A stretch of DNA of 64,000 nucleotides from a virus. Positions within the stretch are counted from its first letter, which is position 1; each line of letters opens with the position of its first letter. Positions 1 to 64,000 of the stretch are shown piece by piece. Location of the stretch: IMG/VR virus record IMGVR_UViG_3300027763_000036, positions 1 through 64,000 of that record; one strand, written 5' to 3'. The translations under genes were made by a program, and so were the position numbers. The notes under the pieces were generated by a model. That model was given only the letters and a program-made list of their open reading frames with translations, did not search any database and was not told the origin of the DNA.

Positions 1-81
1 CTCTTTTGCTTGTTCTATTAAATAATTATTCGGTGGTAAATCAAGCATTTCTACCAACCATTCTACTGCTGTTTGTTTCAT
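1..81 (-). CDS. Small hypothetical protein (MKQTAVEWL... N-terminus), runs off the window edge
   Basis: ATG at 81 reads MKQTAVEWLVEMLDLPPNNYLIEQAKE; open to position 1. Confidence 0.6.
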   Translation of the reverse strand, partial: MKQTAVEWLVEMLDLPPNNYLIEQAKE

Positions 82-229
82 ATTAATTATTATTTAAGTA
101 GCCAAATGTTCCTTAAAAAAGCACTTTTGGCTGTAGATAATCGGTTTTTTTCCGTTTATATACTTAAAATTTGTCAAGTTTTATAAACTCTTGTTCCAAC
201 CATTCTACTGCTGTTTGTTTCATATTAAT
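54..229. repeat. 34-bp direct repeat (54-87 and 196-229) spanning the leader and first 9 codons of MKQTAVEWL
   Basis: CCAACCATTCTACTGCTGTTTGTTTCATATTAAT occurs twice exactly; the second copy starts a 19-aa ORF (164-223). Confidence 0.9.
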
Positions 230-394
230 GTGTTTTATAGCGCACAAAAGTGCATTAGTTTATCCTTTTAATTACAGGTTATAACCTGATGATAGGGTCC
301 CCTGTGTTCAGGCTATAACCTTAAAATTCTTCAAGTTTTTTAAGTCTATAAGTTTATAACCTGATATTATATCCGGAAAATTTCCGGATAGAGC

Positions 395-631
395 TTATTT
401 TTTTCCGGGTAGTTCCTCTCCATCTTTACCAGAAACTATACCCATTAGCTGTTTCATAATAGCATCTTGTGTATCTCCCCAGAACATATCACATTTAAAT
501 TTATCATCTGTAATAGTATATGGTGGACTTAAAAAGTATGCTTGCCAATACTCATACGGTTTAGATGTAAATCTTTTACATTTTTCTTTTACTGGGCATT
601 CAAACCCATGGCACATTGTTATATCTGGCAT
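395..631 (-). CDS. Small Cys-containing hypothetical protein
   Basis: 78-aa ORF with MPDITMC-x4-CP-x4-C-x-RF motif; packed in operon. Confidence 0.75.
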   Translation of the reverse strand: MPDITMCHGFECPVKEKCKRFTSKPYEYWQAYFLSPPYTITDDKFKCDMFWGDTQDAIMKQLMGIVSGKDGEELPGKK

Positions 632-634
632 ATC

Positions 635-844
635 TTATTCTTTATCTGATTTATTTATTTTCCTTGACTCTACATAATCTATAATAAAGCCCCCGGCAAC
701 TATTAGGTTCATACCCATGGACATAAGAACCTCATGTAAATCTTTGTATACATTAATAGAAAGATGTATATGACCTACTACCCAAAAAGGTATGGATAAG
801 TTTTGGCTTATCCATACCAGGGTATATTTTAAAAAGTGTTTCAC
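635..844 (-). CDS. Small membrane protein
   Basis: 69 aa, two hydrophobic segments; abuts neighbours. Confidence 0.7.
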   Translation of the reverse strand: MKHFLKYTLVWISQNLSIPFWVVGHIHLSINVYKDLHEVLMSMGMNLIVAGGFIIDYVESRKINKSDKE

Positions 845-1299
845 TGTTTGATTACAGCATTAAGTGCAGCTGTACTTCCAGTCATTTTAAATTCATGAGT
901 TTCAGTAGAACATACATGATCATAGACTCTCACTTTTAATCTACTAGCTGCTTTAAAATCAGCTACCATAAGTGAATCTGATAATATATTTGAAACCATA
1001 AATACTGATTCATGATCACTACTTACATGTCCCCATGTTTGGTATAATTTATTTACACCGTTTACTACAAATAATAAATCTACATTTACTGGATCATCAC
1101 AAATAAATAGTCCAGAAATATAAAATGCAACTTTATCAGTCCCTCTTTCAAGTTTTAAATATTCATCTTGTCCATCTTCGGTATATGCAATTGTATATGC
1201 ACGACTAAACCCATCATCAACTTTCTTGGTAACCCATTGTGCAAATGAATTTGCTGTAAATAAAATAATTCCTAATAATACTAATATTAACTTTTTCAT
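841..1299 (-). CDS. Secreted/periplasmic hypothetical protein
   Basis: Sec signal peptide MKKLILVLLGIILFTANSFA-Q, with Bacteroidota-type Gln at +1. Confidence 0.8.
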   Translation of the reverse strand: MKKLILVLLGIILFTANSFAQWVTKKVDDGFSRAYTIAYTEDGQDEYLKLERGTDKVAFYISGLFICDDPVNVDLLFVVNGVNKLYQTWGHVSSDHESVFMVSNILSDSLMVADFKAASRLKVRVYDHVCSTETHEFKMTGSTAALNAVIKQ

Positions 1300-1320
1300 T
1301 TTTTCGGTTTTTTAATTGTT

Positions 1321-1542
1321 TTACTTTCTTCTGATGAACTCTCCTTCAGAATCTTTTGCAGTCTCTCCCAGATCTGTTTGTTTATTAGATTGTAATCTGG
1401 TTCTTTCTTGCGCTCTTTCATACTCTTGCCAATTATAGATATTTAATTCTTTCATTTTCAAGAAATCATCCAGAGTCATATCCTCTGGCATATCATTGTT
1501 ATTATTCATTATTTGAATATATGCTTCTTTCACTCTTCCCAT
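1321..1542 (-). CDS. Hypothetical protein
   Basis: 73-aa ORF, translationally coupled to the upstream gene. Confidence 0.65.
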   Translation of the reverse strand: MGRVKEAYIQIMNNNNDMPEDMTLDDFLKMKELNIYNWQEYERAQERTRLQSNKQTDLGETAKDSEGEFIRRK

Positions 1543-1997
1543 TATTTCATTGTTTTAAAGACATTAATTAATTCTTCTTTTGTTATATTTTCAGGAAGCT
1601 TGTCAAGTAAATTAAGATCAAAGTTGCCAGTAATTATTATTTGAGATTTTTCAACATCAATGTAATTTGTTTGAATACTAAACAAACCTAAGTCTCTGTT
1701 TCTCGTATCAATAATACTTACTATTGGTTGAATAGCTTTTAGATAATCTATATCTTTATGCTTCCACCAATAATCATGTTCCTGAAGGCCTAGGGTTACT
1801 GATGAGTGATCTCTATTAAAGAACTTACCTATCATCAAATGAGTTAAGTGTCTTCTTTTCTTTAGAACATTATAAAGATAATATCTCATGTATGTCTTTT
1901 CTCTCTTTCTACTTTTTGTGTTTAGCTGATACTTATCAATAATACCAACTATATCTTGGTTTACAACTTTGTTAAGTTCAAATACATCTTCTACCAT
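1542..1997 (-). CDS. DnaA C-terminal-like helix-turn-helix DNA-binding protein
   Basis: IGKFFNRDHSSVTLG resembles the DnaA domain IV signature IG-x-x-F-x-RDH-S/T-TV. Confidence 0.65.
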   Translation of the reverse strand: MVEDVFELNKVVNQDIVGIIDKYQLNTKSRKREKTYMRYYLYNVLKKRRHLTHLMIGKFFNRDHSSVTLGLQEHDYWWKHKDIDYLKAIQPIVSIIDTRNRDLGLFSIQTNYIDVEKSQIIITGNFDLNLLDKLPENITKEELINVFKTMK

Positions 1998-1999
1998 CT

Positions 2000-2179
2000 C
2001 TAAATAAAAAATGGAAATAATAATCCTTTAAATTCACCTACAATAGGTCCAATAAATACTGTTGCTAAAAATCCATGGTTTTGTCCATACAAATACCAAA
2101 AATATAAAGCAAAAAATTGCGCTACCAAAATATAGAGCATAACAGCAATATATAGTGGCACTATATATCTTTCTTCCAT
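2000..2179 (-). CDS. 59-aa membrane protein (not in ORF track)
   Basis: MEERYIVPLYIAVMLYILVAQFFALYFWY...FPFFI*; fills the gap between neighbours. Confidence 0.65.
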   Translation of the reverse strand: MEERYIVPLYIAVMLYILVAQFFALYFWYLYGQNHGFLATVFIGPIVGEFKGLLFPFFI

Positions 2180-2185
2180 AAAATT

Positions 2186-2461
2186 TTAAATTAGTTCTAA
2201 GTCAGCTTCTTTAACTGTTTCTTTTGTTTCTTCAAATGCCTGTGATAATAAGTCAAGAGACAAGAATCTCTCTGCATTATAAAGTTCATAGGGAAAAGAA
2301 CTTGATGACAATTTAACTTCTTTAAGAAGTACACCAAATTTATTATCCTGTAATCCCATCCTTACTATCCTGGTGATAGTATATACTTCACCCTCTATAA
2401 TCCACTCATTATCAGGTATTTTACTTGGCTTATTTGAAGCATCAATACATATTGCCCGCAT
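2186..2461 (-). CDS. Hypothetical protein
   Basis: 91-aa ORF overlapping the end of clpS. Confidence 0.7.
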   Translation of the reverse strand: MRAICIDASNKPSKIPDNEWIIEGEVYTITRIVRMGLQDNKFGVLLKEVKLSSSSFPYELYNAERFLSLDLLSQAFEETKETVKEADLELI

Positions 2462-2696
2462 ATTGTTCTACTGAAGTTTTGAGATCTAAATTACGTAAAC
2501 TCTCTGAAATTTCCAACATGGTTAATAAATCTCCATATTTTACTGTGCACTTTCCCATCTCATGTACAAGCAAAGCACATTGCTCTGCCTGTAAAGGTTG
2601 GTGTTCACAAAATCTTATGAGACAAGCCATTACATATAGAAATGTATTCTTGTCATCATTATGCAGAATAATCTTATGTGTAACACTTTCTTCCAT
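2442..2696 (-). CDS. clpS: ATP-dependent Clp protease adaptor ClpS-like
   Basis: IILHNDDKNTF...QAEQCALLVHEMGKCTVKYG matches ClpS motifs. Confidence 0.85.
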   Translation of the reverse strand: MEESVTHKIILHNDDKNTFLYVMACLIRFCEHQPLQAEQCALLVHEMGKCTVKYGDLLTMLEISESLRNLDLKTSVEQYAGNMY

Positions 2697-2711
2697 ATAG
2701 TAATATAGTAA

Positions 2712-3806
2712 TTATATTGGTTGTAGGTTGTAATTTCGCCACACTATCTTGCTTTGGTCAAAATCTTCCAAAGCTTCTTTAACCCACTTTTCATCTACAG
2801 TTCCTATGTAACATAGTATGTGCACAATAGCCTTGTCATCTGGGTTTAAGCGCAAAAGTCTCCCTATTCTCTGACTAGCCTTACGCTCATTCCCATATGC
2901 ATGCATAATAATTCCTTGTTTTAAACCCGGTATATTTACACCCTCATTTAATTGCAATACACATGAGAGCTTTGTAATATTACCAGCCTTAAAATCTTGC
3001 AAATTTGCTTCAGAATCAGGGTTATTACTATGATAGCTATGTGTACACATTCTATCAGCTTGATCTTGAGTATTAGCAAATACAATACACTTACTACTAA
3101 TACTTTTTAGTAGTTCTTTAGCATATCTTTCTTTACTTGGATACTCCATCATAGCTTTCATTCTCATTACTCTAAGTATGTGAGGTTGTCCTGCTGATGT
3201 GTCAATCCTTGTACCCCAATAACCATAATTCTGAGCTTCAGAGGTCATAAATGACTTATTCTTTGTCTCAACTTTATAATTCTTTGCTGTATCTAGATTG
3301 ATCTCATGTACAATTATTTGATAGCTGTTAATAATACCTGATTCTATTGCATCATCTGCCTTAAATGTAAAAACAACTGGACAATACTCAGATACTAGTT
3401 TACCTTTCTCAGAACTCTTATGCTTAGGTGGAGTACCTGTTAGACCAAGTACCATTCCTGAATAATTATCTAAAAAAGTTTTGTGACTATCAAGTAAAGA
3501 ATGAACCTCATCAAAGTAAATACAATCATACTCTCCTGGGTGATGTTTATTCAAGCTTAGATAAGTTGTAAATGTAACATTTTCCAATAGTCTACTCATC
3601 TTAAACTTTTCTGCTTCATATCTCCATGAGCTTATAATAGATAATTTGGGAGCTACAACTAAAATACTACGCAAAGGAGAATAGTGTTTTTCCATGTGCT
3701 TTAAACCTACAAGGGTTTTACCCACACCTGTACCAAGTACAATAGTGCATCTTTGTTTACCCTCAGTAGCATTTATTGCTTCTGTTTGTATTTCTTCTCT
3801 GTTCAT
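2712..3806 (-). CDS. Superfamily 2 DNA/RNA helicase
   Basis: Walker A GTGVGKT, DEVH, motif III LTGT, motif VI QRIGRLLR. Confidence 0.9.
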   Translation of the reverse strand: MNREEIQTEAINATEGKQRCTIVLGTGVGKTLVGLKHMEKHYSPLRSILVVAPKLSIISSWRYEAEKFKMSRLLENVTFTTYLSLNKHHPGEYDCIYFDEVHSLLDSHKTFLDNYSGMVLGLTGTPPKHKSSEKGKLVSEYCPVVFTFKADDAIESGIINSYQIIVHEINLDTAKNYKVETKNKSFMTSEAQNYGYWGTRIDTSAGQPHILRVMRMKAMMEYPSKERYAKELLKSISSKCIVFANTQDQADRMCTHSYHSNNPDSEANLQDFKAGNITKLSCVLQLNEGVNIPGLKQGIIMHAYGNERKASQRIGRLLRLNPDDKAIVHILCYIGTVDEKWVKEALEDFDQSKIVWRNYNLQPI

Positions 3807-3816
3807 AATTTGTAAG

Positions 3817-4239
3817 TTATTTTAAATATCCAAGAGCTCTAGACTCTTTCGGGTTTAAGTGTAACCAATCATGGCAGTTCCTACAGACCGCAAGCCATGT
3901 AGACTGCACTAAATAAAAAGCATCTCTATTAGCACCAGAATGTGTATGGTGTACATCTGTGGCATTAATATCACAACCTTTTACTGCTATTTGACACAGA
4001 CTGAAATCTGTAAGAAATCTCTTTCTTAGTTTGAGATACTCTGCATCTTTCTTTTTCCTTTTAGAAGAAACCTGAGGGATTTTATAATCAGTTGGTTTCT
4101 GTATATTATCTTTATTCTTGGGATTTTGGCAACTCCAACAATACTTACAATACTTGAATCCCCCGGTTTCTCCACTTTTCCAGATGTGTTTTTCTAAACC
4201 ACATCCATCACAAATTTTTAATTTAATTTTAATTGACAT
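3817..4239 (-). CDS. HNH endonuclease with N-terminal Zn ribbon
   Basis: CDGC...CKYC; C-x6-C...DVHH...CRNCHDWLH. Confidence 0.75.
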   Translation of the reverse strand: MSIKIKLKICDGCGLEKHIWKSGETGGFKYCKYCWSCQNPKNKDNIQKPTDYKIPQVSSKRKKKDAEYLKLRKRFLTDFSLCQIAVKGCDINATDVHHTHSGANRDAFYLVQSTWLAVCRNCHDWLHLNPKESRALGYLK

Positions 4240-5089
4240 AGACTTCTATATTTGTGATCTCTTTCCATAAATAACCATAAGCAGTTCTCTGTATAACACC
4301 TTTAATAGCATTATCAATAGAGTTATGACTCTTTAGTTTTAACTTTTTCTTTACATCATTAAGAGATGAGAATTTGTTTAATAGTATACCATCAAGTGAA
4401 TACTGTTCAATTATTCTTTTTACTCTACAGTAGTTTCTATTATGTGAAAGAATATAACCTTTTACAGTAACTCTTTTACCATTTAAACCCTCTCTAACAT
4501 GATTTGCTGTAGTATTTAATTGTCTAGCTGTTTCTTCAATAGATTTATAACTAGTAATATATTCAGCTGTTTTAGAAAAGATAAAAACCTGTTTAGATAG
4601 TTTATCAGTCCATGGATCAATAACTTGTTTCTTAAAGGTTTTAAATTGGAAGTTACTAGCTTTATAATCACTTTTACATGACTGATATATAGAAGTTTCA
4701 CTTATACTAAGAACATGAGCAGCTTCTTTTGCTGAAATCCATTCTGCAATAAATTCTCCAGTTAACCTATATTGGTAGACTTTAGTAGAATCTTTCCATT
4801 TATGACCACCAGGAGCCTTGTTCAATAATAAACCATTACCATGAATCTTTCTACCATATTTAGATATAAGTTCAACTTCTTTAGCACAAGCATCTTCTTT
4901 ATTGTCATAGATAGCAATAATACTCACAGAATAATCATTTATAGAGGTATATTCAGTCCATTCAAATTGTCTCTTTCTATTCTTACTATAAGCTCTAGAG
5001 TATTCATTGTTATTAACTGAAGAACCTATACCAACATAAAATACAGTGTTGTCAACAATATTTGTATGAGTGTAAACATAATAATACAT
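4229..5089 (-). CDS. GIY-YIG homing endonuclease with NUMOD1 repeats
   Basis: YYVYTH...VFYVGIG...R...E catalytic pattern; three NUMOD1-like repeats (VYQYRLTGEFIAEWISAKEAA etc.); start moved to 5089, downstream of TATATTTG. Confidence 0.8.
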   Translation of the reverse strand: MYYYVYTHTNIVDNTVFYVGIGSSVNNNEYSRAYSKNRKRQFEWTEYTSINDYSVSIIAIYDNKEDACAKEVELISKYGRKIHGNGLLLNKAPGGHKWKDSTKVYQYRLTGEFIAEWISAKEAAHVLSISETSIYQSCKSDYKASNFQFKTFKKQVIDPWTDKLSKQVFIFSKTAEYITSYKSIEETARQLNTTANHVREGLNGKRVTVKGYILSHNRNYCRVKRIIEQYSLDGILLNKFSSLNDVKKKLKLKSHNSIDNAIKGVIQRTAYGYLWKEITNIEVYVN

Positions 5090-5111
5090 ATGGAAGAATT
5101 GTTTTATACTA

Positions 5112-5119
5112 CAAATATA
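5112..5119 (-). promoter_or_regulatory. Bacteroidota-type -7 promoter element (TATATTTG) for the endonuclease
   Basis: Matches TAnnTTTG, 22 nt upstream of ATG 5089. Confidence 0.55.
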
Positions 5120-5160
5120 ATACATTTCTTCCACATAGTTATCTTATTTTGTTTTCTCTT

Positions 5161-5382
5161 TCATTGTTCTTGTTGTTTATTTAGTTCGTGTTTTACTTCT
5201 TCCCAATAATTTATTATTAGTCTATTTTGCCAATGATGCTCGTGTAAAGACTCAATTACTTCATCAACTGCAATCAATGCACATTGTTTTCCTTTATAAT
5301 TGTTTAAGCCGCTGCCTTCATAATCTACTACATTTAACCTAAACTTATCAAATAACTCTTCTGCTTTTTCTTTTGGTGTCAT
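5161..5382 (-). CDS. Small hypothetical protein (MTPKEKA...QCALIAVDE...YWEEVK)
   Basis: 73-aa ORF. Confidence 0.75.
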   Translation of the reverse strand: MTPKEKAEELFDKFRLNVVDYEGSGLNNYKGKQCALIAVDEVIESLHEHHWQNRLIINYWEEVKHELNKQQEQ

Positions 5383-5450
5383 ATTTCTTGTTGTTTAAAA
5401 GTTTAAAAAAGTGCTTGTCTTTCCAAGCTGTCAGAGAATTAATCTTTTTC

Positions 5451-5537
5451 TCAAATAAGGGATTTAAATCCCCCATGGTTCTTCCATATAACGGTTTCTT
5501 TTCCACAACCGTCACATTCTTTAAGCTTTTGCTGCAT
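5451..5537 (-). pseudogene. Orphaned 5' fragment of the HNH gene
   Basis: MQQKLKECDGCGKETVIWKNHGGFK-SLI* aligns with KLKICDGCGLEKHIWKSGETGGFK of ORF 3817-4239. Confidence 0.7.
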
Positions 5538-6021
5538 TCTTTAATCTTGGTAAAGTGACCGGTGCTTCCTGTAAACTTAAAAAGTTTTTAGGAAGTATAC
5601 CTTCAGATATAAAGATACTGATAATATCACTCTTTCCAATGTTTAAATCTTTAAAAGTTAAAGTATTAGTATACTTTTCATCTACCTCAGAATAAGCTAC
5701 CATAGATTCTGTCCAAGGACTTTTGGGAAACAAAGTCTGAAATATATAATTGCTGTACTGATTAGTAACTTGCTGTTTAAAAACATTAAGCACTCTTTGA
5801 GCACGTTTATATACATTTAGTATTCTTTGTTTCTTTTTGCTACACATTGTGTCTAGCTCTTCTTTTGTCAGTGCATTTAGGCCATACAAAGCACGCTTGT
5901 ATAAATAATTCTGGTACTGAGAGTAACCATCTGATTCATACTGTGTATATGTTTTGCCTGCATTTAACTGATAATTTTTGACCTGCTGTTTTAACTTTTC
6001 CATTTTATACATTTTTTTCAT
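5521..6021 (-). CDS. Hypothetical protein
   Basis: 166-aa ORF. Confidence 0.8.
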   Translation of the reverse strand: MKKMYKMEKLKQQVKNYQLNAGKTYTQYESDGYSQYQNYLYKRALYGLNALTKEELDTMCSKKKQRILNVYKRAQRVLNVFKQQVTNQYSNYIFQTLFPKSPWTESMVAYSEVDEKYTNTLTFKDLNIGKSDIISIFISEGILPKNFLSLQEAPVTLPRLKNAAKA

Positions 6022-6036
6022 AAATTAATAATCATA

Positions 6037-6066
6037 AAAAATAAAAGGGGGTAGTTACCCACCCCC
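6037..6066 (-). terminator. Intrinsic terminator
   Basis: GGGGGT...ACCCCC stem followed by TTTTATTTTT. Confidence 0.7.
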
Positions 6067-6089
6067 AATTATTCTATCAACTCAATATC

Positions 6090-6563
6090 TTAGATATTAA
6101 ATTCTTGTCCTGCTGCACTTTTGATAGCAGAACTATTTGCTTGAGAATATGCAGTACGTAATTGCTCTACATTATCATGCTTGATTAATGTATCTTGTGC
6201 ATTAGATGCAGAAGAATATACTGCTCTACGGTAGATTGGTAACCCACCTACAGTACAGATAATTCCTGTATCACCAGCAACTTTAAGATCACGCTCAGGA
6301 GTTTTCTTGTTAAATGGAGTCATAGACTCTTCAATAACAATAGTACCTGGCAACTCTTGTCCGGCATAAAAGCCCATAAGAGTTAAATCTGCAGTAGAAC
6401 CTTGTAATAAGGCAGAAACATTTTTTCTCTCAATGAAGTTATTATTACCAATAATCATTCGAGTTTGTTCTACTCTTACACTTGCAAAAACTGGATTGTT
6501 TTCAGAAATTTTAACTACTGCACCTGTAGTAGCATCAGCTACAACTTTAACTGTTGAATTCAT
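6090..6563 (-). CDS. Putative single-stranded DNA-binding protein
   Basis: Beta-rich 157 aa with a flexible tail ending EFNI; leader has a pseudoknot plus (UAUU)7, as in the T4 gene 32 operator; function inferred. Confidence 0.5.
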   Translation of the reverse strand: MNSTVKVVADATTGAVVKISENNPVFASVRVEQTRMIIGNNNFIERKNVSALLQGSTADLTLMGFYAGQELPGTIVIEESMTPFNKKTPERDLKVAGDTGIICTVGGLPIYRRAVYSSASNAQDTLIKHDNVEQLRTAYSQANSSAIKSAAGQEFNI

Positions 6564-6576
6564 AATTCTTGTTTTT

Positions 6577-6655
6577 AATAAATAAATAAATAAATAAATA
6601 AATAGATTGTTGAGTGTAGATTTACTATATCATTAGTTACTCATGCTAAGTGATA
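6577..6655 (-). promoter_or_regulatory. Pseudoknot plus (UAUU)7 candidate translational operator
   Basis: Stem TATCACTTAG/CTAATGATA; loop TGAGT pairs with ACTCA (6611-6615); 7 perfect tetramer repeats at 6577-6604. Confidence 0.6.
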
Positions 6656-6688
6656 AGTGGTAAGTATTGCATATCGCGATTAGCAATA

Positions 6689-6961
6689 CTAGTTATCCAG
6701 TGGATCCTCTAAGTCAATGATATCATCAAATGGTAAATCATCTGATGCTATATCATTAGCGTCATAATCTTCTAGTGGAAGAAAATCTGTATCAATATAT
6801 TTTTCTCTGGTGTTTTTCTCAACAGCAGAACCGGTAAAAGGGTCTATGACATGTTCACCATAATCTATAGACATTAAGAACTGTATATCTAAATCTGTAA
6901 GATCTAAAAACTCATCTATGCTTAGATGCACAACCTTCCCGTTTGGTAACTGATATAACAT
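6689..6961 (-). CDS. Acidic hypothetical protein
   Basis: 90 aa, Asp-rich C-terminus. Confidence 0.8.
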   Translation of the reverse strand: MLYQLPNGKVVHLSIDEFLDLTDLDIQFLMSIDYGEHVIDPFTGSAVEKNTREKYIDTDFLPLEDYDANDIASDDLPFDDIIDLEDPLDN

Positions 6962-7045
6962 TATTTATTCTCTAGTAAAAATACGTGATAAAATCAAGTA
7001 TAATTGCTTGTGCAAAATAATATAATGCAATATATAGCTAACAAT

Positions 7046-7068
7046 AAAAGGGGAAACTTAATCCCCCT
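7046..7068 (-). terminator. Intrinsic terminator
   Basis: GGGGA-loop-TCCCC followed by TTTT. Confidence 0.65.
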
Positions 7069-7110
7069 ATTATTTGGTCAGGAAAAGCATATTCGCAGGA
7101 ATACACTATC

Positions 7111-7632
7111 TTACATTTTCTTATAGCTTTGAGCTATTTTTCTAATTAGCTTAGAGTAATGTGCGTTATTTGCATATGATCTATCTAAGTATGCATAATA
7201 TGCTTCTTCAGTTTTGAACTTGTGCATATATATGGCATAGTAAAAAATATAATCAATTACAGAATCACGCCAATGGTCATACTTTGCAAATCCATTTCTA
7301 GAACCTTTATTTGTAGTTGGTCTTAATCTAGCTTGACGCATGCCAAATAGATTATTGTTGTTTGCAAATATTCCTGAAGTAAACTTGCCTGACTCTAAGT
7401 GTGCCTGTGCTAGTATAATATGCGGGAATCTTACATTAAGACTATATACATATTTTACAAGAGCTTCTTGAGAGAATGTTGAATCTAAACTTGGTATATA
7501 TTTAGGTTTTGGATCAATGTTTTTAGCAATTGCTCTTCTTTGTACTGGTGTCATTGCTAAATTAATAGCAAGAGCAATTACTACAAGTGCTCCTAACACC
7601 ATCATGTTTCTGTAAAATTTACTATTATCCAT
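7111..7632 (-). CDS. GH73 glucosaminidase-family peptidoglycan hydrolase with N-terminal membrane anchor
   Basis: ILAQAHLESG, NNLFGM, FAKY, YA-x4-Y motifs; hydrophobic residues 10-27. Confidence 0.85.
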   Translation of the reverse strand: MDNSKFYRNMMVLGALVVIALAINLAMTPVQRRAIAKNIDPKPKYIPSLDSTFSQEALVKYVYSLNVRFPHIILAQAHLESGKFTSGIFANNNNLFGMRQARLRPTTNKGSRNGFAKYDHWRDSVIDYIFYYAIYMHKFKTEEAYYAYLDRSYANNAHYSKLIRKIAQSYKKM

Positions 7633-7661
7633 AATGTTTAGTTTAGTTAATAAGTAGATAG

Positions 7662-7735
7662 TGATCCTGTTTGGATTCGAACCAAAGACCTATTGCTTAG
7701 AAGGCAATTGCTCTATCCAGCTGAGCTACAGGACC
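7662..7735 (-). tRNA. tRNA-Arg (anticodon UCU)
   Basis: GGTCCTG/CAGGATC acceptor, D-arm GCTC/GAGC, anticodon stem ATTGC/GCAAT with loop CTTCTAA, T-loop TTCGAAT; CCA not encoded. Confidence 0.95.
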
Positions 7736-7790
7736 AATATAAAACAGACTATTGCACCTTTCATCTGTTTCCTGCGGTTATAAGTGCACG

Positions 7791-7798
7791 CAAATATA
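7791..7798 (-). promoter_or_regulatory. -7 promoter element TATATTTG upstream of the tRNA
   Basis: TAnnTTTG match. Confidence 0.55.
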
Positions 7799-7799
7799 A

Positions 7800-8090
7800 T
7801 TAATATTCTGGTCCCATTTCTTCCCAGGTAAGATCATCATCACTAAGAATCCACAAATTTGCTACAAATCCTGTAGCTGTATTTAGTAAATACTTAGCAG
7901 TTGGGAAAACTACCATTACATAGCTATCTCCTTGTCTAGAGATGCTAGTAATTCTTTCTTGTTGAACAACTTCAACGTTTTTAATAAACTTTACCTCAGA
8001 TTTAGTAAAGCCACGGAACATACCATCATCAGCTAAAGTAATGGTAGTTGTACATGTAATCAGTAATGCAAATAATAAGTTCTTAATCAT
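7800..8090 (-). CDS. Secreted hypothetical protein
   Basis: Signal-peptide-like N-terminus. Confidence 0.7.
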   Translation of the reverse strand: MIKNLLFALLITCTTTITLADDGMFRGFTKSEVKFIKNVEVVQQERITSISRQGDSYVMVVFPTAKYLLNTATGFVANLWILSDDDLTWEEMGPEY

Positions 8091-8341
8091 GATAATTTTT
8101 TAAATAGTCCAACAAAAAGTAACAATAATGCAGATGCTACAAAGAACACAAGACCCTGTTTGAATCTTACAAATGTTTCTTCCATCTGTATCTCTTCATC
8201 AACAGTATCTAAATCTATGCATAGTTCATTTACTCTATAAACTACTATTTCAGGATCTGCACTTGACTGATATGCAGCAATAATGAGGGACTGTATATCC
8301 CTCTTTTGCTGTTCTAATTTTCTTAACTTTCTGTAAATCAT
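8087..8341 (-). CDS. Coiled-coil protein with C-terminal transmembrane helix
   Basis: 84 aa; GLVFFVASALLLLFVGLF. Confidence 0.7.
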   Translation of the reverse strand: MIYRKLRKLEQQKRDIQSLIIAAYQSSADPEIVVYRVNELCIDLDTVDEEIQMEETFVRFKQGLVFFVASALLLLFVGLFKKLS

Positions 8342-8475
8342 TTGCTTACAGTTTTGTTCTGCACTTGCTTTGTCTGACCATAAGCATCACAGTGGTGAGT
8401 AGTACCGCAACTAACAAAAGATGCTAATACACCAATAAATAAAAACCATAATACTACAATTGCAATTGTTTTCAT
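8338..8475 (-). CDS. 45-aa lipoprotein with CDAY motif (not in ORF track)
   Basis: MKTIAIVVLWFLFIGVLASFVSC-GTTHHCDAYGQ...; lipobox FVSC; ATGA overlap with the next gene. Confidence 0.7.
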   Translation of the reverse strand: MKTIAIVVLWFLFIGVLASFVSCGTTHHCDAYGQTKQVQNKTVSK

Positions 8476-8486
8476 AATCATAAATT

Positions 8487-8831
8487 TTAAAAGGGTAAAT
8501 CTAAATCAACAGGTTGGCTAAAATTTTCCATACCTAATGCGCTATCTAACAGTGCTTGCTTCTTACATGCAAGTTTATGCATCTTAGCATTAACTTGATA
8601 TAGTTTGAGTTTTTCAAACCACATGATATACTTTTCACTTGATCTTGTATTCCAATGTACAACACCTTCTATTCTGTAGAGGTGTGGATTCTTTCTGCTA
8701 TTGCAGTAAGCCACATCAAAATCATATTCTTTCCTGATCTCAATAGCATCTTCAGGTGTAAGATTCATGTTAAGTTTAATCAGAGTGTGGCTACCAAATG
8801 AATGGTAACCAAAAGGGACTGTTTTGTTCAT
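8487..8831 (-). CDS. Hypothetical protein ending in DLPF
   Basis: 114-aa ORF with an SSB-like acidic C-terminal tip. Confidence 0.75.
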   Translation of the reverse strand: MNKTVPFGYHSFGSHTLIKLNMNLTPEDAIEIRKEYDFDVAYCNSRKNPHLYRIEGVVHWNTRSSEKYIMWFEKLKLYQVNAKMHKLACKKQALLDSALGMENFSQPVDLDLPF

Positions 8832-8876
8832 AAGTTTATTTTTAAATTGTTAATCATAATATAAAATCATAGTCAC

Positions 8877-9160
8877 CTAGTGACAAGAATATATAGATAA
8901 AGTCAAATTCAAATACTAAGGCAAAGACCTTCTCTTCTACAAAGGCAAATACAAATACTAAGTCTCAATGTTAGCCAATTGCATATAATGCATAACCTGT
9001 CTAACTTGGGAGTTCTATCTCAGTTTTTATAGTTTGAAGAGAAGCGGTAATTATTAGTAATTTTAATTTTATAAGTGGTATCACCACATACTTTATTAAA
9101 AAAATTCTTGTCACTAGATATAAAGAGTAGAGGAATCAGCTTGTGCCTATCCCCTACTCA
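8877..9160 (-). ncRNA. Candidate structured RNA downstream of the 303-aa gene
   Basis: Perfect 14-bp closing stem (9104-9117/8877-8890), inner 9-bp stem (9036-9044/8929-8937), nine in-register hexamers, 5' hairpin GAGTAGGGGA...TCCTCTACTC. Confidence 0.7.
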
Positions 9161-9175
9161 CCTAATACCAGTACA

Positions 9176-10087
9176 CTATTTCTCAGGTGTCATGAATAAG
9201 TCAATGACATTCTGAAATCTAGGATCAACATTGATTCTCAATGCTGCAGCAGCTTTAACATTCAACTCTCGTTGAGCATTAAATTCCATAGTAAGCCTAC
9301 ACAACTCACCTTTGTACTCATCCATAGCAAGAGTATATTCTCTGTTAAGAGCTTCTTCTTGCTTTAGGAAAATAGCAGCTTTATCTGCATTTTCTTTTTG
9401 GATACGTGCATTCTCATCACTAACTAAGTTCTTAACCTTGGCTTTGAAGTAGTTTACACGTTGCTCATACTTGCGGTGCTCTTCAGCAACATCTTCATGC
9501 AATTGCATTAAAGACTGAGAGTCATGATGCTTAGTAATCTTAACAGGAGTTTTCTTATTATCCTCTACATTGAACCATTCAATGCTAGGCATGTTAGATA
9601 ACTCTTTTCTAAGACTAGACAACTTACCATTTTTATGGATAAATTGACCCAAGTGAGATGCCATAGCTTCTACTTGCAAATACTCTGAGTATTCTACATC
9701 AGAAAGTCTAGACCATCCCCATGATTCTTCAACATCTTGAATAACATCATAGTCAGTTGCATACTGTCTCTTAGGTTCCACAAGATGAGAGAAATCAGGA
9801 CGCGTATTCTGGATTCTCTCTATCTCAGCATCTTTACCCTTGATAGCTTCCATAAGGAATGCTTGGCAAGCATGTAAGTCACCCTTGATTTTAAGTTTCT
9901 CAAGGATATTATCCGGAATCACAGATGCCTCTTGCATCATATAAGACTGACCACTAATGGTAATAGTCTTACTGCAGTTGTTATAAGATTCCAACTCACG
10001 TTGAATCTCCAAAGCATTTTGGTTGCACAAGTTAGATACTGATTGTGCTTGGGACATGCTTAAACCCTTGGTAGATAAATTTCTCAT
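9176..10087 (-). CDS. 303-aa alpha-helical/coiled-coil hypothetical protein
   Basis: Long ORF with heptad-rich segments; no catalytic motif recognised. Confidence 0.85.
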   Translation of the reverse strand: MRNLSTKGLSMSQAQSVSNLCNQNALEIQRELESYNNCSKTITISGQSYMMQEASVIPDNILEKLKIKGDLHACQAFLMEAIKGKDAEIERIQNTRPDFSHLVEPKRQYATDYDVIQDVEESWGWSRLSDVEYSEYLQVEAMASHLGQFIHKNGKLSSLRKELSNMPSIEWFNVEDNKKTPVKITKHHDSQSLMQLHEDVAEEHRKYEQRVNYFKAKVKNLVSDENARIQKENADKAAIFLKQEEALNREYTLAMDEYKGELCRLTMEFNAQRELNVKAAAALRINVDPRFQNVIDLFMTPEK

Positions 10088-10140
10088 TGTTTTTTGTTTT
10101 TGAGAGTTAATAAATAAATTGATTTTTAAGTTGATAAAAA

Positions 10141-10166
10141 GAGCAGTTTAACATCATGCTCAGGAT
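10141..10166 (-). ncRNA. Mini H-type pseudoknot, copy 1
   Basis: ATC-CTGAGCAT-GAT...AAACTGCTC, then a U-tract. Confidence 0.65.
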
Positions 10167-10178
10167 AATATTTGAATA

Positions 10179-10535
10179 CTAATCTATTAGATTAGGTTCA
10201 TCTTCCCCTCTAAGATCATAGTTAGTTCTATCATAGAAATCACCATAAGATTCTTCTCTACTGTAGAACTCATCACGGGCAACATCTTCTTGATCATCAA
10301 GATCACTTAACTGATCTTTATATCCTTGTAGTTCTGCTTTAAGTGACTCTATTAATTCTATTTGTTCTTCTCTCCACCATCTGTACTCAAGTGCTTCTTG
10401 ATGTTTGTCTGTTAAATCTTCACAGTCAGCAATTGTTGCAGAAACATTAGGAGTATTATATAAATCATATTCCGCTTGTTCAAGTTCATGAGAAGTTTCA
10501 ACAACAAGTTTAAATAAATCATCTCTTGTAATCAT
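10179..10535 (-). CDS. Acidic coiled-coil hypothetical protein
   Basis: 118 aa, D/E-rich. Confidence 0.75.
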   Translation of the reverse strand: MITRDDLFKLVVETSHELEQAEYDLYNTPNVSATIADCEDLTDKHQEALEYRWWREEQIELIESLKAELQGYKDQLSDLDDQEDVARDEFYSREESYGDFYDRTNYDLRGEDEPNLID

Positions 10536-10563
10536 ATTTTTAAGTTTAATTGGTTACTAATTT

Positions 10564-10693
10564 TTACCCCTCTGCACTCAGTTGTAACACTAATCTTTAA
10601 CCACTATTGATAAGTTGGGTCAAGAAACCATAATTTGTATATATGGTGTTACAACTGCTCACCCTTGGGAAGTGAGTTATGGTGCATTAATAA
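10564..10693 (-). ncRNA. Twister ribozyme (type P1, with long P5 insertion)
   Basis: P1 TTAT/GTAA, L1 UAA, P2 TGCA/TGCA, T2 CC/GG, P4 CTCAC/GTGAG with loop TTCCCAAGG, 3' GA-GGG (T1), 12-bp P5 CAGTTGTAACAC/GTGTTACAACTG. Confidence 0.75.
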
Positions 10694-10719
10694 GAGCAGT
10701 TTGTCTACATGCTCAGGTA
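10694..10719 (-). ncRNA. Mini H-type pseudoknot, copy 2
   Basis: TAC-CTGAGCAT-GTA...AAACTGCTC; covaries with copy 1. Confidence 0.65.
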
Positions 10720-10747
10720 TACGCAGAATATCACTGCCTTTCTATTG

Positions 10748-10880
10748 TGTACTCTCACAAGGTTGCAATCCTTGAATTTGATAGCCTCTGCATATTACTA
10801 TGCTTCATATGCTACTATCTTGGTATAGTATCCACACGCTCAGCATAACTGATTGTGTTTACCTGCTTGGATGAGAGTAT
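10748..10880 (-). ncRNA. Candidate multi-stem junction RNA
   Basis: 8-bp closing stem TACTCTCA/TGAGAGTA enclosing four hairpins; the last (CAAGG-7nt-CCTTG) stacks directly on the closing stem; strand assumed from context. Confidence 0.55.
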
Positions 10881-10994
10881 AATAAATGGCTGTTTATGCT
10901 ATAAACATTTAATACATAGTAATTTGTATGATGAATATTTAACAGGCTAGCTAAACCTGCAGTACTCAACACCCCTATGTAACCATAAAATAAA

Positions 10995-11021
10995 GAGCAG
11001 TTTTATATCCTACTCAGGATA
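10995..11021 (-). ncRNA. Mini H-type pseudoknot, copy 3
   Basis: TATCC-TGAGTA-GGATA...AAACTGCTC, then a U-rich tract. Confidence 0.65.
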
Positions 11022-11026
11022 GTTGG

Positions 11027-11164
11027 TTATCCCAACTGCTCAATAGCAATCGGGAGTCCCTGTTTGTCTAACACTCTTTTTACTGTTTTACCATTAGAGT
11101 ATTTAACATACTGTACAAGGGAGAGGTTACCCTTATACATTTCAATCATAGTTTTGATAATCAT
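11027..11164 (-). CDS. 45-aa hypothetical protein (not in ORF track)
   Basis: MIIKTMIEMYKGNLSLVQYVKYSNGKTVKRVLDKQGLPIAIEQLG*, with an A-rich leader. Confidence 0.55.
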   Translation of the reverse strand: MIIKTMIEMYKGNLSLVQYVKYSNGKTVKRVLDKQGLPIAIEQLG

Positions 11165-11258
11165 AACTTAATATTTTTTAGTGTGAGGACTTGCCTGTGC
11201 TAGGTACACAGGACTTGGGTGTTAATAATAATATTGATTGTGCTCAATATTTAAATAA

Positions 11259-11456
11259 TAGACAAGAGTGTAACAATATCCTACATTGCTACTAGACCGC
11301 TGAGTCATCACTTGAATTAAACTGAATTCCACTTCAGTCAGCTGTATTCTCCCAAGTGGAATCTTGTATAAGAGAATAGATAATGGCATACCACATATTA
11401 CTGCTGCGGTCAACAGGTTCACACTGCCGGATTACTCCCGTGTATAACACTGCCTA
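11259..11456 (-). ncRNA. Candidate ~200-nt structured RNA with an internal pseudoknot
   Basis: Stems TAGGCAG/TTGTCTA and GACCGC/GCGGTC; interleaved TATTCTC/GAGAATA and ATTCCACTT/AAGTGGAAT. Confidence 0.55.
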
Positions 11457-11515
11457 GTTTAAATTAAACTCACATAGCTTTATCAATACTATGTGTAAAA
11501 TACCTGATTTTTAAG

Positions 11516-11701
11516 TCTGCACTAACTTTGGATTATATCACTGCAAATGATAAGTAGCACTATAAATCTCTTTGCAGGAGAAATACAGAACCCAATAGTA
11601 GCCCCACAGGTTTGTCACTGTTTGCTAACAGTAATGAACTTTGCTTGACATCAACAACCCCGTCAAGTATAAACTTGAGTGTAAACCGTATAGAGTGCAA
11701 A
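11516..11701 (-). ncRNA. Candidate ~185-nt structured RNA
   Basis: Closing TTTGCACT/AGTGCAGA; inner ACGGTTT/AAACC-TGT, CTTGAC/GTCAAG, TACTGTT/AACAGTG. Confidence 0.5.
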
Positions 11702-11746
11702 GGTTAAAAACTCCCCCTCAGTTATTTACAGTTGATGTACTAATTA

Positions 11747-11992
11747 TTAAAGATTATCCATAGAGATAATGCTATCAAGGTCACTATATGTACCTTGATA
11801 AACATTACCTTGTAAAGATTCAACTTTAATATTGTTTTCAGATACTTCAAGGAAGTATTCTGTTTTAATGTGCTTAGAAGCTTTCGCGGGAGTTTCTTTC
11901 TTTACAATAACATGTAGTATTACATGTATAAGTATAGAGAAGGAAACACATCCAAGTATAAAGCCAATAAGGAATGAATCATTTGATTTCAT
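11747..11992 (-). CDS. Single-pass membrane protein
   Basis: Start moved to 11992 (MKSNDSFLIGFILGCVSFSILIHVIL), downstream of a terminator. Confidence 0.7.
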   Translation of the reverse strand: MKSNDSFLIGFILGCVSFSILIHVILHVIVKKETPAKASKHIKTEYFLEVSENNIKVESLQGNVYQGTYSDLDSIISMDNL

Positions 11993-12016
11993 ATTTATGG
12001 TTTTAGTTATTACTTT

Positions 12017-12041
12017 AAAAAAATGCAGGCCTTTCACCTGC
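12017..12041 (-). terminator. Intrinsic terminator
   Basis: GCAGG-TGAAAGG-CCTGC-ATTTTTTT. Confidence 0.7.
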
Positions 12042-12237
12042 TTGGGATAATATCCTCAATGGTATGACATTATTGGTTAGTCATACAAGTTGCGGAGAGG
12101 ATTACTGCCTCTCACTCTGTAAGTATAAGTTACATAGATAATCTGTTCCTATCATTTGTTCAAGGATACTGATTAGTATGGATATGGACAATCTTCTGAT
12201 TTCATATTATATGTTTTTAATTGTTAAACAATATAGA

Positions 12238-12405
12238 TTACCCTGCAAGAGAGTAATCCTTTTGCATTACTACCACTAAACCAACTGCTGGATGCTGGTA
12301 TTCATGTAGTACTGTATAACCTTCTTTACATTTCATATGTATAAGGTCTTTAAGCTCTATGCCCATAGACATAGCTTGATCTTCTGTAATGGTAATTTCT
12401 TCCAT
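12238..12405 (-). CDS. 55-aa hypothetical protein (not in ORF track)
   Basis: MEEITITEDQAMSMGIELKD...YSLAG*; leader TAGTAACCAATTAAA shared with the 10535 gene. Confidence 0.6.
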   Translation of the reverse strand: MEEITITEDQAMSMGIELKDLIHMKCKEGYTVLHEYQHPAVGLVVVMQKDYSLAG

Positions 12406-12751
12406 TGTATATTGATTTAATTGGTTACTAGGTAAGCAGTTAGCTATATAAAATCTTTTAACTATACTATACTAGTATAGTAAAATACAGATATATTAGT
12501 GTTAATAAATAGAGAGAGTGTTTAGTAGTAACATAGACTAATAGATTAAAACAAGCTTGTTTCCGCACTGGTTATCAGTAAGTTATGGTTATCCACAGAA
12601 TGTTTGCAATAACAGCAGAGGTACCCTGCGGTGACCGCCACAAAGACAGTCTCCTTTTTTGTCTTATTAAAGATTCCACAGGCTGAAACTCCTTAGAGTT
12701 TCTCCTTTCTAAGCATAACAAGTTGTATTATACACTCCCGGCTCAGTAATT

Positions 12752-12790
12752 AAAAAGGGAGAGCATGTATTTCTACACACTCCCCCTTTT
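12752..12790 (-). terminator. Intrinsic terminator
   Basis: GGGGGAG...CTCTCCC followed by TTTTT, after ORF 12798. Confidence 0.7.
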
Positions 12791-12797
12791 AGCACCC

Positions 12798-13202
12798 TTA
12801 CAGGTTCAACACCTTGGATGTCTCCTCTACCTCATCAAACATGTCATCAGTGATTTCTGCACCAACAACTAATGAGGATAAGGCCCACCATGGACTACGT
12901 GGAGTTCCATCAGCATTCTTGCTACGGGTAACAGAACCTAAGTAAGTACCACCTGTTTCCATGTCTTGCTCATAGGATTTCCTATAAACATGGACATTGT
13001 TGGCTACATGCTTTTGCTGATTTTCATCTAAGAACTCAACAGTTGCAAGTTTGTACTCAACTTTCTCAATGCCGTTTTCCCCCTCAACCTCATAGTCAAA
13101 AACATTGTCACTCAGTCTTTTAAGAGTGCCTTTGATTTTTGCTACTTTAACCAAGTTACCGCGTGAAGTTGTTTGCTCCACAAATTTTAATGCAATTCCC
13201 AT
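12798..13202 (-). CDS. Hypothetical beta-rich protein, possibly OB-fold
   Basis: 134 aa with an acidic tail. Confidence 0.8.
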   Translation of the reverse strand: MGIALKFVEQTTSRGNLVKVAKIKGTLKRLSDNVFDYEVEGENGIEKVEYKLATVEFLDENQQKHVANNVHVYRKSYEQDMETGGTYLGSVTRSKNADGTPRSPWWALSSLVVGAEITDDMFDEVEETSKVLNL

Positions 13203-13430
13203 TTTGATAAAATTTAATGAGATTATATTTGTAGGGCAAAACCAAGCCTTGCCCTTTTAGGCTTTTCTTTTTATTAAAGATTTCTGTTAGGCTGAACACG
13301 GAGTGTTCTCCTTTCTAAGAGTAAGTTTTTGTATTTTTAGTCATTTTGTAACTGCTTGATTATCAGGACCAAAGTCTACTTGTTCCACCGCGTAGATACT
13401 TAACACTCCTTGGCTAACTTTTCAAAAAGA

Positions 13431-13451
13431 AAAAAGGGGATTACTCCCCTT
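13431..13451 (-). terminator. Intrinsic terminator
   Basis: AAGGGGAGTAATCCCCTTTTT. Confidence 0.75.
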
Positions 13452-13824
13452 ATAAGTTCTTAAACATGTTAACCAAGTCTGCATGGTCATCATTACCATT
13501 TGTGTTTTCTAACTTAAGTAACTCAGGTAAGTTAACATCTTTACCAGAATACACATGATAATCTATTGAGCCATATCCTGTACGTTTTTCATGATAGGTT
13601 TCCATGACATATGCTTCAAGCATTTTCCATATATCATTACAATACATGCCTGTAAGTTTATGATAACCATCAATAGTAAGCCCATCATATCTTGGTACAT
13701 AACCCATAGTATCCCATGAGTAACCATCTTCAAACATTCTGATTTTCTCAGCAACAAATGTAATAACAGGAAAAGCTACAGTAGCTTCTACTTCAATCTT
13801 TTTCTTGTAAGTAATTGTTTTCAT
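13450..13824 (-). CDS. Early cassette hypothetical protein
   Basis: 124 aa; ATG 24 nt downstream of the 12-mer. Confidence 0.8.
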   Translation of the reverse strand: MKTITYKKKIEVEATVAFPVITFVAEKIRMFEDGYSWDTMGYVPRYDGLTIDGYHKLTGMYCNDIWKMLEAYVMETYHEKRTGYGSIDYHVYSGKDVNLPELLKLENTNGNDDHADLVNMFKNL

Positions 13825-13871
13825 AATAAATAGTTTTAAATTCTTTTCTTATTAAAGATTAAAAAAGGGGA

Positions 13872-14177
13872 TTATATCCCCTTTTCAGCTAACAGCTCAG
13901 CAACCTTATGTTCCACCAATTTTTCCATTAGGGAAACCTGATAATTAAAATCATGTATTGGTTCCATTACATAAGATTGGTCATAACCATTTGACTTTGG
14001 TAGTCCATGTACTGTAATTTCAGTACCTGTTTTAACAAAGAGCAGGTCTCTCATAGTAATCATAACAAAGGATTCTGTTTCTTCTCCAGTTATGATAACT
14101 CTACCCCAAGCATAGGGTCTATTAAATTTGTCAGTATATATGTTTTTACCGACCCATGTAAGTGTTCCTTTAAGCAT
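13872..14177 (-). CDS. Early cassette hypothetical protein
   Basis: 101 aa; ATG 26 nt after the 12-mer; stop lies inside the terminator hairpin. Confidence 0.8.
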   Translation of the reverse strand: MLKGTLTWVGKNIYTDKFNRPYAWGRVIITGEETESFVMITMRDLLFVKTGTEITVHGLPKSNGYDQSYVMEPIHDFNYQVSLMEKLVEHKVAELLAEKGI

Positions 14178-14248
14178 AATAAATAATTTTAAATGTTTAT
14201 ATTTTATTAAAGATTAAAAAAGAAAGGGGATGTTACTCCCCTTAACTT

Positions 14249-14431
14249 TTAAATAGCAATCTTACCTACATACTTTACCTCTATTATCTTATAAGATACA
14301 CCGGGATGTCTATTACTTGATTCAAGATATTTATATGCCTGTTCTACTGCATAAAACATACTAGATGCTTTTATGTGAAAGTATTCTGTATCATTACTTT
14401 TCACGGTTACTAAAAATAGATTTTCTTTCAT
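14249..14431 (-). CDS. Early cassette hypothetical protein (60 aa)
   Basis: Start moved to 14431 (MKENLF), giving the standard 25-nt spacing from the 12-mer. Confidence 0.75.
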   Translation of the reverse strand: MKENLFLVTVKSNDTEYFHIKASSMFYAVEQAYKYLESSNRHPGVSYKIIEVKYVGKIAI

Positions 14432-14485
14432 TGTATATAATTTAATTGTTCTCATATTATTAAAGATTAAAATTTAAAAAGGGTG

Positions 14486-14632
14486 TTACCCCTTTCTAAT
14501 TCTAAACTTTCCATAAGTATGATTACCTTGGTTTTGTAAATCATATCTTTTCCAATAAGCTAAATCCCTTGTTGGGAATGTATATGCCTCTCTAACTTCA
14601 GAGCCATTAACAATGTATTCAAGTATCCACAT
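14486..14632 (-). CDS. Early cassette 48-aa protein (not in ORF track)
   Basis: MWILEYIVNGSEVREAYTFPTRDLAYWKR...RIRKG*; stop inside the terminator. Confidence 0.75.
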   Translation of the reverse strand: MWILEYIVNGSEVREAYTFPTRDLAYWKRYDLQNQGNHTYGKFRIRKG

Positions 14633-14671
14633 AGTTTATATTTCTTATCTTACTAAAGATTCAAAAATAAA

Positions 14672-14869
14672 CTAAGCCCCCTGGTTAAGGAGCTTAGCTA
14701 TTTCTTTGGCATCTACATATTTCTTGCATATTGTAAATCCGCAAGCAGGTGGAACACGGTCAATGTATTCTTGTGCTAAGAATGCAGAGTGTTTAGCAGT
14801 AGCAGTGTATGCTAATTGTAGAACAGGTTTTCCTAAGTAATCTGTGATAAGTGCAAAGTAAATTTTCAT
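14672..14869 (-). CDS. Early cassette 65-aa protein
   Basis: ATG 26 nt after the 12-mer; stop inside the terminator stem. Confidence 0.75.
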   Translation of the reverse strand: MKIYFALITDYLGKPVLQLAYTATAKHSAFLAQEYIDRVPPACGFTICKKYVDAKEIAKLLNQGA

Positions 14870-14923
14870 GGCAATTGTTTTTAATGATTATTTTATTAAT
14901 AAAGATTAAAATTAAAAGGGGAA

Positions 14924-14995
14924 TCACCCCCTTATAATTCGATACTTAATGTATGCCAACAGGAACACAAGTCCCCAAAGAATTGCTGTTATCAT
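14924..14995 (-). CDS. Early cassette 23-aa transmembrane micropeptide (not in ORF track)
   Basis: MITAILWGLVFLLAYIKYRIIRG*; 25-nt spacing; stop in the terminator loop. Confidence 0.7.
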   Translation of the reverse strand: MITAILWGLVFLLAYIKYRIIRG

Positions 14996-15043
14996 AGTAT
15001 TTAATTTAATTGTTCTTATCTTACTAAAGATTAAAAAGGGGAA

Positions 15044-15193
15044 TTAATCCCCTAACATTGGTGTTAACATTCCTGCCCAGAACAAGCAAGAGAATCCTAT
15101 ACAAGGCCAAATGTCATGTCCCATAGACATTAACAATCCCATAAAAGAACCTAACAAAGCAACACCAAATAAATAACCAGCAATTGATTTCAT
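15044..15193 (-). CDS. Early cassette 49-aa two-helix membrane protein (not in ORF track)
   Basis: MKSIAGYLFGVALLGSFMGLLMSMGHDIWPCIGFSCLFWAGMLTPMLGD*; 25-nt spacing. Confidence 0.75.
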   Translation of the reverse strand: MKSIAGYLFGVALLGSFMGLLMSMGHDIWPCIGFSCLFWAGMLTPMLGD

Positions 15194-15276
15194 AATATAT
15201 AGTTTTATAATTCTCTCCTTACTAAAGATTTAAAAAAAATAAAGAGCCACCTTAAAAAGGTAGCTCAGAACTTACA

Positions 15277-15456
15277 TCACCATACATAAACTTCTGAAGT
15301 TAAACATGGTTCCTCCCATTCAGTAACTCTTATATACATAGAGTGAAACTGAACAGGAATAAAACTAAGTTCAAATTCCAAATCACCAAATGGATGCCAT
15401 TCATCATTTGGTAACATGTACTTACGAAAGAAATAATTTGCAATTGCTTGTTTCAT
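15277..15456 (-). CDS. Early cassette 59-aa protein (not in ORF track)
   Basis: MKQAIANYFFRKYMLPNDEWHPFGD...EVYVW*; 25-nt spacing. Confidence 0.75.
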   Translation of the reverse strand: MKQAIANYFFRKYMLPNDEWHPFGDLEFELSFIPVQFHSMYIRVTEWEEPCLTSEVYVW

Positions 15457-15494
15457 GGTATTTAGTTTTAAAGTTCACACCTTACTAAAGATTC

Positions 15495-15612
15495 AAAAAA
15501 AAAACAGGGAACGTCTTCCCTGCTTTGGTGGCTTTGTAGTATCAACACTGATTCCATATAGAGGCCTTACTATGGGTGTTGGCTATAACTCTCTTGGCTA
15601 TAGACTTTATAT
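15495..15612 (-). ncRNA. Candidate small RNA occupying the first cassette
   Basis: No suitably placed ORF between the 12-mer and terminator CAGGGAA-GACG-TTCCCTG-T10; hairpins CTATAGC/GTTATAG and CAACAC/GTGTTG. Confidence 0.5.
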
Positions 15613-15639
15613 TTTATTAAAGATTAAAAAGAAAGAAAG

Positions 15640-16200
15640 ACAGAAAGATAGTGGCGCAGCCACACCTATAGAATGAATGATGAGTAAGGCATGTGTGGCA
15701 AGCCATAGTATAAATGCTTTAAGTGTTGGCCTCAAGGGTTGGCTAAAGTATTTATGCTTGGCGCGCAGGTGTGTGGCAAGAGCATTTACTAAGGCTTAAG
15801 TCTGAACGATAGAGAAGGCTAAAGTCTTAGTAAGTGCTCAGTGCGTGTGTGCAAAGGCAGAGAAGGCAAAGGGCTGAAGTATGAAGCAGCTTGCCTTCTG
15901 CGCGGTGGCGGTTAATAGTCACTTAGTCATTACATAGTATATTTACTTAGCCTTGGCATAGCATGCACACCCTTGGATCACTAGTCATGTAGCACAAGCA
16001 TAGTCTTAGCATCCACATGTCTTTGCTTTGCTAGGTAGCTAGAAACTTTTCTGCTGAGAAAACATTTGCAAAATATTTCTGTAACACAGGTTTTTGCTTC
16101 AGATTTCATGGGGGGTGGCTCCAGTCTCCTTGGCCCCCGGGGGGTCAGTTACATATGACCCACCACAACCTCTCCAATAAAATATTTCTCCTACCGGTTT
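15640..16200. other. Non-coding divergence region with long hairpins and G/C tracts; possible genome terminus, origin or packaging region
   Basis: Strand switch; GC-richer; inverted repeats 15710-15755, 15781-15838 and 15861-15899; G6 runs at 16110 and 16139. Confidence 0.5.
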
Positions 16201-16220
16201 GGAGTTTTAAAATATAGTTT

Positions 16221-16228
16221 TATATTTG
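16221..16228 (+). promoter_or_regulatory. -7 promoter element TATATTTG
   Basis: TAnnTTTG at the start of the plus arm. Confidence 0.55.
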
Positions 16229-16311
16229 CAACATAATTTTAAGGGTTAATAAGTAACAATAGGTCTGGAGTTGAAAGCCCAGGCCTTTGTTATGTTATTT
16301 AAATTTGTTAT

Positions 16312-16578
16312 ATGGAAAAATGGAAGATATTCTTCCTATATGTATTTGCTTTATGTATGGGAATTGCTATTGCTTGTTCTATGTCTGGGTGTAAGTCTCC
16401 GCAGAATTGTGATGCCTATGGTTCTTTTGATATTAAAGGGTATGAGTATGTCCAGGTTATTGGTTATACAGATACTATGCCTACCTTGGGTGAGAACTTA
16501 ATTCATCTTCCTATAGGGGAGTATGAACTTAGAGTCTGGGAAAGTGGGCAGTCTAAAGTATTGAAAGTTAAATTATAA
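16312..16578 (+). CDS. Lipoprotein with CDAY motif
   Basis: Hydrophobic signal, MSGC lipobox, QNCDAYG. Confidence 0.75.
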   Translation: MEKWKIFFLYVFALCMGIAIACSMSGCKSPQNCDAYGSFDIKGYEYVQVIGYTDTMPTLGENLIHLPIGEYELRVWESGQSKVLKVKL

Positions 16579-16593
16579 TTCGTATATTAGTAT

Positions 16594-17040
16594 ATGAAGA
16601 AGATAGACATGGGTAAGTATGTATTACTCATTGGTAATGATGCTACTGAAATATTTGACTATTACAAAGTCCCGGAAATGCATGGGCTAAATAGAGCAGA
16701 TGCTCAAGCTGAAGAAGTAGATAAGACCAAGGGTAATGGTGTTTACATATATGGATTTACTAACTATGATCCCGCGGATAAGAAGCTGACAGGTAAAGCT
16801 CCACACAAACCATTCTTGTTTTTGAACATGGGTACTTTCAAGAAGTATTCACCTACAGAGAAAGCCACAGCCGTTATGCATGAGACTATGCACATGAGTC
16901 TGCTACTAAATAATGGGGATATCAAAGACAAGGAAGAAGAAGTTATTACCTTTGCCGAGGATGAAGCAAATAAGATTATAGAGAAGTTAAAAACTACCAA
17001 GGTAGAAGCACCAAAGAAAAACTTCTTCTCAAGAAAATAA
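16594..17040 (+). CDS. Zincin-like (HEXXH) protein
   Basis: AVMHETMHM with downstream EE. Confidence 0.65.
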   Translation: MKKIDMGKYVLLIGNDATEIFDYYKVPEMHGLNRADAQAEEVDKTKGNGVYIYGFTNYDPADKKLTGKAPHKPFLFLNMGTFKKYSPTEKATAVMHETMHMSLLLNNGDIKDKEEEVITFAEDEANKIIEKLKTTKVEAPKKNFFSRK

Positions 17041-17041
17041 T

Positions 17042-17671
17042 ATGGCATATCTAAATTCAAATATTCCTACTATAACTTGTTTTATTAGGAATCAGTTTTT
17101 GTTTAATCACGAACAAGGACATGGCGAATATACTCTAGCAGATGTGCATTCTGTAGCTTCTATACAGAAGAGGACTCCACTGTTTGAAGCATTCTTAGAG
17201 AACGGGGTCAACTGGACAAGAAGACCTATCCATGCATTTTGCTGGAAGAAGGATGCAGAAACATTACCACTTACAGAGCATGTATATTGGGATTGCTTTT
17301 CTTCTTATGTAGATGTACAGGTAAGAGAGAGGATGTTTGGATTACGCGCAGATCTAATTTCTATAACTGGTGTAAAGAGACAAGGAGTATATATGTTTAC
17401 TCTTGATTGGTCACATGAAAATAGAAACATGTTAGATACTAATTTCTCAGAGACACCTGAGCATAAGTGCGGGCATGTTTTTAAAATGGACAATGGTAAT
17501 TATTTTATATATCCTAATAATAGAATTATATGGTTTGACAAAGCATGGACATATAACAGGATAGATGAGAACCCAGGGTATAAGATTGACATGACTATCT
17601 ACTCAGTAGAAAATAATACTGGGTATGAAAGTGATTATAGTTACATAACAGAGTTTAATAAAAATAAATAA
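17042..17671 (+). CDS. Phage hypothetical protein
   Basis: 209-aa ORF (MAYLNSNIP...PEHKCGH...YPNNRI). Confidence 0.85.
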   Translation: MAYLNSNIPTITCFIRNQFLFNHEQGHGEYTLADVHSVASIQKRTPLFEAFLENGVNWTRRPIHAFCWKKDAETLPLTEHVYWDCFSSYVDVQVRERMFGLRADLISITGVKRQGVYMFTLDWSHENRNMLDTNFSETPEHKCGHVFKMDNGNYFIYPNNRIIWFDKAWTYNRIDENPGYKIDMTIYSVENNTGYESDYSYITEFNKNK

Positions 17672-17672
17672 G

Positions 17673-17810
17673 ATGGCAAAAGTAAAAGAAGGCACAACAA
17701 AGTCAGCTAGTGCAAAAGTATCCCGGCCAGGGATTCATGCAAAATCAGGAACTAGTAATCTAAAGAGTTCTAAGAATTATAAAAAAAAGTATAGAGCACA
17801 AGGTAGATAA
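17673..17810 (+). CDS. 45-aa basic peptide (not in ORF track)
   Basis: MAKVKEG...RPGIHAKS...KNYKKKYRAQGR*. Confidence 0.7.
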   Translation: MAKVKEGTTKSASAKVSRPGIHAKSGTSNLKSSKNYKKKYRAQGR

Positions 17811-17832
17811 AATAATTTTTATATATTTGCCT

Positions 17833-18207
17833 ATGACGAATGAAGAAAAATTACTCTGGAAAAAAGCTACTGAGTCATCAGAGAACAATCTTCATGCGCG
17901 TGAATTATTTGAAAAACTAAAAACAAAAACAATGCAAGTAAAAGGAAAAAGGGTTTTGTTAAACAAACCAGAAGCAAAAGAATCAATGTTTCAATTAAGT
18001 GAGTCAGACAAGATGGCACTTGAGATGGACATGAGAAAGACATGGACTAAGTTAGAAGTTTATGCAGTGGGGGATGATGTAGAATCAGTAAAGGTAGGGG
18101 ATAAAGTGTACATGGGAATCACTGGGCTACAAGCATCTGAAGCAGTTGAGTTAGAGGATGGGATTAAGTTGATGGTAGCAGAACGAGACATTGCAATAGT
18201 ATGGTAA
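17833..18207 (+). CDS. GroES/Cpn10-like co-chaperonin
   Basis: GKRVLL...EVYAVGDDVESVKVGDKV...ERDIAIV; start 17833 (leaderless after TATATTTG) or 17932. Confidence 0.75.
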   Translation: MTNEEKLLWKKATESSENNLHARELFEKLKTKTMQVKGKRVLLNKPEAKESMFQLSESDKMALEMDMRKTWTKLEVYAVGDDVESVKVGDKVYMGITGLQASEAVELEDGIKLMVAERDIAIVW

Positions 18208-18509
18208 ACTTGACAGAAGAATCAGAACAATTGTATAGTAGTAAGATGCATACCCCGTTTGATAAAATAATATCTAAAGAAATACCATTAACTGATAGGA
18301 TTGTAAATCTTGATAGACCACAGTATTATGGTGGAGCAGGAAATACTTATGAAGTATTTAATGTACTAGAAGCTTGGGGATTAGATGAAGATTTTTATCT
18401 TGGTAATGTTATCAAGTATATTGTAAGAGCTGGTAAAAAAACTAATACTAAAAAAGAAGATTTACAAAAAGCTTTAGTATATTTACAACGAAGAATAAAT
18501 AAATTATAA
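18201..18509 (+). CDS. DUF3310-family protein
   Basis: PQYY...YEV...FYLGNVIKYIVRAGKK...EDLQKALVYL. Confidence 0.8.
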   Translation: MVNLTEESEQLYSSKMHTPFDKIISKEIPLTDRIVNLDRPQYYGGAGNTYEVFNVLEAWGLDEDFYLGNVIKYIVRAGKKTNTKKEDLQKALVYLQRRINKL

Positions 18510-18512
18510 GTC

Positions 18513-18767
18513 ATGGATGAACAACAAATAATAATAGAAACTAAGATTTATTCTTTTGGAGATATCTTAGTAGGTTTAGATTCAGAAGAAATCAATGAGT
18601 CTGAGCAAATTATTGAATTGAGAAAAACATTTTCTAAATTAGCAGAAGATCTTAAGGATAACTATAATGAAAATAGATCACCAGTAAAGAGTTTATTGTT
18701 TGACCAAGCAATCGGAGATATCACAAGAGCTTTGTTGATATCAGAGAAACTTTTAAAAATAAAATGA
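18513..18767 (+). CDS. Helical-hairpin protein, possibly Acb2/Tad1-like
   Basis: SFGDILVGL...two amphipathic helices...AIGDITRA; divergent resemblance only. Confidence 0.4.
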   Translation: MDEQQIIIETKIYSFGDILVGLDSEEINESEQIIELRKTFSKLAEDLKDNYNENRSPVKSLLFDQAIGDITRALLISEKLLKIK

Positions 18768-18958
18768 TGAAAGCATTAGTAATTACAGTAATGATCTTAG
18801 CAATAGCCTTCCTATGGTTGTTAACTAATATTCTTTATAAACCTTCTTATGATAGAATTAAAAGAGAATATGTAATTGATGAGCCGGGAATGAGACTTGC
18901 TAATCTTTGCATAGTGATTATGTTATCTTTATCATTAGCAATAGGATTACTCATCTAA
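18764..18958 (+). CDS. Two-helix membrane protein
   Basis: 64 aa, two hydrophobic segments. Confidence 0.7.
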   Translation: MMKALVITVMILAIAFLWLLTNILYKPSYDRIKREYVIDEPGMRLANLCIVIMLSLSLAIGLLI

Positions 18959-18984
18959 CCTGTCCTCTCCAATCAGAATAGGTT

Positions 18985-19016
18985 AAATCCCCGGTTTGAA
19001 TACTGGGGATTTTTTT
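18985..19016 (+). terminator. Intrinsic terminator
   Basis: AATCCCCGGT...ACTGGGGATT followed by a T-tract. Confidence 0.8.
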
Positions 19017-19028
19017 GTATATTATATT

Positions 19029-19340
19029 ATGGTTGAAATAGTTAAACAAGGACAAGTTAGTGTTATGGGTACCGTATTGTATACCGGTACTGCTAGTTTA
19101 CCAATAGTCAAAGTTATAAATCTTAGATTTAATAATCCTGCAGCATATACACTTAGATTAGATAGATATAATGCGGGGACGTCTAATACTGAAACATTAT
19201 ATGAACTAACTTTATCTGCGGGAGATACAGTAACAGATCCATTAGTATATCCACTTAATGAAGGAGATCAACTTATTGTTTATTCAAATATATTAGGAAC
19301 AGTATACTACTCATATATTTTAGATTATGCAACTAACTGA
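19029..19340 (+). CDS. Beta-sandwich structural/fibre-associated protein
   Basis: Start moved to 19029 (MVEIVKQG), since the track start lies inside the terminator. Confidence 0.75.
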   Translation: MVEIVKQGQVSVMGTVLYTGTASLPIVKVINLRFNNPAAYTLRLDRYNAGTSNTETLYELTLSAGDTVTDPLVYPLNEGDQLIVYSNILGTVYYSYILDYATN

Positions 19341-20547
19341 TAAAAACGGTAATGTATATGGTGGTGGATTAGTAGTAACTGGTCCAGATGGTAAACCTAA
19401 AACAACAGGAGGCGGGGGAGGTGGTTCACCATCAGGTCCTGCCGGGGGTGATTTATCAGGTACCTATCCTAACCCTGGTGTACAATGGAATAATGGGTTA
19501 TCAACATATAACACAAAGTATTATCCATTAACTTTAAATCCCGCTGGATATATTACAACTGCAGCTCTATCAGGTTATTTAACTATAGCATCAGCTGCAA
19601 GTACATATTATCCACTTACAAATCCTAATGGATTTATCTCAGGTATAACAAGTTCAGATGTTACTACAGCTCTTGGGTTTACTCCATATAGTAATACTAA
19701 TCCTTCTGGATTTATAACTTCATCAGCATTAACACCTTATCTTACAGCAGCAACTGCAGCAACAACATATTTCCCAATACCTACTGGTACAACATCAGAA
19801 TATATTAGGGGAAATGGAACATTAGCTTCTTTTCCTACTATACCTACAGTAACACCAGCAGCCTTAACAAAAACAGATGATACAAATGTAACTCTTACTT
19901 TAGGGGGAACTCCATCTACTGCATTATTACAAGCTACATCATTAACACTAGGATGGACAGGAACATTGGCTGATGGTAGAATTGCATCTGCCGCTACATG
20001 GAATGCTAAACAAAATGCTCTAGTAAGTGGTACATCCATTAAGACAGTTAACGGCAACTCATTGCTAGGTAGTGGGGATATAAGTACTAACCCACGAACA
20101 TTAGCTAGTGTTAATGGTAGCAACCTAACAGGTACAGCAAATCAAATAAGTGCATCCGTATTAATTCCTGCAAATACTTTGGTAACTAATAACACAATTT
20201 ATATTAAAGGTTTTATAAATAAGACAGCAGGATCAACTACTTCAACACCTCGGATATACATTAATAGTACAAATTCTCTGACAGGTGCAACTTTATTATC
20301 AACAGGGTTACCCATGAATGCTACTACTTATTTTCAAAGAATGGAACGTCACTTTTATTTTGATGGCACAAATCTAAATGGTTTAATTTCAAATAGTGGG
20401 GCAACCAGTGATATAACTTCCAATGTTATTACGTTGACTACATTCAATCCTGCCACTGCTTACTACTTAATTTTTGCAATACAAAATACATCTACTTCTC
20501 CTGATAACCTTGGTTGGAAACGCACAATAGTACAGATATATGATTAA
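19327..20547 (+). CDS. Tail or head fibre protein
   Basis: G/T/S-rich; GPAGGDLSGTYPNP; repeated YYPLTNP-GFIT; KQNALVSGTSIKTVNGNSLLGSGDI. Confidence 0.8.
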   Translation: MQLTDKNGNVYGGGLVVTGPDGKPKTTGGGGGGSPSGPAGGDLSGTYPNPGVQWNNGLSTYNTKYYPLTLNPAGYITTAALSGYLTIASAASTYYPLTNPNGFISGITSSDVTTALGFTPYSNTNPSGFITSSALTPYLTAATAATTYFPIPTGTTSEYIRGNGTLASFPTIPTVTPAALTKTDDTNVTLTLGGTPSTALLQATSLTLGWTGTLADGRIASAATWNAKQNALVSGTSIKTVNGNSLLGSGDISTNPRTLASVNGSNLTGTANQISASVLIPANTLVTNNTIYIKGFINKTAGSTTSTPRIYINSTNSLTGATLLSTGLPMNATTYFQRMERHFYFDGTNLNGLISNSGATSDITSNVITLTTFNPATAYYLIFAIQNTSTSPDNLGWKRTIVQIYD

Positions 20548-20683
20548 GATAAACGAAATTGAGTACACTATCACAGGACCTATTGAGGTCATAAGTGATA
20601 CACAGCTACACGTAGAAACTGATAAGGGAATTATTCTAGTAGATGATACAATGGATGTATATAAAGAATTAGTTTCTCAATAG
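20540..20683 (+). CDS. 47-aa protein, possible fibre chaperone (not in ORF track)
   Basis: MIKINEIEYTITGPIEVISDTQLHVETDKG...; overlaps the fibre stop. Confidence 0.6.
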   Translation: MIKINEIEYTITGPIEVISDTQLHVETDKGIILVDDTMDVYKELVSQ

Positions 20684-20747
20684 TTTGTTATCTGGATAAT
20701 TTTTATTATATTATAGATATAGTGTATATAATTAAAAACAAAAAGTC

Positions 20748-21218
20748 ATGGATATTTTAAATTTTATTTCTTGGATTAAAGCTGGTAATTACAGAAAAAC
20801 TCTTCCAACAGATGTACCAAATCTATTAGCAATTGGATCTAGAGATGTAACTAGAGATGATGCTTGGTTACCACTTGCTGTAAATGCATCACCTTTACAA
20901 TCATTATATGATAAAGGAGCAGTTACTCAAATTACTAGTGCTAGTACACAAGTTACACTTGATACACATTGTGGTGTTATAACAACTGTATCACTTACAA
21001 CTGCAGCAGGAGCTTCTGACACATTTCAATTTTATAATGATAAACTCTTATTAAGTTCAGTATTGTTAGTTTCATTAGAATATAAAGGAATAGCCGGTAG
21101 ACCTATAGTTAGAACTGATATTAGCAATGGTGTTACTAAAATTATTATTAGTAATACAGCTACTTCAGGTGCATTAAATGGTCTTGCAAAAGTTCACTTT
21201 ATGATTATTAACTCATAA
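20748..21218 (+). CDS. Virion fibre/spike-like protein
   Basis: MDILN N-terminus shared with the next gene; beta-rich. Confidence 0.7.
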   Translation: MDILNFISWIKAGNYRKTLPTDVPNLLAIGSRDVTRDDAWLPLAVNASPLQSLYDKGAVTQITSASTQVTLDTHCGVITTVSLTTAAGASDTFQFYNDKLLLSSVLLVSLEYKGIAGRPIVRTDISNGVTKIIISNTATSGALNGLAKVHFMIINS

Positions 21219-21226
21219 TAATTACA

Positions 21227-21862
21227 ATGGATATTTTAAATTGGATTTACTTAAAAACCAAAAATAAAATTAAAAAAACCTTTAATAACTCTTCTACAGA
21301 TTTAGTTATTCTTGGTGCAAATGTTGGTTTTGAAAATAGAGGTGATGCATATCAAAGTTATGGTATGACTGTTAATGATTTTATTAGTCAATCAGTACCC
21401 TATATTTTATATTCTGCAACTTTTTATGATACTACTACACAACCTAATGGAGGAGCGACAACTGCAAATCAAGTTAAAATAAACTCAACACAAAATTCAA
21501 CAGGATTTGCATTAGGAAGTAATAATGATATTGTAGTTAGTAATACAGCAACATATTTTCTTAGTTTATCTTTGCAACTATCTTTTACTGGAGGAGCATC
21601 CAATTATAATGTAACAGTATGGTATACAATTGATAATGTTATTGTACCTAATTCAGCATTTACATTTACAACTACAGGAGCCCAAAATGATCAAACATTA
21701 GCAGTAATTACAGATACCATAAAAATTAATAAGGGGCAAAGTATTAAATTTTACTGGTGGTCTCAAGCTACAGGAATGAAACTATTATCAACTGCAGCTG
21801 GAACTAGTCCTACAAGACCATTTTCTCCATCCGTAAACTTTAGTATATTTAATGTTGGATAA
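21227..21862 (+). CDS. Virion protein with C1q/BclA-like C-terminal domain
   Basis: Paralogous MDILN N-terminus; IVVSNTATYFLSLSLQL jelly-roll pattern. Confidence 0.65.
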   Translation: MDILNWIYLKTKNKIKKTFNNSSTDLVILGANVGFENRGDAYQSYGMTVNDFISQSVPYILYSATFYDTTTQPNGGATTANQVKINSTQNSTGFALGSNNDIVVSNTATYFLSLSLQLSFTGGASNYNVTVWYTIDNVIVPNSAFTFTTTGAQNDQTLAVITDTIKINKGQSIKFYWWSQATGMKLLSTAAGTSPTRPFSPSVNFSIFNVG

Positions 21863-21883
21863 TAAATTTAAAAATAAGAAATT

Positions 21884-22303
21884 ATGTCAATAGGAAATTT
21901 AAAAGATTATGGTAATAAAGGAAATAATTTTCCTTGGCAATTAAAAGTATTAACAGGGTTACAATCTACTTTTGATGAAATAGGAAAAGTAATTCAATTA
22001 TTAACAAATATAGAGGGATACACTAGTCTTTTACCAGGTATTTTAGCAAATACAAATCCAAACGCAAGAACACCTGTATTTCTTAAAGATACAGGAACAT
22101 TTACAGTTATTCCACAGTGTTATAGTCTTTCTATTACTAGTACGGGAACTGCTGCAGCACTTGTAAATGGCGCACCTTTAACTACTGGTCAATCTATTAG
22201 TTTTGATGCAGGTTCATTAAATAATTACTTTAATAATGGCTCTTTTAATGTAGACACAGTTACAAATTTTGGTGCTGAAGTAATAATTACTTATGTGTTT
22301 TAA
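21884..22303 (+). CDS. Structural hypothetical protein
   Basis: 139-aa ORF. Confidence 0.75.
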   Translation: MSIGNLKDYGNKGNNFPWQLKVLTGLQSTFDEIGKVIQLLTNIEGYTSLLPGILANTNPNARTPVFLKDTGTFTVIPQCYSLSITSTGTAAALVNGAPLTTGQSISFDAGSLNNYFNNGSFNVDTVTNFGAEVIITYVF

Positions 22304-22304
22304 T

Positions 22305-22784
22305 ATGAAATATTTAGTTATTTTATTAGTCTTATTATCATCTTGCTCATTAGAAAGAAGATTAGAGAAATACTGTCCACTTTGTACACAAAAAGATAGT
22401 ACAGTAACTGTAATACAAATTAGAGATACTACAATTAATATTCCTGGAGAAACTGTATATATAGAAGATACACTATTCTGTGATTCATTAGGCAATGTAT
22501 ATGCTTCTAGACTTGCTGAAAAAGATGGAACTATCATTAAACTACAATCAAGAGTAAGAGATAACAAATACAAAGTAATTGCCAAAGTAGATACTATCTA
22601 CAGAACTGTAAGAGGCAATACTATTTACAAAACCAAACTTGTAACAAAAACTCAAAAACCACAAAAGATAAAATATATCCCAGGTTGGGTTAATTTCCTA
22701 GCATGGGTTGGTGGTATATTTCTGATTATACTAATCTTATACATACTATACAGATTGATAAAAAGTAAAATTATTATGTTATGA
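22305..22784 (+). CDS. Unimolecular spanin (u-spanin) candidate
   Basis: MKYLVILLVLLSSC lipobox, beta-rich middle, C-terminal transmembrane helix; within the lysis cassette. Confidence 0.7.
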   Translation: MKYLVILLVLLSSCSLERRLEKYCPLCTQKDSTVTVIQIRDTTINIPGETVYIEDTLFCDSLGNVYASRLAEKDGTIIKLQSRVRDNKYKVIAKVDTIYRTVRGNTIYKTKLVTKTQKPQKIKYIPGWVNFLAWVGGIFLIILILYILYRLIKSKIIML

Positions 22785-23050
22785 TAACAACAACAACAGC
22801 AAGCTTGGTGGTTCTAGCCATTGCAACAGTACTAGGAGTTATAGGATATTTTTTAAGAATGGTCCATACAGATGTAAGAAAAGTAGTAGAGGAACAAGGA
22901 AAATTAAAAGGTAAAATTGAACTTGTAGAACAAGAGAGCCGTTTAAAATATCAAGCAATTCAAGAACAAACACAGATTGAGCTTAAGAACTTAGCAAAAA
23001 ATGTAGGAGATTTGACAGATACTGTAAGACAATTGGTAACTCTTAGATGA
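22781..23050 (+). CDS. Holin/antiholin-like protein (one TM plus coiled coil)
   Basis: N-terminal TM helix; lysis cassette context. Confidence 0.55.
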   Translation: MITTTTASLVVLAIATVLGVIGYFLRMVHTDVRKVVEEQGKLKGKIELVEQESRLKYQAIQEQTQIELKNLAKNVGDLTDTVRQLVTLR

Positions 23051-23322
23051 AAAAGTTTTTAATTATAATGGTTAGTGATGATAATGGTATAATATCTTCT
23101 AAAAGAGTATTAGGAACATTATGTGTATTAGCACTTGTAATATGTTTATTGATGAGTGCTTTTAGTAAAAGAACCATTGTTCCATCCGGAGATTTAGTTT
23201 ATTCAATTGCTGGATTTGCTTTAGCTTCTTTCGGACTAAGTACAATGGAAAAGGTAATGGGTAAAAAAAATGAAAAGAATGAAGTTGGATCTAACAAAAA
23301 TAGTACAGAAGAGATTGGATAG
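23047..23322 (+). CDS. Holin-like protein (two TM helices)
   Basis: SSKR-TM...TM-charged tail; directly before the endolysin. Confidence 0.65.
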   Translation: MKKFLIIMVSDDNGIISSKRVLGTLCVLALVICLLMSAFSKRTIVPSGDLVYSIAGFALASFGLSTMEKVMGKKNEKNEVGSNKNSTEEIG

Positions 23323-23926
23323 TGATCAATACTTTCCAGAAATTACAGAAAAGTCTCAAATTTATCTTCACCATACAGCAGGAAGTGGTGACGCAGTTGG
23401 TGTAAGTAGATTCTGGAACAGCAATGATACTAGAATAGCAACTGCATTTATTATTGGAGAGAATGGAGATATTGTACAATGCTTCTCATCTAAACATTGG
23501 GCATGGCACTTAGGTATAGATTCAGAAGACTTTACTAAGAATGGTGCAAAGTATCAGAACCTTAATAAACTTTCTGTAGGTATAGAAGTATGTAACTGGG
23601 GTCCATTGAAACTCCGCAATGGTAAATACTATAACTATGTAAATAGTGTAGTTAAACCTGAGAATGTTACAACATTAGAAACACCATTTAAAGGTACCAA
23701 ATATTGGTACAAATATTCAGATGCACAGATAGAATCTTTAAGACAATTAGTAGAGTATTTATGTGAAACATATAATATTCCCAAAACTTATAGATCAGAA
23801 ATTTGGGCTATTGATAAAGAAGCATTCAAAGGAGTACCTGGAATCTACACACATAACTCAGTCAGAAAGGATAAGAGTGATATGTATCCAGATCCTAAAG
23901 TAATAGAAATGTTAAAAAACCTATAG
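23279..23926 (+). CDS. N-acetylmuramoyl-L-alanine amidase endolysin (Amidase_2)
   Basis: IYLHHTAG, AWHLG, SVGIEV, TH...KSD Zn-amidase motifs. Confidence 0.9.
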   Translation: MKLDLTKIVQKRLDSDQYFPEITEKSQIYLHHTAGSGDAVGVSRFWNSNDTRIATAFIIGENGDIVQCFSSKHWAWHLGIDSEDFTKNGAKYQNLNKLSVGIEVCNWGPLKLRNGKYYNYVNSVVKPENVTTLETPFKGTKYWYKYSDAQIESLRQLVEYLCETYNIPKTYRSEIWAIDKEAFKGVPGIYTHNSVRKDKSDMYPDPKVIEMLKNL

Positions 23927-23927
23927 T

Positions 23928-24086
23928 ATGAAATTTAGAAATGGCTGGCAAGCATCTGCAAAACAATGGGATAAACTAATGATTAGATTTAGAATATCTG
24001 CATTAGATATATTTTCGGTAGAAATAGATATATCTAGAAACTTTTACTTACTAACTATATTGAATCTAACAATTAAAAATAGATAG
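23928..24086 (+). CDS. 52-aa hypothetical protein (not in ORF track)
   Basis: MKFRNGWQASAKQWDKLMIRFRI...IKNR*. Confidence 0.65.
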   Translation: MKFRNGWQASAKQWDKLMIRFRISALDIFSVEIDISRNFYLLTILNLTIKNR

Positions 24087-24111
24087 TCTATTTAAACTTC
24101 TCTAAGTAGGA

Positions 24112-24145
24112 TGATCCAGGTATATTAAGTACCTGGATTTTTTTT
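24112..24145 (+). terminator. Intrinsic terminator
   Basis: ATCCAGGTA-loop-TACCTGGAT followed by a T-tract. Confidence 0.85.
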
Positions 24146-24178
24146 ATTTAAACTTGTTTTATTTAAACTTATTATATA

Positions 24179-24186
24179 TATATTTG
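24179..24186 (+). promoter_or_regulatory. -7 promoter element TATATTTG for the packaging operon
   Basis: TAnnTTTG immediately after a terminator. Confidence 0.55.
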
Positions 24187-24212
24187 TAAAAACTAATATA
24201 AATTAATGTCTT

Positions 24213-24491
24213 ATGGAAACAACAAACCAACAACCGGAAATGGAGATGACTCCAGAACAATTAGAAGAACAAAAGGAAAAAATGTTTGAGTTTTATAAAA
24301 GCTCAATGCCATACCTTAGAGCTCAATTAGATTATGAAGAAATGCTTTTAAAGATTGATGAAGTAAGATTCAAAAGATCTAGCATTCAGTATCAGTTTGC
24401 TGCTATGATGGCAAATCCTTCTGAAGAAGATGATCAAGAAGAAACATCTGAACCATCTAAATCTGAGGGAAGAAAGCTTAAAAGAGGATAG
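24213..24491 (+). CDS. Hypothetical helical protein
   Basis: 92-aa ORF. Confidence 0.8.
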   Translation: METTNQQPEMEMTPEQLEEQKEKMFEFYKSSMPYLRAQLDYEEMLLKIDEVRFKRSSIQYQFAAMMANPSEEDDQEETSEPSKSEGRKLKRG

Positions 24492-24493
24492 TC

Positions 24494-24871
24494 ATGGCTC
24501 TAGTAAATCAAGTACAAAAGCGTGTAAAAATGCCTAAGTGGGATATTGTAAAGTTTCAGATTCTCACACACTGCTACATTAAGAGAATTAATCTTAGTGA
24601 TTCAGATCTTAATTGCTTGACTTTACTAAGTTTTAATGAACCAATAGAATTAACAGACTTTTGTTATGATGCATCTTCAGAAGAAGAACCAATATTTAAA
24701 TCTCCGCAAACTGTAAGAAACAGTGTAAATAAAGCTGAGAAAAATAATTTGGTAATTAAAGATGCATCTAACAAAAAGTTAATTAAACTAAATCCAGATT
24801 TAAAAATTCAGACAGAAGGAACTATTCTTTTAGATTACAAATTTTTAGGAGATGAATCCAAGAAAGGCTAA
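24494..24871 (+). CDS. Winged-helix-like DNA-binding protein
   Basis: LSDSDLNCL...SPQTVRNSVNKAEKNNLVIK...LNP pattern. Confidence 0.5.
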   Translation: MALVNQVQKRVKMPKWDIVKFQILTHCYIKRINLSDSDLNCLTLLSFNEPIELTDFCYDASSEEEPIFKSPQTVRNSVNKAEKNNLVIKDASNKKLIKLNPDLKIQTEGTILLDYKFLGDESKKG

Positions 24872-25226
24872 AAGAATTTATGAAATTGTTTCTGAAGATC
24901 TTAATATTAAAAAAGATTTAGTCGAAGACTTAGTAGAGTTTTATTATAAGGATGTAAGAAAGTCACTTACTAATTTAGATTATCCAAGAATAAATGTAGA
25001 TGGTTTAGGACATTTTGTTGCAAAACCAAGAATAGTATCAGGTTCTATTGAGAAAATTACTAAATCTCTTGATGCTCATGATACTTCTACATTTAAAGCT
25101 TACCACAATAAAAAAGCAATGGAAATTAAGTTAGATCTATTAATAAAATTACATTCAAAGATATTAGACCAGGAAAATAAAAGACAAGAATTTTTAAAAA
25201 CTAAATACAATGAAAAACGTACTTAA
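24852..25226 (+). CDS. HU/IHF-like DNA-binding protein
   Basis: Two N-terminal helices, then RINVDGLGHFVAK. Confidence 0.65.
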   Translation: MNPRKAKRIYEIVSEDLNIKKDLVEDLVEFYYKDVRKSLTNLDYPRINVDGLGHFVAKPRIVSGSIEKITKSLDAHDTSTFKAYHNKKAMEIKLDLLIKLHSKILDQENKRQEFLKTKYNEKRT

Positions 25227-25503
25227 TCTTATTTGGCAAAACAGATCACAAATATTTGAGGGAATTAAAAACTCAGTTATTAGAGATGAAACTGTAGAAG
25301 AAATTTCTAGACTCAGATATGATATCTGTGATGAGTGTCCAGAAAAAGGTAAGAAGTGTGCAGTAAAAGGTACAGCTCCATGCTGTAATGAATGTGGTTG
25401 CTCTCTTTCTTTTAAAACTAGATCACTATCAGCATCATGTCCATTGGGAAAGTGGGATGCTTTAATTACTGAAGAACAAGAAGACGAATTGGAAAAACTA
25501 TGA
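25210..25503 (+). CDS. Cys-rich Zn-binding protein
   Basis: ICDECP...CNECGC...KTR...CPLGKW. Confidence 0.75.
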   Translation: MKNVLNLIWQNRSQIFEGIKNSVIRDETVEEISRLRYDICDECPEKGKKCAVKGTAPCCNECGCSLSFKTRSLSASCPLGKWDALITEEQEDELEKL

Positions 25504-26333
25504 GTATAGTATTTAATGCCAAGGATCATAGCTATAAAAGCAATGATGGCTCAGAAATTAATTGGATAAGTGTAACAACTTTGGTATCACATTTTAAGAT
25601 ACCCTTTGATGCTGAGAAAGTAGCAAAGAAGGTTTGTAAAAATAAAAGATCTAAGTGGTATGGCTATACTCCAAAAGAAATTGTATCTATTTGGAATGCT
25701 GAATCAGAAAGAGCAATGTCTCTTGGAACATTTTATCACAACCAAAGAGAAGCTGACTTATGTTCTTTAGCTTCAATAGAAAGAGAAGGTGTAACTGTAC
25801 CAGTGTTTAAACCAACAGATTTAAATGACGGTATTAAGTTAGCACCATCACAAAAATTAGAACCAGGCGTGTATCCAGAGCATATGGTTTATCTTAAATC
25901 AGCAGGCATCTGTGGTCAGTCAGATCTCGTAGAAGTTGTTAATGGTAAAGTAAATATTATTGACTATAAAACTAATAAAGAGATTAAGACTGAATCTTAC
26001 AAAGATTGGGAGGGAGTATCTGAAAAAATGCTCTCTCCTGTATCTAGTTTAGATGATTGTAATTTTAATCACTACAGTCTGCAGTTGAGTATCTATATGT
26101 ACATCATATTAAAACACAATCCTAAATTACAACCAGGGAAAATGTTTATTCATCATATAGTATTTGAAACAGAAAGTTTAGATAGATATGGATATCCTTT
26201 AACTAGTTATGATCATAATGGAGACCCCATAGTTAAAGATGTAGTACAAATGGAAATACCATATTTAAAAGATGAGGTAATTGCAATTATGCACTACTTA
26301 CATGATAACAGAAATAAAATTAAAAAGAAATGA
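25500..26333 (+). CDS. PD-(D/E)XK nuclease
   Basis: SVTT, GTFYH, E...GQSDL...IIDYKT, YSLQLSIY. Confidence 0.85.
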   Translation: MSIVFNAKDHSYKSNDGSEINWISVTTLVSHFKIPFDAEKVAKKVCKNKRSKWYGYTPKEIVSIWNAESERAMSLGTFYHNQREADLCSLASIEREGVTVPVFKPTDLNDGIKLAPSQKLEPGVYPEHMVYLKSAGICGQSDLVEVVNGKVNIIDYKTNKEIKTESYKDWEGVSEKMLSPVSSLDDCNFNHYSLQLSIYMYIILKHNPKLQPGKMFIHHIVFETESLDRYGYPLTSYDHNGDPIVKDVVQMEIPYLKDEVIAIMHYLHDNRNKIKKK

Positions 26334-26845
26334 TTGTAAAACTATTTGACATACAGAATGGTAAAGTAATTCCAACAGAACATTGCTATACCCTAAAGGC
26401 TCTTAAGGTGGTTATGGATAACTATCCTGATAATTACATTAAAATTTATCAGTACTTATTTTATATGACATGTCCTAACCCAGATTTAAATCCATTTTTT
26501 TATACACCGGATTTAGATAAAGAGTCTTTAATTCTAGATCAAATAGAAGCGGACTTTTCTACTGAAGATGATGATATATACACAGCCTTACAGTTTTGCC
26601 AGAGAATGTTTGAAACTCCCACATCTAGAGCATATAAAGGAATTGCATCCATGTTAGATAGATTAGGTAGATACATGGAAACTACACCTATCACACACGG
26701 GCGGGATGGTAATATTACAGCTTTAGTAAATGCTGCAAAAAACTATGAGGCAATTAGAGCATCATTTAAAGGTGCATATAAAGATCTACAAGAAGAACAA
26801 TCTAGTAGAGTAAGAGGTGGTATTGGAATGGCATATGATCAGTAA
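26330..26845 (+). CDS. Putative terminase small subunit
   Basis: Helical 171 aa, coupled directly upstream of TerL. Confidence 0.5.
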   Translation: MIVKLFDIQNGKVIPTEHCYTLKALKVVMDNYPDNYIKIYQYLFYMTCPNPDLNPFFYTPDLDKESLILDQIEADFSTEDDDIYTALQFCQRMFETPTSRAYKGIASMLDRLGRYMETTPITHGRDGNITALVNAAKNYEAIRASFKGAYKDLQEEQSSRVRGGIGMAYDQ

Positions 26846-29046
26846 TGGAGATATTTGAAAACATACCAACCTATGATAATGGAACTTGGACTGTTACAGA
26901 CTTTTCTTCAAGAGAAGAGTTTGCCAAATTTTTAAAAGACTTATTTAGTGAACCAGGTAAATATAACTTTGATGAAACTAGCTTATTATTTAATTCTGAA
27001 TCAAGAAAGTTCAGAGAAAATGGATATTACTGCGACTCTCCATTTAAATCCAAAGATTTTATCAATTACTGGGATGAGCAAAAACTCAGATGTAGGAGAG
27101 GAGTTATCTATAAATCAGGAAACAACATATGGTACCTTACTAGAGACTATTACATGTGGCTTAACTTCTTACCAATATTTGATAAAGAACAGCAAATTTT
27201 TGACTTTGCCAAAATACGGGATGCACAGTATCACATGGCCATCTATGAACTATTGGCAGAGCTCAACTTTAAGCATGTAGCTATTCTTAAGAAACGTCAG
27301 ATAGCTTCTTCTTATTTTCACATGGCTAAACTTTTAAACCAGATTTGGTTTGAATCTGGTGTCACATTAAAGATAGGAGCCAGTCTTAAAGACTATATAA
27401 ATGAGAAAGGCTCATGGAAGTTCTTAGATGAATATGCTGCTTTTTTAAATGAGCATACAGCTTGGTATAGACCAATGACTCCACACAAGGTAATGATGTG
27501 GCAACAAAAGATAGAAGTTAGAAAAGGAGATAGAAAGAATGAAGTTGGTCTTAAAGGAACTATGCAAGGTATGTCATTTGAGAAAGATCCTACAAATGGT
27601 GTAGGGGGTCCGGTAAAGTTCTTCTTCCATGAGGAAGCAGGTATTGCTCCTAAGATGGACCAGACATATGAGTATATGAGACCAGCAATGAGATCTGGTT
27701 TAATTACTACAGGTATGTTTATAGCTGCGGGCTCAGTAGGGGATTTATCTCAGTGTAATCCTCTAAAGGATATGATCCTAAATCCTACTTCAAAAGATAT
27801 TTATGCTGTAGAAACTAATTTAATAGATAGTAAAGCAACAGAAGGTCTCTCAGGTTTGTTTATTCCTGAGCAATGGTCTATGCCACCACATATAGACCAA
27901 TATGGTAATTCAATGGTAGAAGAAGCTTTGATTGCCCTTGAAGAGCAATTTGAAAAATGGAAGAAAGAATTATCTCCAGAAGATTATCAGTTAAGGATAT
28001 CACAGCACCCTAGAAATATTGAGGAAGCATTTGCACATAGATCAGTATCTGTGTTCCCTCCACACTTAGTAGCAGCACAGCAAAGAAGAATAGAAGAGAA
28101 AGAATATGCATATGAATTCTTAGATATATTCTATGATGAGAATGGTAAGCCTGCAGTAAAGGAAACAAACAAGCTTCCTATTATGCAATTCCCTGTATCC
28201 AAAAAACTAGAAGATAAAACAGGAACTCTTGTTGTTTGGGAAAGACCAATTAAAGATCCAACCTTTGGTCAGTACTATGCATCTATTGACCCCGTGTCAG
28301 AAGGTAAGACAACTACCTCAGATTCACTGTGTTCTATATATGTAATGAAAGCACCAGTTGAAGTAACTAAAGTAACTGGCATAGAAACAGAGACTTATCT
28401 TGAGCAAGATAGAATAGTAGCCGCATGGTGTGGTAGATTTGATGATATTAATAAAACTCACCAGAGATTAGAATTAATAATAGAATGGTATAATGCATGG
28501 GCACTTATAGAAAGTAACGTGTCATTATTTATACAGTACATGATATCTAGAAAAAAGCAAAGATATCTTGTACCAAAAGGACAGATTATGTTCCTTAAAG
28601 ATCTTGGTGCAAATACTAACGTATACCAGGAGTATGGTTGGAGAAACACCGGTAACTTATTTAAAGCTCACATGCTCAGTTATGTTATTGAGTATTGCAA
28701 AGAAGAGCTAGATACAGAAACAAAAGCTGATGGAACTATAGTTAGAACTAAATATGGAATAGAAAGAATTCCAGATCCCATGTTAATCAAAGAGATGCAA
28801 GAATATGTAGAAGGACTCAATGTGGATAGACTTGTAGCATTTACAGCATTGGTTGCATTCATGAGAATACAGCAATCTAATAGAGGTTATGCTAAAAGAA
28901 CAATCATGGATGATGCAGCTAAAAACTTGCAAAAGTCAGAAAATTTGTTTAAATTAAATAGTAGTCCATTTAGGCATATGGGTAACAACGGTAGATTAAC
29001 AAATGGTAATGTATTTAAAAAATCACCATTTAAAAATATAAAGTAA
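26845..29046 (+). CDS. terL: Terminase large subunit
   Basis: LKKRQIASS Walker A-like, FFHEEAG Walker B, ASIDP RNase H-like nuclease, C-terminal NVDR. Confidence 0.9.
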   Translation: MEIFENIPTYDNGTWTVTDFSSREEFAKFLKDLFSEPGKYNFDETSLLFNSESRKFRENGYYCDSPFKSKDFINYWDEQKLRCRRGVIYKSGNNIWYLTRDYYMWLNFLPIFDKEQQIFDFAKIRDAQYHMAIYELLAELNFKHVAILKKRQIASSYFHMAKLLNQIWFESGVTLKIGASLKDYINEKGSWKFLDEYAAFLNEHTAWYRPMTPHKVMMWQQKIEVRKGDRKNEVGLKGTMQGMSFEKDPTNGVGGPVKFFFHEEAGIAPKMDQTYEYMRPAMRSGLITTGMFIAAGSVGDLSQCNPLKDMILNPTSKDIYAVETNLIDSKATEGLSGLFIPEQWSMPPHIDQYGNSMVEEALIALEEQFEKWKKELSPEDYQLRISQHPRNIEEAFAHRSVSVFPPHLVAAQQRRIEEKEYAYEFLDIFYDENGKPAVKETNKLPIMQFPVSKKLEDKTGTLVVWERPIKDPTFGQYYASIDPVSEGKTTTSDSLCSIYVMKAPVEVTKVTGIETETYLEQDRIVAAWCGRFDDINKTHQRLELIIEWYNAWALIESNVSLFIQYMISRKKQRYLVPKGQIMFLKDLGANTNVYQEYGWRNTGNLFKAHMLSYVIEYCKEELDTETKADGTIVRTKYGIERIPDPMLIKEMQEYVEGLNVDRLVAFTALVAFMRIQQSNRGYAKRTIMDDAAKNLQKSENLFKLNSSPFRHMGNNGRLTNGNVFKKSPFKNIK

Positions 29047-29048
29047 CT

Positions 29049-31799
29049 ATGCAAGTATATAACGCATTACAGTTAAAGAAAGGAGCTAAAGTAGATCAAA
29101 ACAGGATGGGTAGTGTTACCCAACCTTTGCAGTTCTTATCTAAAAAAGATAAGGATGAAGAATGGGCTGCTTGGAACTTAGACTGGTTAGAATGGAATGG
29201 TCTTAAGCAAATCAGAAGAAATGCAAGAAGACTAATGAAAAACTATAAGCTTGCAAAAGGTATTATAGATAGAACTGACTATATCATTGAAGAGAATAAT
29301 GAATATAAAGACATTGTAGAATTACTTACAAGAGAAGAAGCAACAGCATTAGAATTAAAGTTTTACCCTATTATTCCAAATGTTATTAATGTCTTAGTAG
29401 CTGAATTTGCTAAAAGGTCTACTAAGTTAACTTACCGTGCAGTAGATGAGTTCTCATACAATGAGATGCTAGAGGAAAAAAGAAAGATGGTAGAGGAAAC
29501 TCTTCTAGCAGATGCTCAAATGAAAATTGTTACAGCATTGTTAGAGCAAGGACTAGATCCAAACTCTGAGGAGGCTCAACAACAAACATCACCAGATAAT
29601 TTAAAAACTCTTCCTGAGATTGAAGCTTTCTTTAAGAAAGACTATAGATCAATGATAGAGCAATGGGCTTCTCATCAGCATAGAGTAGATGTGGAGAAGT
29701 TTAAAATAGATGAGCTAGAGGAAAGAGGTTTTAGAGACATGCTTATCACAGACAGAGAGTTCTGGCATTTTAATATGCTAGAAGATGATTATGAAGTAGA
29801 GCTATGGAATCCTGTAGTTACTTTCTATCACAAGTCTCCGGATGCTAGATATATTTCTCAAGGTAACTGGGTAGGTAAAATAGATATGTTCACTGTGTCA
29901 GATGTAATTGACAAGTTTGGATATATAATGAGTGAAGAGCAATTAAAAGCTTTAGAAGCAGTTTATCCTATTAGATCAGGTGGTTATATAGTTGGTGGTT
30001 ATCAAAATGATGGTACATATTATGATGGAACAAAATCTCATGAATGGAATGTTAATATGCCTTCTCTTGCATATAGACAATATACTACAGCTAGAGCAAA
30101 TTCAATTACTGATGGTGGTGATATCATAAACCAGATATTATCTCAGGGAGAAGATTACTTTGATCAAGGTACTGCATATTTACTTAGAGTAACTCAAGCA
30201 TACTGGAAATCTCAAAGAAAAGTGGGACATCTTACTAAGATTACAGAAGAAGGTGAAGTAACCAATGAAGTTATTACAGAAGACTATCAGGTAACAGATA
30301 AACCAGTTTATGACACTAGATTATTTAAGAATAAAACAAAAGATAATTTAGTATTTGGAGAACACATTGACTGGATTTGGATTAATGAGGTATGGGGAGG
30401 AATTAAGATTGGACCAAACATTCCTTCATTCTGGGGTATGAATAACCCAGGTGGATTCTCTCCAATTTATATTGGTATCCAAAAAAATAAAATTGGAGCA
30501 TTAAGATTCCAGTTTAAAGGAGATCAAAGTTTATATGGATGTAAGCTTCCTGTAGAAGGAGCTGTGTTTTCAGATAGAAATACAAAGTCTACAGCTTTAA
30601 TAGACTTAATGAAGCCATATCAGATTGGATACAATATTGTGAACAACCAGATTGCAGATATCCTTGTAGATGAACTTGGTACTATCATCATGTTAGATCA
30701 AAATACTTTACCTAAACATTCACTTGGTGAAGACTGGGGTAAAGGAAACTATGCTAGAGCATATGTTGCAATGAAGAACTTTCAAATGTTACCATTAGAT
30801 ACTTCTATTGCAAATACAGAGAATGCATTAAACTTCCAACATTTTCAAAAACTAGATCTATCCCAAACAGAAAGATTGATGTCTAGGATTCAGTTGGCTA
30901 ATCACTTTAAACAACAGGCTTATGAAGTAATTGGTGTTACTCCACAAAGAATGGGACAACAGATAGCTCAAATGACTGCCACTGGCATTGAGCAAGCTAC
31001 CGCATCATCATATGCTCAAACAGAAGTATTCTTTATTCAGCATTGTGATTACTTAATGCCTAGAGTACATCAAATGAGAACTGACTTAGCTCAGTATTAT
31101 AATGCTACTAAACCATCATCAAGATTATCTTACACTACCACAGCAGATGAAAAAGTTAATTTTCAGATTAATGGTACAGATCTTTTAATGAGAGATCTTA
31201 ATATCTTCTGTAGTACTACTGCAAACCATAGAGCTGTTCTTGAACAGTTAAAACAAATGGCAATGCAAAATAATACTACAGGCGCATCCATTTATGATTT
31301 AGGTAAGATTGTTCAGTCAGATTCAATTGCTGAGCTTAATAATGCTCTTAAGTCATCTGAGGATAAACAAACTCAACAAAAACAACAAGAGATGCAGCAA
31401 CAACAGCAAATGCAAGAACAACAAACTAAATCTCAACAAGAAATTGAGAAGATGAAAATTGATGCTACAGCTGCTGAGAAAGAAAAAGATAGACAAAGAG
31501 ATATCTTAGTTGCAGAAATTAGAGCTGCTGGGTATGGATCTATGGCTGATGTAAATAAAAATGAGATGTCAGACTATGCAGATGCTATGAAAGATATTAG
31601 ATCTTCTGAACAATATCAAGAACAAACTAGCTTGCAAAGAGAAAAGCAAACTAATGAAAATCTAAGACAATCTCAGAAGATGGATATTGAAAAAGAAAAG
31701 CTTCAGACACAGAAAGAAATAGCAGATAAGCAACTTCAAATAGCTAGAGAAAATAAGAATAAATTTGATAATAAAAATAATCAGAAAGAAAAAGATTAG
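29049..31799 (+). CDS. Portal protein
   Basis: 916 aa after TerL; YPIIPNVINVL; LMKPYQ-x-YNI; long C-terminal coiled coil as in crAss-like portals. Confidence 0.85.
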   Translation: MQVYNALQLKKGAKVDQNRMGSVTQPLQFLSKKDKDEEWAAWNLDWLEWNGLKQIRRNARRLMKNYKLAKGIIDRTDYIIEENNEYKDIVELLTREEATALELKFYPIIPNVINVLVAEFAKRSTKLTYRAVDEFSYNEMLEEKRKMVEETLLADAQMKIVTALLEQGLDPNSEEAQQQTSPDNLKTLPEIEAFFKKDYRSMIEQWASHQHRVDVEKFKIDELEERGFRDMLITDREFWHFNMLEDDYEVELWNPVVTFYHKSPDARYISQGNWVGKIDMFTVSDVIDKFGYIMSEEQLKALEAVYPIRSGGYIVGGYQNDGTYYDGTKSHEWNVNMPSLAYRQYTTARANSITDGGDIINQILSQGEDYFDQGTAYLLRVTQAYWKSQRKVGHLTKITEEGEVTNEVITEDYQVTDKPVYDTRLFKNKTKDNLVFGEHIDWIWINEVWGGIKIGPNIPSFWGMNNPGGFSPIYIGIQKNKIGALRFQFKGDQSLYGCKLPVEGAVFSDRNTKSTALIDLMKPYQIGYNIVNNQIADILVDELGTIIMLDQNTLPKHSLGEDWGKGNYARAYVAMKNFQMLPLDTSIANTENALNFQHFQKLDLSQTERLMSRIQLANHFKQQAYEVIGVTPQRMGQQIAQMTATGIEQATASSYAQTEVFFIQHCDYLMPRVHQMRTDLAQYYNATKPSSRLSYTTTADEKVNFQINGTDLLMRDLNIFCSTTANHRAVLEQLKQMAMQNNTTGASIYDLGKIVQSDSIAELNNALKSSEDKQTQQKQQEMQQQQQMQEQQTKSQQEIEKMKIDATAAEKEKDRQRDILVAEIRAAGYGSMADVNKNEMSDYADAMKDIRSSEQYQEQTSLQREKQTNENLRQSQKMDIEKEKLQTQKEIADKQLQIARENKNKFDNKNNQKEKD

Positions 31800-31890
31800 C
31801 ACTTAGCTATATAGTGCAAAAAATAAATTTTCTTATTATAAATTTTTCAAGTTTATTTCTTATATTAAACTATAAACAAAACCAACACAT

Positions 31891-33132
31891 ATGGAAGAAT
31901 TAGAAAAAGAACTTGAAAAAGATCAAGTTCAGGATTCTACAAGGGTAGAACAAGTAGATGTAAACATTGATGAAATGTTTGGAATGCCAGGAGCAGAAAA
32001 TGTAATGCTTCCAGCAGATGAAGAAAAACCTAAGTCTATGTTCTCTAAAGAGACAGTAGACACCACGTTCCTTGACAAGCCTGCTTCTAAAGAAGAAGTA
32101 GCAAAGAAAGAAGAAGTAGAAGAAACTATTGCTGAGTTAGATAGTTTAATTACTCAAGAAGAAGATGCTGGTAATAAAGGAAGACCAAAGGTTGACAAGT
32201 CAGGTCTTGCTGAACTGGCAAGTAAAATGATTGAGGAAGGATCTTTAGTACCTTTTGATGATGACAAACCATTAGAGGAATATACTACAAAAGATTTCCG
32301 TGAACTATTTGAAGCAAACTTTCAGGAAAGAGAAAATGCAGTTAGAGAAAATACTCCAAAAGAGTTTTTCAATGCATTACCTGAAGAACTTCAGTATGCA
32401 GCTAAGTATGTAGCAGATGGTGGTACAGATCTTAAGGGTCTATTTAGAACTCTTGCTCATGTAGAAGAGATGAGAGAACTAGATCCTAATGATGAATATG
32501 ATCAAGCAGAAATTGCAAGACAATACTTATTTACTACAAACTTTGGTACTTCAGAAGAAATTGAAGAAGAAATCAATGATTGGAGAGATATGGATAAGCT
32601 TGCACAAAAAGCTAATCAATTTAAACCAAAGTTAGATAGAATGCAAGAAGAAATTGTTGCTAGACAACTTGCTGAACAAGAAGTAAAAAAGCAACAACAA
32701 GAAGAAGCTGCTAGACAATACACAGATAATGTATATGGTACTCTAGCAAATGGTGAAATCGGAGGAATTAAACTTGATAGAAAAGTACAAAGTATGCTAT
32801 ACTCAGGATTAGTTCAACCTAACTACCCTTCTATTTCTGGTAAACAAACTAACTTACTTGGACACTTATTAGAAAAGTATCAGTTTGTAGAACCAAGACA
32901 TGATCTTATTGCAGAAGCACTTTGGTTACTTGCAGATCCAGATGGATATAAATCTAAGATTAAAGACCAAGGAAATAAACAAGCTGTAGAAAAAACAGTA
33001 AGGCAATTAAAAACAGAACAGTCTAGAAAGATCACATCTTCTGTAAATGATGATAGAGAATATGATCAAAAGACTAGAACAAGTAAACCACAAAAAACCA
33101 TCTCAAGAACTAATATGTTTAAGAGATTTTAA
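31891..33132 (+). CDS. Capsid scaffolding-like protein
   Basis: Acidic, helical, between portal and capsid. Confidence 0.65.
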   Translation: MEELEKELEKDQVQDSTRVEQVDVNIDEMFGMPGAENVMLPADEEKPKSMFSKETVDTTFLDKPASKEEVAKKEEVEETIAELDSLITQEEDAGNKGRPKVDKSGLAELASKMIEEGSLVPFDDDKPLEEYTTKDFRELFEANFQERENAVRENTPKEFFNALPEELQYAAKYVADGGTDLKGLFRTLAHVEEMRELDPNDEYDQAEIARQYLFTTNFGTSEEIEEEINDWRDMDKLAQKANQFKPKLDRMQEEIVARQLAEQEVKKQQQEEAARQYTDNVYGTLANGEIGGIKLDRKVQSMLYSGLVQPNYPSISGKQTNLLGHLLEKYQFVEPRHDLIAEALWLLADPDGYKSKIKDQGNKQAVEKTVRQLKTEQSRKITSSVNDDREYDQKTRTSKPQKTISRTNMFKRF

Positions 33133-33160
33133 TTAAGTAACAAATAAAACAAATATAAAA

Positions 33161-34780
33161 ATGGCAACTCCAATTTTAAACAATGGGATATTCCTAAGAG
33201 ACACAGCCTACCAAGCGTCATCGCATGTAGACTCTTATCACTTAGTGAATATGTTAAAAGATGCTGAACCTATGGATTTAGGTCCGGTAGACCTTTGGGC
33301 TATGGCTCAAAAAGTAGAAATGCCCCTTTACCAGCTTTCTAGCTTTGGTGGCAAAAATGTAATTATGGTAGATAATGCTCGTGGAGAGTATAAGTGGCAG
33401 ACTCCTGTCTCTACAGATCTTCCTTATATCATTGAGGACATTGAATCAGGTAATGCATTTAAAGGTGTTGATGGTACTACCTTCAAAATCAAAATTAACC
33501 GTAGAGAGTTTGGACATGGTGACATCATCACTTATGACAAATACAATGGGGTTGAGATGTACATTACAGATGAAGATATCCTTCCAATTGGTGATGGATT
33601 TATTTATACTGTTCAACTTGTAAACAATGACAATACTAAATACTTGGATAACAAGTACTTGGCTAATGGTACAAGAATGTTTAGAAAAGGTTCTGCAAGA
33701 GGTGAGTATGGTGAAAGATTCTCTGACATCATGACCAATGCAGGATTCCGTGAATACTATAACTTTGTTGGTGGTGCTGAAGCTCACGTACATTATTCTA
33801 TCTCTTCAAGAGCAGACTTAATGATCAAAGGTGGTATGAATGCAGATGGTACAGTTCCTGTAACTGAAATCTGGAGAACATTTGATAAAAACAACCTAGA
33901 TCCATCTATCACATCTTTGGAAGATATGGTAAAAGTTATGGGTAAAGATGCAGTTAAAAAAGCATTTGACAATGGAGATCTTTCTAGAACTTTCTTGACA
34001 AATATGGAAGCTGCTCACTTATCTAAAATTGCTACAGATATTGAGACTTACTTAATGTGGGGACAAGGTGGTAAAGTTAAACAAGATGGTCCAGATGATA
34101 TCAGACTTTCTGTTGGACTTTGGCAACAATTGAACAACGCGTTCAAAAGAGTATACAACAAGAATAACTTTACTCTTGACTTATTCCGTGGAGAAATTTA
34201 TAACTTCTTCAATGGTAAGGTTGAGTTCCAAGGACCAGATCCAAAAAGATCTCTTATTGTACAAACTGGTATGGGTGGTATGCGTATGGTTAATGAGGCC
34301 ATCAAGCAAGAAGCTATCTCTTCAGGTTTGTTAATTCAGGCTGCTGATATTGGTGCTATCACTGGTAAAGGTATGGACTTGAACTTTGGATTTGCTTATA
34401 CATCATATGTAATTCCATTCTTGGCAAATGTTAAGTTTGTTCTTAACCCAGCATTTGACAATGTTCATACAAATGATATTGAGAACCCAATCATTGATGG
34501 TTTCCCATTATCTTCTTATAGCTTTATCATCTTTGATATCACTGATAACACTAATGATAATATCTTTATGTTGAAACTTTCTTGGGATAACCAATTGAAG
34601 TGGTGGTATCAAAATGGTACTATGGACTACATGGGAAGAACTCAAGGATTCCAGTCTTCTGGACAATTCAACGGGTACCGTGTGATGATGTCTCAAACAA
34701 TGCCAGCTATTTGGGTAAAAGACCCAACTAAAGTCTTGAAAATTGTTATGAGAAACCCAATCACTGGAGGCTCTCTATAA
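33161..34780 (+). CDS. Major capsid protein
   Basis: 539 aa, high-expression codon bias, position after the scaffold, followed by a terminator. Confidence 0.85.
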   Translation: MATPILNNGIFLRDTAYQASSHVDSYHLVNMLKDAEPMDLGPVDLWAMAQKVEMPLYQLSSFGGKNVIMVDNARGEYKWQTPVSTDLPYIIEDIESGNAFKGVDGTTFKIKINRREFGHGDIITYDKYNGVEMYITDEDILPIGDGFIYTVQLVNNDNTKYLDNKYLANGTRMFRKGSARGEYGERFSDIMTNAGFREYYNFVGGAEAHVHYSISSRADLMIKGGMNADGTVPVTEIWRTFDKNNLDPSITSLEDMVKVMGKDAVKKAFDNGDLSRTFLTNMEAAHLSKIATDIETYLMWGQGGKVKQDGPDDIRLSVGLWQQLNNAFKRVYNKNNFTLDLFRGEIYNFFNGKVEFQGPDPKRSLIVQTGMGGMRMVNEAIKQEAISSGLLIQAADIGAITGKGMDLNFGFAYTSYVIPFLANVKFVLNPAFDNVHTNDIENPIIDGFPLSSYSFIIFDITDNTNDNIFMLKLSWDNQLKWWYQNGTMDYMGRTQGFQSSGQFNGYRVMMSQTMPAIWVKDPTKVLKIVMRNPITGGSL

Positions 34781-34793
34781 TAGATCAAAGTAT

Positions 34794-34822
34794 AAGAGGG
34801 AGAGTAATATCTCCCTCTTTTT
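34794..34822 (+). terminator. Intrinsic terminator
   Basis: AAGAGGGAGA-loop-TCTCCCTCTT followed by T residues. Confidence 0.85.
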
Positions 34823-34853
34823 ACTTATTTTTAAATTTTAAAACCAACAAAAA

Positions 34854-35879
34854 ATGGAAAGTACAGGATTTACAATGGTGGAAATTAACAAGGCTGCCAC
34901 CAGCAGAAAAACAGCTATAGCAGTTAGAACGTTCTTTGATAGTAACTCATCTAATATGGGATTAGAAAACTACCAACAGGTATTGTTTGATGGTGTAAAA
35001 CATCATGAGCAATTAGCTTGTTTGGAAGTTAATGGAGTAATTAGATATATCACAGGTTTAAATGAGTTTGCACCTGAGATTAAAAATTTACCTACAGACC
35101 AAAAAGAAGCAAAAGTTAGAGAAATCAGAACAGCAATTGCAGAACTTGAAAGAGAATTAGCATCTAATGTTGTTGATATTGAAGACAAAGATTTTTGGAA
35201 TAAAGTAAAATTACTTACTCCAAATAACAAAGATTTCTGGAATAAGATAGATATTAAATGTGGTAATGAGCCAGTATATCTAGATCCAAAAGATCCTTTT
35301 GATAGAATTAAAATTTATGCTATTGAAGCTGGAGGATTTTCAATTATAGCAAAAAGCTATGAAGATGCAAGATCAAAAGCTAAACCGCCTAAATTTTATT
35401 TAGATAAAGAAGAAGAAACTGTAATGATCAGAACTGAGTACAAGAAAATGCGTAACAAAGCACTTTCTGAGTTACAAAAGTTATTTGATAAGAACAGTAC
35501 AAAACTATTCTATGTTGCTAAAGTAGTAGATATTAATAGCACACAGTATAGAAAAACTACTCCAAATGATATCATTTATGAAAATATGGATATGTACATA
35601 AATGGTGAAGGTGGAGAAAGCAACAAAGAAAGAGCAGCAAAATCTTTCATGGATGCAGTTAGTATGGATATGGAAACATTAAAAATTAAATCAGTTGTAC
35701 GTGATTCCATATTTTTTAAGTATATTATTAATAAGGCAGATGGTCATATTTACCATGCTAAGTCTAATAGCTTACTTGGTAGAAATGTAGCTGATGTTGT
35801 AGAGTACATGAAGAACCCACTCAATGAGGATGTTCTTAAAGACCTTACAGCTTCTGTTGAGAAATTATGGAATTCATAA
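34854..35879 (+). CDS. Head-module hypothetical protein
   Basis: 341 aa directly after the MCP. Confidence 0.8.
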   Translation: MESTGFTMVEINKAATSRKTAIAVRTFFDSNSSNMGLENYQQVLFDGVKHHEQLACLEVNGVIRYITGLNEFAPEIKNLPTDQKEAKVREIRTAIAELERELASNVVDIEDKDFWNKVKLLTPNNKDFWNKIDIKCGNEPVYLDPKDPFDRIKIYAIEAGGFSIIAKSYEDARSKAKPPKFYLDKEEETVMIRTEYKKMRNKALSELQKLFDKNSTKLFYVAKVVDINSTQYRKTTPNDIIYENMDMYINGEGGESNKERAAKSFMDAVSMDMETLKIKSVVRDSIFFKYIINKADGHIYHAKSNSLLGRNVADVVEYMKNPLNEDVLKDLTASVEKLWNS

Positions 35880-35891
35880 ATATTATATAAA

Positions 35892-37040
35892 ATGGCAACT
35901 TCAAAAAAACAAAAAAAACAAAGTACTAGTTTAATAGATGCTGTAAACAGATGGGCAGATAGAAATTTTAGAAATAGTATTAATAAATCTTCTTCAGATT
36001 TAAATAAAAAGATTCAAAAAAAACTTGATCCAGTTAGAAAAGAAGCAAAAAAAGTAAATACTAAAATTCAAAAAGAATATGGTGATCCTTTAAGAAAAAA
36101 GGCATCTAATTTAAATACTAAAATTCAGACTAAAGTTGGAGATCCAATAAGAAAAAGTACTTATGGAGATAAAAAGAAAGAAGTTAAAAAAGTAGAAGTT
36201 AAAAAACCTGCGGTTAAACCAAATAATAAAGATCTCCTTGACAAGATGACAAGAACTGCTCAAGGTTATTATTTAAATACTAAGACTGGTAAACTTGAAA
36301 AGAATCCTGATATTAATACTATAACTAAAAAATTTGCTGAAGATCTTAAAAACAAACAGACTAAAAAAGTAGAAGTTAAAAAGCCTACTGCTAAACCAAT
36401 TAGTATGAAAACCCCAGTAAGGGTATCTGATATTGCAAATAAAGTAGCAGAAGGAGCTGGAAAAAAAGACGCTCCAAAAGTAAAAGCTCAAATTGAATCT
36501 TTAATAAGACCAGAGATTAAAAAGAAAAAAGAAAAAGTAAAGAAAAAAGTATTACAACCAGAAATTAAAAGATATAAGCCTAATACTGAACCATTAAGAT
36601 ATCTTGATGATAAATTACCAATTAAAAACTCAGAGTCTAAAAAGTCTACACCAACTCCACCACCAACTCCACCACCACCTGCTTCTTCACCTACAGTATC
36701 ACAATTGTGGCAACAAAAAACTGGTACTAGTTGGTCAGAAGCTAAAAAACAAGGATTAACCGATGGTAGTGCTTCTGCAAATATGGCTTTGATGAAGAAG
36801 TTAAAGTCTGGTGAAATAAATAAAAGCAGTTTGTCAAAACCAAAAACTGAGGTTACCCCAACTCCAGTTGCAACAACTCCTACTCCTACTCCAACTCCTA
36901 AATCTAAGCCTACTCCATATGCTGGATCAGGAATAGGTGCAATGGAAAGATCAGAAAGAGAATTTGAAGAACAAGGATTTAGAAGAGGAGGTTCAGTTAG
37001 AAAAATGCGCAAGGGTGGTATGGTAAAAAGAAAAAAATAA
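35892..37040 (+). CDS. Lys/Pro-rich basic protein with GG motifs
   Basis: 382 aa, low complexity, PT repeats; FRRGG, MRKGG. Confidence 0.8.
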   Translation: MATSKKQKKQSTSLIDAVNRWADRNFRNSINKSSSDLNKKIQKKLDPVRKEAKKVNTKIQKEYGDPLRKKASNLNTKIQTKVGDPIRKSTYGDKKKEVKKVEVKKPAVKPNNKDLLDKMTRTAQGYYLNTKTGKLEKNPDINTITKKFAEDLKNKQTKKVEVKKPTAKPISMKTPVRVSDIANKVAEGAGKKDAPKVKAQIESLIRPEIKKKKEKVKKKVLQPEIKRYKPNTEPLRYLDDKLPIKNSESKKSTPTPPPTPPPPASSPTVSQLWQQKTGTSWSEAKKQGLTDGSASANMALMKKLKSGEINKSSLSKPKTEVTPTPVATTPTPTPTPKSKPTPYAGSGIGAMERSEREFEEQGFRRGGSVRKMRKGGMVKRKK

Positions 37041-37059
37041 TTTATATAAATTAAATAAA

Positions 37060-37551
37060 ATGAAAGCAAAAATGCAAAGAGGTGGATTAACTGCCACTAA
37101 TAGAAAAACAGCTATGACAGCATTAGGAATCAAACCAAAATCTAAAGAGTTTGATCCATCAAGATTTGGTGATAAGGCTAGTGTTGGTACTACTAGAAAA
37201 AAATATGCTGAAGGTGGTCCTACACTTGGTCCGGTTTATAGCGGACCAACAGGTGGAAAAGGTGGTGCTGGAACATATGAGCCGCCTGTAACAAAAAAAA
37301 CACCAACCACAAGAAAAAAATCATATAAAACTGGTGGTATGGTTAATCCAAATGCAACAGTTAAAAAACAAACTGTACCTGGATCTAAAGGAGTTATGTC
37401 TGGAGAGAATCCAAAAGCATCTGCATCTAAAGTTGCTAAAGGACGTTCAGGTGGAATTTCAAAGGCTCCTAAAACTGCAACTCCTAAAGCAATGTATGGC
37501 ATGTCTATGAAACCAGGCATGATGAAAATGGGTGGTGCTAAAAAGAAATAG
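37060..37551 (+). CDS. Basic disordered protein with GG motifs
   Basis: MQRGG, YAEGG, YKTGG, MKMGG. Confidence 0.75.
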   Translation: MKAKMQRGGLTATNRKTAMTALGIKPKSKEFDPSRFGDKASVGTTRKKYAEGGPTLGPVYSGPTGGKGGAGTYEPPVTKKTPTTRKKSYKTGGMVNPNATVKKQTVPGSKGVMSGENPKASASKVAKGRSGGISKAPKTATPKAMYGMSMKPGMMKMGGAKKK

Positions 37552-37553
37552 TC

Positions 37554-37892
37554 ATGCCTAAAGATTCTTGCTATCATAGTGTAAAATCAAGATATGCCGT
37601 CTTTCCCTCTGCAAGAGCTTCACAAGCTATTGCTAAGTGTAGAAAAGGTAAAGGTCAAGTAAGAAAGACTGAGAAGGGTGCAGAACTAAAAAGATGGCAA
37701 GCAGAAAAATGGCAAGATACTAAATCAGGAAAAGCTTGTGGTGCCGGTGGTAAAAATGAATACTGCCGGCCTACAAAAAGAGTATCTAAGGATACACCTA
37801 AAACAAAGTATGAACTAACACCTTCTAAACTAGCTGCTAAAAAGGCTGAGAAGTCAAGAGTAGGAATGGGAAGAAGAGTTAAAAAAGTATAA
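37554..37892 (+). CDS. Small basic phage protein
   Basis: DSCY...YAVFPSARAS...LKRW-x-x-EKW...YCRP. Confidence 0.75.
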   Translation: MPKDSCYHSVKSRYAVFPSARASQAIAKCRKGKGQVRKTEKGAELKRWQAEKWQDTKSGKACGAGGKNEYCRPTKRVSKDTPKTKYELTPSKLAAKKAEKSRVGMGRRVKKV

Positions 37893-37894
37893 CC

Positions 37895-38137
37895 ATGGCA
37901 ATTAAAAAAACAACTACAAAAAAAGCACCAGCTAAGAAGTCAAGTTCTTCAGTTGGTATTTCTATTTTAGGTGGTAATAAAGCAGACATGAGAAAATGGG
38001 AAATTGAATCTGCTATGTCTACATTACAAAGAGCTGCTGAGATTCAGAAGAATGCTAAGCTTATGAATGATGTTAAGAAAATGGCAGCTGAAAAAGCAAA
38101 AGAATTCAATAGCATTGCTGCTGGTAAAAAGATTTAG
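37895..38137 (+). CDS. Small basic protein
   Basis: 80 aa. Confidence 0.7.
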   Translation: MAIKKTTTKKAPAKKSSSSVGISILGGNKADMRKWEIESAMSTLQRAAEIQKNAKLMNDVKKMAAEKAKEFNSIAAGKKI

Positions 38138-38139
38138 TA

Positions 38140-38379
38140 ATGGCAAGAGTTACTGCAGGTGGTGAAAAACATAGAGTTTACAAAAAGACTAATAAGATTG
38201 GTAAAGGTAAGCCTGGTGATATAATGGTTAATCATCCTACTAAAGATAAAGGAATGTGGGATACAATTAATCTAACCAAAAAAGCAGGAGCAAAAACAGT
38301 AAAGCAAGGTATAGCAGCAACTAAAAAATGGCATAGAGAAAATCCATATCCAAAACCTAAAAAAAATGGCAAAGTATAA
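38140..38379 (+). CDS. Small basic protein
   Basis: 79 aa. Confidence 0.7.
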   Translation: MARVTAGGEKHRVYKKTNKIGKGKPGDIMVNHPTKDKGMWDTINLTKKAGAKTVKQGIAATKKWHRENPYPKPKKNGKV

Positions 38380-38644
38380 AAGTCCAAGCTGGACCAGAAA
38401 AGAAGGTAAGGATCCTAAAGGAGGATTAAATGCTAAAGGAGTAGCTTCTTATAGAGCAGCTAATCCTGGAAGTAAGCTTCAAACAGCTGTAACTACTAAA
38501 CCATCAAAGCTTAAGCCTGGTAGCAAAGATGCTAAAAGACGCAAGAGCTTTTGTGCTAGAATGTCAGGAATGCCTGGACCAATGAAAGATGAAAAAGGAA
38601 GACCAACTAGAAAAGCTCTTTCTTTAAGAAAATGGAATTGTTAA
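38366..38644 (+). CDS. Small basic phage protein
   Basis: WTRKEGK...GGLNAKG...RRKSFCARM...LRKWNC. Confidence 0.8.
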   Translation: MAKYKSPSWTRKEGKDPKGGLNAKGVASYRAANPGSKLQTAVTTKPSKLKPGSKDAKRRKSFCARMSGMPGPMKDEKGRPTRKALSLRKWNC

Positions 38645-38660
38645 TTTATTATATATAATT

Positions 38661-38978
38661 ATGAAGACTTGTAAAATGGGTTGTGGTAAGATGAAATCTG
38701 GAGGCACAATCAAAAAGGTAAAAAAGATGGCATTAGGTGGTTCTGCTACCAATAAACTAAATAATCCTAAAGCACCTACTAAACCTATGAGAGGTGGTGG
38801 CAATACTAAAATGGGAATCTATGGTGTTCCTAATGCAGGACCTACAGGACCAAACATTCAAGGTATTAATACTATGAAAGCAGGTGGTAATGTTACTGCT
38901 GTTAAAAGAGGATGCCCCGGAGGGACTCAAAGATTGGAAAATGGCAAATGTGGTCAAAGACCATTATATGGTGCATAG
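38661..38978 (+). CDS. Basic protein with GG motifs
   Basis: MKSGG, MALGG, MRGGG, MKAGG. Confidence 0.7.
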   Translation: MKTCKMGCGKMKSGGTIKKVKKMALGGSATNKLNNPKAPTKPMRGGGNTKMGIYGVPNAGPTGPNIQGINTMKAGGNVTAVKRGCPGGTQRLENGKCGQRPLYGA

Positions 38979-39046
38979 TAAATAACTATTAAAAGAAATA
39001 ATCATGTGTAGCTGTAGAAATAAAGGTAAAATAAAAAAGTAAAGTC

Positions 39047-39199
39047 ATGGCAACTAAAAAGAAGACTGACAAGAAGTGGATCCAGAAAGCAATTAATCCT
39101 GCACATAAAGGATATTGCACTCCGATGACTAAAGCTACTTGTACTCCTAAAAGAAAGGCTCTTGCTATTACATTAAGAAAAATGTCTAAAAATAAATAA
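39047..39199 (+). CDS. 50-aa basic protein (not in ORF track)
   Basis: MATKKKTDKKWIQKAINPAHKGYCTPMTKATCTPKRKALAITLRKMSKNK*. Confidence 0.7.
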   Translation: MATKKKTDKKWIQKAINPAHKGYCTPMTKATCTPKRKALAITLRKMSKNK

Positions 39200-39201
39200 T
39201 C

Positions 39202-39786
39202 ATGAAAAAAAATAATAAAGTAAATCCACTTAAATACTTTAATGATAATAAAGCTATGGCTTATAAAAAAGCTGGTGGTGCTATGAAAGATTTTAAAAAA
39301 TCATTAAAAAGATATCAAGGTAATGTGACAGGTAGTCAAGTTTCTTCAGATGTTAGGAATGCTCTAATGGATAGTGCTAATAAAAGTAATATGGCCAATG
39401 AACAATATAATAGTAGCCTTACTAATTCACGTAAATTAATGGAGGATTCTTATAATACTCAAAATCTTTTGCGTGAAGCATCTGAAAGAAATAGACAATT
39501 ACTTGAAAATGCACCAAGAAACAATTCAGCTGCGCAAGCAAGAATGAATGCAACTATAAGCTCACCTGCAAAAGCTGTTGCCCAACCAGTTTCAAATGTT
39601 GACTCATCTTCATATGAAAGATATAAACAACAATTTAATAGAAAGGGCGGCTCTGTAAAAAAAATGTCTAAAGGTGGGGCACTTAAACCAGTTCCTGCAG
39701 ATAAAGTAGGTCTTTCTAAACTACCAACACCTGTTAGAAATAAAATGGGATATCAAAAGAAAGGTGGTTCTGTAAAAAGAAAATAA
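39202..39786 (+). CDS. Basic protein with GG motifs
   Basis: KKAGG, NRKGG, MSKGG, QKKGG. Confidence 0.75.
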   Translation: MKKNNKVNPLKYFNDNKAMAYKKAGGAMKDFKKSLKRYQGNVTGSQVSSDVRNALMDSANKSNMANEQYNSSLTNSRKLMEDSYNTQNLLREASERNRQLLENAPRNNSAAQARMNATISSPAKAVAQPVSNVDSSSYERYKQQFNRKGGSVKKMSKGGALKPVPADKVGLSKLPTPVRNKMGYQKKGGSVKRK

Positions 39787-39793
39787 ATAAGAA

Positions 39794-40495
39794 ATGTTAA
39801 ATAGTACTATAACTGTAAAGATTAAACAACGGCTGAATAAATTAGATAGCCAAGATTATGACAACTTAGAGTGTTGGCAGATAGTTGAGGCGTTTAATAA
39901 AGCTCAGGTGGAGTGGTCTAGAAGACAGTTACATGGTATTAACTTAACCAAGGAGGGTGATGAAGGATCTACTAGAAGAAAGGACGATATGCAAGTTCTT
40001 CTTTTCAAAGAGACTATAACTAATCTAACTGACAAAGGAGATTATTCATTCTTAAATATTCCTGGAGATTATTTACAATGGAAAAGAGTAGATGTATTTG
40101 CTCAAAGAGATTGTTGTGATAAAAGAAGAATGGTTATATATCTGGCAGAAGAAGGGAATGTCTCAGTACTTCTTAGAGATAAATTAAAGAAGCCAAGCTT
40201 TGAATGGGCAGAGACATTTGCTACTCTTATAGATGATAACATTAATGTTTACACCAACGGGGAATTTAATATACCAGAGGTTCAATTAACTTACTACAGA
40301 CAACCTAGAAAGATTCAGATTCAGGGATGTGTGGATCCCTATACTAATATACAATCTCCTGTTAATGTTACATGTGAGTTTAAAGATGATATAATAGAAT
40401 TAATAATTGATGAAGCAGTAAGTATTATAGCTGGAGATATTGAGTCAGGAAATCAATTCTCTAGAGGTACAGATACTGCAGAACGCAACAACTAA
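39794..40495 (+). CDS. Head-tail connector/ring-like protein
   Basis: 233 aa; ...AFNKAQ...LTYYRQP...IIDEAV pattern; position. Confidence 0.55.
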   Translation: MLNSTITVKIKQRLNKLDSQDYDNLECWQIVEAFNKAQVEWSRRQLHGINLTKEGDEGSTRRKDDMQVLLFKETITNLTDKGDYSFLNIPGDYLQWKRVDVFAQRDCCDKRRMVIYLAEEGNVSVLLRDKLKKPSFEWAETFATLIDDNINVYTNGEFNIPEVQLTYYRQPRKIQIQGCVDPYTNIQSPVNVTCEFKDDIIELIIDEAVSIIAGDIESGNQFSRGTDTAERNN

Positions 40496-40498
40496 AAA

Positions 40499-41017
40499 AT
40501 GGAACCAAAATCTAGACTTTTAAAAAGAAATCCTGAGCCTACTAGAACATTGAGTAGACCACAGGTAACAGTAACACAACCTAAATCAGAACCTTCAAAA
40601 CCACAACCTACTCCGGATACTGGAGTTGGTGGTAGCTCATTAGATACTATGACAGCAGCCTGTGCATCAGAACTTATGAATGCTACAACAAGTTTTCACA
40701 AACTTCATTTAAAAGTTACAGGAGATGGATCTTATGCAGCACATAATGCACTTAATCCATTCTATCAAGGACTTCATGAACATGCCGATACTTTGGTTGA
40801 AGGATATCAAGGAGCAGCTGAAAAACTATTAACTTATACAGAAGTGCCTGCTAGAACTTTAGATACAGTAGCAGATGGTGTAGCATATCTTAGAGATTTA
40901 TATAATATTATTAACAAATTACAAGGTATGATGCCCTACTCTGAGATTGTTAATAATTTAGATTTAGTTAAAGAGTCAATTACGTCAACTAAGTATAAAC
41001 TTCTTTTCTTGAAATAA
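40499..41017 (+). CDS. Dps/ferritin-like protein
   Basis: FHKLHL...SYAAHNAL...Y...ADTLVEGYQG...TKYKL. Confidence 0.8.
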   Translation: MEPKSRLLKRNPEPTRTLSRPQVTVTQPKSEPSKPQPTPDTGVGGSSLDTMTAACASELMNATTSFHKLHLKVTGDGSYAAHNALNPFYQGLHEHADTLVEGYQGAAEKLLTYTEVPARTLDTVADGVAYLRDLYNIINKLQGMMPYSEIVNNLDLVKESITSTKYKLLFLK

Positions 41018-41081
41018 TTTTGATATTGTAAATATTTTTACTATATTATATTATATATATGTTTAACTAAAATTTAAAAAA

Positions 41082-42773
41082 ATGGCTTATTTTAATCATG
41101 CGTTTAAGAAAACGTTTCTTGCAACAGGAGCAAGTATTTCTTCTGTTCCAATCAAAAATCCACAAGGTGGATCTTTAGGTACTGCTAGTGCAACTGGTGG
41201 TTTTTTGACTACTGCATCCTCTGGTAAACCAACTTATACATTAAATCAAATTGCTGCGGCATCTACTCTAGTAAATGGTAGTTATGCAAACAATTATGTT
41301 GGATTATTTACTAAAGACCAGCTTTCTGCATCTAGTAGTGATCTTTCATCTTGTTGCCCACTTTACTTAGTTGGTTCTGCCATCTACTGTAATGATAAGA
41401 TTAGTCCTTTCTTAGGTGGATACCAAGAGACTAATAAATCTAAACTTATTAATCCTAAATATGTATCTAGATTCTATAGTGTAGGTTCTTGTGCTCCATC
41501 TAACAATGTTGTTCACGTTGGATCTACTTATTCAACTTTAGGTGGTGGTGTTAAAACAGGTTCTATTACTACTGCTGGTGCTGGGTATTTACCAGCCCCA
41601 TCTACTAATGTTCTTGTTACAACAACAACTGTTACTGGAACAGGAACCGGATTAACTTTATTTATTAATATTTCAGGTACGGGTGTTCCAACTTTAGTAG
41701 TTTCAAATCCAATTGGAAGTGTTGGTAAGGGTTATGCTGTTGGTGACACTGTAACAATTAACTCCCCTTCTGGAGTACCAGGTACTCTTGCAGTATATAC
41801 TATTGGAAGTGTATATCCTGCAGTTTCTCCAGTTATCCCAGGAACTAATTGTTGTAAAGAATTTTTATGTGGTGAGACTTATAATCTTCGTTTAGATGTT
41901 AAAGGTTCTCCTGCTCTAAGATTCTTAAATCACAATGCATACTATACTGCAACTGCTTACACAGGATGTTGTCCAGCAGGAGCTATTGCTCCAACCGCTG
42001 TTAACTCAACTAATGTTATGATCCTTTGGGCCAATGATTTATTAAACTCTCCAATTGTATCTCCATTTATTCAGATTGCTATTCAAGATGAATCTGGTGT
42101 TATCTGGTATGCTCCAGGAACAGATGCTGCTTTCTTAGCTGCTGAAGGTGCTAACACTTGGAATAACTATAATACAGCTACACCACACACAGCTAATAAA
42201 TGTGCCGGTTTAATCCTTAATGGTGCTTATGTAGATACTAGATTTGGTGATTGTACTTTCCAAATTTCTGACTTCTATGAGAAACAACCAGTCAACTTAA
42301 TTGTAAGTGAAGTAGATTTAAATGGTGATCCATGTGAGTTTACAGGTATCTGTGTTGCTAATGAGTGTCTTGGTAGTCAAGTAATGGGTCTTGGAGAAAC
42401 AGTTCTTAGAGATATTATTCTTTCTGAGTCTTATAGACAAAACTTCTTCTCTTCTGACTTCAGAATCCGGGAGATTACTCAAGGTAACCAAATTGTAAAT
42501 GCTATTAACAGACAAGCACTTTACTATAGAGATTATATTCAGCATAGTGTTCCTAGATTTAACAATCCTTCTGGAACATTTGATAATGATCAATACTTAT
42601 TGGAAGTTGTCTTTACAAGTTCTACTACTGCAAGTGCATTTGAAACTGCTGTTTCAGGTTGGTTAACAACTTGTGGAGTTTGTGAAGTTGAAGTTGGTGT
42701 AAATGGATATAACTGTTTATCTACTTGTGCAGCTATTGCATTCCCAGCTCTTCCAGCTCAGTGCGGAATCTAA
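41082..42773 (+). CDS. Abundant virion structural protein (auxiliary capsid-like)
   Basis: 563 aa, high-expression codon bias, inserted G/T-rich domain, own upstream motif and downstream terminator. Confidence 0.6.
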   Translation: MAYFNHAFKKTFLATGASISSVPIKNPQGGSLGTASATGGFLTTASSGKPTYTLNQIAAASTLVNGSYANNYVGLFTKDQLSASSSDLSSCCPLYLVGSAIYCNDKISPFLGGYQETNKSKLINPKYVSRFYSVGSCAPSNNVVHVGSTYSTLGGGVKTGSITTAGAGYLPAPSTNVLVTTTTVTGTGTGLTLFINISGTGVPTLVVSNPIGSVGKGYAVGDTVTINSPSGVPGTLAVYTIGSVYPAVSPVIPGTNCCKEFLCGETYNLRLDVKGSPALRFLNHNAYYTATAYTGCCPAGAIAPTAVNSTNVMILWANDLLNSPIVSPFIQIAIQDESGVIWYAPGTDAAFLAAEGANTWNNYNTATPHTANKCAGLILNGAYVDTRFGDCTFQISDFYEKQPVNLIVSEVDLNGDPCEFTGICVANECLGSQVMGLGETVLRDIILSESYRQNFFSSDFRIREITQGNQIVNAINRQALYYRDYIQHSVPRFNNPSGTFDNDQYLLEVVFTSSTTASAFETAVSGWLTTCGVCEVEVGVNGYNCLSTCAAIAFPALPAQCGI

Positions 42774-42795
42774 TAGAATTAAATTAATAATTATA

Positions 42796-42832
42796 AAAGG
42801 GGAGAGAGAGTTTATACTCCTCTCCTTTTTTT
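42796..42832 (+). terminator. Intrinsic terminator
   Basis: GGAGAG...CTCTCC followed by a T-tract. Confidence 0.75.
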
Positions 42833-42847
42833 ATAAAATAAAGTAGT

Positions 42848-43417
42848 ATGGCAAATCATGTATTAAGTTTAGAGGTGCCTCAAGTAATGAATGAATGCAT
42901 TCTTAAGATACTTGACACAAGTGTATATCAAACATTGGATCCCGCTATTCCAATAGTATGCCCTACCTTAAATGTTACTGTACCTGGATTTGGTTATTCT
43001 AACCAGATAACAGGAACTACAATGACTAATTTTGTTAATACAGGTCACATAACTTTAACAGCATGTGATTTGCAATTGCAAACTACAAATTGTGGAACAA
43101 CTTATTTTAATATACCAGACGGTATTTATATTATAAAATACAGTGTATCCCCTAATGAGACAGTATATGTAGAGTATAATCATTTAAGAGTAACAGCAGC
43201 ATTAAATAAATATTACAAGATTCTTTGTGATGTAGATGTAGCTGATTGTGATCCTCCTTTTAAAATAAAACAAAGACTTGAAGAACTAAGATTAATTTTT
43301 ATGTATCTTCAAGCAGCAAAGTCTAAGGTAGAGTTTTGTCTTGAGCCACAGAAAGGTATGAGCTTATATAACTATGCCCTTAAACTTTTGAATAGAATGG
43401 AATGTAGAAATTGTTAA
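42848..43417 (+). CDS. Tail structural protein
   Basis: IPDGIYIIKYSVSP motif; tail module. Confidence 0.6.
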   Translation: MANHVLSLEVPQVMNECILKILDTSVYQTLDPAIPIVCPTLNVTVPGFGYSNQITGTTMTNFVNTGHITLTACDLQLQTTNCGTTYFNIPDGIYIIKYSVSPNETVYVEYNHLRVTAALNKYYKILCDVDVADCDPPFKIKQRLEELRLIFMYLQAAKSKVEFCLEPQKGMSLYNYALKLLNRMECRNC

Positions 43418-43436
43418 ACCAATAAAATCAATAATT

Positions 43437-43595
43437 ATGTCAGTTTGTCCTAATTGTAAAGCAAATTTATCCTGCGGATGTCAAATAAGAAAAGCCTCTG
43501 ATGGAACTCAAGTATGCACTAGTTGTCTAGGTAATTATGAAATAAAAGTAAAAGGTCCTCAACCAAAAGATAATTTAAAAAAATTCACTAAATAA
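43437..43595 (+). CDS. 52-aa Cys-rich Zn-finger-like protein (not in ORF track)
   Basis: MSVCPNCKANLSCGCQ...VCTSC; stop overlaps the next ATG. Confidence 0.7.
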   Translation: MSVCPNCKANLSCGCQIRKASDGTQVCTSCLGNYEIKVKGPQPKDNLKKFTK

Positions 43596-46024
43596 TGTCT
43601 GCACCTGTTCCTTATTATTTAATAACTAGTTGTTGCTCTCAAACAGTAATCTCTGGTTTATTTCGTATACCAGGTTTAGGTACAGTTCCTAATGGAGTAT
43701 ATCAATATACCGGACCTACTTTTACTGAATCTGTAACAGGCATGGTATTTAACTCTAATTTTTGTTATACAGTAATATTTCAAGGAACAGTTTCTACAGC
43801 ATATCCATCAGCTTTTAATTCAAGTCAAATAACATTAACTGCAAGTAATGATTGTGAAGATCTAATATGCGCACCATGTGGTTCTAAATTTCCAGCATAC
43901 TCTATTTTTAATTGCTGTGATACTGCTAATGTAATTAGTTTAAATATTGATACAGATGCCTGTACCCCAACAGATGGAGTATGGGTATATAATGGTCCTG
44001 GTTTTATAGAACCAATTAGTGGATTTATTTTTAGTACAGGAGAATGTTATAATTTTACTGAGTTACCTGATGGAACATTTGAGCAAGGACCAGATTGTAC
44101 AGATTTTGATATAACAATTTATGATACATGTCAAGCAGCACAAGCTGATGCTGAATGTCCTGCATGTAATTTAGCTTTAGAATTTTTAATATTCACAAGT
44201 TGTTGTGATGATACTGAACTTTTATTTAAAGGTCCTTTTCCTACTTCAACTTATTATGGTGTAAAAGAATATTTAGGACTTCCAGTAAATGGATTAGAAA
44301 ATATATGTTATTCTATTGAAACTGGTGTTGTAGGGGATATACAAGTTCCAGATCTTGCAGCATATAATCTTTTACCAGATCCTCCAGTATATGTAGAAGG
44401 TCTTACTTTTAGTAACTTATCGGCATTAAATACAGATTGTGCACTTTATATTGATGAATGCCCAAATTGTATTAAACAATGTTATACACTTTATGACTGT
44501 GATGGTAATCGTTTTAATACTGAAATAGATTTATCTACATATGTAAATACTTTTATAACAATAATTCAATTAGGAGTTTCTTCAGGACCTTGGTATGTTT
44601 TAGAAAATAATACCGGATCTTGTAATAATGCTGTAACTGGTTTTACAGTAAGCCCCACAGCTCCAACTCCTTGTGATTGTATATGTTATACAGTTGTTGC
44701 ATTAGCTAAAAATTGTGTTTATATAGATTGTGATGGAAATTTACAAAACACAGGTCCTTTATTAACCGGAACACCAATAGAATTTTGTTCTATAGTATAT
44801 CCTTTTATTCAAGGATCTTTTGGAAATCCACCATATATAGTTGGTCCAGGAATTTGTGGAACAACAGCCTGTAACCCGTGTTATAAACTTCAAGATTGTG
44901 AAGGTTTATTACCTGATATTTATACTACAAAACCTTCATTAGGCATAAACGCTATACTTGGACAGATTGTAATACTTTTAGAATACCCAGGAGTTTGTTG
45001 GGAAGTAATTGACACAGTTGAATGTGACTGTGCAATAGATGTTACTGTTATACAATCTTTTGCTAGTTGTGCAACTTGCTTAAGTGCTCCTAAATATAAA
45101 CTAACTAATTGTGATGATTCTACAACAATTGTTTATACTAGTACAGATTTAAGTGCATATGTTGGTCAAGTAATAATCAGATTAGATTGTCCAGGATGCT
45201 GGTTAGTGGAAGAAATAAAAGATATTCCTTCAGATGTTATTATTACAGTAGATGCAAGTTATATTAACTGTACTGAATGTGCAAGAGATTATTACTTACT
45301 TACAGATTGTACAGGATATAAAGATCCTATTATTACTTATACAGATCTTAGTCAATCTGTAGGAAATGTAATTAAAATTAAATATTGTCCAGAAACTTGT
45401 TGGACGGTAACTAGAACATTATTAGCTACAAATGCAGGTATAGTAATTCCAGATGTAGAATATGAAGATTGTGAAGAATGTTTATTAACATTCCCTTGTA
45501 TTTGTACAACAGTTAGAAATGATAGTACTACAAGTAAAGAATATGAATATTATGATTGTGAACTTATAGTACAAACATTTACGTTAGCTCCAGGTGTAAC
45601 ATCAGAAAGATTTTGTGTAAGAACATGGGGAGAGTATTATCCTGAAATAGATTTCATAGTAACATTTGGTAATTGTTCAGAAACTACACCTAATATTTGG
45701 AATTGTCCGCCAATTGTTTATCCAAGAAGAAGTGTACAACCAGGATATAATACACCAGCATGTACTATATCAAAATATGAAAAAATATCTTGTAGATCTG
45801 CAGATGTATACTATAAGCAAGTACTCTATTTAAGATACGGTATATCAGATTGTTGTCCAGAAGACAATGACAAGTGGTTAATCAAAAAGGAACTAATAGA
45901 CTTGGATGCAATAAGAGATCCTAACTATGAATGTACTGTAATAAACCCATGTTGTCCAAATACGCCATCTTGTGGTTCAACACCTTGTGGATGTACTTCA
46001 AATATTCCTTGTAATTCTCATTAA
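43595..46024 (+). CDS. Large Cys-rich repeat protein (tail-associated)
   Basis: 809 aa, about 65 Cys by manual count; repeats Y-x-L-x-DC...IYT-x-x-DLS-x-x-VG...CW-x-V. Confidence 0.8.
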   Translation: MSAPVPYYLITSCCSQTVISGLFRIPGLGTVPNGVYQYTGPTFTESVTGMVFNSNFCYTVIFQGTVSTAYPSAFNSSQITLTASNDCEDLICAPCGSKFPAYSIFNCCDTANVISLNIDTDACTPTDGVWVYNGPGFIEPISGFIFSTGECYNFTELPDGTFEQGPDCTDFDITIYDTCQAAQADAECPACNLALEFLIFTSCCDDTELLFKGPFPTSTYYGVKEYLGLPVNGLENICYSIETGVVGDIQVPDLAAYNLLPDPPVYVEGLTFSNLSALNTDCALYIDECPNCIKQCYTLYDCDGNRFNTEIDLSTYVNTFITIIQLGVSSGPWYVLENNTGSCNNAVTGFTVSPTAPTPCDCICYTVVALAKNCVYIDCDGNLQNTGPLLTGTPIEFCSIVYPFIQGSFGNPPYIVGPGICGTTACNPCYKLQDCEGLLPDIYTTKPSLGINAILGQIVILLEYPGVCWEVIDTVECDCAIDVTVIQSFASCATCLSAPKYKLTNCDDSTTIVYTSTDLSAYVGQVIIRLDCPGCWLVEEIKDIPSDVIITVDASYINCTECARDYYLLTDCTGYKDPIITYTDLSQSVGNVIKIKYCPETCWTVTRTLLATNAGIVIPDVEYEDCEECLLTFPCICTTVRNDSTTSKEYEYYDCELIVQTFTLAPGVTSERFCVRTWGEYYPEIDFIVTFGNCSETTPNIWNCPPIVYPRRSVQPGYNTPACTISKYEKISCRSADVYYKQVLYLRYGISDCCPEDNDKWLIKKELIDLDAIRDPNYECTVINPCCPNTPSCGSTPCGCTSNIPCNSH

Positions 46025-46043
46025 TAATTAGTATATTATAAAT

Positions 46044-47723
46044 ATGAAACCTCTTAATTTAGATAATAGTCCATGTAGTCCAATATCAAGTAACTGTGTT
46101 ATTTGGCAAGGACCAGACATTCCATGTATTAAACTATGTACAGGGGATACAGTATCTGATGTAATCCATAAACTTGCAACAGAACTTTGTAATATTATGG
46201 ATCTGTTAGATGTTAATGGTTATGACTTATCTTGTTTTGACTTAGCAAGCTGTAAGCCTCAGAATATCCAAGAGTTAATTCAGTTTTTAATTGAAAGAAT
46301 TTGTGCACTTGAAGCTGTTGATGCTGTGGTAGCTGCAGCACCTGCTGGACAGACAAGATCAGCAACAGCAGAAACTCTTGTTACTGTTGCTCCTTGTTTT
46401 GTTATAGGTACTACAACAGTAATGACCATTGCTGAATATGCCCAAGCTATGGGAACTAGAATTTGTGGTATAATAGATCAAATAGGTATTATCAATAATC
46501 AAATTAATGATTTAAATGTTAGAGTAACAACATTAGAAACTACCCCAGTACCTACATTCACTATTCCTACATTTACATTAGCATGTAACATTAATACTTT
46601 ATTGTCTGGTGTTACATACGGCATTGATCAAATTCTTGAAGAATATATAAATAATGTATGGTGTGGTTTTTATGCAGTAACTGGATCAACTGCAGATTTA
46701 TCTAGTGCAGTTGCATCACAATGTATATTAGGTACAGATTTTACTAAAGTGAATCCTGCAGCTACATATGCAGTACAATATCCAACCTGGATTCAACCAA
46801 CCACTACTGTTGCAGACTTATTAAATAATGCATGGATAGTTTTATGTGATATTTATAATGGAACTAATGTAACAGTAACAGGAGCTACTACAAACACAAT
46901 TCAAACAACTGTAACTGGTGGACCAGCATATACTGTATCTTCAAAACTTTTAGATACCGGATGGGTAGACCTAAATGGTTTTGGTTATTATTCTGGAGCT
47001 GACACATTAGCATTAAAACCACAAGCAAGAAGAATTGGTAATGTAGTACATTTTAGAGGGTTGATCACTATTCCAATTGATGATGGTGCTGGTGCTCCAT
47101 TATTATGGCAATACCAATCAGCTCCCCCAGTTGATACATATTATCTTTCAACTGTTGTTGCTCCTGCAACAATTGGTCCCAACTCTGTTGTAGCTTCTAC
47201 TGCAGGTACTATAACATTTAATCAAGGTAATTCAGTTATCCCAACATCTATAATGGCTGTAGGTGAAACATTTGATAATAGCTATGCATTAACATTTGTT
47301 GTAGGAACAAGACCAATTCAAGTTGATGGCTCTCCTGTAACAAGTTCTATTTTGTCAGGACTATTTAATGTTTCAATTTCTAGTGCAAAAACATTATCTC
47401 TTTCCCTTCCTAAAAATGCAGAGCAAAATATATTTTCAGGAACTGGAGCATTTAATACATCTCATTTAAACTATATTGTTTCTCATGTTATTTCTGGTGA
47501 TAACGTACCTAAATTTGATAGTGCAAATACTAATGTAAACAGTAATGGTGGGGCAGGAACAATTGGACTTGACTTAGAATATGATGCAACATTAACATAT
47601 CCTTTTACATGTAATGCAAATAATGAACAACAAGTTGGTGGGTTTAGAATTCAACTTGACGGACTAGTTGCATATATTGATCCATGTACTACTGATATAC
47701 TAACACCAATTGTTTGTCCTTAA
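46044..47723 (+). CDS. Tail fibre/spike-like protein
   Basis: N-terminal CVIWQGPDIPC, coiled coil, DTGWVDL...RRIGNVVHFRG. Confidence 0.7.
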   Translation: MKPLNLDNSPCSPISSNCVIWQGPDIPCIKLCTGDTVSDVIHKLATELCNIMDLLDVNGYDLSCFDLASCKPQNIQELIQFLIERICALEAVDAVVAAAPAGQTRSATAETLVTVAPCFVIGTTTVMTIAEYAQAMGTRICGIIDQIGIINNQINDLNVRVTTLETTPVPTFTIPTFTLACNINTLLSGVTYGIDQILEEYINNVWCGFYAVTGSTADLSSAVASQCILGTDFTKVNPAATYAVQYPTWIQPTTTVADLLNNAWIVLCDIYNGTNVTVTGATTNTIQTTVTGGPAYTVSSKLLDTGWVDLNGFGYYSGADTLALKPQARRIGNVVHFRGLITIPIDDGAGAPLLWQYQSAPPVDTYYLSTVVAPATIGPNSVVASTAGTITFNQGNSVIPTSIMAVGETFDNSYALTFVVGTRPIQVDGSPVTSSILSGLFNVSISSAKTLSLSLPKNAEQNIFSGTGAFNTSHLNYIVSHVISGDNVPKFDSANTNVNSNGGAGTIGLDLEYDATLTYPFTCNANNEQQVGGFRIQLDGLVAYIDPCTTDILTPIVCP

Positions 47724-47734
47724 TAAATTAAACT

Positions 47735-47980
47735 ATGGCTACTAATACTTGCACAACTTGCGGATGTAGAAAATGTGGATGTTCAGATAATGCACTTACA
47801 TCTCCACCACCATGTCCTACACCAGAAGGATGTCCTACTCCTTTAACATGTTCTGAAGTTTTTGATGCAGAGTGTGTAGTATATACAGGAGCTCCAATTC
47901 TTTGTGGGCAAACAGTTGTTGTACCTACTGATACAAATATGGCAGAAGCATTACAATTAATTGTTGCTTACTTCTGTTAA
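47735..47980 (+). CDS. Small Cys-rich protein paralogous to the N-terminus of 46044
   Basis: CVVYTGAPILC versus CVIWQGPDIPC. Confidence 0.7.
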   Translation: MATNTCTTCGCRKCGCSDNALTSPPPCPTPEGCPTPLTCSEVFDAECVVYTGAPILCGQTVVVPTDTNMAEALQLIVAYFC

Positions 47981-47989
47981 CAATATAAA

Positions 47990-48053
47990 GTTGCAGTTTG
48001 TTGGTTTCTGTAACAAATGGTAGAACCCCTGCACTTGCGGGGGTTTTGCTTTT
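47990..48053 (+). terminator. Hairpin with exposed UUUGUUGGUUU loop followed by an intrinsic terminator
   Basis: GTTGCAG/CTGTAAC stem; then AACCCCTGC-ACTT-GCGGGGGTT and TTGCTTTT. Confidence 0.75.
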
Positions 48054-48104
48054 ATTACTATATTTGTTAAAGTCATTTATTTTTAGTATATTAATTAGTA
48101 TAGT

Positions 48105-48686
48105 ATGAAGGAATTTAGAAGTCCTGATTTAACAGCACCACGGTATAGACCAGAAGTATATACCATAATGAACAAGAAGTTCTTTGAAAGTTTTAAAAAG
48201 AAACATCCTAAGTATAAAGACTTAGATGATAAAGAGTTAAGAAAGATTGTTAAATATTTTAACAATGCTCTTTTTCAGACAGTTATAGATACAAGGGATG
48301 GTGTTCAACTACCTGAACAAATAGGTTGGTTGTTTATTGGAACTTGTCAAAGTCCTAAAAAACAAAACACTGATTTTATTAAGTCAAAAAAATATGGAGT
48401 AACAGTAACAAATAAAAACTGGGAATCAGATGGTAAGCTTGCCAAAATATTTTTTACAAGCTATGCATTAAAACACAAAATGAAGAATAGAGAGTTTTGG
48501 GGTTTTACAGCATGCAGAGATTTTAAAAGATCAGTAGCAAAAGCTTATCCAGAAAACTGGAACATGTACCTAGTAGTTGAACCAACAAAAAGAATAAAAC
48601 TTGAACATACTAAAAACTTTTTAATCAACTCTGCCAAAATTAAGGAAAGGGAAGATTTAAAACATTATAATGAATTTGACTTATGA
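48105..48686 (+). CDS. IHF/HU-like protein of the tail module
   Basis: Helices, then GVQLPEQIGWLFI; position matches the crAss-like IHF-like gene. Confidence 0.5.
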   Translation: MKEFRSPDLTAPRYRPEVYTIMNKKFFESFKKKHPKYKDLDDKELRKIVKYFNNALFQTVIDTRDGVQLPEQIGWLFIGTCQSPKKQNTDFIKSKKYGVTVTNKNWESDGKLAKIFFTSYALKHKMKNREFWGFTACRDFKRSVAKAYPENWNMYLVVEPTKRIKLEHTKNFLINSAKIKEREDLKHYNEFDL

Positions 48687-49348
48687 CAACTATTGGTGAA
48701 GCAATATCAAGGGTTAGAAATACTCTAAAGGCAGTTAAAGAAGATCCATTCTTAACTGATAGAGTTATATACAGCTCATTGATTAAATATGGTCAGACTC
48801 TTTTAAAGAGAGAAGATAATCAATTTAAACTTATGAAGATAAGTTCTATCTTTCAGGTATTGCCTTATATAGAACTTATAGATGTAGACAAAGTAGAAGC
48901 AGGTTGTATAGGAGTTTATTCTGGATGTTATTTTAAGAGATCTAAAGAAAAACTTCCAACTATTCTTGAAGGGGCAATGGGTCCTATTATACGTACTACA
49001 TCTTCAATAGATGGTACAATAGAAATGTTTAGAACAGATCCAGGTACTTGGGTGTCTATGGTTAGAACAACAACATTTAAATATAATACAAGAAAATATT
49101 TCTGGTATCTTAATGGATACTTATATGCACCAAACATTGATTGGGAAGCAGTAAGGATGGAAGCTATATTTCAAGGAGTTACAGATCCATGTGATCCAAA
49201 ACAGCAATGTGAAATTGCACAGGATCAAAGATTAACTATTCCGGAATATTTATTCTCTGAAGTAGAACAGTTTGTAATCAAAGAACTATCAATGTCAATG
49301 CAGGTTCCTGCTGATAATGCAGATGATAGTCAAAACTCTCTTAGATAA
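48683..49348 (+). CDS. Tail ring/tubular protein
   Basis: 221 aa; YFWYLNGYLY; position before the tail stabiliser. Confidence 0.6.
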   Translation: MTTIGEAISRVRNTLKAVKEDPFLTDRVIYSSLIKYGQTLLKREDNQFKLMKISSIFQVLPYIELIDVDKVEAGCIGVYSGCYFKRSKEKLPTILEGAMGPIIRTTSSIDGTIEMFRTDPGTWVSMVRTTTFKYNTRKYFWYLNGYLYAPNIDWEAVRMEAIFQGVTDPCDPKQQCEIAQDQRLTIPEYLFSEVEQFVIKELSMSMQVPADNADDSQNSLR

Positions 49349-50400
49349 TGGATTTTAATTATACTCTTAGATATAGAACATTTGATCAACTGTTAGAAGA
49401 TGTAACAGTTGACTTAAATACTTTTGCTCTTGAAAATATGATAGAGCCTCAACAGCTGATTAAGCTTACTAAAAAAATAAACTATGATCTTGGTTTACGA
49501 GTAAATCAAACTAAAGAAATTATATTAGAGGTATGTCATGGTAGAGTAAAACTACCAGATGATTTTTATGTATTTAACTTTGCATTTGTTTGTGGAAATT
49601 ATGAACAGCATGCAGGTTATGGACCAATGGCATCAGGGACTCATATTATGGAAGTTCCTTATCAAGAAGTTCCATCTACTGTAGATGTATGTGCTCCACC
49701 AACAGTAAACTGTAGAACATGTAATTCTAATCCATGTAACCAAACTGCAGCATGTAGTCTTAATCATCCAATAGTAGATCCAATACCTACAGAGTATGAT
49801 CCTTTAAATCCTTATGGTAACACATGTGTTGCTCCTAGAGTATTTATGAACTGTAAAGGAGAAAAATGGGAACTTGTTCAAGTAATGAATAACTCCGGTT
49901 CAAGTGTTACTAGAGTTTATAGAGATCTTTTGCCATTAAGAATGAAGGCAAGTCAAGAAATAGAATGTGATTGTCCAAATCTTTATTGGAATGCTGCAAA
50001 CGAGGGATGGATTAAAGGAGGATTTTTATTTACAACATTTCAAACAGGAAGAGTATATTTAAACTACCAAGGTCAAATGGAAGATGATAATGGAAACTTA
50101 ATGGTTCCGGATCATGATCTTTTAAATGAATACTATGAGTATGCACTAAAAGCTAGAATCTTTGAAAACTTATATTTAAATGGAGAGGATGTAGCACAAA
50201 GAATGCAACTTGTAGAACAAAGACTTAAAGCTGCAAGAAACAATGCATTAAGTGTAGTTAATACTCCAAACTTTAGAGAGTTAGAGCAAATGTGGTGGAC
50301 AAATAGAAAAGCTATGTACGGTAAGTACTATTCTATGTTTCAAAGTTATTCACCTAATGCAGGATATTATAGAAATATAACTGGTAATAGAATTATATAA
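49348..50400 (+). CDS. Tail ring/tubular protein with Cys-rich insert
   Basis: VKLPDDF...GRVYLNY...DDNGNLMVPD. Confidence 0.6.
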   Translation: MDFNYTLRYRTFDQLLEDVTVDLNTFALENMIEPQQLIKLTKKINYDLGLRVNQTKEIILEVCHGRVKLPDDFYVFNFAFVCGNYEQHAGYGPMASGTHIMEVPYQEVPSTVDVCAPPTVNCRTCNSNPCNQTAACSLNHPIVDPIPTEYDPLNPYGNTCVAPRVFMNCKGEKWELVQVMNNSGSSVTRVYRDLLPLRMKASQEIECDCPNLYWNAANEGWIKGGFLFTTFQTGRVYLNYQGQMEDDNGNLMVPDHDLLNEYYEYALKARIFENLYLNGEDVAQRMQLVEQRLKAARNNALSVVNTPNFRELEQMWWTNRKAMYGKYYSMFQSYSPNAGYYRNITGNRII

Positions 50401-53400
50401 TGGGTAAAGAAATTCAAAATACTAGTCAAACAGTAACTAATAGTTTTTCAAAAGGTCTTAATAAAGATACAGACCCTTCATTTGTAGAATCTGGATTGTG
50501 GACACATGCTAGAAACATGGTTAACAATACAGATGAAGGTAACTTAGGTACATTAACTAATGAGGACTCAAACTATCTCTGTGGAACAAGTGGTGAAACC
50601 ATGCAGGGTGAGAAAGATATTATTGGATTAATACATCTCTTTGCTGATAAGTGGGTAGTCTTTACTGTTGCTAATGTTAATGGAAAACCTGTTAACTCTG
50701 AGATTGGTTTATATGAAGAAGACTTCTGTAGGTATAGACCAATTGTTTCTGCACCATGTTTAAACTTTAGTAATTTACATCTTATAACTGGTGGATCAAG
50801 ACAGAAGGGAGATTGTAGATGGGAAGTTTATTGGGTTGATGGAAATAACGTGGATAGGTATATGGATGTTGGTGATCCTAAAACTTGGCCAGATCCTAAT
50901 TTTGTTTGGGGAGGTTCTGATCAATCAGTAGCTGGTGCCAATTATAATTACTATTTAGATAATAATGGAAATACAGTTCTTTGGCCAATAACTGCTTGGG
51001 AACAAAAATGTTTACCAACAAATTGTCATATATGTTTTGACACTAATCAACTAGACTGTGATAAAATAAGATTAGCATCTCTTGTTAAAACTCCATGTGT
51101 AGAATTATCTATTGCACCTGGTACAGGTACATTAGAAAATGGAACATACTTTGCAATTGTAGCTTATACAATTAATACTCAGAAAGTAACCAACTATTTT
51201 TCTCCAAGTAATTTACAACCGGTATATACTGAAAGAAATTTATCACAAGGATCTTTACAATTAAATTTAGATTTAGATACAGATAACTTTCAGCAGTTTG
51301 AACTTGTAATAGTAGCATCTATAAATGAAAATGTTATTGCAAAAAAGATTGGATATTATTCTACATCACAAACAACAATTCTATTAGATGATATCCCACT
51401 TACATTAGAGACTATTCCATTAAGTTTAATTACCATTCAGAATCCTGTGTATGAAACATCTGATCAAATGGTTAATGTTAATCAGTACTTATTAAGGATA
51501 GCTCCTAAATCTAAATTTGATTTTAACTATCAGCCATTAGCAAATTTAATTAATACCGAATGGGTTTCTGTTGAATATCCAGAAGATTATTATATTAAAG
51601 GTGGATCAAAGACTGGATATCTTAGAGATGAAGTATACTCATTCTTTATACGTTGGGTATATAATACAGGAGATAAATCTGCTTCTTATCACATTCCAGG
51701 TAGAGCAGCTGAACCATATACATTTGTTGCACCTAATGGAACTACACAAACTTTATTAGACACTGCATCTTATACAGATATAAATAGTTTTGCAGATGAC
51801 ATAAGACTTTGGCAAACTATAAATACAGCAACTCAAACTGGTGTATTTTTAATTAATAATCCAATATTACCAGATGGAGGAAAAGTATTAGCATTTGGTA
51901 AAATGGGATATTGGGAGTCAACAGAATTATATCCACCTAATCAACCAGAAGTTTGGAATTCAAGTTCTCAATGTTGGACAGGAACTACAAATCCAAATTA
52001 TGATTTATGTGGTACACCAATAAGACACCATAAGTTTCCTGATAATGCTTTATCATCTGAAACATATCACTTTAGAGTAGACAATGCAAACTTTGTAGCT
52101 AATCCTTCTGATGGTAAAAAATATATTAGAATCATGAGTGTTAGATTTAATGGAATCATTTATCCAAAAGATAATGATGGAAATCCAATACCAGGAATAG
52201 TTGGTTATGAAATTCTAAGAGGGTCAAGAGAAGGTAATCAAAGTATAGTAGCTAAAGGTATGATTAATAACTTTAGAGATTATGAAATACAAGGTCAGTC
52301 AAAAGGTAATAGAAAAGGGTTGTACGCAAACTATCCATTTAACTGTAGTATTCCTTTAGGTAATACATTGACACCAACTGATCATGATTATAGATTTAAT
52401 GATCCATTTATTAAACCAGTAACTATAAATTCACAAGGAAATGAAACTTTTGTAAATCAGTTTATACCTGAAAATTTATTAACATTTACTTCTCCAGATA
52501 CAAGTTTTAGAAATCCATTTTTAAATCAAACTGAGTTAAAAATATATGGAAGTTTAGAAGGAAACTCAACACATGCATTTGTAGTTCCTAATAAACATCC
52601 AGAAAATAAATTAATGAGTGATGAAGCATTTTATATTTCTGTTATAGTTGGTTTAGGTAATGCTCTTTTAAATTTATTAGGAAAACAAGAAATGCATACA
52701 CAAGCAACTCCTGATTTTCAAGCACCTTATCAAAAATATCCACAATGGAATATAGCAGCTGGTCCAACAGGAGGAACAACAGGTGCTACATTTGATTTAG
52801 ACGCATTTACAGTTAATGCAGCCTCAAGTACTTATAATAATTATGTAACTCAAATGCAAAATTATTTTACATTGGGTGGACAATTAAATGCAGCATTAAC
52901 CGGAGCATTAACATTACAGGATATTTATGATACAACATCTCAAACATATGCTAATATAGGATTATCTACTCCACAAGTAATCGTAACAGATTATACAGCA
53001 GCAACTGTATTTAACAATCTTGGTTTAAATCCAGTTGTAACTGGAGCTATAAATGTTGCTATACAAATACCCTATTACTTTGCAGAAGGATTTAATACTA
53101 CACTAAGAGTAATACAAGCATTCTTACCATTTAGACAGTATGCATTACAATCTCTTGCCCATGGTTTCTATGCAAGGTTTGTTCCTCCTGTAAATAGTTT
53201 CTTAAAAAGATTTAGTTTAAAGGATGGATTTTATTTAACAGATAGTAATCAAGAAGTTCCTGATTATTTAAATGGCCTTGGTGGATTTGAAAGATATTCA
53301 ATAAATAATCTTAATAGAACTAAGACAGTATTTTTAAGAACTGCTGCACCTAATAATTTAAATCCGCTTACTGCTCCTGTTATTGGTCCAAGATTGGTTG

Positions 53401-55892
53401 GAACATATGCGGCTGGTGTTTTACAACCAGGTAACCAAGAAGATAACACATTAATTAATCTTGGTAAAGCTGTATCTGCTTCATTAGGTGGAGGTATGGC
53501 GTTTGACAATGAAACAAGATTTAATAGTTTTATAGCTAATATTGCTAGTCATTATGTTGGATTAAAATATAATGTACAAAATCAATATGGACAATTAGAA
53601 AGTATTAAACAAGTTGTTGCTACATCATGTGAAGTTAGATTTGATAAAAATAGTATTTATGATCCAGCAACAAATCCTGATGGAGATGTTTCAATTGTAA
53701 CAACATCAGCTTTTTGTGGTCCAACTACTAGTCCTACACAAGTTCAACATACTATATTATTACCAACACAACCAATCTTTGGTGGAGATACTTATATAAA
53801 CAGATTTACAGAAAAGAATACAATGCTATTCTTTTACAATTGGTTATATAATCTTCCTGATGGCACTCCTTGGAATTATGCTTTATATAATAATATTCCA
53901 ACAGCAAGATACTGGATGAACTCTCAACCATATTCTAAAGATGAGAATGTATTATTTGGAGGAGGTATTAACCCTTTATCTATAATTCAAGGATTATTTA
54001 ATAGTAATCCAAACTTTGGTACAGGACCAACTCCTAGAGGTTATTATAATTTAGATAATGATAATTATGATAGACAAACCGATCAAGAAACTGGAGCAGG
54101 TTCCTTCCCTAGAGGTTATGATGGATTCATGTCTGTTAAAAATTCTTATTTCTATCTAGCTAATTCAGGTGTTAGAGATTTCTTTGTAGAGAGTAATGTA
54201 CTTGTAGATTTTAGATCTCAAGGAACTTTCCAATATGAACAGCCATATATACCATATCAGTATACAGATATGCGGCAGTTATTTGATATGAATCCAGAAG
54301 TAATTACTAAAGGTAACTTCTATAACTATGATTACTCATTAAGTGTTACTAAGTTCTTTACACAATATCTTTCTGCAGGATCTTTACAAGGATTAACATA
54401 TAATCCTTATGTAGCTGAATTATGTTTTACATATTATCCTAACAGAGCATTATATTCGTTATATCAAGATGATGAATCATATGACAATAACTGGTTAATT
54501 TATTTACCATTAAACTATGTACAGTTTAATGATAGAATAACTACAGTTAAACCTGTAGGGATGAGTGGTATGTTATTTACATTTCCAACTACGGGTCCTT
54601 TATTCTATCAAGGTGTGGATCAATTAACTACAAACTTGGGTAAAAAAGTTACTATAGGTGACGGAGGTTTATTTTCTAACCCGCCTTCATCAGCAGCTAA
54701 TTCAGATGCTCCATTTGAATATGGTTCATCACAAAATATTAGATCAGTAATTTATTCTCCCGCAGGACTTTACTATGTATCAATGAATCAAGGAAAGATA
54801 TTTTCATATGGAGAAGGAATTAAAGAAATATCTCAGAATGGTCTTAAGTGGTGGTTTACATTATTTTTACCATATAAGCTTACAGAGGACTTCCCAGATT
54901 TTCCACATATAGATAATCCAGTAGCTGGTATTGGTATACAATCAATGTATGATAGCAGAAACTCATTATTATATTTTAGCAAAAAAGATTATCAGTTAAA
55001 ACCTAACTTAGGTAAAGTAATATATAGTCCTACTATTAACAGATTTATTTATTCTGGTGTTAAATATCAACTAGGAGATCCAGCAATATTTGATGATGCA
55101 TCTTGGACAGTAAGTTATGATCCTAAGATGAATGTGTTTATTAGTTATCATGACTGGCATCCTGATTTAGCTTTCTCATCTAAAGAAACTGTATTTACTG
55201 TAAAGAATAATACTATCTGGAAACACAATGACACATGTACAGATTTTAATAACTATTATGGTATTCAATATCCTTTTGAGATAGAGTATCCTATAAATAC
55301 TGGTCAATCACCTACAGTTATTAAATCATTTGAATATATTCTTGAGGCTTACAGATATTCTCATCTTAATTGTGTAGATCAGTTCCATGTTCTAGATGCA
55401 AACTTTAATCAAGCTGTGGTATCTAACACAGAACAAGTATCTGGATATTTAAACTTAAATATATTCCCTAAGAACAACATTACTCTTTCACTTGATTATC
55501 CAAAACTAAATCAATCTAACTTATCTTCATTTGATATTTTATTCTCAAAAGAAGAAAACAAATATAGATTCAACCAGTTCTGGGATATTACAAAAGATAG
55601 AGGAGAGTTTCCAATAGGATCAGATTATCCTCCAACAGGACAACTTATTCCTGGAACTACACAGTTATTAGGTAACTATGCAGATCAAGTTATTTGGAAT
55701 ACACAACCTAACGGTTATATCAAAACTTTAAATGCAAATAACTTGAATTACAATAAACCTGAAATGCAAAGAAAAAGATTTAGACATTATCTTAATTATC
55801 TATTCTTGTCAAAACTTGCAACACCAGAAGAAAGAGATATTAACTTTATCCTTAAGATAATAAATAGTAAGAATCAAGCATCATATAGATAA
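50400..55892 (+). CDS. Tail stabilisation (muzzle-like) protein
   Basis: 1830 aa; FSKGLNKD N-terminus, RDEVYSF, IRHHKFP, WTVSY...SYHDW; crAss-like synteny. Confidence 0.75.
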   Translation: MGKEIQNTSQTVTNSFSKGLNKDTDPSFVESGLWTHARNMVNNTDEGNLGTLTNEDSNYLCGTSGETMQGEKDIIGLIHLFADKWVVFTVANVNGKPVNSEIGLYEEDFCRYRPIVSAPCLNFSNLHLITGGSRQKGDCRWEVYWVDGNNVDRYMDVGDPKTWPDPNFVWGGSDQSVAGANYNYYLDNNGNTVLWPITAWEQKCLPTNCHICFDTNQLDCDKIRLASLVKTPCVELSIAPGTGTLENGTYFAIVAYTINTQKVTNYFSPSNLQPVYTERNLSQGSLQLNLDLDTDNFQQFELVIVASINENVIAKKIGYYSTSQTTILLDDIPLTLETIPLSLITIQNPVYETSDQMVNVNQYLLRIAPKSKFDFNYQPLANLINTEWVSVEYPEDYYIKGGSKTGYLRDEVYSFFIRWVYNTGDKSASYHIPGRAAEPYTFVAPNGTTQTLLDTASYTDINSFADDIRLWQTINTATQTGVFLINNPILPDGGKVLAFGKMGYWESTELYPPNQPEVWNSSSQCWTGTTNPNYDLCGTPIRHHKFPDNALSSETYHFRVDNANFVANPSDGKKYIRIMSVRFNGIIYPKDNDGNPIPGIVGYEILRGSREGNQSIVAKGMINNFRDYEIQGQSKGNRKGLYANYPFNCSIPLGNTLTPTDHDYRFNDPFIKPVTINSQGNETFVNQFIPENLLTFTSPDTSFRNPFLNQTELKIYGSLEGNSTHAFVVPNKHPENKLMSDEAFYISVIVGLGNALLNLLGKQEMHTQATPDFQAPYQKYPQWNIAAGPTGGTTGATFDLDAFTVNAASSTYNNYVTQMQNYFTLGGQLNAALTGALTLQDIYDTTSQTYANIGLSTPQVIVTDYTAATVFNNLGLNPVVTGAINVAIQIPYYFAEGFNTTLRVIQAFLPFRQYALQSLAHGFYARFVPPVNSFLKRFSLKDGFYLTDSNQEVPDYLNGLGGFERYSINNLNRTKTVFLRTAAPNNLNPLTAPVIGPRLVGTYAAGVLQPGNQEDNTLINLGKAVSASLGGGMAFDNETRFNSFIANIASHYVGLKYNVQNQYGQLESIKQVVATSCEVRFDKNSIYDPATNPDGDVSIVTTSAFCGPTTSPTQVQHTILLPTQPIFGGDTYINRFTEKNTMLFFYNWLYNLPDGTPWNYALYNNIPTARYWMNSQPYSKDENVLFGGGINPLSIIQGLFNSNPNFGTGPTPRGYYNLDNDNYDRQTDQETGAGSFPRGYDGFMSVKNSYFYLANSGVRDFFVESNVLVDFRSQGTFQYEQPYIPYQYTDMRQLFDMNPEVITKGNFYNYDYSLSVTKFFTQYLSAGSLQGLTYNPYVAELCFTYYPNRALYSLYQDDESYDNNWLIYLPLNYVQFNDRITTVKPVGMSGMLFTFPTTGPLFYQGVDQLTTNLGKKVTIGDGGLFSNPPSSAANSDAPFEYGSSQNIRSVIYSPAGLYYVSMNQGKIFSYGEGIKEISQNGLKWWFTLFLPYKLTEDFPDFPHIDNPVAGIGIQSMYDSRNSLLYFSKKDYQLKPNLGKVIYSPTINRFIYSGVKYQLGDPAIFDDASWTVSYDPKMNVFISYHDWHPDLAFSSKETVFTVKNNTIWKHNDTCTDFNNYYGIQYPFEIEYPINTGQSPTVIKSFEYILEAYRYSHLNCVDQFHVLDANFNQAVVSNTEQVSGYLNLNIFPKNNITLSLDYPKLNQSNLSSFDILFSKEENKYRFNQFWDITKDRGEFPIGSDYPPTGQLIPGTTQLLGNYADQVIWNTQPNGYIKTLNANNLNYNKPEMQRKRFRHYLNYLFLSKLATPEERDINFILKIINSKNQASYR

Positions 55893-58800
55893 TGAAAAAA
55901 TCTTTTAAAAAATATGAAGTGGCAGGTTTACCTGGAGGACCAAATGAATTAAAAAGATTCACTAACGGATTTATTATATCTGAGAGAGGTCAATGGGATT
56001 ATCCCGGACAACCTACAGCAGTACCAACTCCTTCTGGTAGAATTACTACTGAAGGAGTAGAAGATGATCTAGTGGGTATTGATAATTTAGGTAACACACA
56101 ATACATGTCTCCTGATAATGAATATCAGTTTGAAGGAGATATGGTATATGAAATACCACAAGCAAAAAAAGGAGGAAGCAAGAAACCATCTAAAAAGTTC
56201 TCAAAAAGTCTGATGGCTAAGAATAGATTATTTGCAAAAAATCCTTTACTTAAAAAATCAAAGTCTGTTAAGAATAAAATCTTTGATCCTTATTCCCCAT
56301 ACTTTCAACCAGGAGGAGAAACTTATAATCAGTTACCTTCAAGATACGGAGATGCTTTAAAAAACTTTGTGTATCCTGAAGTAGTTGATTCATCTGAAGA
56401 AACAGGTTATGATGCAGCATTAGGGGTTATTAAACAAAATCCAAATGACCCTATTGCAAATGTAAATAATCCTTGGTGGTATGAACATGAGTTAATGCAT
56501 CATTTACAAAATCAAGCTGGAGGAATGAGTACATATGGCGCAGTTGGTTTAAGACCAAATCCTTATGTAGCTTCAGATGAAGCAATAGGTTCTTACTATG
56601 ATAGAAGAGGGTCAGAATTTGAAACAGAATTAAATAGAATTTTAGAAGAAAATCCAGATATATTAGAAGAAGAAGCATATGCAAGAGCTGAAGAAGATTT
56701 ATATAACAATCCAACAACTACAGAAGGTGAAGCAAGAAACTATGAAGGATACATAGAAGCTGGTAATCCATCTATCTTCCCAAAAAAACAACAAGATGGC
56801 GGAATAATTTTAGATCTTACAGAAGATCGAATAGAAGAATATAGAAAAGGTGGATACATAGTAGAAGAAATAAATGATTATAAAAAAGGTGGTGCATTAC
56901 TTACTAAGAAAGTAACATGTAAAAAATGTGGTTGGACATGGGATGCTGCAGATGGTGGTAATGATCTTACTACTTGTCATAAATGTGGTGGTCAAGGATT
57001 AATACATGCACAAACTGGAGGATATATAAATGACATTTCTATACCTACATTAACTAGAATGCAACCTGGTGGACCAGTTCCTGAATCTACATATACTCCA
57101 ATTGATCCAAACTTCTTATCTGCAAATCCTGATACATATTCTCAAATTGTAAATAAACCTGAAGTTACATCAGAAAGACAAGCTTCAGATATTGGTAAAT
57201 TAAGAGCAGAGTATCGTGATAAAAATTCAATGGATAAATTTTTAGATGAAAAGAAAAGACAATATTTAAAAAAGAATAAGGGATTAAATAAAGCTGCTGG
57301 AGTTACTATGGAAAATTTTCCAGAAGATGTTCTTCAAAACTTTACAAATGAGTATAATTATAAAACAAATAATTATGCTGTAAATAAACTTGGTAAGAAA
57401 GAAGGATGGAATCCTAAAAGAAGAGGTGAGTGGGTGGATGAATTAACACCGGGAGAAAAAGATGCTGTTGCTGAATCTAAATATGGATCTAAACTACAAC
57501 CTAGTTATTGGTCAAGATCATTAGCTGGTGTACAAGAACTTGGTAATGCAGCAATTAAATTATTACCGGGAAAACAAGGTGATGTCTTAAAATATAATAT
57601 CCCAGGACTTACTAAAAAGGAACAAAAAGAAATAGCAGAATCAAAAATAGGAGCTCTTGAAACTTTAGCTCCAATGGATATACCAGGAGCAGCAATAGCT
57701 AATTTAGTTAAGAATACTGGATTATCTACAGGATCAGATTACAAAGAACAGGCTAATGCTTTAGCAGGAGAAAAAATGGCTAATGTATCTGATACAGAAG
57801 CAATGGCATTTAATCCATTAACTTATGCAGGATTAGAGTCTTTACCTGAACTTGGAGTAAACTTAGCAAGAGGTATTGGTAAAGGTGCAAGCAAGCTTGA
57901 AAGGTTTGTTAAAAATGCAAGGGATATGGAGAAAATATCTAAAGCATATAGTCCCAATCTTACAAAAATGGGCTTCTCATTCTCATCATCTAAACCAGCA
58001 GTTGATTTTGTAGGACCAATGAGAGCACCAGCACATGCTGTTAGTGATGTTCTATCAGGTTTGAAAAATAGAGGGACAAAATGGGATAAAGTTGGTGCAA
58101 AAGGAGAAGAACTTTTACATCCTGATATGATTAATTATCATGGAACATATGCTGGAAGACCAATTGTTGAAGTAAGAATGCCAGATGGTACACCAGAGTT
58201 TTTTTATAAATCTTCTGGATGGGCTGGAAAAGAAGGTGCTGGTTTAAAAGGAACTACAGAAGGACAATGGCAAGTATTTGGAGGATTTAGTGACGTACCA
58301 AATACTAAAGATTGGTTTATTAAAGATGCAGGTTATAAAGATTATTATGGTAGTAACACATTTAAAGGTATGGCTGAAAATCTTGATAATGCTTTAATAC
58401 AAAAGCTTGGTTTTCAAAATACTGATGAATTGGATAATGCAATTAATTTTCAAAATAGATTTGGAAATGTAGATTCATACACACCAATAAGAAAATATGG
58501 TGGTACAGCCGCTAAATATGGATACTCTGTTGGAAATCTTATAAGAAAAGATAAAGGGGGTGCTGTTAGTGGTACTCAAGGTTTAACAGCTGATTTCTCA
58601 CAGAGACTTACTCAAATGATTCTAGATGCTAGATCACAAGGTATAGACTTAGGTGTTGGTTCAGGATATAGATCATATGAAAAACAAAAGAGACTTTGGG
58701 AACAAGCTCTTAAGAAATATGGATCTCCTGAGAAAGCAAGAAAATGGGTAGCTCCTCCGGGAGGGTCATTTCATAATAAAGGTCTTGCAGTTGATTTACA

Positions 58801-59296
58801 TTCAAGTGGAAATGCATTAGGTAAAGAAAAAAATGCCAAAGCCACAGAATGGGCACATGCTAATGCTAAGAAGTATGGTTTACATTTTAGAATGGGGCAT
58901 GAGCCTTGGCACATTGAACCTATAGAGAAAACTAAATCAAGTTCTGAGAAAGAAAATGAACATGATCATTCAGATCAAGAAGAGTATGAGCAAATGATTG
59001 CAGATAAAAATATGGAGTTTGAGTTAAAACAAAAAGAATTAGCAGAAAGAGAAAGAAAGTTACATGATGATGATTATAGTAATTGGGAACCTGCTAAAAA
59101 AGAAGTTGTAGATCCAAGACAAGAAATGTTAGATGATTATGCAAAGGTGATTGCTCCAAGCAATCAAAACCTTTTTGAACTCTATACAGCTAATCTTCAA
59201 GGTCAAATGAAAAAGGGAGGATTTATTATGGAATTAACTGATAAAGAAATTGAAAGATATAGAAAAGGAGGATTTATTATAGAAGAACTTGATTAA
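55892..59296 (+). CDS. Modular virion cargo protein with HEXXH, Zn-ribbon and M15 (VanY-like) peptidase domains
   Basis: HELMH; CKKC...CHKC; SGYRS...SFHNKGLAVD...EPWH; multiple xxxGG linkers. Confidence 0.8.
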   Translation: MKKSFKKYEVAGLPGGPNELKRFTNGFIISERGQWDYPGQPTAVPTPSGRITTEGVEDDLVGIDNLGNTQYMSPDNEYQFEGDMVYEIPQAKKGGSKKPSKKFSKSLMAKNRLFAKNPLLKKSKSVKNKIFDPYSPYFQPGGETYNQLPSRYGDALKNFVYPEVVDSSEETGYDAALGVIKQNPNDPIANVNNPWWYEHELMHHLQNQAGGMSTYGAVGLRPNPYVASDEAIGSYYDRRGSEFETELNRILEENPDILEEEAYARAEEDLYNNPTTTEGEARNYEGYIEAGNPSIFPKKQQDGGIILDLTEDRIEEYRKGGYIVEEINDYKKGGALLTKKVTCKKCGWTWDAADGGNDLTTCHKCGGQGLIHAQTGGYINDISIPTLTRMQPGGPVPESTYTPIDPNFLSANPDTYSQIVNKPEVTSERQASDIGKLRAEYRDKNSMDKFLDEKKRQYLKKNKGLNKAAGVTMENFPEDVLQNFTNEYNYKTNNYAVNKLGKKEGWNPKRRGEWVDELTPGEKDAVAESKYGSKLQPSYWSRSLAGVQELGNAAIKLLPGKQGDVLKYNIPGLTKKEQKEIAESKIGALETLAPMDIPGAAIANLVKNTGLSTGSDYKEQANALAGEKMANVSDTEAMAFNPLTYAGLESLPELGVNLARGIGKGASKLERFVKNARDMEKISKAYSPNLTKMGFSFSSSKPAVDFVGPMRAPAHAVSDVLSGLKNRGTKWDKVGAKGEELLHPDMINYHGTYAGRPIVEVRMPDGTPEFFYKSSGWAGKEGAGLKGTTEGQWQVFGGFSDVPNTKDWFIKDAGYKDYYGSNTFKGMAENLDNALIQKLGFQNTDELDNAINFQNRFGNVDSYTPIRKYGGTAAKYGYSVGNLIRKDKGGAVSGTQGLTADFSQRLTQMILDARSQGIDLGVGSGYRSYEKQKRLWEQALKKYGSPEKARKWVAPPGGSFHNKGLAVDLHSSGNALGKEKNAKATEWAHANAKKYGLHFRMGHEPWHIEPIEKTKSSSEKENEHDHSDQEEYEQMIADKNMEFELKQKELAERERKLHDDDYSNWEPAKKEVVDPRQEMLDDYAKVIAPSNQNLFELYTANLQGQMKKGGFIMELTDKEIERYRKGGFIIEELD

Positions 59297-59355
59297 ACTT
59301 ATTAAGTTTAAACACTATGTTTTTATTTATTATATTTATATTATAGCGCGTTATA

Positions 59356-62300
59356 ATGAAAAGAAAAGTAAGAATTTATAAAGACCCATTTGGGCAAGGT
59401 GGTTATATAAACAAGACTGCTCAGTGGTTAAGAAAAGCACAAGAAGGTGCTGAAACAGGGATGACTCCTGTAACTGCTGGTATCATGCAACAAATGCAAC
59501 CTGCTCAACAGCAAATGATGCAACAGCAACAACCACAACAAGATCCACAAGAACAAATCTTACAAGTTGTAGTTGCATTAGCTCAACAAGGAAAAGGAGA
59601 AGATGAGATTAAAGATTACTTGTTAACTAATGTTTATGGTTTTGAGGAAGGGTCTCAAGAGTATGCTGCATATGAGCCACAAATATTAGACTTTGTATCT
59701 GCTGTGTTTGAAAGATCTGCACCAGAGGAAGAAGAACAAGCAGTAACAAATGAACCTATAGAAGATATTGTTGCAGATACAAGTGTTGAAGATACATCAG
59801 AAGAAGATGGTAACTATGATCAAATGATCAATGACATTATTTATGATGATGAGGATCAAGAAGCTAGATATGGAGGTGTTCCAAATAAAAGATCTTATGT
59901 CAACAAATTAATAAGACAACTTAAGAAAGCTCAGAAAGGGGATCAAGTAGAAGAAGCTAACACAGCTAATGTAAGAGGAACTGAAGATAACCCTACAAGT
60001 GATGCTCCTGGAAATAAAAATCCATTTATCTCAGGAGTAAAAGGACAAGCTGAGAATCATTTCTATAAACAACAAGCGGAGCAAATGTATAACAATCAGT
60101 TTGGTCAAGGTATGCCTCAAGCAGGTATGTCTCAACCACAAGATGATATGGATTATGCTCAACGCGGAGGTTGGAGAATGAGAAGAGCTAATAGAAAAAT
60201 GTTTGGTACTCCAAATTTACCAATGGGAGTTACATCATCTAAATATTCTTTTGGTCCATTGGGTGGAGTTAGATCTGCAGAGATGCAGTTTAATCCACTT
60301 ATGATGGCTTCTATGTTTCCTATGATGACATTCCCAGGAATGGGAGGAAGTTCATCATGGGGATATAATGAACCTTACAGAAAAACTACAAAAGGAAGAC
60401 TTGTTACTGAAAAGATTGCAAGTACTGTAAATAATAAATCTATAGAAGATGTAGCTAATGATACTGATTCTGATGCAGCTAATAAATCTGCAGAACCAAA
60501 AAAAGATACTGCAATTCCAAATGCAGATGGGACAGTTACAGTAGATACTAGTGGAGAAGGTGCTTCTAGCACTACTCCAGGAACAACTCCAAATACTGGT
60601 GGCGGTACTGGGCCAGTTCCTATTGACGGTGCAAGACAAGCCATGGAGCTTAGAAATAAGAAAGATAAATGGGGTAGATCGCGAGCTGATAAATGGTATG
60701 GTTTTGATCCAGCTACAAAAAAATGGACACTTACTGCTGCACCAGACTGGTATAAAGAACCATCTAAGAAAAGTAGATGGAGTAATGTTACTATGAAAAA
60801 AGATTCTTGGGGAAGAAATGAAGATAGCAAGTGGTATGGTTATGATTCTAAAAAGAAAAAATATACTGAGGGTCCAAATAAAGGAAAAACAACAACACAA
60901 GTAAAAAATAAACTAGAAGATCAAAAAAATAAAGAGCTTATTAAAAAATTTCCAAAACTAAAAGAGCAAATAGAATATGACTCATGGTATAAAAATGCTA
61001 GTGGTACTGATAGAGTATTAGGATTATTAGGTTTTGGTCCAAGTGATCCAAGTTTTCGTGGTGGTTTTACAGATGATGATGCTCTATCATATGTAACACC
61101 AATGGGAATTAAAGGAGCAACTGAAGCATTTAAATTAACTCCCGCAGCAGAAAGAATTTTAAGGGGTGAAAGATTAAATATTGGTTCAGGAATGGCTGCT
61201 AGTTTTAGAGATCCTAAAGCCCAACAAGCTGCAAATGCTATTTATAAAAACTTTTACAAGTCAGTTAGATCTGCACCAAAAGGTTTACCAGAACCTCCTC
61301 CAGGAACACAATTAAAATTTAATTTTGCAGCCGGTGGATTTGTAAATAATCCTATGCAAGATCAATTTGGAAATCTTCAGAAGTTTATATATGGTGATCA
61401 GGTAGATGATCAAATGCTGGAAAATTTATATCAACCACCAATTAATCAATCTGACTTAGACTACTCTGATTCTGAAGATCCATCAGATCCATACTTTAAA
61501 AAACATGGTGGTCTTCACAGATTTGATGGAACTACTAATAGTCAAACTAATCCTACAAATGCTCCAAAAACATATACTCAAGAAGAGTTAGACAAGATGC
61601 TTGCTGAAAAACAAAAGTCTTGGGAAACTGATTATCAAAAAAAATATAATCAGCAGATGCAAGGTCAACAACAAATGATGCAAGGGTTTGGTGGTTATGG
61701 TGCAGCAGGTTATAATCCTTATGATAGTTATTCTGCTTGGAGTTCAAGAGGTAACTATGGAGGATTTGGTCCTATGGCAAGTACTGGTCTTTTAGGAGCT
61801 GCTGGTAATTTAATTAAAGGTTTTGGTAGAGGTCCAAGTACATATGGTCCTGCAGGAAATCCATTGCAATATGCAGCTACTGCTGCCCAAATTACCAAGT
61901 CAGGAATGCTACCTACAGGAATGAAATACTCTAAAGAAAAAGCAGAAGGTTTCCTTGGTAAATTAGGATTGAAGAATGATAAAGTTTGGACTCTTGATTA
62001 TGCTACACCAGAACAAATAAAAGCTGGTGCAATACCTGGTGCACAAGGAACTGCACCTGGTACTAATCAAAATACTTCAAACATGTCCGGTAGAGATAGA
62101 AGAATTAATAGAAGAGATGAGAGATTAAATAGAAATACTCCTGCTGAAGCTGATGCTTATCAATTTACAGGTACTCTTACCGGATCTCCAGTAACATATG
62201 CAAAAGAGCCTTTATCTAATGAAGAGATGTTAAAGTCTCAAGGAAAAATGTGGGATGAAAAACAACAGAAATGGGTTACTGGTTCTGCACCAACAAAAAA

Positions 62301-62946
62301 TACTGAGATGGCATATGGTGGATTTATTCCAGATTATATGGCTTATGGTGGAGACTTGCCTACTGCTGATAATGGAATTAATTTTTCTACCGTGTCTTAT
62401 GAGGGTAATCCAGTTATAGGTGTTGAAGAAAGTCCAACATGGGGAGCAATGCAATATTTCAATCAAAATCAGAATATTAAAAATCCTGATGCTGATAAGT
62501 TTAAAAATTATACCATAGAACCAGAAGGTGAAGATTTAACAGATTGTACATATGAACAAAAACTAGATCCAACAAGTAAGTGTTATGAACCTCAAACTGC
62601 TCAGTTAAAAATTAAAGAGGAAAAGGGCAAAATGGATCCTACTAAACTTTCTAGAGGTGTGTTAGATTTTGGAGCTAATCTTGCAGATGCTCAAGATTAT
62701 ATGACTGAAAGAAGAACTAAGTATATTCCTGGAATGACAGAGTTTGCAATGGGTGAAAAACAAGATGCAGAAGAAAGAATAAATAAAGGTGAGTGGAATG
62801 CAAGAACTGGTAAAGAAGGTATACAAGGTTTTGAAGGTGTAATAAGAAAGGGTGGTTCTATTAAAAGTAAAAAATCAAAAGCTAGTGGTCATAAAATAAA
62901 CATAAGTGACTTTCAAGATTTAATGAGATTGGCTGGTTTAAAATAA
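59356..62946 (+). CDS. Large low-complexity virion cargo protein with GG motifs
   Basis: 1196 aa, Q/G-rich; ARYGG, AQRGG, FAAGG, MAYGG twice. Confidence 0.75.
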   Translation: MKRKVRIYKDPFGQGGYINKTAQWLRKAQEGAETGMTPVTAGIMQQMQPAQQQMMQQQQPQQDPQEQILQVVVALAQQGKGEDEIKDYLLTNVYGFEEGSQEYAAYEPQILDFVSAVFERSAPEEEEQAVTNEPIEDIVADTSVEDTSEEDGNYDQMINDIIYDDEDQEARYGGVPNKRSYVNKLIRQLKKAQKGDQVEEANTANVRGTEDNPTSDAPGNKNPFISGVKGQAENHFYKQQAEQMYNNQFGQGMPQAGMSQPQDDMDYAQRGGWRMRRANRKMFGTPNLPMGVTSSKYSFGPLGGVRSAEMQFNPLMMASMFPMMTFPGMGGSSSWGYNEPYRKTTKGRLVTEKIASTVNNKSIEDVANDTDSDAANKSAEPKKDTAIPNADGTVTVDTSGEGASSTTPGTTPNTGGGTGPVPIDGARQAMELRNKKDKWGRSRADKWYGFDPATKKWTLTAAPDWYKEPSKKSRWSNVTMKKDSWGRNEDSKWYGYDSKKKKYTEGPNKGKTTTQVKNKLEDQKNKELIKKFPKLKEQIEYDSWYKNASGTDRVLGLLGFGPSDPSFRGGFTDDDALSYVTPMGIKGATEAFKLTPAAERILRGERLNIGSGMAASFRDPKAQQAANAIYKNFYKSVRSAPKGLPEPPPGTQLKFNFAAGGFVNNPMQDQFGNLQKFIYGDQVDDQMLENLYQPPINQSDLDYSDSEDPSDPYFKKHGGLHRFDGTTNSQTNPTNAPKTYTQEELDKMLAEKQKSWETDYQKKYNQQMQGQQQMMQGFGGYGAAGYNPYDSYSAWSSRGNYGGFGPMASTGLLGAAGNLIKGFGRGPSTYGPAGNPLQYAATAAQITKSGMLPTGMKYSKEKAEGFLGKLGLKNDKVWTLDYATPEQIKAGAIPGAQGTAPGTNQNTSNMSGRDRRINRRDERLNRNTPAEADAYQFTGTLTGSPVTYAKEPLSNEEMLKSQGKMWDEKQQKWVTGSAPTKNTEMAYGGFIPDYMAYGGDLPTADNGINFSTVSYEGNPVIGVEESPTWGAMQYFNQNQNIKNPDADKFKNYTIEPEGEDLTDCTYEQKLDPTSKCYEPQTAQLKIKEEKGKMDPTKLSRGVLDFGANLADAQDYMTERRTKYIPGMTEFAMGEKQDAEERINKGEWNARTGKEGIQGFEGVIRKGGSIKSKKSKASGHKINISDFQDLMRLAGLK

Positions 62947-62952
62947 AGAAAG

Positions 62953-64000
62953 ATGAACAAAAGACTAACAAGACTTCCTAAAGCAAGAACTGGATACCAA
63001 GTAAGAGGTTCATTAGCAAATGATGTACCTGCTTTTGGTGGAGCAGATTATAATGCTTACATGGGTATAGCAAGTCCACAGGTAAGAAAAACTATGGGAG
63101 CTGTGCCTAGAGAAGAAGCAAATTTAGAAGCTGAAGGTGGAGAAACATTAGTAGGAGATCTTGATGGCTCTACATTCCCATCTTTCTTTCATATAAAAGG
63201 ACCAAGACACTCTGCTGGTGGAGTTCCTATGAACTTACCAGATGACACATTTATCTTCAGTGATACAGCATCTATGAAGATAACTGATCCTAAGATCTTA
63301 AAGATGTTTAATAAGTCACCTAAGAAAGGTGGTTATACTCCAGCAGAACTATCTAAAGGTTATGACATAAATAAATATAGAAAAACTTTGCAAGATCCTG
63401 AAGCCAATAAGATGGAAAAGAAGACTGCAGAGATGATGATTAAAAACTATGTTATGAAGCTTGGTGCATTAGCTATTGCACAAGAATCTAAAAAAGGTTT
63501 TCCTCAAGGTATCCCTGTTATAGCTAAACCTTATATGGAGGCTAATAAAATTACAGAAGCTGATTTAATGCCTGAAGTTGCTAAACAACAAGAAGAGCAA
63601 CAACAGATGATGGCTCAACAACAAGGTGCACCACAAGAACAGATGGGAGAAGCACCTGAGCAAATGCCATCTGGAGAACCAGTAGCACAACCTTCTATGG
63701 AGGAAGATATGCAAATGCCACCACAGATGTCACCTGAGCAAATGCAACAAGCACCAATGGCTATGTATGGTATGGAGATGGGAGGCTATGATATGCCATT
63801 TGCTGCATATGGTATGGCTATGGGAGCTAATTCTAGTAACTATATGGGAAGGACTAAAAACATTGTTGGTAGTGGTCCATTCTTAAATCGTGAGATGGCT
63901 AAAGAAGGACTTATTGTTGGTGGTATGTTAGGTATGCCGGTAATAATGAGTGGTGGAGGTTACATAGATAAGTATCCAGGTGGTGGACAAAAGAAAACTA
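62953..64000 (+). CDS. Large cargo protein, 3'-truncated (not in ORF track)
   Basis: MNKRLTRLPKARTG...NLEAEGGET...GPRHSAGGVP...FIFSD; open to the window end. Confidence 0.8.
   Translation, partial: MNKRLTRLPKARTGYQVRGSLANDVPAFGGADYNAYMGIASPQVRKTMGAVPREEANLEAEGGETLVGDLDGSTFPSFFHIKGPRHSAGGVPMNLPDDTFIFSDTASMKITDPKILKMFNKSPKKGGYTPAELSKGYDINKYRKTLQDPEANKMEKKTAEMMIKNYVMKLGALAIAQESKKGFPQGIPVIAKPYMEANKITEADLMPEVAKQQEEQQQMMAQQQGAPQEQMGEAPEQMPSGEPVAQPSMEEDMQMPPQMSPEQMQQAPMAMYGMEMGGYDMPFAAYGMAMGANSSNYMGRTKNIVGSGPFLNREMAKEGLIVGGMLGMPVIMSGGGYIDKYPGGGQKKT

Follow-up and report, generated by a model that had tools for sequence, protein, structure and literature searches.

In the 64-kb stretch of viral DNA analyzed here (the window), a phage gene for a 303-amino-acid protein is followed by a gap in which stems, hairpins, and short repeated motifs can be discerned. 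We asked whether this gap encodes a structured RNA and, if so, what such an RNA might do in relation to the gene beside it. The open reading frame (ORF), hairpin, stems, distal arm, and hexamer tracts described in a first-pass annotation were all found, on the minus strand, at the coordinates that it gave. The analysis confirmed that the gap encodes a genuine, strand-specific, structured RNA of ~300 nt. Its 5' limit lies ~9 nt past the stop codon of the 303-aa gene, and its 3' limit corresponds to a conserved GAC/AAC just past the closing stem. The features of the locus, with the alignments (A1 and A3) or covariation data on which they rest, are as follows.

9176–10087, minus strand: gene for the 303-aa protein (ORF; without known family or fold, predicted homodimer)
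8870–9167, minus strand: whole conserved structured RNA, ~298 nt (conservation limits in alignments A1 and A3)
9125–9159, minus strand: hairpin H1, 10 bp, with strands GAGUAGGGGA/UCCUCUACUC at 9159–9150/9134–9125 (10 of 10 pairs change on both sides, 89.9% of cells paired)
9104–9120/8874–8890, minus strand: closing stem P1, 17 bp (17 of 17 pairs change on both sides, 90.1% paired)
9049–9103, minus strand: J1/2, a variable A-rich 5' region that differs in length and sequence among phages (alignments A1 and A3)
9087–9075, minus strand: small hairpin GUGGU/ACCAC within J1/2 of the window
9036–9048, minus strand: conserved ACCG followed by the 5' strand of P2, CUUCUCUUC (strand at 9044–9036; for P2, 9 of 9 pairs change on both sides, 94.3% paired)
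9010–9024, minus strand: central 15-mer ACUGAGAUAGAACUC, invariant in most members (A1)
8970–9005, minus strand: distal arm P4/P5, GUUAG.CAG ... UUG.CUAAC, which in the window reads GUUAG..UGCAU-UAU-AUGCA..CUAAC (for P4, 6 of 8 pairs change on both sides, 97.8% paired)
8939–8962, minus strand: hexamer tract 1, CUUAGU AUUUGU AUUUGC CUUUGU (core conserved, length fixed)
8927–8937, minus strand: 3' strand of P2, GAAGAGAAG (strand at 8937–8929), followed by the GU of the invariant GGUCUUUG (covariation; invariant columns in A1 and A3)
8891–8926, minus strand: hexamer tract 2, CUUUGC CUUAGU AUUUGA AUUUGA CUUUAU (hexamers at 8926–8897), plus a conserved CUAUAU (length fixed)
7661–7735, minus strand, the same strand as the RNA: tRNA-Arg(UCU), 1.1 kb downstream of the RNA

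Fold, strand, and transcription of the RNA

The window RNA yielded a fold z-score of –3.98, with none of 100 shuffled sequences folding as well. Among 67 homologous sequences, 55 of the 66 tested pairs showed changes on both sides, and 84.7% of cells were paired compared with 71.2% in shuffles. The covariation score was 0.455 for the alignment and 0.211 for shuffles, none of 500 of which scored as high, with slid controls giving values of 0.10 to 0.16. Given that G.U pairs outnumbered A.C pairs by 325 to 61 in well-aligned helices, the sense strand is the strand that folds. A search with nhmmer matched the RNA in 184 loci (109 unique), and intergenic identity was 72 to 97% in all 18 loci that had been found through the protein alone. 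Conservation of the RNA core equaled or exceeded that of the ORF DNA in 9 of 10 comparisons (0.56–0.81 versus 0.58–0.69). The first-pass annotation had claimed a structured RNA and had named in advance, as the outcome that would support it, covarying stems together with conserved hexamers in the DNA downstream of homologous genes; both were found there, along with strict linkage to the 303-aa gene.

A scan of the window at Rfam gathering thresholds returned only Hatchet and tRNA, both located elsewhere, and a permissive scan of positions 8700–9300 (E up to 10) against Rfam 15, the families of which include tmRNA, RNase P, 6S, Y RNA, GOLLD, ROOL, and the known ribozymes, gave four chance-level matches (E of 0.14–1.6), which were to unrelated families from eukaryotes and the ocean. 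With 1.5 kb as the query, a DNA search gave no match among 50,697 phage records, and a text search of the literature found no description of the RNA or of the 303-aa protein. Judged by these sequence comparisons, the RNA is a member of a large RNA family missing from Rfam.

The perfect 14-bp closing stem that had been noted at first pass was present at 9117–9104/8890–8877, with G.U pairs lengthening P1 to 17 bp. Hairpin H1 contains a conserved internal loop and an apical mini-stem (UAGGCACAAGCUGAU), and the 15 nt of its loop hardly vary among family members. The possibility that H1 is an intrinsic terminator was rejected: a terminator scan made no call at this position, the loop is conserved, and only UUUAUA follows the hairpin. 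On the evidence of its conservation, H1 belongs to the RNA family and is more than a terminator. For the central 15-mer there are two candidate pairings, a local hairpin (UGAG/CUCA) and a long-range interaction with CUUAGU/GAG. The long-range pairs never vary and are therefore uninformative for covariation, and the most divergent members possess a longer, covarying local hairpin in place of the 15-mer. When ACUGAGAUAGAACUC was compared with bacterial genomes, all 120 of the matches listed were at the level of chance and gave no hint of a host. The apical hairpin of the distal arm is variable, also in length. UNCG tetraloops were somewhat enriched in variable hairpins (12 of 175, as identified by a crude hairpin finder). 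Overlapping the 3' strand of P1 in the window is an alternative hairpin, GUCAC-UAG-GUGAC, that carries a U-rich tail.

RNA-library contigs from two freshwater samples spanned the ORF and the RNA in one piece, and a lake RNA library yielded a 185-nt contig that lies wholly within the RNA. These RNA-seq data are assembled contigs, which are blind to transcript ends, strand, and level and in which DNA carry-over is possible. In run X7, depth was 111.7 on the 185-nt core contig and ~10.7 on the ORF, values that cannot rank expression because conserved sequence pools reads from several strains; run X3 contained short pieces only. A terminator-like hairpin with a T-run was present no more than 110 nt past the RNA in 18 of 66 representatives.

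The hexamer tracts

The two tracts form the 3' strands of two large internal loops, and their hexamers conform to the consensus N-U-U-(U/A)-G-N. Conservation in tract 1 ranged from 0.71 to 1.0 for the UU(U/A)G core and from 0.49 to 1.0 for the flanks, and the lag-6 autocorrelation of conservation in tract 2 was 0.37. Tract lengths were fixed, with zero indels within either tract in 68 of 68 representatives. The first hexamer of tract 2 falls within the invariant GGUCUUUG (8929–8922), which contains GUCUUUG; the other hexamers are close variants. With at most one mismatch allowed, TTTGNNTTTGNNTTTG matched the 64-kb window 10 times compared with 1.68 times expected, and 5 of the 10 matches were inside the RNA. 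Tandem Repeats Finder called no repeat, the periodicity being visible in the UU(U/A)G core, which is conserved, and in the flanks, which vary.

Periodic single-stranded sites, in a register shared by both tracts across a 12-nt spacer, had been proposed for this region at first pass. The hexamers are indeed conserved, but the common register is not: the distance between tracts was 18 nt in 39, 19 nt in 28, and 20 nt in 1 of the 68 representatives. Pairing with the opposite strand was considered as a cause of tract conservation and was rejected, given that cognate combinations of tract 2 and the variable 5' region (–12.4 kcal/mol) paired no better than non-cognate ones (–11.8 kcal/mol) or shuffles (z of ~0). 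P1, which served as the positive control of this cognate-pairing test, gave duplex energies of –20.8 kcal/mol for cognate and –7.9 kcal/mol for non-cognate strands. Because pairing of tract 2 with the 5' region is not cognate-specific, the tracts are probably displayed single-stranded rather than paired. A (CAAANN)n stretch at 22047–22068 is complementary to the tracts; it lies within a coding region, and we took the match as chance.

The adjacent gene and its surroundings

Among 80 loci picked by protein motifs, the homologue of the 303-aa protein was directly followed by the RNA in 79, and the remaining one ends at the gene. In a motif-picked set, all loci with upstream DNA carry the protein (41–92% identity), and the downstream genes differ. 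At most loci, no more than ~10 nt separate the stop codon from the start of the RNA; in some members, 150 to 300 nt are inserted between gene and RNA and the RNA is still kept. The genomic context of the most distant protein relatives was taken from two GenBank records. The layout was preserved after the homologue in two very distant gut crAss-like phages: Bajarodcaudo virus 1, with a fold z-score of –5.08 and hexamers that end in UUG, and the gut scaffold MT836666.1, with a fold z-score of –4.18 and three GUCUUUG units. Their matches at the sequence level were marginal (nhmmer E of 0.017 and 0.52). The RNA and the 303-aa gene make up an obligate two-part module, which is found in a broad group of crAss-like phages of freshwater and other habitats, with gut phages holding what look like reduced or diverged versions of it.

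The module is often situated inside or beside a phage tRNA gene cluster. In divergent members it lies within arrays of 11 to 20 tRNA genes, and a tRNA gene was present within 3 kb of the module, always on the strand of the RNA, in 71 of 124 unique loci, a count that is inflated by synteny common to relatives.

The 303-aa protein has 2226 homologues, which form 789 clusters at 50% identity. Searches of Pfam, PHROGs, NCBIfam, and PADLOC with the protein, its distant members, and the whole alignment yielded nothing consistent, and a profile search of the PDB with the protein gave nothing below an E of 0.25. At the level of structure, comparison of the protein model with the PDB by Foldseek gave a best E of 0.06, and with VIA-align, the best of 48,161 chains compared with the whole model reached a Z of 6.3, the matches being generic helical proteins. 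BFVD returned only the protein's own family, and the ESM Atlas gave no usable match. No RNA-binding domain or fold was recognizable in the domain-profile and fold searches, no nuclease fold was present among the fold matches, and no RuvC/HNH domain was found with Pfam or NCBIfam. The protein is mildly acidic, with a pI of 5.6–6.2.

The AF2 model of the protein had a pLDDT of 83.8. Prediction of a homodimer gave a complex score of 0.62 compared with 0.00 for the best of three controls, with the runs agreeing in at least 100% of contacts and a partner pLDDT of at least 85. As a benchmark, 20 of 30 proteins whose solved structure is a pair of one chain, and 1 of 23 whose solved structure is a single chain, attained this mark; the counts hold only roughly here because a custom alignment was used. 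The 303-aa protein is thus predicted to be a symmetric homodimer.

Possible roles and known systems

The reading that we favor, and to which we would give nearly an even chance, is that the RNA is the 3' end of the gene's transcript and a protein-binding scaffold, the favored ligand of which is the product of that same gene. The RNA would be made as the 3' end of the transcript of the 303-aa gene, with transcript boundaries inferred, and its helices would hold the hexamer tracts in place as putative single-stranded binding sites. As a predicted symmetric homodimer, the 303-aa product would have two similar tracts to bind. Strict adjacency, on the other hand, is equally expected for a purely cis-acting element in a 3' untranslated region (3'-UTR), and the acidic pI and the lack of a recognizable RNA-binding domain or fold speak against the adjacent protein as the ligand. 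That the module acts in RNA or tRNA metabolism is a guess.

A ligand supplied by the host would be an alternative, with the RNA acting as a sponge or recruiting platform for a single-stranded RNA-binding protein (a cold-shock-domain protein, S1, or a U-rich-specific RNase) and the adjacent protein being separate or a helper. A cold-shock domain occupies a site of 6 to 7 nt, close to the 6-nt period of the tracts. The phage genome has no gene for a cold-shock-domain (CSD), RRM, or TRAP protein, and Bacteroides thetaiotaomicron, as a Bacteroidota control genome, has both CSD and RRM proteins. The GUCUUUG within the invariant GGUCUUUG, of which the distant gut version contains three units, is the reported preferred heptamer of CspB: the Bacillus subtilis protein prefers 5'-GTCTTTG/T-3', as measured on DNA oligonucleotides (PMC1904285). 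This preference was determined on DNA in a Firmicute, however, and may not be that of the host; with the constant adjacency of the 303-aa gene also left unexplained, we consider such a host sponge unlikely. Strict linkage to one gene is the pattern expected of a purely cis-acting 3'-UTR element without trans function, whether it protects the transcript from 3' exonucleases, signals processing or termination, or serves as an autoregulatory operator. The start of the RNA so close to the stop codon, the terminator-like hairpins that follow it in 18 of 66 representatives, and the alternative GUCAC-UAG-GUGAC hairpin and U-rich tail over the 3' strand of P1 in the window fit with such an element. 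A length of ~300 nt, at least five helices, and unpaired sequence conserved above the level of the ORF nonetheless go far beyond the needs of known stabilizers or terminators, and the RNA is kept despite insertions of 150 to 300 nt after the gene in some members, so that a purely cis-acting role seems quite unlikely to us.

The tRNA genes point to a different partner, in that the RNA might act together with the protein on tRNAs or their precursors, or might be a decoy for a host nuclease with tRNAs or U-rich spacers as its targets. The positioning of the module within the large tRNA arrays of divergent members, the same-strand tRNAs within 3 kb in 71 of 124 unique loci, and tRNA-Arg(UCU) 1.1 kb downstream in the window are in keeping with this idea, but synteny among relatives inflates the counts, the RNA has no tRNA-like domain, and the protein matches no known tRNA enzyme; we regard it as very unlikely. 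An element that functions as DNA, with the hexamers as iterons or promoter boxes and the stems as single-strand initiation structures of a replication origin that the adjacent protein would serve, is highly improbable. The gene does lie in the early/replication arm near a helicase, and repeats beside an initiator gene are the classical layout of an origin. The covarying stems, however, use G.U five times as often as A.C, which indicates that one specific strand folds; a 6-bp period does not fit helical phasing; and the window RNA lacks the Bacteroidota –7 box TAnnTTTG, which was present in only 2 of 68 sequences of tract 1 and 8 of 68 of tract 2. The turning point of the GC skew is moreover at ~14–16 kb rather than at 9 kb, and terminators follow the element in many members. 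Hardly credible is an RNA with an internal reading frame that lacks a normal start, as in a tmRNA, or that serves as a repeat template, both of which had been put forward at first pass. Over 43 codons, one frame is free of stops and reads as alternating Phe (DLVFVFAFVEEKVFALVFEFDFIYIF), but it has stops directly upstream and no start codon. The variable positions are two adjacent bases in every six rather than every third base, and the frame is disrupted in 29 of 68 representatives by a 1-nt change in the length of the inter-tract spacer. ARAGORN detected no tmRNA and the RNA has no tRNA-like domain, and the module has no linked polymerase or reverse transcriptase.

A scaffold for the product of the adjacent gene remains our preferred reading. 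A bolder proposal, which we put forward as doubtful, is that the module is a new phage ribonucleoprotein (RNP) in which a homodimer of unseen fold and its own 300-nt RNA are joined through two UUUG-hexamer rulers and act on host or phage RNA machinery, for example by handling the tRNAs of the surrounding arrays or by capturing cold-shock-type chaperones. It would represent a new class of virus-encoded RNP that is widespread in crAss-like phages.

Few viruses of Bacteroidota are as abundant as the crAss-like phages, most of whose early genes are, to our knowledge, without known function. The module offers a concrete and widespread pair to study, consisting of a protein family of 789 clusters and an RNA with an exactly spaced array of putatively single-stranded motifs. 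Should the RNA capture a host RNA chaperone or work with phage tRNA arrays, it would provide a new route by which phages take over host RNA metabolism and would enlarge the small set of virus-encoded RNPs by a new class. At a minimum, it is a well-supported new RNA family for Rfam, and its recognition corrects spurious calls of small ORFs in deposited phage genomes.

Several known systems share individual traits with the module. GOLLD, ROOL, and species 1 and 2 of the T4 tRNA cluster are structured phage RNAs of unknown function that are located at tRNA clusters. The RNA described here resembles them in phage origin, structure, and tRNA-cluster neighborhood, but it has no Rfam match, is ~300 nt in length compared with ~500–800 nt for GOLLD and ROOL, and is tied to one protein gene, as they are not known to be. 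The phi29 pRNA, the Ro60–Y RNA pair, and the TnpB/IscB–omega RNA modules likewise have a structured RNA beside, and co-inherited with, one protein gene; the module shows no sequence, profile, or fold similarity to any of these, and it has a fixed place in the genome with no sign of mobility. In TnpB/IscB–omega modules, a RuvC/HNH nuclease gene carries the RNA at its 3' end; the RNA is also at the 3' end here, and the Pfam, NCBIfam, and fold searches gave no nuclease. A type III toxin-antitoxin system was rejected as a candidate. ToxIN-like systems have tandem RNA repeats of ~34–36 nt upstream of a gene for an endoribonuclease toxin, whereas the unit here is 6 nt, the RNA is downstream of the gene, no tandem repeat was called, and there was no PADLOC match.

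Closer likenesses concern the tracts. The T4 gene 32 operator consists of a pseudoknot and a repeated A/U-rich unstructured tract that the cooperative SSB encoded by the same gene could coat. Both there and here, a structured element stands beside a periodic unstructured tract and is linked to a protein's own gene; the T4 operator, however, acts on the start codon from a position in the 5' leader, whereas the RNA here lies past the stop codon and is far larger, and the 303-aa protein is no recognizable SSB. The resemblance to the CspB site, the shared heptamer GUCUUUG of GGUCUUUG, is one of sequence only. No match to PF02081 (TRAP, or TrpBP) was found in the phage genome. The CsrB/RsmZ sponges and the TRAP triplet array of the trp leader offer the same principle, regular copies of a short single-stranded motif that suit a dimeric or ring-shaped protein. 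CsrB/RsmZ present GGA in hairpin loops, and the TRAP site comprises 9 to 11 (G/U)AG triplets, separated by 2–3 nt and thus recurring at 5–6 nt, in a leader. In the RNA described here, the motif is UU(U/A)G with a strict 6-nt period in two fixed-length tracts within closed loops, such that UAG/UUG triplets, with UUG dominating, recur every 6 nt in tracts of 4 and 5–6 units.

Genomic setting and gene-RNA linkage

The IMG/VR virus record spans 113.5 kb and is 97% complete, with the window constituting its first 64 kb (G+C content of ~33%). Its terminase, portal, and capsid proteins share ~25% identity with counterparts in crAss-like, Flavobacterium, and Cellulophaga phages, indicative of distant kinship. 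The left arm of the window reads in the minus-strand direction. The 303-aa ORF and the gap that follows it were delimited by ORF analysis of the window.

Features of the module and its surroundings
9176-10087, minus strand: ORF for the 303-aa protein
9175-8832, minus strand: gap of 344 nt between the 303-aa ORF and the next ORF
1.1 kb downstream of the RNA: tRNA-Arg(UCU)
11502-11638, minus strand: Hatchet ribozyme (full-length Rfam match, 81 bits versus a gathering score of 51)

The Hatchet ribozyme is located in an ORF-poor, RNA-rich stretch upstream of the module. At 10564-10693 (minus strand), no twister family was called when the entire window was scanned against Rfam at gathering scores. 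In the same arm, a homing-endonuclease-like ORF (phrog_314; 4229-5134, minus strand) adjoins a DNA helicase gene (phrog_16; 2712-3806, minus strand).

The first-pass annotation had proposed the 303-aa protein and the RNA with its hexamers as a candidate ribonucleoprotein system, and all the features it listed were found in place on inspection of the window sequence. The fold of the gap yielded a z score of -3.98 and surpassed 100 of 100 shuffles. Near-matches to three in-register TTTG hexamers numbered 10 in the window versus 1.68 expected, with half of them inside the gap. The intergenic sequence was 72-97% identical across all 18 of the 18 related viral loci that were picked via the protein alone.

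A scan with the central 15-mer followed by nhmmer yielded 105 loci, including far more divergent copies, and further scans increased the number to 184 (109 unique). All motif-picked loci with upstream DNA contained a homolog of the 303-aa protein directly upstream (41-92% identity), and the genes downstream of the RNA differed among them. In the unbiased direction, we chose 80 loci by protein motifs and detected the RNA just downstream in 79, including members without the 15-mer, with the DNA of the remaining locus stopping at the gene.

Two much more remote relatives, Bajarodcaudo virus 1 and the human-gut scaffold MT836666.1, preserve the layout, with only marginal sequence-level matches of the RNA. 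Downstream of the Bajarodcaudo virus 1 homolog come a hairpin, a long closing stem, and hexamers that end in UUG, with AAC at the end (z = -5.08). The shorter homolog of MT836666.1 precedes P1, P2, a tract containing GUCUUUG units, and, behind P2, GGUCUUUG (z = -4.18). The RNA-equivalent region of Bajarodcaudo virus 1 (PQ006092.1, locus L219:3918-4094) carries an annotated 59-aa hypothetical CDS, XHH63432.1, which is probably a spurious ORF call. The MT836666.1 homolog (locus L228:895-1584) comprises only 229 aa, and the reduced RNA directly after it has no first hairpin. The small size of this ORF may be natural or may stem from a frameshift in the assembly, the record being marked unverified. 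At another homologous locus, L127, which harbors 18 tRNAs, ARAGORN identified a suppressor tRNA (anticodon UUA; 4571-4648) immediately upstream of the protein homolog, a prediction that hints at stop-codon reassignment in this lineage.

Transcription was checked in four metatranscriptome runs (freshwater, river, and lake) out of 24 RNA runs listed with part of the stretch. Single contigs from a close relative covered both ORF and RNA in two freshwater samples, and a 185-nt contig from a lake sample lay entirely inside the RNA; such assembled contigs indicate presence in RNA libraries rather than ends, strand, or level. In contigs of a close relative from RNA-library runs X1 and X2, 367 extra bases separate the RNA end from the next gene (window 8835-8869), and this insertion, with the RNA intact, marks the downstream junction as an insertion hot spot. 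Of 66 representatives, 18 carried a terminator-like hairpin after the RNA. A tRNA was present within 3 kb in 71 of 124 unique loci, always on the same strand, and divergent members in larger phages place the module within arrays of 11-20 tRNA genes.

Conserved fold of the RNA

The gap encodes a conserved RNA with real covariation. We defined the structure from the window and counted pairs on a 67-sequence alignment, with 500 shuffles for comparison. Paired cells amounted to 84.7% versus 71.2% in shuffles, and the covariation score was 0.455 versus 0.211 for shuffled alignments and 0.10-0.16 with slid partners. Covarying stems downstream of the homologs, named as support in the first-pass annotation, were borne out by changes on both sides in 55 of 66 pairs, with none of the 500 shuffles matching any observed value.

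Both-side variation by helix in the 67-sequence alignment
H1, first hairpin: 10/10 pairs
P1, closing stem: 17/17 pairs
P2, internal stem: 9/9 pairs
P4, in the distal arm: 6/8 pairs

Given that G.U pairs greatly outnumbered A.C pairs in the well-aligned helices (325 versus 61), the folding strand is the sense strand of the genes. A single pair in the H1 loop switches among A-U, G.U, and A.C. The proposed long-range pairs of the central 15-mer region were invariant and hence gave no covariation signal; in the most divergent members, this region is replaced by a longer, covarying local hairpin. The RNA core was at least as conserved as the ORF DNA in 9 of 10 comparisons, with the 3' half, which carries both tracts, being the most conserved portion.

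The 3' strand of P1 overlaps another potential hairpin, GUCAC-UAG-GUGAC, which has a U-rich tail (window 8872-8884, minus strand). Close relatives show covariation in this hairpin, GUUAC-UUA-GUAAC being one instance, and it may serve as a switch or as a weak terminator.

Hexamer tracts

Tract statistics were obtained for 68 representatives with a mutual identity of <90%. Conservation of the hexamer core UU(U/A)G was mostly 0.85-1.0, that of the variable flanking bases was 0.4-0.7, and tract 2 conservation had a lag-6 autocorrelation of 0.37. Neither tract contained indels, with the G218-to-G236 distance being 18 nt and tract 2 being 24 nt long in all 68. Conserved hexamers downstream of the homologs, also anticipated as support, are a family trait. 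The common register of both tracts, in contrast, holds in the window but not in the family: 39 representatives had a spacing of 18 nt across the 3' strand of P2, 28 had 19 nt, and one had 20 nt.

RNAfold paired tract 2 with the A-rich, variable 5' region. Cognate duplexes were no better than non-cognate ones (-12.4 versus -11.8 kcal/mol) or shuffles (z of ~0), whereas P1 as a control was clearly separated (-20.8 versus -7.9). The pairing is therefore generic, and something other than complementarity to the opposite strand accounts for the conservation of the tract sequence.

The protein and possible roles of the RNA

Searches against Pfam, PHROGs, NCBIfam, PADLOC, and PDB sequences gave no match for the protein. 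Its family is large, with 2226 matches in one database and, from a second database, 789 clusters at 50% identity; all members are stand-alone proteins of ~300 aa. The protein is mildly acidic, with a conserved histidine cluster. Its AlphaFold model, a confident one (pLDDT of 83.8), consists of two helix/beta-hairpin/long-helix modules and gave no convincing whole-protein fold match (best Foldseek E value of 0.06; best VIA Z score of 6.3, for generic helical proteins). Modeling supported a putative homodimer, with a complex score of 0.62 versus 0.00 for the best of three controls, at least 100% of contacts agreeing between runs, and a partner pLDDT of at least 85. Among proteins with solved structures, 20 of 30 same-chain pairs and 1 of 23 single chains attained this score, counts that hold only roughly because our own alignment was used.

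We tentatively favor a model in which the RNA, forming the 3' portion of the transcript of the 303-aa gene, would fold as a scaffold presenting two fixed-length, single-stranded hexamer arrays, with the dimeric gene product as the most likely ligand; in this model, both the binding and the function are inferences. The leading alternative, to which we assign a modest chance, is that the RNA captures a host protein that binds single strands. The invariant GGUCUUUG includes the preferred heptamer of B. subtilis CspB (PMC1904285), a preference measured for the Bacillus protein on DNA; the phage itself lacks CSD, RRM, and TRAP genes.

That the RNA acts purely in cis, as a 3'-UTR element, is rather unlikely. 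A tRNA-related role appears improbable. The hexamers are very unlikely to be a DNA-level origin or promoter element, and a promoter-box check of the RNA in the window found no Bacteroidota -7 box. The internal reading frame over the hexamers that had been suggested earlier is almost certainly not used: stops lie just upstream, a start codon is absent, a 1-nt spacer change breaks the frame, and the variable tract bases are adjacent pairs, which counts against coding.

Our literature search found no description of the RNA or the protein. The two parts of this module are each new families. With regard to known systems, the RNA resembles motif-array RNAs such as CsrB/RsmZ and TRAP sites in behavior, and GOLLD, ROOL, and T4 species 1/2 in its setting as a tRNA-adjacent phage noncoding RNA, but it stands apart from each of these groups.

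Follow-up and report, generated by a model that had tools for sequence, protein, structure and literature searches.

A covarying, twister-like RNA family upstream of early genes in uncultured lake phages

Locus and layout of the motif

The stretch of DNA analysed here, called the window, covers the first 64 kb of IMG/VR virus record IMGVR_UViG_3300027763_000036, which is 113.5 kb long. Terminase, portal and major head protein are among its genes, which marks the source as a tailed phage, and most of the window's DNA is found in freshwater metagenome runs. A blastn search of positions 9000-13000 against deposited phage records gave no match. From about 16000 to 7000, all open reading frames (ORFs) lie on the minus strand. 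This region carries a 130-base element with the layout of a twister ribozyme, followed by genes for proteins of 118 and 303 amino acids and preceded by a Hatchet ribozyme:

10693-10564, minus strand: twister-like element, 130 bases, with the order of its elements read in the sequence
10179-10535, minus strand: 118-aa ORF downstream of the element, its ATG 28 nt after the P1 3' strand
11502-11638, minus strand: Hatchet ribozyme (Rfam RF02678, 81 bits, E = 3.7e-15)

Hatchet, which is also self-cleaving, lies about 810 nt upstream of the motif on the same strand. The two co-occur in relatives, with Hatchet matches again upstream and on the same strand in loci L002, L009, L024 and L028. Such clustering of self-cleaving ribozymes with one another and with phage genes is known (PMC10085705). 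Between 11800 and 10100, no terminator-like sites were found and promoter-like sites occur at chance level only; a single transcript probably runs from Hatchet through an RNA cluster into the genes. Neither the 118-aa ORF nor six small neighbouring ORFs have a match among the PHROGs. Downstream of the 303-aa gene lies a tRNA gene (window 7662-7735, minus strand, 71 bits) that is conserved in nearly all relatives. Overlong tRNA matches of 100-117 nt, which may contain inserts, occur in motif-bearing loci L096 (7318-7417 and 8321-8434) and L033 (481-597).

An earlier note, made from the sequence alone, had recognised the elements of a type P1 twister in canonical order on the minus strand, and every element that it listed is found where it had been placed:

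10690-10693, minus strand: P1 5' strand UUAU, pairing with GUAA at 10567-10564
10687-10689, minus strand: L1 5' strand U^AA, with UAA in 108 of 109 distinct copies
10683-10686, minus strand: P2 5' strand UGCA, 4 bp with UGCA at 10576-10573
10681-10682, minus strand: CC, proposed 5' half of pseudoknot T2 (putative pairing)
10672-10676, minus strand: P4 5' strand CUCAC, pairing with GUGAG at 10662-10658
10663-10671, minus strand: L4 loop UUCCCAAGG, nearly invariant in the family
10669-10667, minus strand: T1 strand CCC within L4, covarying with the 3' GGG
10664-10663, minus strand: proposed T2 strand GG within L4
10658-10662, minus strand: P4 3' strand GUGAG, partner of 10676-10672
10579-10657, minus strand: P5, with a base CAGUUGUAA / UUACAACUG of 12 bp here and a variable interior
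10577-10578, minus strand: AG linker from P5 to the P2 3' strand, invariant in alignment A1
10573-10576, minus strand: P2 3' strand UGCA, partner of 10686-10683
10568-10572, minus strand: L1 3' strand GAGGG, of which GGG at 10570-10568 is the T1 strand
10564-10567, minus strand: P1 3' strand GUAA, partner of 10693-10690

A linker, AUAA, separates the CC from P4. The note's P5 with a 12-bp base and a large insertion is borne out by the pairing of 10657-10646 with 10590-10579, which encloses a branched interior. The unconstrained minimum-free-energy fold includes P1, P2, P4 and P5 (-34.8 kcal/mol, z = -2.63). In twister, the active site comprises T1 with an A-A pair, the A that follows the scissile bond and a guanine belonging to a GA dinucleotide (PMC5408937). 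By analogy, the predicted scissile bond is that between U10689 and A10688, with A10688 as the putative general-acid equivalent and G10572 as the putative general-base equivalent; the latter, named as the GA guanine in the note, is indeed the first G of GAGGG at 10572-10568.

A family of covarying RNAs in phage contigs

In IMG/VR, this core is shared by more than 150 phage contigs. Relatives were first gathered via the 303-aa neighbour gene; conservation among these extends to the two halves of the core but not to the P5 interior. Searching IMG/VR with the 3' half (16 nt) gave matches in at least 120 contigs. A scan of genome contigs returned mostly chance 16-mers and seven true copies, all on small MAG contigs. 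The simple copies, here called type A, were collected by the 3'-half scan and further scans and comprise 109 distinct sequences in 106 loci. Alignment A1 contains 87 rows; counts of P2 and P4 variants refer to a first set of 91 copies. Nearly all loci of the family have the motif between genes, and in about one third of the members a same-strand ORF starts 16-60 nt downstream of it.

The proposed structure pairs in 91.7% of the cells of the 87-sequence alignment, compared with 83.1% when partners are shuffled and 31-44% when they are slid by one to three columns; none of 500 shuffles reached 91.7%. In P4, changes on both sides are seen at all five pairs and 98.4% of cells are paired; the first 91 copies contain at least 12 different Watson-Crick stems. 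P2 is less variable, with both-sided changes at one of its four pairs (nine sequences). UGCA/UGCA accounts for 74 of the first 91 copies, the compensatory UGUA/UACA for nine and the wobble UGUA/UGCA for two. In A1, the four P2 pairs form in 87 of 87 rows, the varying pair being C-G in 76, U-A in nine and U-G in two. P1 is short and differs from copy to copy. Both sides change in four of its four columns and 68% of its cells are paired (87 members), so that its mean contiguous length is 2.9 bp versus 2.0 bp with shuffled partners, the best of 200 shuffles giving 2.3 bp. P5 is found in every copy, with a total length of 40-202 nt (median 85). Its base is nearly invariant in sequence, with both-sided changes at six of the 12 pairs, and its interior varies in both sequence and length.

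The G-U pairs form only on the minus strand, and the element therefore acts as an RNA in minus-strand orientation. The neighbouring ORFs are all on the same strand as the motif. Judged by sequence comparison, the motif is far beyond chance: it recurs in this many phage contigs, and T1 and every helix show compensatory changes. In a scan of a 171-nt slice, the HDV-like model RF02682 (HDV-F-prausnitzii) gave a weak match at 10590-10700, with 15.4 bits and E = 0.83 against a gathering score of 44. It is nonetheless extremely improbable that the element is an HDV-like ribozyme or a chance fold: the match places a U at the position of the catalytic C, its 5' arm upstream of 10693 is not conserved in relatives, and the covariation backs the twister helices, so that the family alignment contradicts both.

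Copies of the family frequently occur as tandem pairs, 0-350 nt apart (L028:7607-8124, L095:639-979, L058:8246-8880, L474 and L139). In one RNA contig, the GAGGG of one copy is followed by a single base and then by the UAA of the next. Directly 3' of GAGGG, the sequence AACUUAUAGAAACUU(A/U)AUUAAU occurs in several unrelated contexts (L016, L024, L056, L095, L109, L111 and L118) and may be an early-gene signal.

Pseudoknots, relatives and comparison with known ribozymes

Since the first search pattern had fixed GAGGG, separate scans were run for copies with each G of this strand altered. The T1 pairs are CCC/GGG in 110 sequences, CCA/UGG in 16, CAC/GUG in three or four and UCC/GGA in one. GAUGG accompanies the loop UUCCAAAGG in 16 distinct sequences, GAGUG accompanies UUCACAAGG in three or four, and GAGGA accompanies UUCCAAGG in one. 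In these swaps C-G is replaced by A-U or U-A, all in the predicted antiparallel register, and uncompensated changes are found in about seven sequences. T1 is thus supported by covariation, because compensatory changes occur at all three of its pairs.

For T2, the earlier note had proposed that CC/GG replaces the usual GC/GC as a compensatory change. The replacement itself holds family-wide: CC occurs together with the L4 GG in 105 of 109 copies, and the 5' variants are solely C to U and hence wobble-compatible, with one mismatch seen besides them. No T2 covariation was found, and the four bases are almost invariant in the 109 copies. Two scans of IMG/VR found no variants of the loop GG for the commonest P4, and two scans for variants of the 5' CC gave chance matches only among the matches listed, none with the full motif. 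Position and complementarity suggest the CC:GG pairing. According to a twister mutagenesis study (PMC5113685), the second T2 pair may be any Watson-Crick pair and no single substitution of G13 is tolerated in the rice twister; its text, as consulted, gives no result for the matching double change at G13. In a survey of about 2,600 natural twisters, 'NC' served as the search criterion for the 5' half of T2, and activity was independent of L4 length, with wide tolerance of imperfections (PMC11662667).

The overall architecture of the phage motif is that of a type P1 twister with the optional P5 (RF03160; Roth et al. 2014 as reviewed in PMC5408937), with the same order of P1, L1, P2, L2, P4, L4, P5, P2', L1' and P1'. 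A published parse of twister reads P1, UAA, a 4-bp P2, GC, an optional P3, P4, GUCCCAAGC, P4', GUAAA, P2', GAGGG and P1' (PMC8501958 Table 1). The UAA opposite GAGGG is identical in the phage motif and in published twisters, and the 4-bp P2, the L4 core CCCAAG and a short, weak P1 are likewise common to both. T1 CCC:GGG is a twister feature that covariation confirms in the phage motif. The comparative evidence thus agrees with the fold and the active-site bases (U^AA, GA, T1 CCC:GGG and the CCCAAG loop) that had been read from the single sequence.

On the level of individual elements, however, there are systematic differences. Whereas T2 is GC:GC in twister, it would be CC:GG in the phage motif. 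L4, which is GUCCCAAGC in twister, is 9 nt long here and bears an extra U on its 5' side; this additional nucleotide, pointed out in the earlier note for the one locus, is present throughout the family; the phage loop UUCCCAAGG also departs from the twister L4 consensus G-U-CCC-A-A-GC-C. The pair closing L4 is a near-invariant G-C in twister and varies freely between C-G, A-U and U-A in the phage motif. The 3' strand of L2 is AG instead of RUAAA. P5, optional in twister, is obligatory here, and 9-10 bp of its base are conserved in sequence. Some phage copies, unlike twister, also hold a conserved domain of about 200 nt within L4.

In these latter copies, designated type B, the same 5' half sits 250-350 nt upstream of the rest (loci L030, L037, L039, L042, L051, L058 at 8246-8580, L075, L098, L110, L118 and L135). 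The insert occupies the position of the type A extra U, between the P4 5' strand and UCCCAAGG, and consists of the conserved ~200-nt domain (GUGGAUAUAAAGAC ... AAGAUGUGAAACCAC) and a hairpin, all within L4. The long-range P4 covaries across the insert, which could be a control domain.

Type C relatives (loci L024, L036 with two copies, L044, L096, L121, L123, L143 and L149-L151) keep P5, AG, UGCA and GAGGG. An ordinary hairpin replaces P4 and L4, there is no pseudoknot and no P1 or U^A step, and GGG pairs with a CCC (in some, GAG with CUC) directly 5' of AA-UGCA. In the sequences compared, the GGG strand appears never to lack a CCC to pair with, be it the one in L4 or a local one, and this fits T1. 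Type C shows that the module of P5 and 3' strand has an existence of its own. Since type C drops the L1 loop and T1, part of the conserved function of the family may not need cleavage. Identical P5 interiors occur with different 5' types, which indicates that the modules recombine.

In searches with the Rfam models, none of the three twister families (twister-P1, P3 and P5) matched the window at gathering level. At E<=10, twister models found nothing in a 2.8-kb slice, in the 171-nt slice or in the whole 113.5-kb record (RF03160), and relatives with a shorter P5 gave no match either. The cmsearch with twister-P1 that the earlier note had suggested as a check therefore came back empty. Across the window, narrow slices and 32 related loci, Rfam placed no twister, twister-sister or other ribozyme at the motif; its matches elsewhere were Hatchet and tRNAs only. 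Type B copies had no match at gathering level. Twister-sister (RF02681) vaguely resembles twister in sequence and shape and has a multi-stem junction (PMC5408937), and the unknotted type C relatives recall a pseudoknot-free twister-like RNA of this kind. Yet twister-sister cuts the opposite strand and does not have the key bases of twister (PMC5408937), whereas the phage motif keeps both these bases and T1, and the twister-sister model gave no match at the motif. Full-text literature searches returned no account of this variant.

We consider it likely that the motif is a self-cleaving ribozyme of the twister class, type P1, in which P5 is obligatory, and that it represents a phage-borne subfamily outside the coverage of Rfam. 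As such it would be a twister in the broad sense, a distinct subfamily beyond the operational definition that the Rfam models provide. A folded, non-catalytic RNA that uses a twister-like scaffold to hold a protein or a ligand, or to display the variable P5, would resemble an active site in structure only, and we regard this as distinctly unlikely. Its main support comes from type C, where P5 and the 3' strand persist without the cleavage loop or the L4 pseudoknot. The failure of the Rfam twister models to match at all, the conservation of the P5 base and the AG linker far beyond the needs of an optional twister stem, and the sharing of P5 interiors between different 5' halves point the same way. 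So does one RNA-library contig that crosses the predicted site uninterrupted, which is weak evidence as the RNA data consist of contigs assembled from four metatranscriptome runs, in which ends cannot be seen and DNA may be present. Against a mere scaffold stands the pattern of conservation: the A after the scissile bond, the guanine and adenine of GA and T1 are invariant or, apart from the roughly seven sequences mentioned above, changed only with compensation. The U before the scissile bond, which is changeable in published twisters, is kept in 108 of 109 copies. Moreover, a scaffold has no need for an unpaired UAA opposite GAGGG.

Read as a twister, the family is a large natural subfamily in uncultured lake phages that occupies a fixed place before early genes, beside other ribozymes. 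Its departures from the consensus are systematic, namely a CC:GG at the proposed T2, a longer L4, an obligatory and conserved P5 and, in some copies, a large L4 insert, and they offer natural test cases for how far the geometry of T2 and L4 may change. Because the standard covariance models miss this subfamily, ribozyme surveys of phage genomes undercount twisters.

Predicted cleavage and the upstream RNAs

In the mechanism that we propose, the minus strand would be transcribed as part of a long early transcript carrying Hatchet and several small RNAs. The RNA would fold into P1, P2, P4 and P5; T1 would arise as the loop CCC docks on the 3' GGG, and T2 as the CC that follows P2 docks on the loop GG. 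The ribozyme would then cut itself between U10689 and A10688, general-base catalysis falling to G10572 and general-acid catalysis to A10688. This would leave a 2',3'-cyclic phosphate at the end of the upstream RNA cluster. On the other side of the cut, the 118-aa and 303-aa genes would have an mRNA that opens with a 5'-OH and retains the whole folded ribozyme as its 5' end. The mRNA would in this way be uncoupled from the upstream RNAs and probably be stabilised. The most likely role of the predicted cut is thus to separate the upstream RNA cluster from the mRNA of the 118-aa gene. Synthetic insulators such as RiboJ, in which a leader ribozyme removes the RNA upstream of it so that the mRNA starts with a structured 5'-OH end, are a counterpart, although RiboJ-type insulators are engineered and of the hammerhead type rather than twister. 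Twister ribozymes have been studied well, yet their biological roles are largely unknown, and a phage early-gene leader is a tractable setting in which to ask what self-cleavage is for.

Most of the RNA contigs that cover the motif derive from relatives, which have only the conserved halves in common with it. An apparent joint of 10658 to 10564, considered as a circle, was rejected, as it reflects two abutting tandem copies. A different picture emerges around Hatchet, whose cut lies between A11635 and U11634 according to the Rfam alignment and the structure paper (PMC6561176). One river metatranscriptome yielded a 488-nt contig of depth 59 with a circular permutation: its sequence extends to 11188, continues with one letter (G in the RNA sense) and resumes at 11634. 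Relatives have a G at the position of 11187. A second study yielded a permuted contig from 11634 to 11258. Contig depth over 11188-11634 is 60-220, versus 4-20 in the flanks. With reads placed at 85% likeness, contigs that derive from relatives and a tandem DNA repeat as a possible source, these data suggest that window 11187-11638 (minus strand) gives rise to an abundant RNA, circular or tandem and about 448 nt long, that contains Hatchet and starts at its cleavage site.

The 3' site of this putative circle, AGUC(C/G)|UCA, is conserved 400-450 nt after every Hatchet in the relatives, even where P1 differs. The circle junction would re-create the Hatchet site. Cutting of the circle 3' end by Hatchet itself, through an alternative P1, was considered: such a P1 could have just 3-4 bp, UCA(C) with UGA, and no covariation beyond UCA was found at this site in relatives. 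A 45-aa ORF (window 11027-11164, minus strand) starts 23 nt after the circle 3' site, and its coding start is conserved in relatives.

These observations bear on a further explanation, in which the main job of the motif would be to give the upstream RNA a cyclic-phosphate end that, together with the Hatchet 5'-OH, permits ligation or circularisation, mRNA processing being secondary. The arrangement would suit such a role: the RNA cluster between Hatchet and the twister variant is poor in ORFs, all three lie on one strand, and no terminator-like site intervenes. The permuted RNA-library contigs indicate a circular or tandem RNA whose start coincides exactly with the Hatchet cleavage site. The observed circle junction, however, has its 3' end near 11187 and not at the twister site 10689, and no contig joins 10689 to 11634. 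The ORF starts that follow within 16-60 nt in about one third of the members also fit a leader role instead. We therefore hold it to be very unlikely that ligation is the primary function, and favour the separation of the upstream RNAs from the early mRNA.

A broader version of the processing role is conceivable, though on present evidence we think it unlikely. Hatchet, the twister variant and its L4-expanded and unknotted relatives might together form a phage RNA-processing cassette that cleaves the early transcript into small, stable RNAs, of which at least one would be circular, with the P5 base and the L4 insert serving as control or cargo domains rather than passive parts.

Between the circle and the motif, a further RNA stands out at window 10748-10877 (minus strand). 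Contigs in two freshwater RNA runs, with a depth of 60-88, match only this piece of about 130 nt. It corresponds to a cloverleaf-like RNA described in the earlier note and is probably an abundant small RNA shared with relatives.

Follow-up and report, generated by a model that had tools for sequence, protein, structure and literature searches.

The window analysed here is the first 64 kb (64,000 nucleotides) of a 113.5-kb IMG/VR phage record with a completeness rating of 97%, and the DNA runs containing its sequence carry freshwater or lake labels. The terminase and portal were recognized by PHROG family matches (PHROG/Pfam scan), and the capsid protein is 23-28% identical to the capsids of crAss-like and other large podophages. 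Among 50,697 deposited phage genomes, no BLASTN match was found for 10400-11900. The genes are carried on the - strand from 1 to ~15.6 kb. Outside the window (genome positions 75930-89264, +), an ORF of 4444 aa contains the sequence DFDGD at residue 2529. Motifs of this type are catalytic in two-barrel RNA polymerases, DFDID being the form in the phi14:2 virion polymerase (10.1101/2020.03.07.982082), and this ORF probably encodes the virion RNA polymerase, the enzyme expected to act on the early 12-mer promoters.

The 12-mer in question, AATCTTTAATAA, occurs 16 times in the window with at most one mismatch, against 3.4 copies expected, and none of 100 shuffles reached 16. Twelve of these copies are on the - strand between 11744 and 15625 (4 kb), and those in the cassette array are each found 3' of a GC hairpin and a T-run, ~25 nt ahead of an ATG. 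As a motif that is over-represented, strand-specific and constantly spaced from early genes, AATCTTTAATAA is a putative early promoter. Its twelfth copy (11755-11744, -) overlaps the TAA stop codon (11749-11747) of a 96-aa membrane-protein ORF (12037-11747), just as a first-pass annotation of this DNA had described. We also considered AAGTCCTCA as a second promoter class, which was ruled out by its single intergenic occurrence in the 113.5-kb genome.

Behind this copy lies a leader of ~109 nt (11635-11743, -) that would be lost on cleavage and can form two mutually exclusive hairpins. The first, TCAAGT/ACTTGA (11678-11663, -; TCAAGT at 11678-11673), is chosen by the minimum-energy fold. The second, CTTGAC/GTCAAG (11667-11644, -; CTTGAC at 11667-11662 and GTCAAG at 11649-11644), is the hatchet P0 hairpin and stands just 5' of the cut site, as P0 does, within a few bases, in ~90% of hatchets (PMC4604424). 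It had been noticed earlier that CTTGA can pair with either the upstream TCAAG or the downstream GTCAAG; indeed, all segments are present and complementary, and the relatives sharing this leader retain both options. A switch between the two hairpins is a conjecture, since no covariation tells one from the other. This leader is kept in just 1 of 16 upstream contexts, and its folding alone is no better than that of shuffled sequences (z = -1.39). Upstream, a conserved non-coding stretch with a hairpin (12180-12060, -) is joined directly to the hatchet in some relatives (L026, L028 and L030). Here, the cassette of the 96-aa membrane protein and its own terminator separate the two, which suggests that the present leader is the result of a recent rearrangement.

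On the other side of the RNA unit, a 45-aa gene (11027-11164, -) starts with an ATG 22 nt past the predicted 3' cut, and homologous ORFs of 43-45 aa follow the unit in many relatives. The 45-aa protein belongs to no Pfam or PHROG family, and no flanking protein (45, 55, 96, 118 and 303 aa) gave a match above threshold in the PHROG and Pfam scans. The region had been described as ~1.2 kb almost free of ORFs and as an ncRNA operon. The first part of this description holds in the sense that no ORF exceeds 77 aa in 10536-11746, but the 45-aa ORF is a real conserved gene and the region is therefore not purely non-coding. Further downstream, conservation and RNA contig cover each extend over part of 10995-10536.

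Two short elements recur in this neighborhood. The arrangement CCUGAG-N10-AAACUGCUC is found exactly three times in the 113.5-kb genome, always on the - strand and within 900 nt (11018-10995, 10717-10694 and 10164-10141). Each copy has an ORF or RNA unit on its 5' side and a U-rich stretch on its 3' side; it could be a terminator or processing signal. A 28-nt hairpin element (10775-10748, -), consisting of CAAGG, a loop, CCUUG and then UGAGAGUAC, appears with 96-100% identity at varied places in many relatives. It is the P0 hairpin directly before the hatchet in one of them (L035), and in one lake metatranscriptome it lies under an RNA contig of depth 115.

A hatchet ribozyme and its conserved tail

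The segment 11638-11502 (-) is a hatchet ribozyme (Rfam RF02678), matching the full model (1-133) with 81 bits against a gathering score of 51 and E-values of 1.5e-16 to 3.7e-15. The ribozyme proper (11502-11634, -) has the four stems of the class, namely P1 (UUACUG/CAGUGA), P2 (ACCUG/CAGGU), P3 and a long branched P4. Its core segments CAA, UGGG, GCAG and AAA are all present in the Rfam alignment; the conserved segments of the class are C20-A22, U28-G31, G63-G66 and A73-A75 (PMC6561176). Across 47 copies, the P1-P4 pairs are 94.5-100% paired and the core is invariant. To place the cut, we transferred to the Rfam alignment the numbering of the crystal structure, where A19 is the partner of U1 and P1 is followed by C20-A22 (PMC6561176). 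Self-cleavage is thereby predicted between A11635 and U11634 (UUC-A↓UUACUG, where the arrow marks the cut), U11634 being U1, the first base of P1, and would leave a 5'-OH and a 2',3'-cyclic phosphate. Indirectly, cleavage at the very 5' end of P1 is also indicated by the RNA contigs, whose cover and two joints begin at U11634.

The genome holds only one hatchet, and no ribozyme family is matched on the opposite strand to it (-), even at E<=5. Besides it, an E-value scan of 10000-12600 against Rfam returned chance-level hits to snoR41, MIR169 and SAM-III, and no twister, hammerhead, pistol, GOLLD, ROOL or group I/II intron. The first-pass annotation had assigned excision of the whole 1.2 kb to a twister-like element at 10564-10693. 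No member of the twister clan is found in the scanned interval at E<=5; the ribozyme is the hatchet, which lies inside what had been called the first domain, and the unit that it heads is of 448 nt (11634-11187). The same annotation had closed that domain by pairing TTTGCACT (11701-11694) with AGTGCAGA (11523-11516). The two are complementary, as it stated, but AGTGCAGA consists of the invariant 3' strand of P3 plus the conserved GCAG of L2, unchanged in 47 copies, and therefore cannot close a larger domain. Its supposed partner TTTGCACT is found in 1 of 16 upstream contexts, and the two end up on separate molecules once the RNA is cleaved. A long-range helix suggested by RNAalifold, between GGGGCU of the ribozyme and AGUCCU at the 3' end, was rejected because it breaks P3 and shows zero covariation.

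The hatchet is only the first part of a composite unit (11187-11634, -) of 448 nt and 37% GC, predicted to become a circular RNA. When relatives were reached through the flanking genes, they turned out to be mosaic, with the hatchet present in some and absent in others, and the alignment of those bearing it is strongly conserved for ~315 nt past the ribozyme. This ~315-nt tail is fused to the ribozyme in all copies and matches no family of Rfam 15. A 31-nt pattern from the tail retrieved 25 viral contigs, every locus so found having a hatchet directly upstream (26/26), and a pattern from the 5' part of the hatchet retrieved 46 metagenome DNA contigs. Tail sequence anchors the viral set and ribozyme sequence the metagenome set, and either set confirms the half that its own pattern did not include. 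In total, 47 distinct DNA copies were compared; their lengths run from 385 to 482 nt, with 447 nt as the median, and their GC has a median of 35.5%. No copy contains a long ORF, even when the circle is read three times (the longest ATG-initiated ORF has a median of 47 aa), and neither a second hatchet core, in the manner of a retrozyme, nor the end-to-end junction described below occurs at any locus of this family.

The contexts of these distinct copies number 16 upstream and 23 downstream, and conservation steps coincide with the two cut sites. Upstream of the 5' site, the majority-base fraction is 0.36-0.49, and it is 1.0 from +1. At the 3' site, it is 0.97-1.0 through +3 and then falls to 0.51; the search patterns themselves account for part of the invariance of +1 to +33 and of the 3' motif. 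Unrelated ORFs 3' of the unit (loci L016-L192) often start with AUGAUU (MI...), and so the conservation or recombination borders may extend a few bases into the downstream gene.

We drew the structure of the tail by hand, with 15 helices, and evaluated it on the 47-sequence alignment. Paired cells amount to 97.3%, against 34-41% with slid partners, and 22 pairs are altered on both sides, against 3-10 with slid partners. On four of five measures, none of 500 shuffles reached the observed values. Right after the ribozyme come the hairpins H1 (11495-11471, -) and H1b (11470-11456, -), together spanning 11456-11495, which are 99.6-99.7% paired and have one pair changed on both sides. They are followed by a variable arm (11384-11455, -), whose length and sequence differ among copies, although each version can form a hairpin. 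Next is an H-type pseudoknot (11326-11378, -), with S1 formed by 11378-11370/11353-11345 and S2 by 11362-11354/11334-11326, both 99.3-99.8% paired. The anchor by which the copies were retrieved lies elsewhere in the unit, and three pairs of S1 and two of S2 are changed on both sides. Three covarying hairpins (11230-11314, -) comprise helices 11-14, with 2, 4, 2 and 3 pairs changed on both sides. The members of this stretch are a GAC/GUC hairpin (11306-11295), one with a conserved UAGGA loop (11290-11272) and one closed by AAUAUUGA/UCAAUAUU (11251-11230). The terminal hairpin CCUGUG/CACAGG (11194-11212, -), just 5' of the 3' site, is 100% paired with three pairs changed on both sides, and covariation is strong both here and in the UAGGA-loop hairpin. 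The fold of the tail, pseudoknot included, is thus supported by covariation.

A putative 3' site and end-to-end junctions in RNA contigs

The tail ends in AAGUCC↓UCA (11184-11192, -), a motif shaped as a hatchet site with a predicted cut between C11187 and U11186. AAGUC(C/G)↓UCA closes all 61 copies that are long enough to reveal the end, with AAGUCG in 7 of them, and the 5' site reads (U/C/A)UC-N↓UUACUG in 73 of 75 copies. AAGUCC↓UCA conforms to the Rfam consensus at the hatchet cut, UC-N↓UCA. In hatchets of gut phages confirmed by Rfam, the 5' site itself is often exactly GUC-C↓UCA, and these phages also have a downstream site fitting their own P1. In one large gut cluster, the 5' site is UC-U↓UUAAGG and is matched by UC-A↓UUAAGG ~215 nt past the ribozyme (8 specified bases, a chance of ~0.005 per locus), and another has GUCG↓UCA. 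We infer from these similarities that the 3' end of the tail is a second hatchet site.

A single core could then cut both ends, since the UCA of the 3' site can replace the first three bases of P1 by pairing with the last three (UGA) of its 3' strand. These three base pairs must compete with the 8-bp P1 hairpin, and covariation cannot show them because neither the 3' site nor P1 varies within the unit family. Another pairing is suggested by bases -6 to -2, which in one site per lineage complement L2 of the hatchet: GACUU (11517-11513) with AAGUC (11192-11188) here, and GACGU with ACGUC in gut phages (e.g. L049). This GAC(G/U)U/site helix is missing from the published structure of the hatchet product, where the same bases (A67-U70) made crystal dimers.

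Six metatranscriptome runs contain 10-14% of the words of 10500-12100, and four runs from four studies (freshwater and river metatranscriptomes) were mapped. The contigs belong to relatives that are 85-99% alike, and give neither strand, true ends nor amounts; moreover, RNA libraries can contain DNA. Within the unit and leader, these contigs span 11188-11634 only, with summed depths of up to 221, 84, 60 and 12. Contig depth is 46-221 inside the unit, against 0-5 over the leader, and ~9-10 over the 45-aa gene in two runs. The RNA contigs of 10500-12100 do not reach 11742-12100.

End-to-end junctions, as expected of covalently closed circular RNA (cccRNA), are present among these contigs. In a contig of 488 nt, which corresponds to a 458-nt cycle plus 30, a joint from 11634 to 11188 goes back 447 positions. 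It maps to 11507-11634, then to one extra letter, then to 11188-11534, and its overlap of 30 is that of a ring as printed by a k=31 graph. A second joint, from 11634 to 11258, comes from another study. In RNA sense, the extra letter at the junction is G, which stands at -1 of the 3' site in 7 DNA copies and at -1 of the 5' site in none of 75. The junction G fits only the -1 position of the 3' site, and therefore the join is that of N(-1) of the 3' site to U1, as predicted. Being formed by contigs, this evidence for the junction is good but not final.

Proposed excision as a circular RNA and its alternatives

We suggest that the unit is a phage-encoded, self-excised and probably circular RNA headed by a hatchet, a reading to which we give a probability of about 70%. 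Earlier, the stretch behind the 12-mer was held to yield a structured and processed RNA excised by a ribozyme, and the hatchet, the conserved unit and the RNA contigs bear this out. That annotation is partly confirmed as an observation, and partly supported as an interpretation.

The unit would be expressed together with the early genes, through transcription that probably starts at the 12-mer (11755-11744) or reads through from upstream. The hatchet would cut at 11635/11634 and release the ~109-nt leader. At the frayed end of P1, the 3' UCA may then displace UUA, a C-G pair replacing U-G, so that the same core would cut at 11187/11186. The 5'-OH of U1 could re-pair beside the retained cyclic phosphate, and the ends would be joined by the reverse reaction or by a host ligase of the RtcB type. 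No RtcB or RNA ligase was found to be encoded in the phage genome, and RtcB is present in Bacteroides (control list of the search). The downstream mRNA for the 45-aa protein would keep a 22-nt A-rich leader with a 5'-OH. Our guess is that the circle acts as a stable RNA decoy or sponge, produced as soon as the first minutes of infection.

It is unlikely that the hatchet serves 5' processing only, trimming the leader so that the ribozyme and its tail form a structured 5' UTR with a 5'-OH for the 45-aa mRNA, with neither 3' cut nor circle. Such a role would agree with the position of the unit, which ends 19-35 nt ahead of an ATG in 38 of 43 contexts, and with the cleavage chemistry, in which the entire ribozyme stays on the 3' product (PMC6561176). 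Ribozymes upstream of ORFs are also linked to translation in RNA viruses (PMC13725137). However, 11634 is joined to 11188 in the RNA contigs, with no continuation into the ORF at comparable depth, the conserved 3' motif has the shape of a hatchet site, and the published hatchet RNAs of such size are circular.

Somewhat less probable still is an autonomous viroid-like replicon, whose circles replicate as RNA and whose DNA copies were captured or integrated by phages. The hatchet cccRNAs of Lee et al. (10.1101/2022.07.19.500677) are listed as viroid-like. The circle junction, by combining the better upstream pairing (AAGUC with GACUU of the ribozyme) with the full P1, restores the best version of the ribozyme's own site, and the borders of the DNA copies coincide to the base with the two RNA cut sites across 16 upstream and 23 downstream contexts. 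On the other hand, the ribozyme occurs in one polarity only, and the GC of the unit matches that of the phage. Rather than an RNA propagated with no DNA template, we found a unit encoded in DNA, namely in this 113.5-kb genome, 26 viral contigs and 46 contigs from metagenomes, these more than 70 copies being always just upstream of a gene start, and there is no known RNA polymerase partner. The base-exact borders and the restored site could also mean that the hatchet unit is a mobile element passing between phage genomes through its RNA circle, a viroid-like, DNA-phage-borne bridge to free cccRNA replicators. We regard this reading as speculative and rather unlikely.

An artefact is very improbable as the source of the joint, be it an unsampled tandem duplication in DNA, template switching in the library or the mis-assembly of mixed variants. 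The evidence does consist of contigs, and joints of low likeness in metagenomes can arise from repeats or other organisms. However, joints start from the same base (11634) in two studies, one contig is as long as the cycle plus k-1, the base at the junction agrees with the 3' site variant, and hatchet circles were also found by an independent pipeline (Lee et al., 10.1101/2022.07.19.500677). Furthermore, the junction is absent from two large DNA collections that both contain the linear unit: IMG/VR gave two matches, both by chance and with no hatchet nearby, and 241 million metagenome records gave none. Equally hard to sustain is the first-pass model, in which TTTGCACT/AGTGCAGA closes a large domain, CTTGA acts as a switch and a 1.2-kb ncRNA operon is freed by the twister-like element: the complementary segments and the upstream 12-mer exist and some RNA contigs also span 10554-10877, but the closing helix would take a strand of the hatchet core and a partner missing from most contexts, the twister is not matched, and the leader does not fold beyond chance.

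Comparison with known systems

The hatchet class (RF02678; Li et al. 2015, PMC4604424; Zheng et al. 2019, PMC6561176) was described as four stems (P1-P4) with conserved core segments, a P0 upstream and a cut at the 5' edge of P1, all of which are found here over a full-length match. As differences, P1 in our unit forms a hairpin of 8 bp whose loop departs from the consensus L1, L2 has GACUU where the consensus has GACGU, and the ribozyme is always fused to the ~315-nt conserved tail ending in a second cut site. The class as published has no known genome context or role, and no hatchet was found in any completely sequenced organism (PMC4604424). Since 2015, hatchets have had neither a known host genome nor a job, and in the window one such unit lies in the early region of a freshwater phage whose genome is nearly complete.

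Lee et al. (10.1101/2022.07.19.500677) reported hatchets in 34 clusters of asymmetric cccRNAs of 357-567 nt, mostly aquatic and listed as viroid-like. Their most diverse hatchet cluster is of 440 nt, with 22 members almost all from freshwater and an unusually low GC (~35%). A later review repeats the viroid-like listing and names no host (PMC11721086), and our literature search found no paper tying hatchet cccRNAs to phage DNA. Our unit shares with them a hatchet in one polarity, size, GC of ~35%, freshwater habitat and a circular junction in RNA assemblies, and is a close match to the same kind of RNA, as compared by size, GC, habitat and ribozyme rather than by sequence. In contrast, it is encoded in the early region of a dsDNA phage, directly before a gene start, and is therefore the product of a phage transcript and not necessarily a replicator. 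The hatchet RNA circles of lakes were classed as viroid-like agents with no known host, and DNA phages are indicated here as their source.

Retrozymes and other ribozyme-flanked circular RNA units (PMC5680766, PMC7761336) are also encoded in DNA and bounded by self-cleavage sites, and their ends (5'-OH and cyclic phosphate) are ligated into a small non-coding circle, as predicted for our unit. However, retrozymes carry two complete hammerheads in repeats, while the phage unit has one core plus a 3-nt mimic of the substrate strand at its far end, sits in a phage and shows no sign of reverse transcription. Its design appears to be that of one ribozyme core serving two cut sites to free a ring.

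Among phages, the early stable lncRNAs of the crAss-like phage phi14:2 (g004-g006 intergenic; 10.1101/2020.03.07.982082) come from a similarly gene-poor early stretch of a phage with a giant virion RNA polymerase and are likewise abundant and non-coding; these non-decaying RNAs may be a functional parallel to the circle. Unlike our phage, phi14:2 has no hatchet in its long early intergenic region and yielded no early promoter motif to compare with the clear 12-mer. Instead, the sequence 4031-4502 of phi14:2 (L040, NC_021806), reported as the abundant stable early lncRNA, matches tmRNA with 46 bits against a gathering score of 47 (E 2.6e-16), and may be a phage tmRNA. In gut crAss-like contigs (L049, L061 and L105), up to three hatchets are grouped with RAGATH-9 RNAs and tRNAs in a few kb, ribozyme-rich islands that are unlike the single unit of this freshwater phage. 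If our reading is true, an entire class of viroid-like circles would turn out to consist of phage gene products, and hatchets would acquire a natural role that can be tested. Phages would then count among the producers of small, stable circular RNAs, with a function in infection that is open to probing.

What the first reader, a model, noticed from the sequence alone, without database searches (positions are those of the whole stretch)
12664..15625. Array of single-gene cassettes, each bounded by hairpin/U-tract plus an invariant 12-mer with ~25-nt spacing to the ATG
Eleven same-strand copies of AATCTTTA(A/G/T)TAA divide ~3 kb into units. In eight consecutive units the ATG lies 24-26 nt downstream (17 nt in one). 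The ORF (23-124 aa, mutually unrelated, four missed by the ORF track) often stops inside a GGGG-loop-CCCC terminator whose U-tract runs straight into the next 12-mer. The motif is unlike the host TAnnTTTG element. crAss-like phage phi14:2 transcribes early genes with a virion-packaged RNA polymerase, and T4-type phages have promoter/stem-loop (PeSL) cassettes that shuffle genes. Inference: these are virion-RNAP early promoters that also make a plug-and-play, integron-like array of host-takeover or anti-defence genes.
Basis: partly seen in the sequence, partly recalled or inferred. Interest (0 to 1): 0.85.

Follow-up and report, generated by a model that had tools for sequence, protein, structure and literature searches.

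The report
Early mini-gene cassettes, crAss-like phage
An uncultured crAss-like phage opens its replication-gene arm with a row of one-gene units, each with its own terminator and an identical 12-base start signal; related phages swap these genes freely, and the signal changes together with the phage's own giant RNA polymerase, so it is a testable candidate for that enzyme's still unknown promoter.

Summary
AATCTTTADTAA occurs 12 times on the minus strand at 11744-15625 (0.27 expected). The only other copy in the 113.5-kb genome is one plus-strand copy inside a gene. Eight consecutive units have the form hairpin/T-tract, 12-mer, 17-26 nt, ATG, small ORF.

Six other viral contigs carry arrays of the same 12-mer (4-15 copies) with different gene content, and in one case a swapped order. 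Junctions fall in the roughly 60-nt terminator-promoter-leader repeat. One cassette (124 aa) is 97.8% identical in a phage that uses a different upstream motif. The "plug-and-play" reading is therefore well supported, but the mechanism resembles the PeSL elements of T4-type phages (homologous recombination), not an integron.

More distant relatives carry other motifs at the same locus. The closest complete relative has TerL 93% and MCP 96% identical. Its RNA-polymerase segment is only 36% identical and its motif differs, so the motif follows the polymerase block rather than the backbone. This supports a phage-polymerase promoter, but it rests on a single discordant genome pair and there are no 5' ends.

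Cassette functions remain unknown. The scan has already noted similar arrays in other crAss-like genomes.

The parts
15614..15625 (-). 12-mer copy 0. It heads a roughly 120-nt unit (15494-15613) with no credible ORF that ends in terminator 15501-15526; probably a small RNA.
   Evidence: the terminator stem keeps pairing through compensatory changes in 5 genomes; the body is variable
15277..15493 (-). Cassette 1: 12-mer 15482-15493, 25-nt leader, 59-aa ORF 15277-15456, terminator 15244-15266.
   Evidence: homologue in L202, dN/dS 0.39
15037..15230 (-). Cassette 2: 12-mer 15219-15230, 25-nt leader, 49-aa two-TM ORF 15044-15193 with its stop codon in the loop of terminator 15037-15053.
   Evidence: family present in 5 arrays, dN/dS 0.25-0.57
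14916..15032 (-). Cassette 3: 12-mer 15021-15032, 25-nt leader, 23-aa hydrophobic ORF 14924-14995, terminator 14916-14933.
   Evidence: unique to this genome, coding status unverified
14670..14907 (-). Cassette 4: 12-mer 14896-14907, 26-nt leader, 65-aa ORF 14672-14869, terminator 14670-14699.
   Evidence: unique to this genome
14474..14661 (-). Cassette 5: 12-mer 14650-14661, 17-nt leader, 48-aa ORF 14486-14632, terminator 14474-14499.
   Evidence: 90% aa identity in L133 and L215, dN/dS 0.2-0.4
14224..14468 (-). Cassette 6: 12-mer 14457-14468, 25-nt leader, 60-aa ORF 14249-14431, terminator 14224-14243.
   Evidence: unique to this genome
13862..14215 (-). Cassette 7: 12-mer 14204-14215, 26-nt leader, 101-aa ORF 13872-14177, terminator 13862-13886.
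   Evidence: against L133 there are 12 nonsynonymous and 0 synonymous differences
13434..13860 (-). Cassette 8: 12-mer 13849-13860, 24-nt leader, 124-aa ORF 13450-13824, terminator 13434-13451.
   Evidence: window 13840..13430 is 97.8% identical to L399, where it sits behind a different motif
12752..13308 (-). Class-II unit: covarying hairpin 13294-13308, 12-mer 13271-13282, structured 68-nt leader, 134-aa ORF 12798-13202 (conserved in all same-motif arrays), terminator about 12752-12790.
   Evidence: (dN/dS 0.15-0.29)
12238..12702 (-). Class-II unit: covarying hairpin 12685-12702, 12-mer 12664-12675, 258-nt non-coding leader, 55-aa ORF 12238-12405 (conserved also in relatives that use other motifs).
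11502..11755 (-). 12th 12-mer (11744-11755), overlapping the stop codon of the 81-aa ORF 11747-11992. About 105 nt downstream lies a Hatchet self-cleaving ribozyme (11502-11638) at the head of a roughly 1.2-kb ORF-poor stretch.
   Evidence: RF02678, 81 bits against gathering score 51, E 4e-16

Best explanation
Each 12-mer, together with about 8 conserved purine-rich bases after it, is the core of a phage-specific promoter. Each unit is a monocistronic transcription unit: promoter, fixed leader of about 25 nt, small gene (or small RNA), intrinsic terminator. The array sits at the head of the replication-gene (presumed early) arm of a crAss-like phage. The promoter is most likely read by the phage's own two-barrel RNA polymerase, which lies inside a 4438-aa protein of the virion-gene block and is presumably injected with the DNA. 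It is probably not read by the host sigma-A holoenzyme. The terminator-promoter-leader segments (about 60 nt, 70-90% alike) also serve as substrates for homologous recombination. That recombination inserts, deletes, replaces and reorders genes, and it lets a gene with its terminator move between phages that use different promoter motifs. Shown here: motif statistics, unit anatomy, terminators, purifying selection on shared ORFs, cassette flux and its junctions, and motif type following the polymerase block. Inferred: that the motif is a transcription start signal, which polymerase reads it, early timing, and what the genes do.
For: There are 12 strand-specific exact copies against 0.27 expected, with no degenerate copies and no other minus-strand copy in the genome. 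Hairpin/T-run sites number 30 against 4.1 expected. Of 56 sites in 6 distinct genomes, 87.5% have an upstream hairpin of -8 kcal/mol or stronger, against 15% of controls. Two A's at +18/+19, which were not part of the search pattern, are conserved in 52/56 and 56/56 sites. The motif precedes non-coding units as well as ORFs: unit 0 and the Hatchet ribozyme RNA. Six other contigs carry arrays of the same 12-mer with different cassette sets and one A-B/B-A order swap. dN/dS is 0.13-0.57 for shared ORFs, and per-cassette dS is mosaic, from 0.06 to 1.7 within one genome pair. Indel junctions end at the next ATG and restart at the stop codon or terminator, with 59-63-nt overlaps. The 124-aa cassette is 97.8% identical over 411 nt in L399 behind a different motif, and homologues in 14 contigs sit behind at least 4 motif types. 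Each of the complete relatives G001 and G011 has its own motif; G001's is confined to the same locus, and 7 of G011's 8 copies cluster in one array. A DFDGD polymerase domain is homologous to crAss-like 'RNAP catalytic subunit' genes. G000 and G001 share TerL 93% and MCP 96% identity but only 36% in the polymerase segment, and they have different motifs. G001's polymerase (60-66%) and motif instead group with five genomes whose TerL is more distant. The two replaced regions (the array and 50.4-92.8 kb) are not adjacent. Host-type TAnnTTTG boxes occur before some other genes, but the array holds only one fortuitous match, overlapping a terminator T-run at 14661. As precedent, the P23-45 virion polymerase uses 14 copies of a strongly conserved AT-rich motif before pre-early genes (bioRxiv 10.1101/2022.12.01.518664).
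Against: No transcript 5' or 3' ends are available. In the one studied crAss-like phage, phi14:2, early transcripts made by the virion polymerase showed no common upstream motif, and its early region has no such array. The link between polymerase and motif rests on one clearly discordant genome pair. No pair with the same motif and a sequenced polymerase could be found, because the contigs break. G016 and G021 share nearly the same motif at only 62% polymerase identity, so identity of that segment is a loose proxy for specificity. The motif is confined to about 4 kb, whereas in phi14:2 the whole replication arm is early. Packaging of the polymerase in the virion is assumed from homology only. 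Hairpin/U-tract terminators are typical of host polymerase.
Confidence: 0.6

Rival explanations
1. The motif is a promoter, but it is read by host RNA polymerase. Either an unusual host sigma factor reads it, or a phage-encoded specificity factor (sigma-like protein or activator) made or injected early does. The units would then be early or middle host-polymerase transcripts.
For: [quoted passage not shown] Several proteins outside the polymerase block also lack a G001 counterpart and could be specificity factors. No in-vitro or in-vivo data tie the motif to the phage polymerase.
Against: The motif resembles neither the Bacteroidota -33/-7 elements nor sigma-70 boxes: the sigma-70 scan was at chance level (29 against 30.6), and the array holds no TAnnTTTG box apart from one fortuitous match overlapping a terminator T-run. 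The motif differs sharply between sister phages with 93-96% identical core proteins, which is unexpected for a host-determined signal. A de novo factor cannot serve the very first transcripts unless it is packaged in the virion.
Confidence: 0.2
2. The motif acts at the RNA level. It would be a processing or cleavage site, a binding site for an RNA-binding protein, or a translation-enhancing leader on longer read-through transcripts, rather than a transcription start signal.
For: The distance to the ATG is fixed at 24-27 nt (17-18 nt in a few units), and the leader is conserved and A-rich. Class-II copies lack a T-run upstream and could be reached by read-through.
Against: Strong terminators lie 1-13 nt upstream of most copies, so little RNA should reach them. 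The motif also precedes non-coding units: unit 0 and the ribozyme RNA. When the 124-aa cassette moves between phages, the motif stays with the resident genome while the last 16 nt of the leader travel with the gene. So the translation-relevant part and the 12-mer are separable.
Confidence: 0.1
3. The motif is a site-specific recombination site (attC-like or similar) of an integron-type gene-capture system.
For: There are single-gene cassettes, variable content at one locus, and exchange of cassettes between genomes.
Against: No integrase or recombinase lies in or near the array. The 12-mer has no dyad symmetry. Junctions are not at a fixed base in the 12-mer: they spread over a 59-63-nt repeat, or lie between the motif and the leader. 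The motif is not carried along with the transferred cassette. Every slot has its own copy upstream of the gene, unlike attC sites, which lie downstream.
Confidence: 0.04

Closest known systems
PeSL (promoter-early stem-loop) cassettes of T4-type phages (Arbiol et al. 2010, PMC2839356; Comeau et al. 2014, PMC4122927)
   Same: Composite terminator-plus-early-promoter repeats with polyG/polyC stem-loops, concentrated in a hyperplastic region just upstream of ORFans. Recombination between them yields insertions, deletions and replacements between close relatives (one search compared).
   Different: PeSL promoters are sigma-70 consensus sites read by host polymerase. Here the signal is an unrelated, lineage-specific 12-20-mer in a crAss-like podovirus-type genome, arranged as one tight tandem array rather than dispersed over many regions. 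Mini-circles were not tested.
Pre-early promoters of the tape-measure-fused virion RNA polymerase of Thermus phage P23-45 (bioRxiv 10.1101/2022.12.01.518664)
   Same: Many copies (14) of a strongly conserved AT-rich motif lie before small pre-early genes in one genome region. They are read by an injected single-chain two-barrel polymerase, and the motif is present only in relatives that have that polymerase.
   Different: The phage family, polymerase lineage and motif are all different. There the start sites and polymerase occupancy were measured; here nothing was measured. P23-45 pre-early terminators carry a special 26-nt motif, whereas here they are ordinary hairpin/T-runs.
T7-family promoters and their cognate single-subunit polymerases (T7, T3, SP6, K11; textbook knowledge)
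   Same: Near-identical promoter copies within a genome, different consensus in related phages, and specificity that changes together with the phage polymerase.
   Different: No T7-like polymerase is detectable in this genome (PF00940 search, although the control search also found nothing). The polymerase here is of the two-barrel DFDxD type.
Early transcription of crAss-like phage phi14:2 by virion polymerase gp66 (bioRxiv 10.1101/2020.03.07.982082)
   Same: The polymerase is homologous, the replication arm is transcribed divergently from the structural arm, and abundant non-coding RNAs lie near the start of the early arm.
   Different: phi14:2 early transcripts showed no common motif, and its first 12 kb has no terminator-motif array.
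Coliphage N4 early promoters (hairpin promoters read by the injected polymerase; PMC4496689)
   Same: An injected polymerase serves a few early units at one genome region, and hairpins lie next to the start signal.
   Different: N4 promoters are themselves hairpins with fixed geometry. Here the distance from hairpin to 12-mer varies from 1 to 20 nt, and the hairpins carry T-runs, so they are terminators.
Integron gene cassettes
   Same: Promoterless single genes are captured at one locus and exchanged between genomes.
   Different: There is no integrase, no attC site and no common Pc promoter, and the junctions point to homologous rather than site-specific recombination.

Membership tests
PeSL cassettes (T4-type phages) | Promoter part matches the host sigma-70 early-promoter consensus | tested here: not met
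   The sigma-70-type scan is at chance level (29 against 30.6). The conserved 12-mer has no -35/-10 layout.
PeSL cassettes (T4-type phages) | G/C-rich stem-loop acting as terminator or attenuator, joined to the promoter | tested here: met
   30 hairpin/T-run sites against 4.1 expected, eight of them abutting a 12-mer. Hairpin of -8 kcal/mol or stronger at 87.5% of 56 sites. Function was not assayed.
PeSL cassettes (T4-type phages) | Located in a hyperplastic region, mostly in front of ORFans | tested here: met
   No Pfam or PHROG hits. The locus has no DNA similarity in 18 relatives, although its flanks are conserved.
PeSL cassettes (T4-type phages) | Indels and replacements between relatives have their junctions in the repeats | tested here: met
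PeSL cassettes (T4-type phages) | Excised mini-circles formed by recombination between neighbouring repeats | not testable with these tools
   Needs PCR or read-level data from phage DNA.
Promoter of a crAss-type virion RNA polymerase | Genome encodes a two-barrel polymerase with the DFDxD motif, homologous to crAss-like polymerases | tested here: met
   DFDGD at nt 83514 of G000 in a 4438-aa ORF. tblastn hits to crAss-like 'putative RNAP catalytic subunit' genes, including Cellulophaga phage records, with E down to 7e-19. phmmer against PDB chains found nothing.
Promoter of a crAss-type virion RNA polymerase | Transcripts start at the motif, early, resistant to rifampicin; the polymerase is present in virions | not testable with these tools
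   No culture, transcriptome or proteome is available.
Promoter of a crAss-type virion RNA polymerase | Motif type co-varies with the polymerase across genomes | tested here: inconclusive
   Eight complete genomes were compared. The motif follows polymerase similarity rather than TerL similarity for the G000/G001 pair. That is one discordant event, with no positive control of two genomes sharing both motif and polymerase.
Integron | Tyrosine-recombinase integrase next to the array, attC sites, single Pc promoter | tested here: not met
   No recombinase among the neighbours. The 12-mer is not palindromic, lies upstream of each gene and stays behind when a cassette moves.
N4-type hairpin promoter | Hairpin at a fixed distance from the start site as the recognition element | tested here: not met
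   The gap between hairpin and 12-mer varies from 1 to 20 nt, and one copy lies in coding sequence without a nearby hairpin of that kind.
Intrinsic terminator | G+C-rich hairpin followed by a T/U run at the 3' end of a gene | tested here: met
   The stem of the first terminator shows compensatory changes across genomes.

The most novel reading that the evidence does not exclude
The 12-mer (extended to about 20 nt) is the long-sought promoter of a crAss-type injected RNA polymerase. Its specificity is modular: sister phages with 93-96% identical capsid and packaging proteins have swapped the whole block of giant ejected proteins, including the polymerase, and have rewritten every early promoter to match. 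Promoterless gene-plus-terminator cassettes circulate freely among phages with different polymerase/promoter pairs.
Probability: 0.45. Interest if true: 0.85.

Novelty: new variant of a known kind. Interest (0 to 1): 0.72.

Why it matters
How the giant virion RNA polymerase of crAss-like phages finds its early genes is unknown; the only experimental study found no motif. This freshwater lineage offers sharply defined, lineage-specific candidate promoters with natural specificity variants (at least five motif types). These can be tested directly with purified polymerase domains or reporter constructs. The array also shows, with junction-level resolution, how a crAss-like phage acquires and exchanges small accessory genes. 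One cassette appears to have transferred recently between phages with different signals. This extends the PeSL principle beyond T4-type phages, and it marks a compact set of small conserved proteins and RNAs as candidates for the first events of infection.

Tried and rejected
- megablast of the array and of a large gene against GenBank phages found no match.
- The ferredoxin-like neighbour gene was used as an anchor for relatives. It proved to be a widely shared auxiliary gene, and those loci carried no arrays.
- Pfam and PHROGs searches of all cassette ORFs gave nothing. ESM-Atlas searches of the 134-aa and 124-aa proteins gave only unnamed clusters or nothing. An AlphaFold model of the 124-aa protein from a 10-sequence alignment had mean pLDDT 65, too low for a fold search, so none was run.
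- A T7-like polymerase (PF00940) was not found, but the control search also found nothing, so the negative is weak.
- I looked for a genome carrying both our polymerase type and an array. Eight contigs have a related polymerase segment (six at 86-98% identity, two at 51-52%), but all are fragments without arrays. The metagenome scan returned only short contigs.
- I considered whether the single TAACCCTTAA-like element at 16247 (minus strand) is a second promoter class. Its conserved neighbour is the reverse complement of a host-type -7 box pointing rightward, so the resemblance is ambiguous.
- A hairpin-promoter (N4-like) reading was rejected because the hairpin-to-motif spacing varies.
- phi14:2 was checked for a similar array and has none.
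Full report
**Observation.** AATCTTTADTAA occurs 13 times in the window against 0.27 expected. Twelve copies lie on the minus strand between 11744 and 15625, and one plus-strand copy lies inside a gene at 36496. The window is bases 1-64000 of a 113,521-bp viral record (97% complete), and that record has no further copy. Allowing one mismatch adds only chance-level scattered hits.

Read on the minus strand, eight consecutive units share one layout: G/C hairpin, T-run, 12-mer, 24-26 nt (17 nt in one unit), ATG, then an ORF of 23-124 aa. The stop codon often lies in or next to the next hairpin. Terminator-like sites number 30 against 4.1 expected in 10000-17000, nearly all on the minus strand. 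The repeat finder groups the inter-cassette segments into families of 37-66 nt at 61-84% identity.

**Genome context.**
- GC content is 32%.
- One gene arm runs leftward from about 16 kb, through the record start, to 92.8 kb. It holds a helicase interrupted by HNH genes and other replication functions.
- The other arm runs rightward from 16.3 to 92.8 kb. It holds terminase, portal, major capsid protein and eight giant ORFs.
- A 4438-aa ORF (G000 75948-89264) contains DFDGD. Residues around 2075-2540 hit the 'putative RNAP catalytic subunit' genes of crAss-like phages, including Cellulophaga phage records.

The phage is therefore crAss-like, and the array sits at the very head of its replication arm. 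In phi14:2 that arm is the early class, transcribed by the injected polymerase.

**What the units are.**
- The ORFs are unrelated to one another and have no Pfam or PHROG match.
- Where homologues exist in other arrays, dN/dS is 0.13-0.57, so even the 48-64-aa ORFs are real genes.
- The first unit has no credible ORF; its body is variable, but its terminator is conserved with compensatory changes.
- The 12th copy points into an ORF-poor stretch that begins with a full-length Hatchet ribozyme.
- Two copies (13282, 12675) are preceded by a covarying hairpin without a T-run and followed by long structured leaders.

A signal that precedes protein genes and RNA genes alike, always directly after a terminator, fits a transcription start signal better than a translation or processing signal.

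**Same-motif relatives.** Two pattern scans of viral contigs found six contigs with arrays of exactly the same 12-mer: L133 (10 copies), L142 (7), L202 (8), L203 (4, truncated), L215 (15) and L250 (15, identical to L215 across the array). Over 56 sites in six distinct genomes, two A's at +18/+19, which were not in the search pattern, are conserved in 52 and 56 of 56 sites. This extends the element to about 20 nt.

With one letter per ORF family, the cassette maps are:
- ours: L B W X F Y G Z | C
- L133: D A B F H G I | C
- L142: D B A J | C
- L202: L B A J U | C
- L215: D A B O F H P Q R G M I | C

Genes are therefore gained, lost and replaced, and in one case reordered (A-B against B-A). Four cassettes are unique to this genome. 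Divergence is mosaic: within the L142/L215 pair, dS ranges from 0.06 to 1.7 between cassettes.

Junctions are sharp. Between L133 and L215 (96-99% identical in shared blocks), homology runs up to ATG+2 of the next gene and resumes around the stop codon. Overlaps of 59-63 nt equal the inter-cassette repeat. The ours/L133 pair behaves the same way.

**Cassette transfer across motif types.** The 124-aa gene has homologues (60-98% identical) in 14 other viral contigs. In 13 of them it is again a single-gene unit with the same kind of terminator, but behind at least four other upstream motifs. Against L399, the similarity is 97.8% over 411 nt. It starts 16 nt before the ATG and ends after the terminator T-run, with no similarity outside that span. 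The gene with its terminator is thus the mobile part, and the 12-mer belongs to the resident genome.

**Motif diversity.** Eighteen relatives found through the conserved 303-aa neighbour share both flanks of the locus but none of the array DNA and none of the 12-mers. They carry their own repeated motifs at the same place and at similar distances from the ATG:
- mostly of the TAACCCTnAA type;
- CCACTCATAA in L103;
- ACAGCTCATAAC in L096.

In the complete genome G001 (114,922 bp), its motif occurs three times, all at this locus. In G011, ACCATTTTWTAAC occurs eight times, seven of them in one array.

**Which polymerase.** G000 and G001 are collinear, with most proteins 80-98% identical (TerL 93%, portal 88%, MCP 96%). 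The 42-kb block of giant proteins at 50.4-92.8 kb, which includes the polymerase, is only 28-54% identical or unmatched. Eight complete genomes were compared:

| Comparison | TerL identity | Polymerase catalytic segment identity |
|---|---|---|
| G000 vs G001 | 93% | 36% |
| G000 vs all seven other genomes | 72-93% | 34-40% |
| G001 vs G014/16/18/19/21 | 77-83% | 60-66% |

By TerL, G000 and G001 are sisters; by polymerase, G000 is the outlier. The five genomes that group with G001 by polymerase all use TAACCCT-like, CTAGCCCT-like or ATCA(A/G)CC-like motifs. The motif therefore follows the polymerase block rather than the backbone. In our lineage two non-adjacent regions, the array promoters and the polymerase block, differ together.

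This is the pattern expected if a product of that block reads the motif, but it amounts to one discordant event. I could not find a second genome with both our motif and a sequenced polymerase. Host-type TAnnTTTG boxes stand before some other genes, including the rightward promoter of the divergent region; the array holds only one fortuitous match, overlapping a terminator T-run.

**Comparison with what is known.**
- The recombination behaviour and anatomy match the PeSLs of T4-type phages in every tested respect except the defining sigma-70 promoter.
- The closest precedent for the promoter is P23-45, whose injected two-barrel polymerase uses 14 copies of a conserved AT-rich motif that is present only in relatives encoding that polymerase.
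- For crAss-like phages, the one experimental study reported no common motif upstream of early transcripts. Text searches found no later description.
- Earlier notes of this scan describe analogous arrays with other motifs in other crAss-like genomes, so the architecture recurs. New here are the junction-level evidence, the near-identical cassette behind two different motifs, and the link between motif and polymerase block.

**Verdict.** The feature is real, and its modular gene flux is demonstrated. The promoter function is likely (about 0.8). Reading by the phage's own injected polymerase is plausible (about 0.55-0.6). Cassette functions are unknown. 'Integron-like' should be replaced by 'PeSL-like'.

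Noticed in passing
window 11502-11638 (-): Full-length Hatchet self-cleaving ribozyme (RF02678, 81 bits against gathering score 51, E 4e-16), about 105 nt downstream of the 12th 12-mer at the head of a roughly 1.2-kb ORF-poor stretch. The stretch 11637-10990 is 78-84% conserved in L090 and L097.
   Followed up: partly
window 13872-14177 (-): The 101-aa cassette gene differs from its L133/L215 homologue by 12 nonsynonymous and 0 synonymous changes. This suggests diversifying selection (small sample).
   Followed up: partly
G000 50400-92806 (partly beyond the window): The whole block of eight giant ORFs (770-4438 aa) is 28-54% identical or unmatched against the otherwise 80-98% identical genome G001. 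The polymerase catalytic motif reads DFDGD here, DFDID in G001 and DFDVD in G011.
   Followed up: partly
window 16225-16250: A conserved element, TAACCCTTAAAAT, lies on the minus strand at the head of the leftward arm and resembles the cassette motif of the relatives. Its neighbour is the reverse complement of a host-type TATATTTG box that points rightward toward gene 16312. Which strand is functional is unclear.
   Followed up: partly
window 15626-16230 (-): About 600 nt of conserved, comparatively G+C-rich non-coding sequence lies between the divergent junction and the first 12-mer (88% identical to L133). It has no Rfam match.
   Followed up: no
window 17042-17671 (+): The 209-aa ferredoxin-family gene (phrog_3704) is 80-91% identical in hundreds of otherwise unrelated viral contigs but only 30% identical to the G001 counterpart. 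It looks like a widely exchanged auxiliary gene.
   Followed up: no
The permissive Rfam scan of 9500-17000 (E up to 1) reported no twister family match.
   Followed up: partly
window 2712-5134 (-): A helicase gene is followed by two HNH/homing-endonuclease ORFs. The 298-aa ORF has no counterpart in G001, which suggests a mobile endonuclease insertion.
   Followed up: no
window 36496-36507 (+): The only plus-strand copy of the 12-mer lies inside a 382-aa ORF that has no G001 homologue. There is no terminator or ATG context, so it is probably chance.
   Followed up: no
L398 (phi14:2, 1-12000): An AAAACTA-type element sits about 10 nt before many start codons, in phi14:2 and in our cassette leaders alike. 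This fits a shared Bacteroidota-type translation-initiation context.
   Followed up: no
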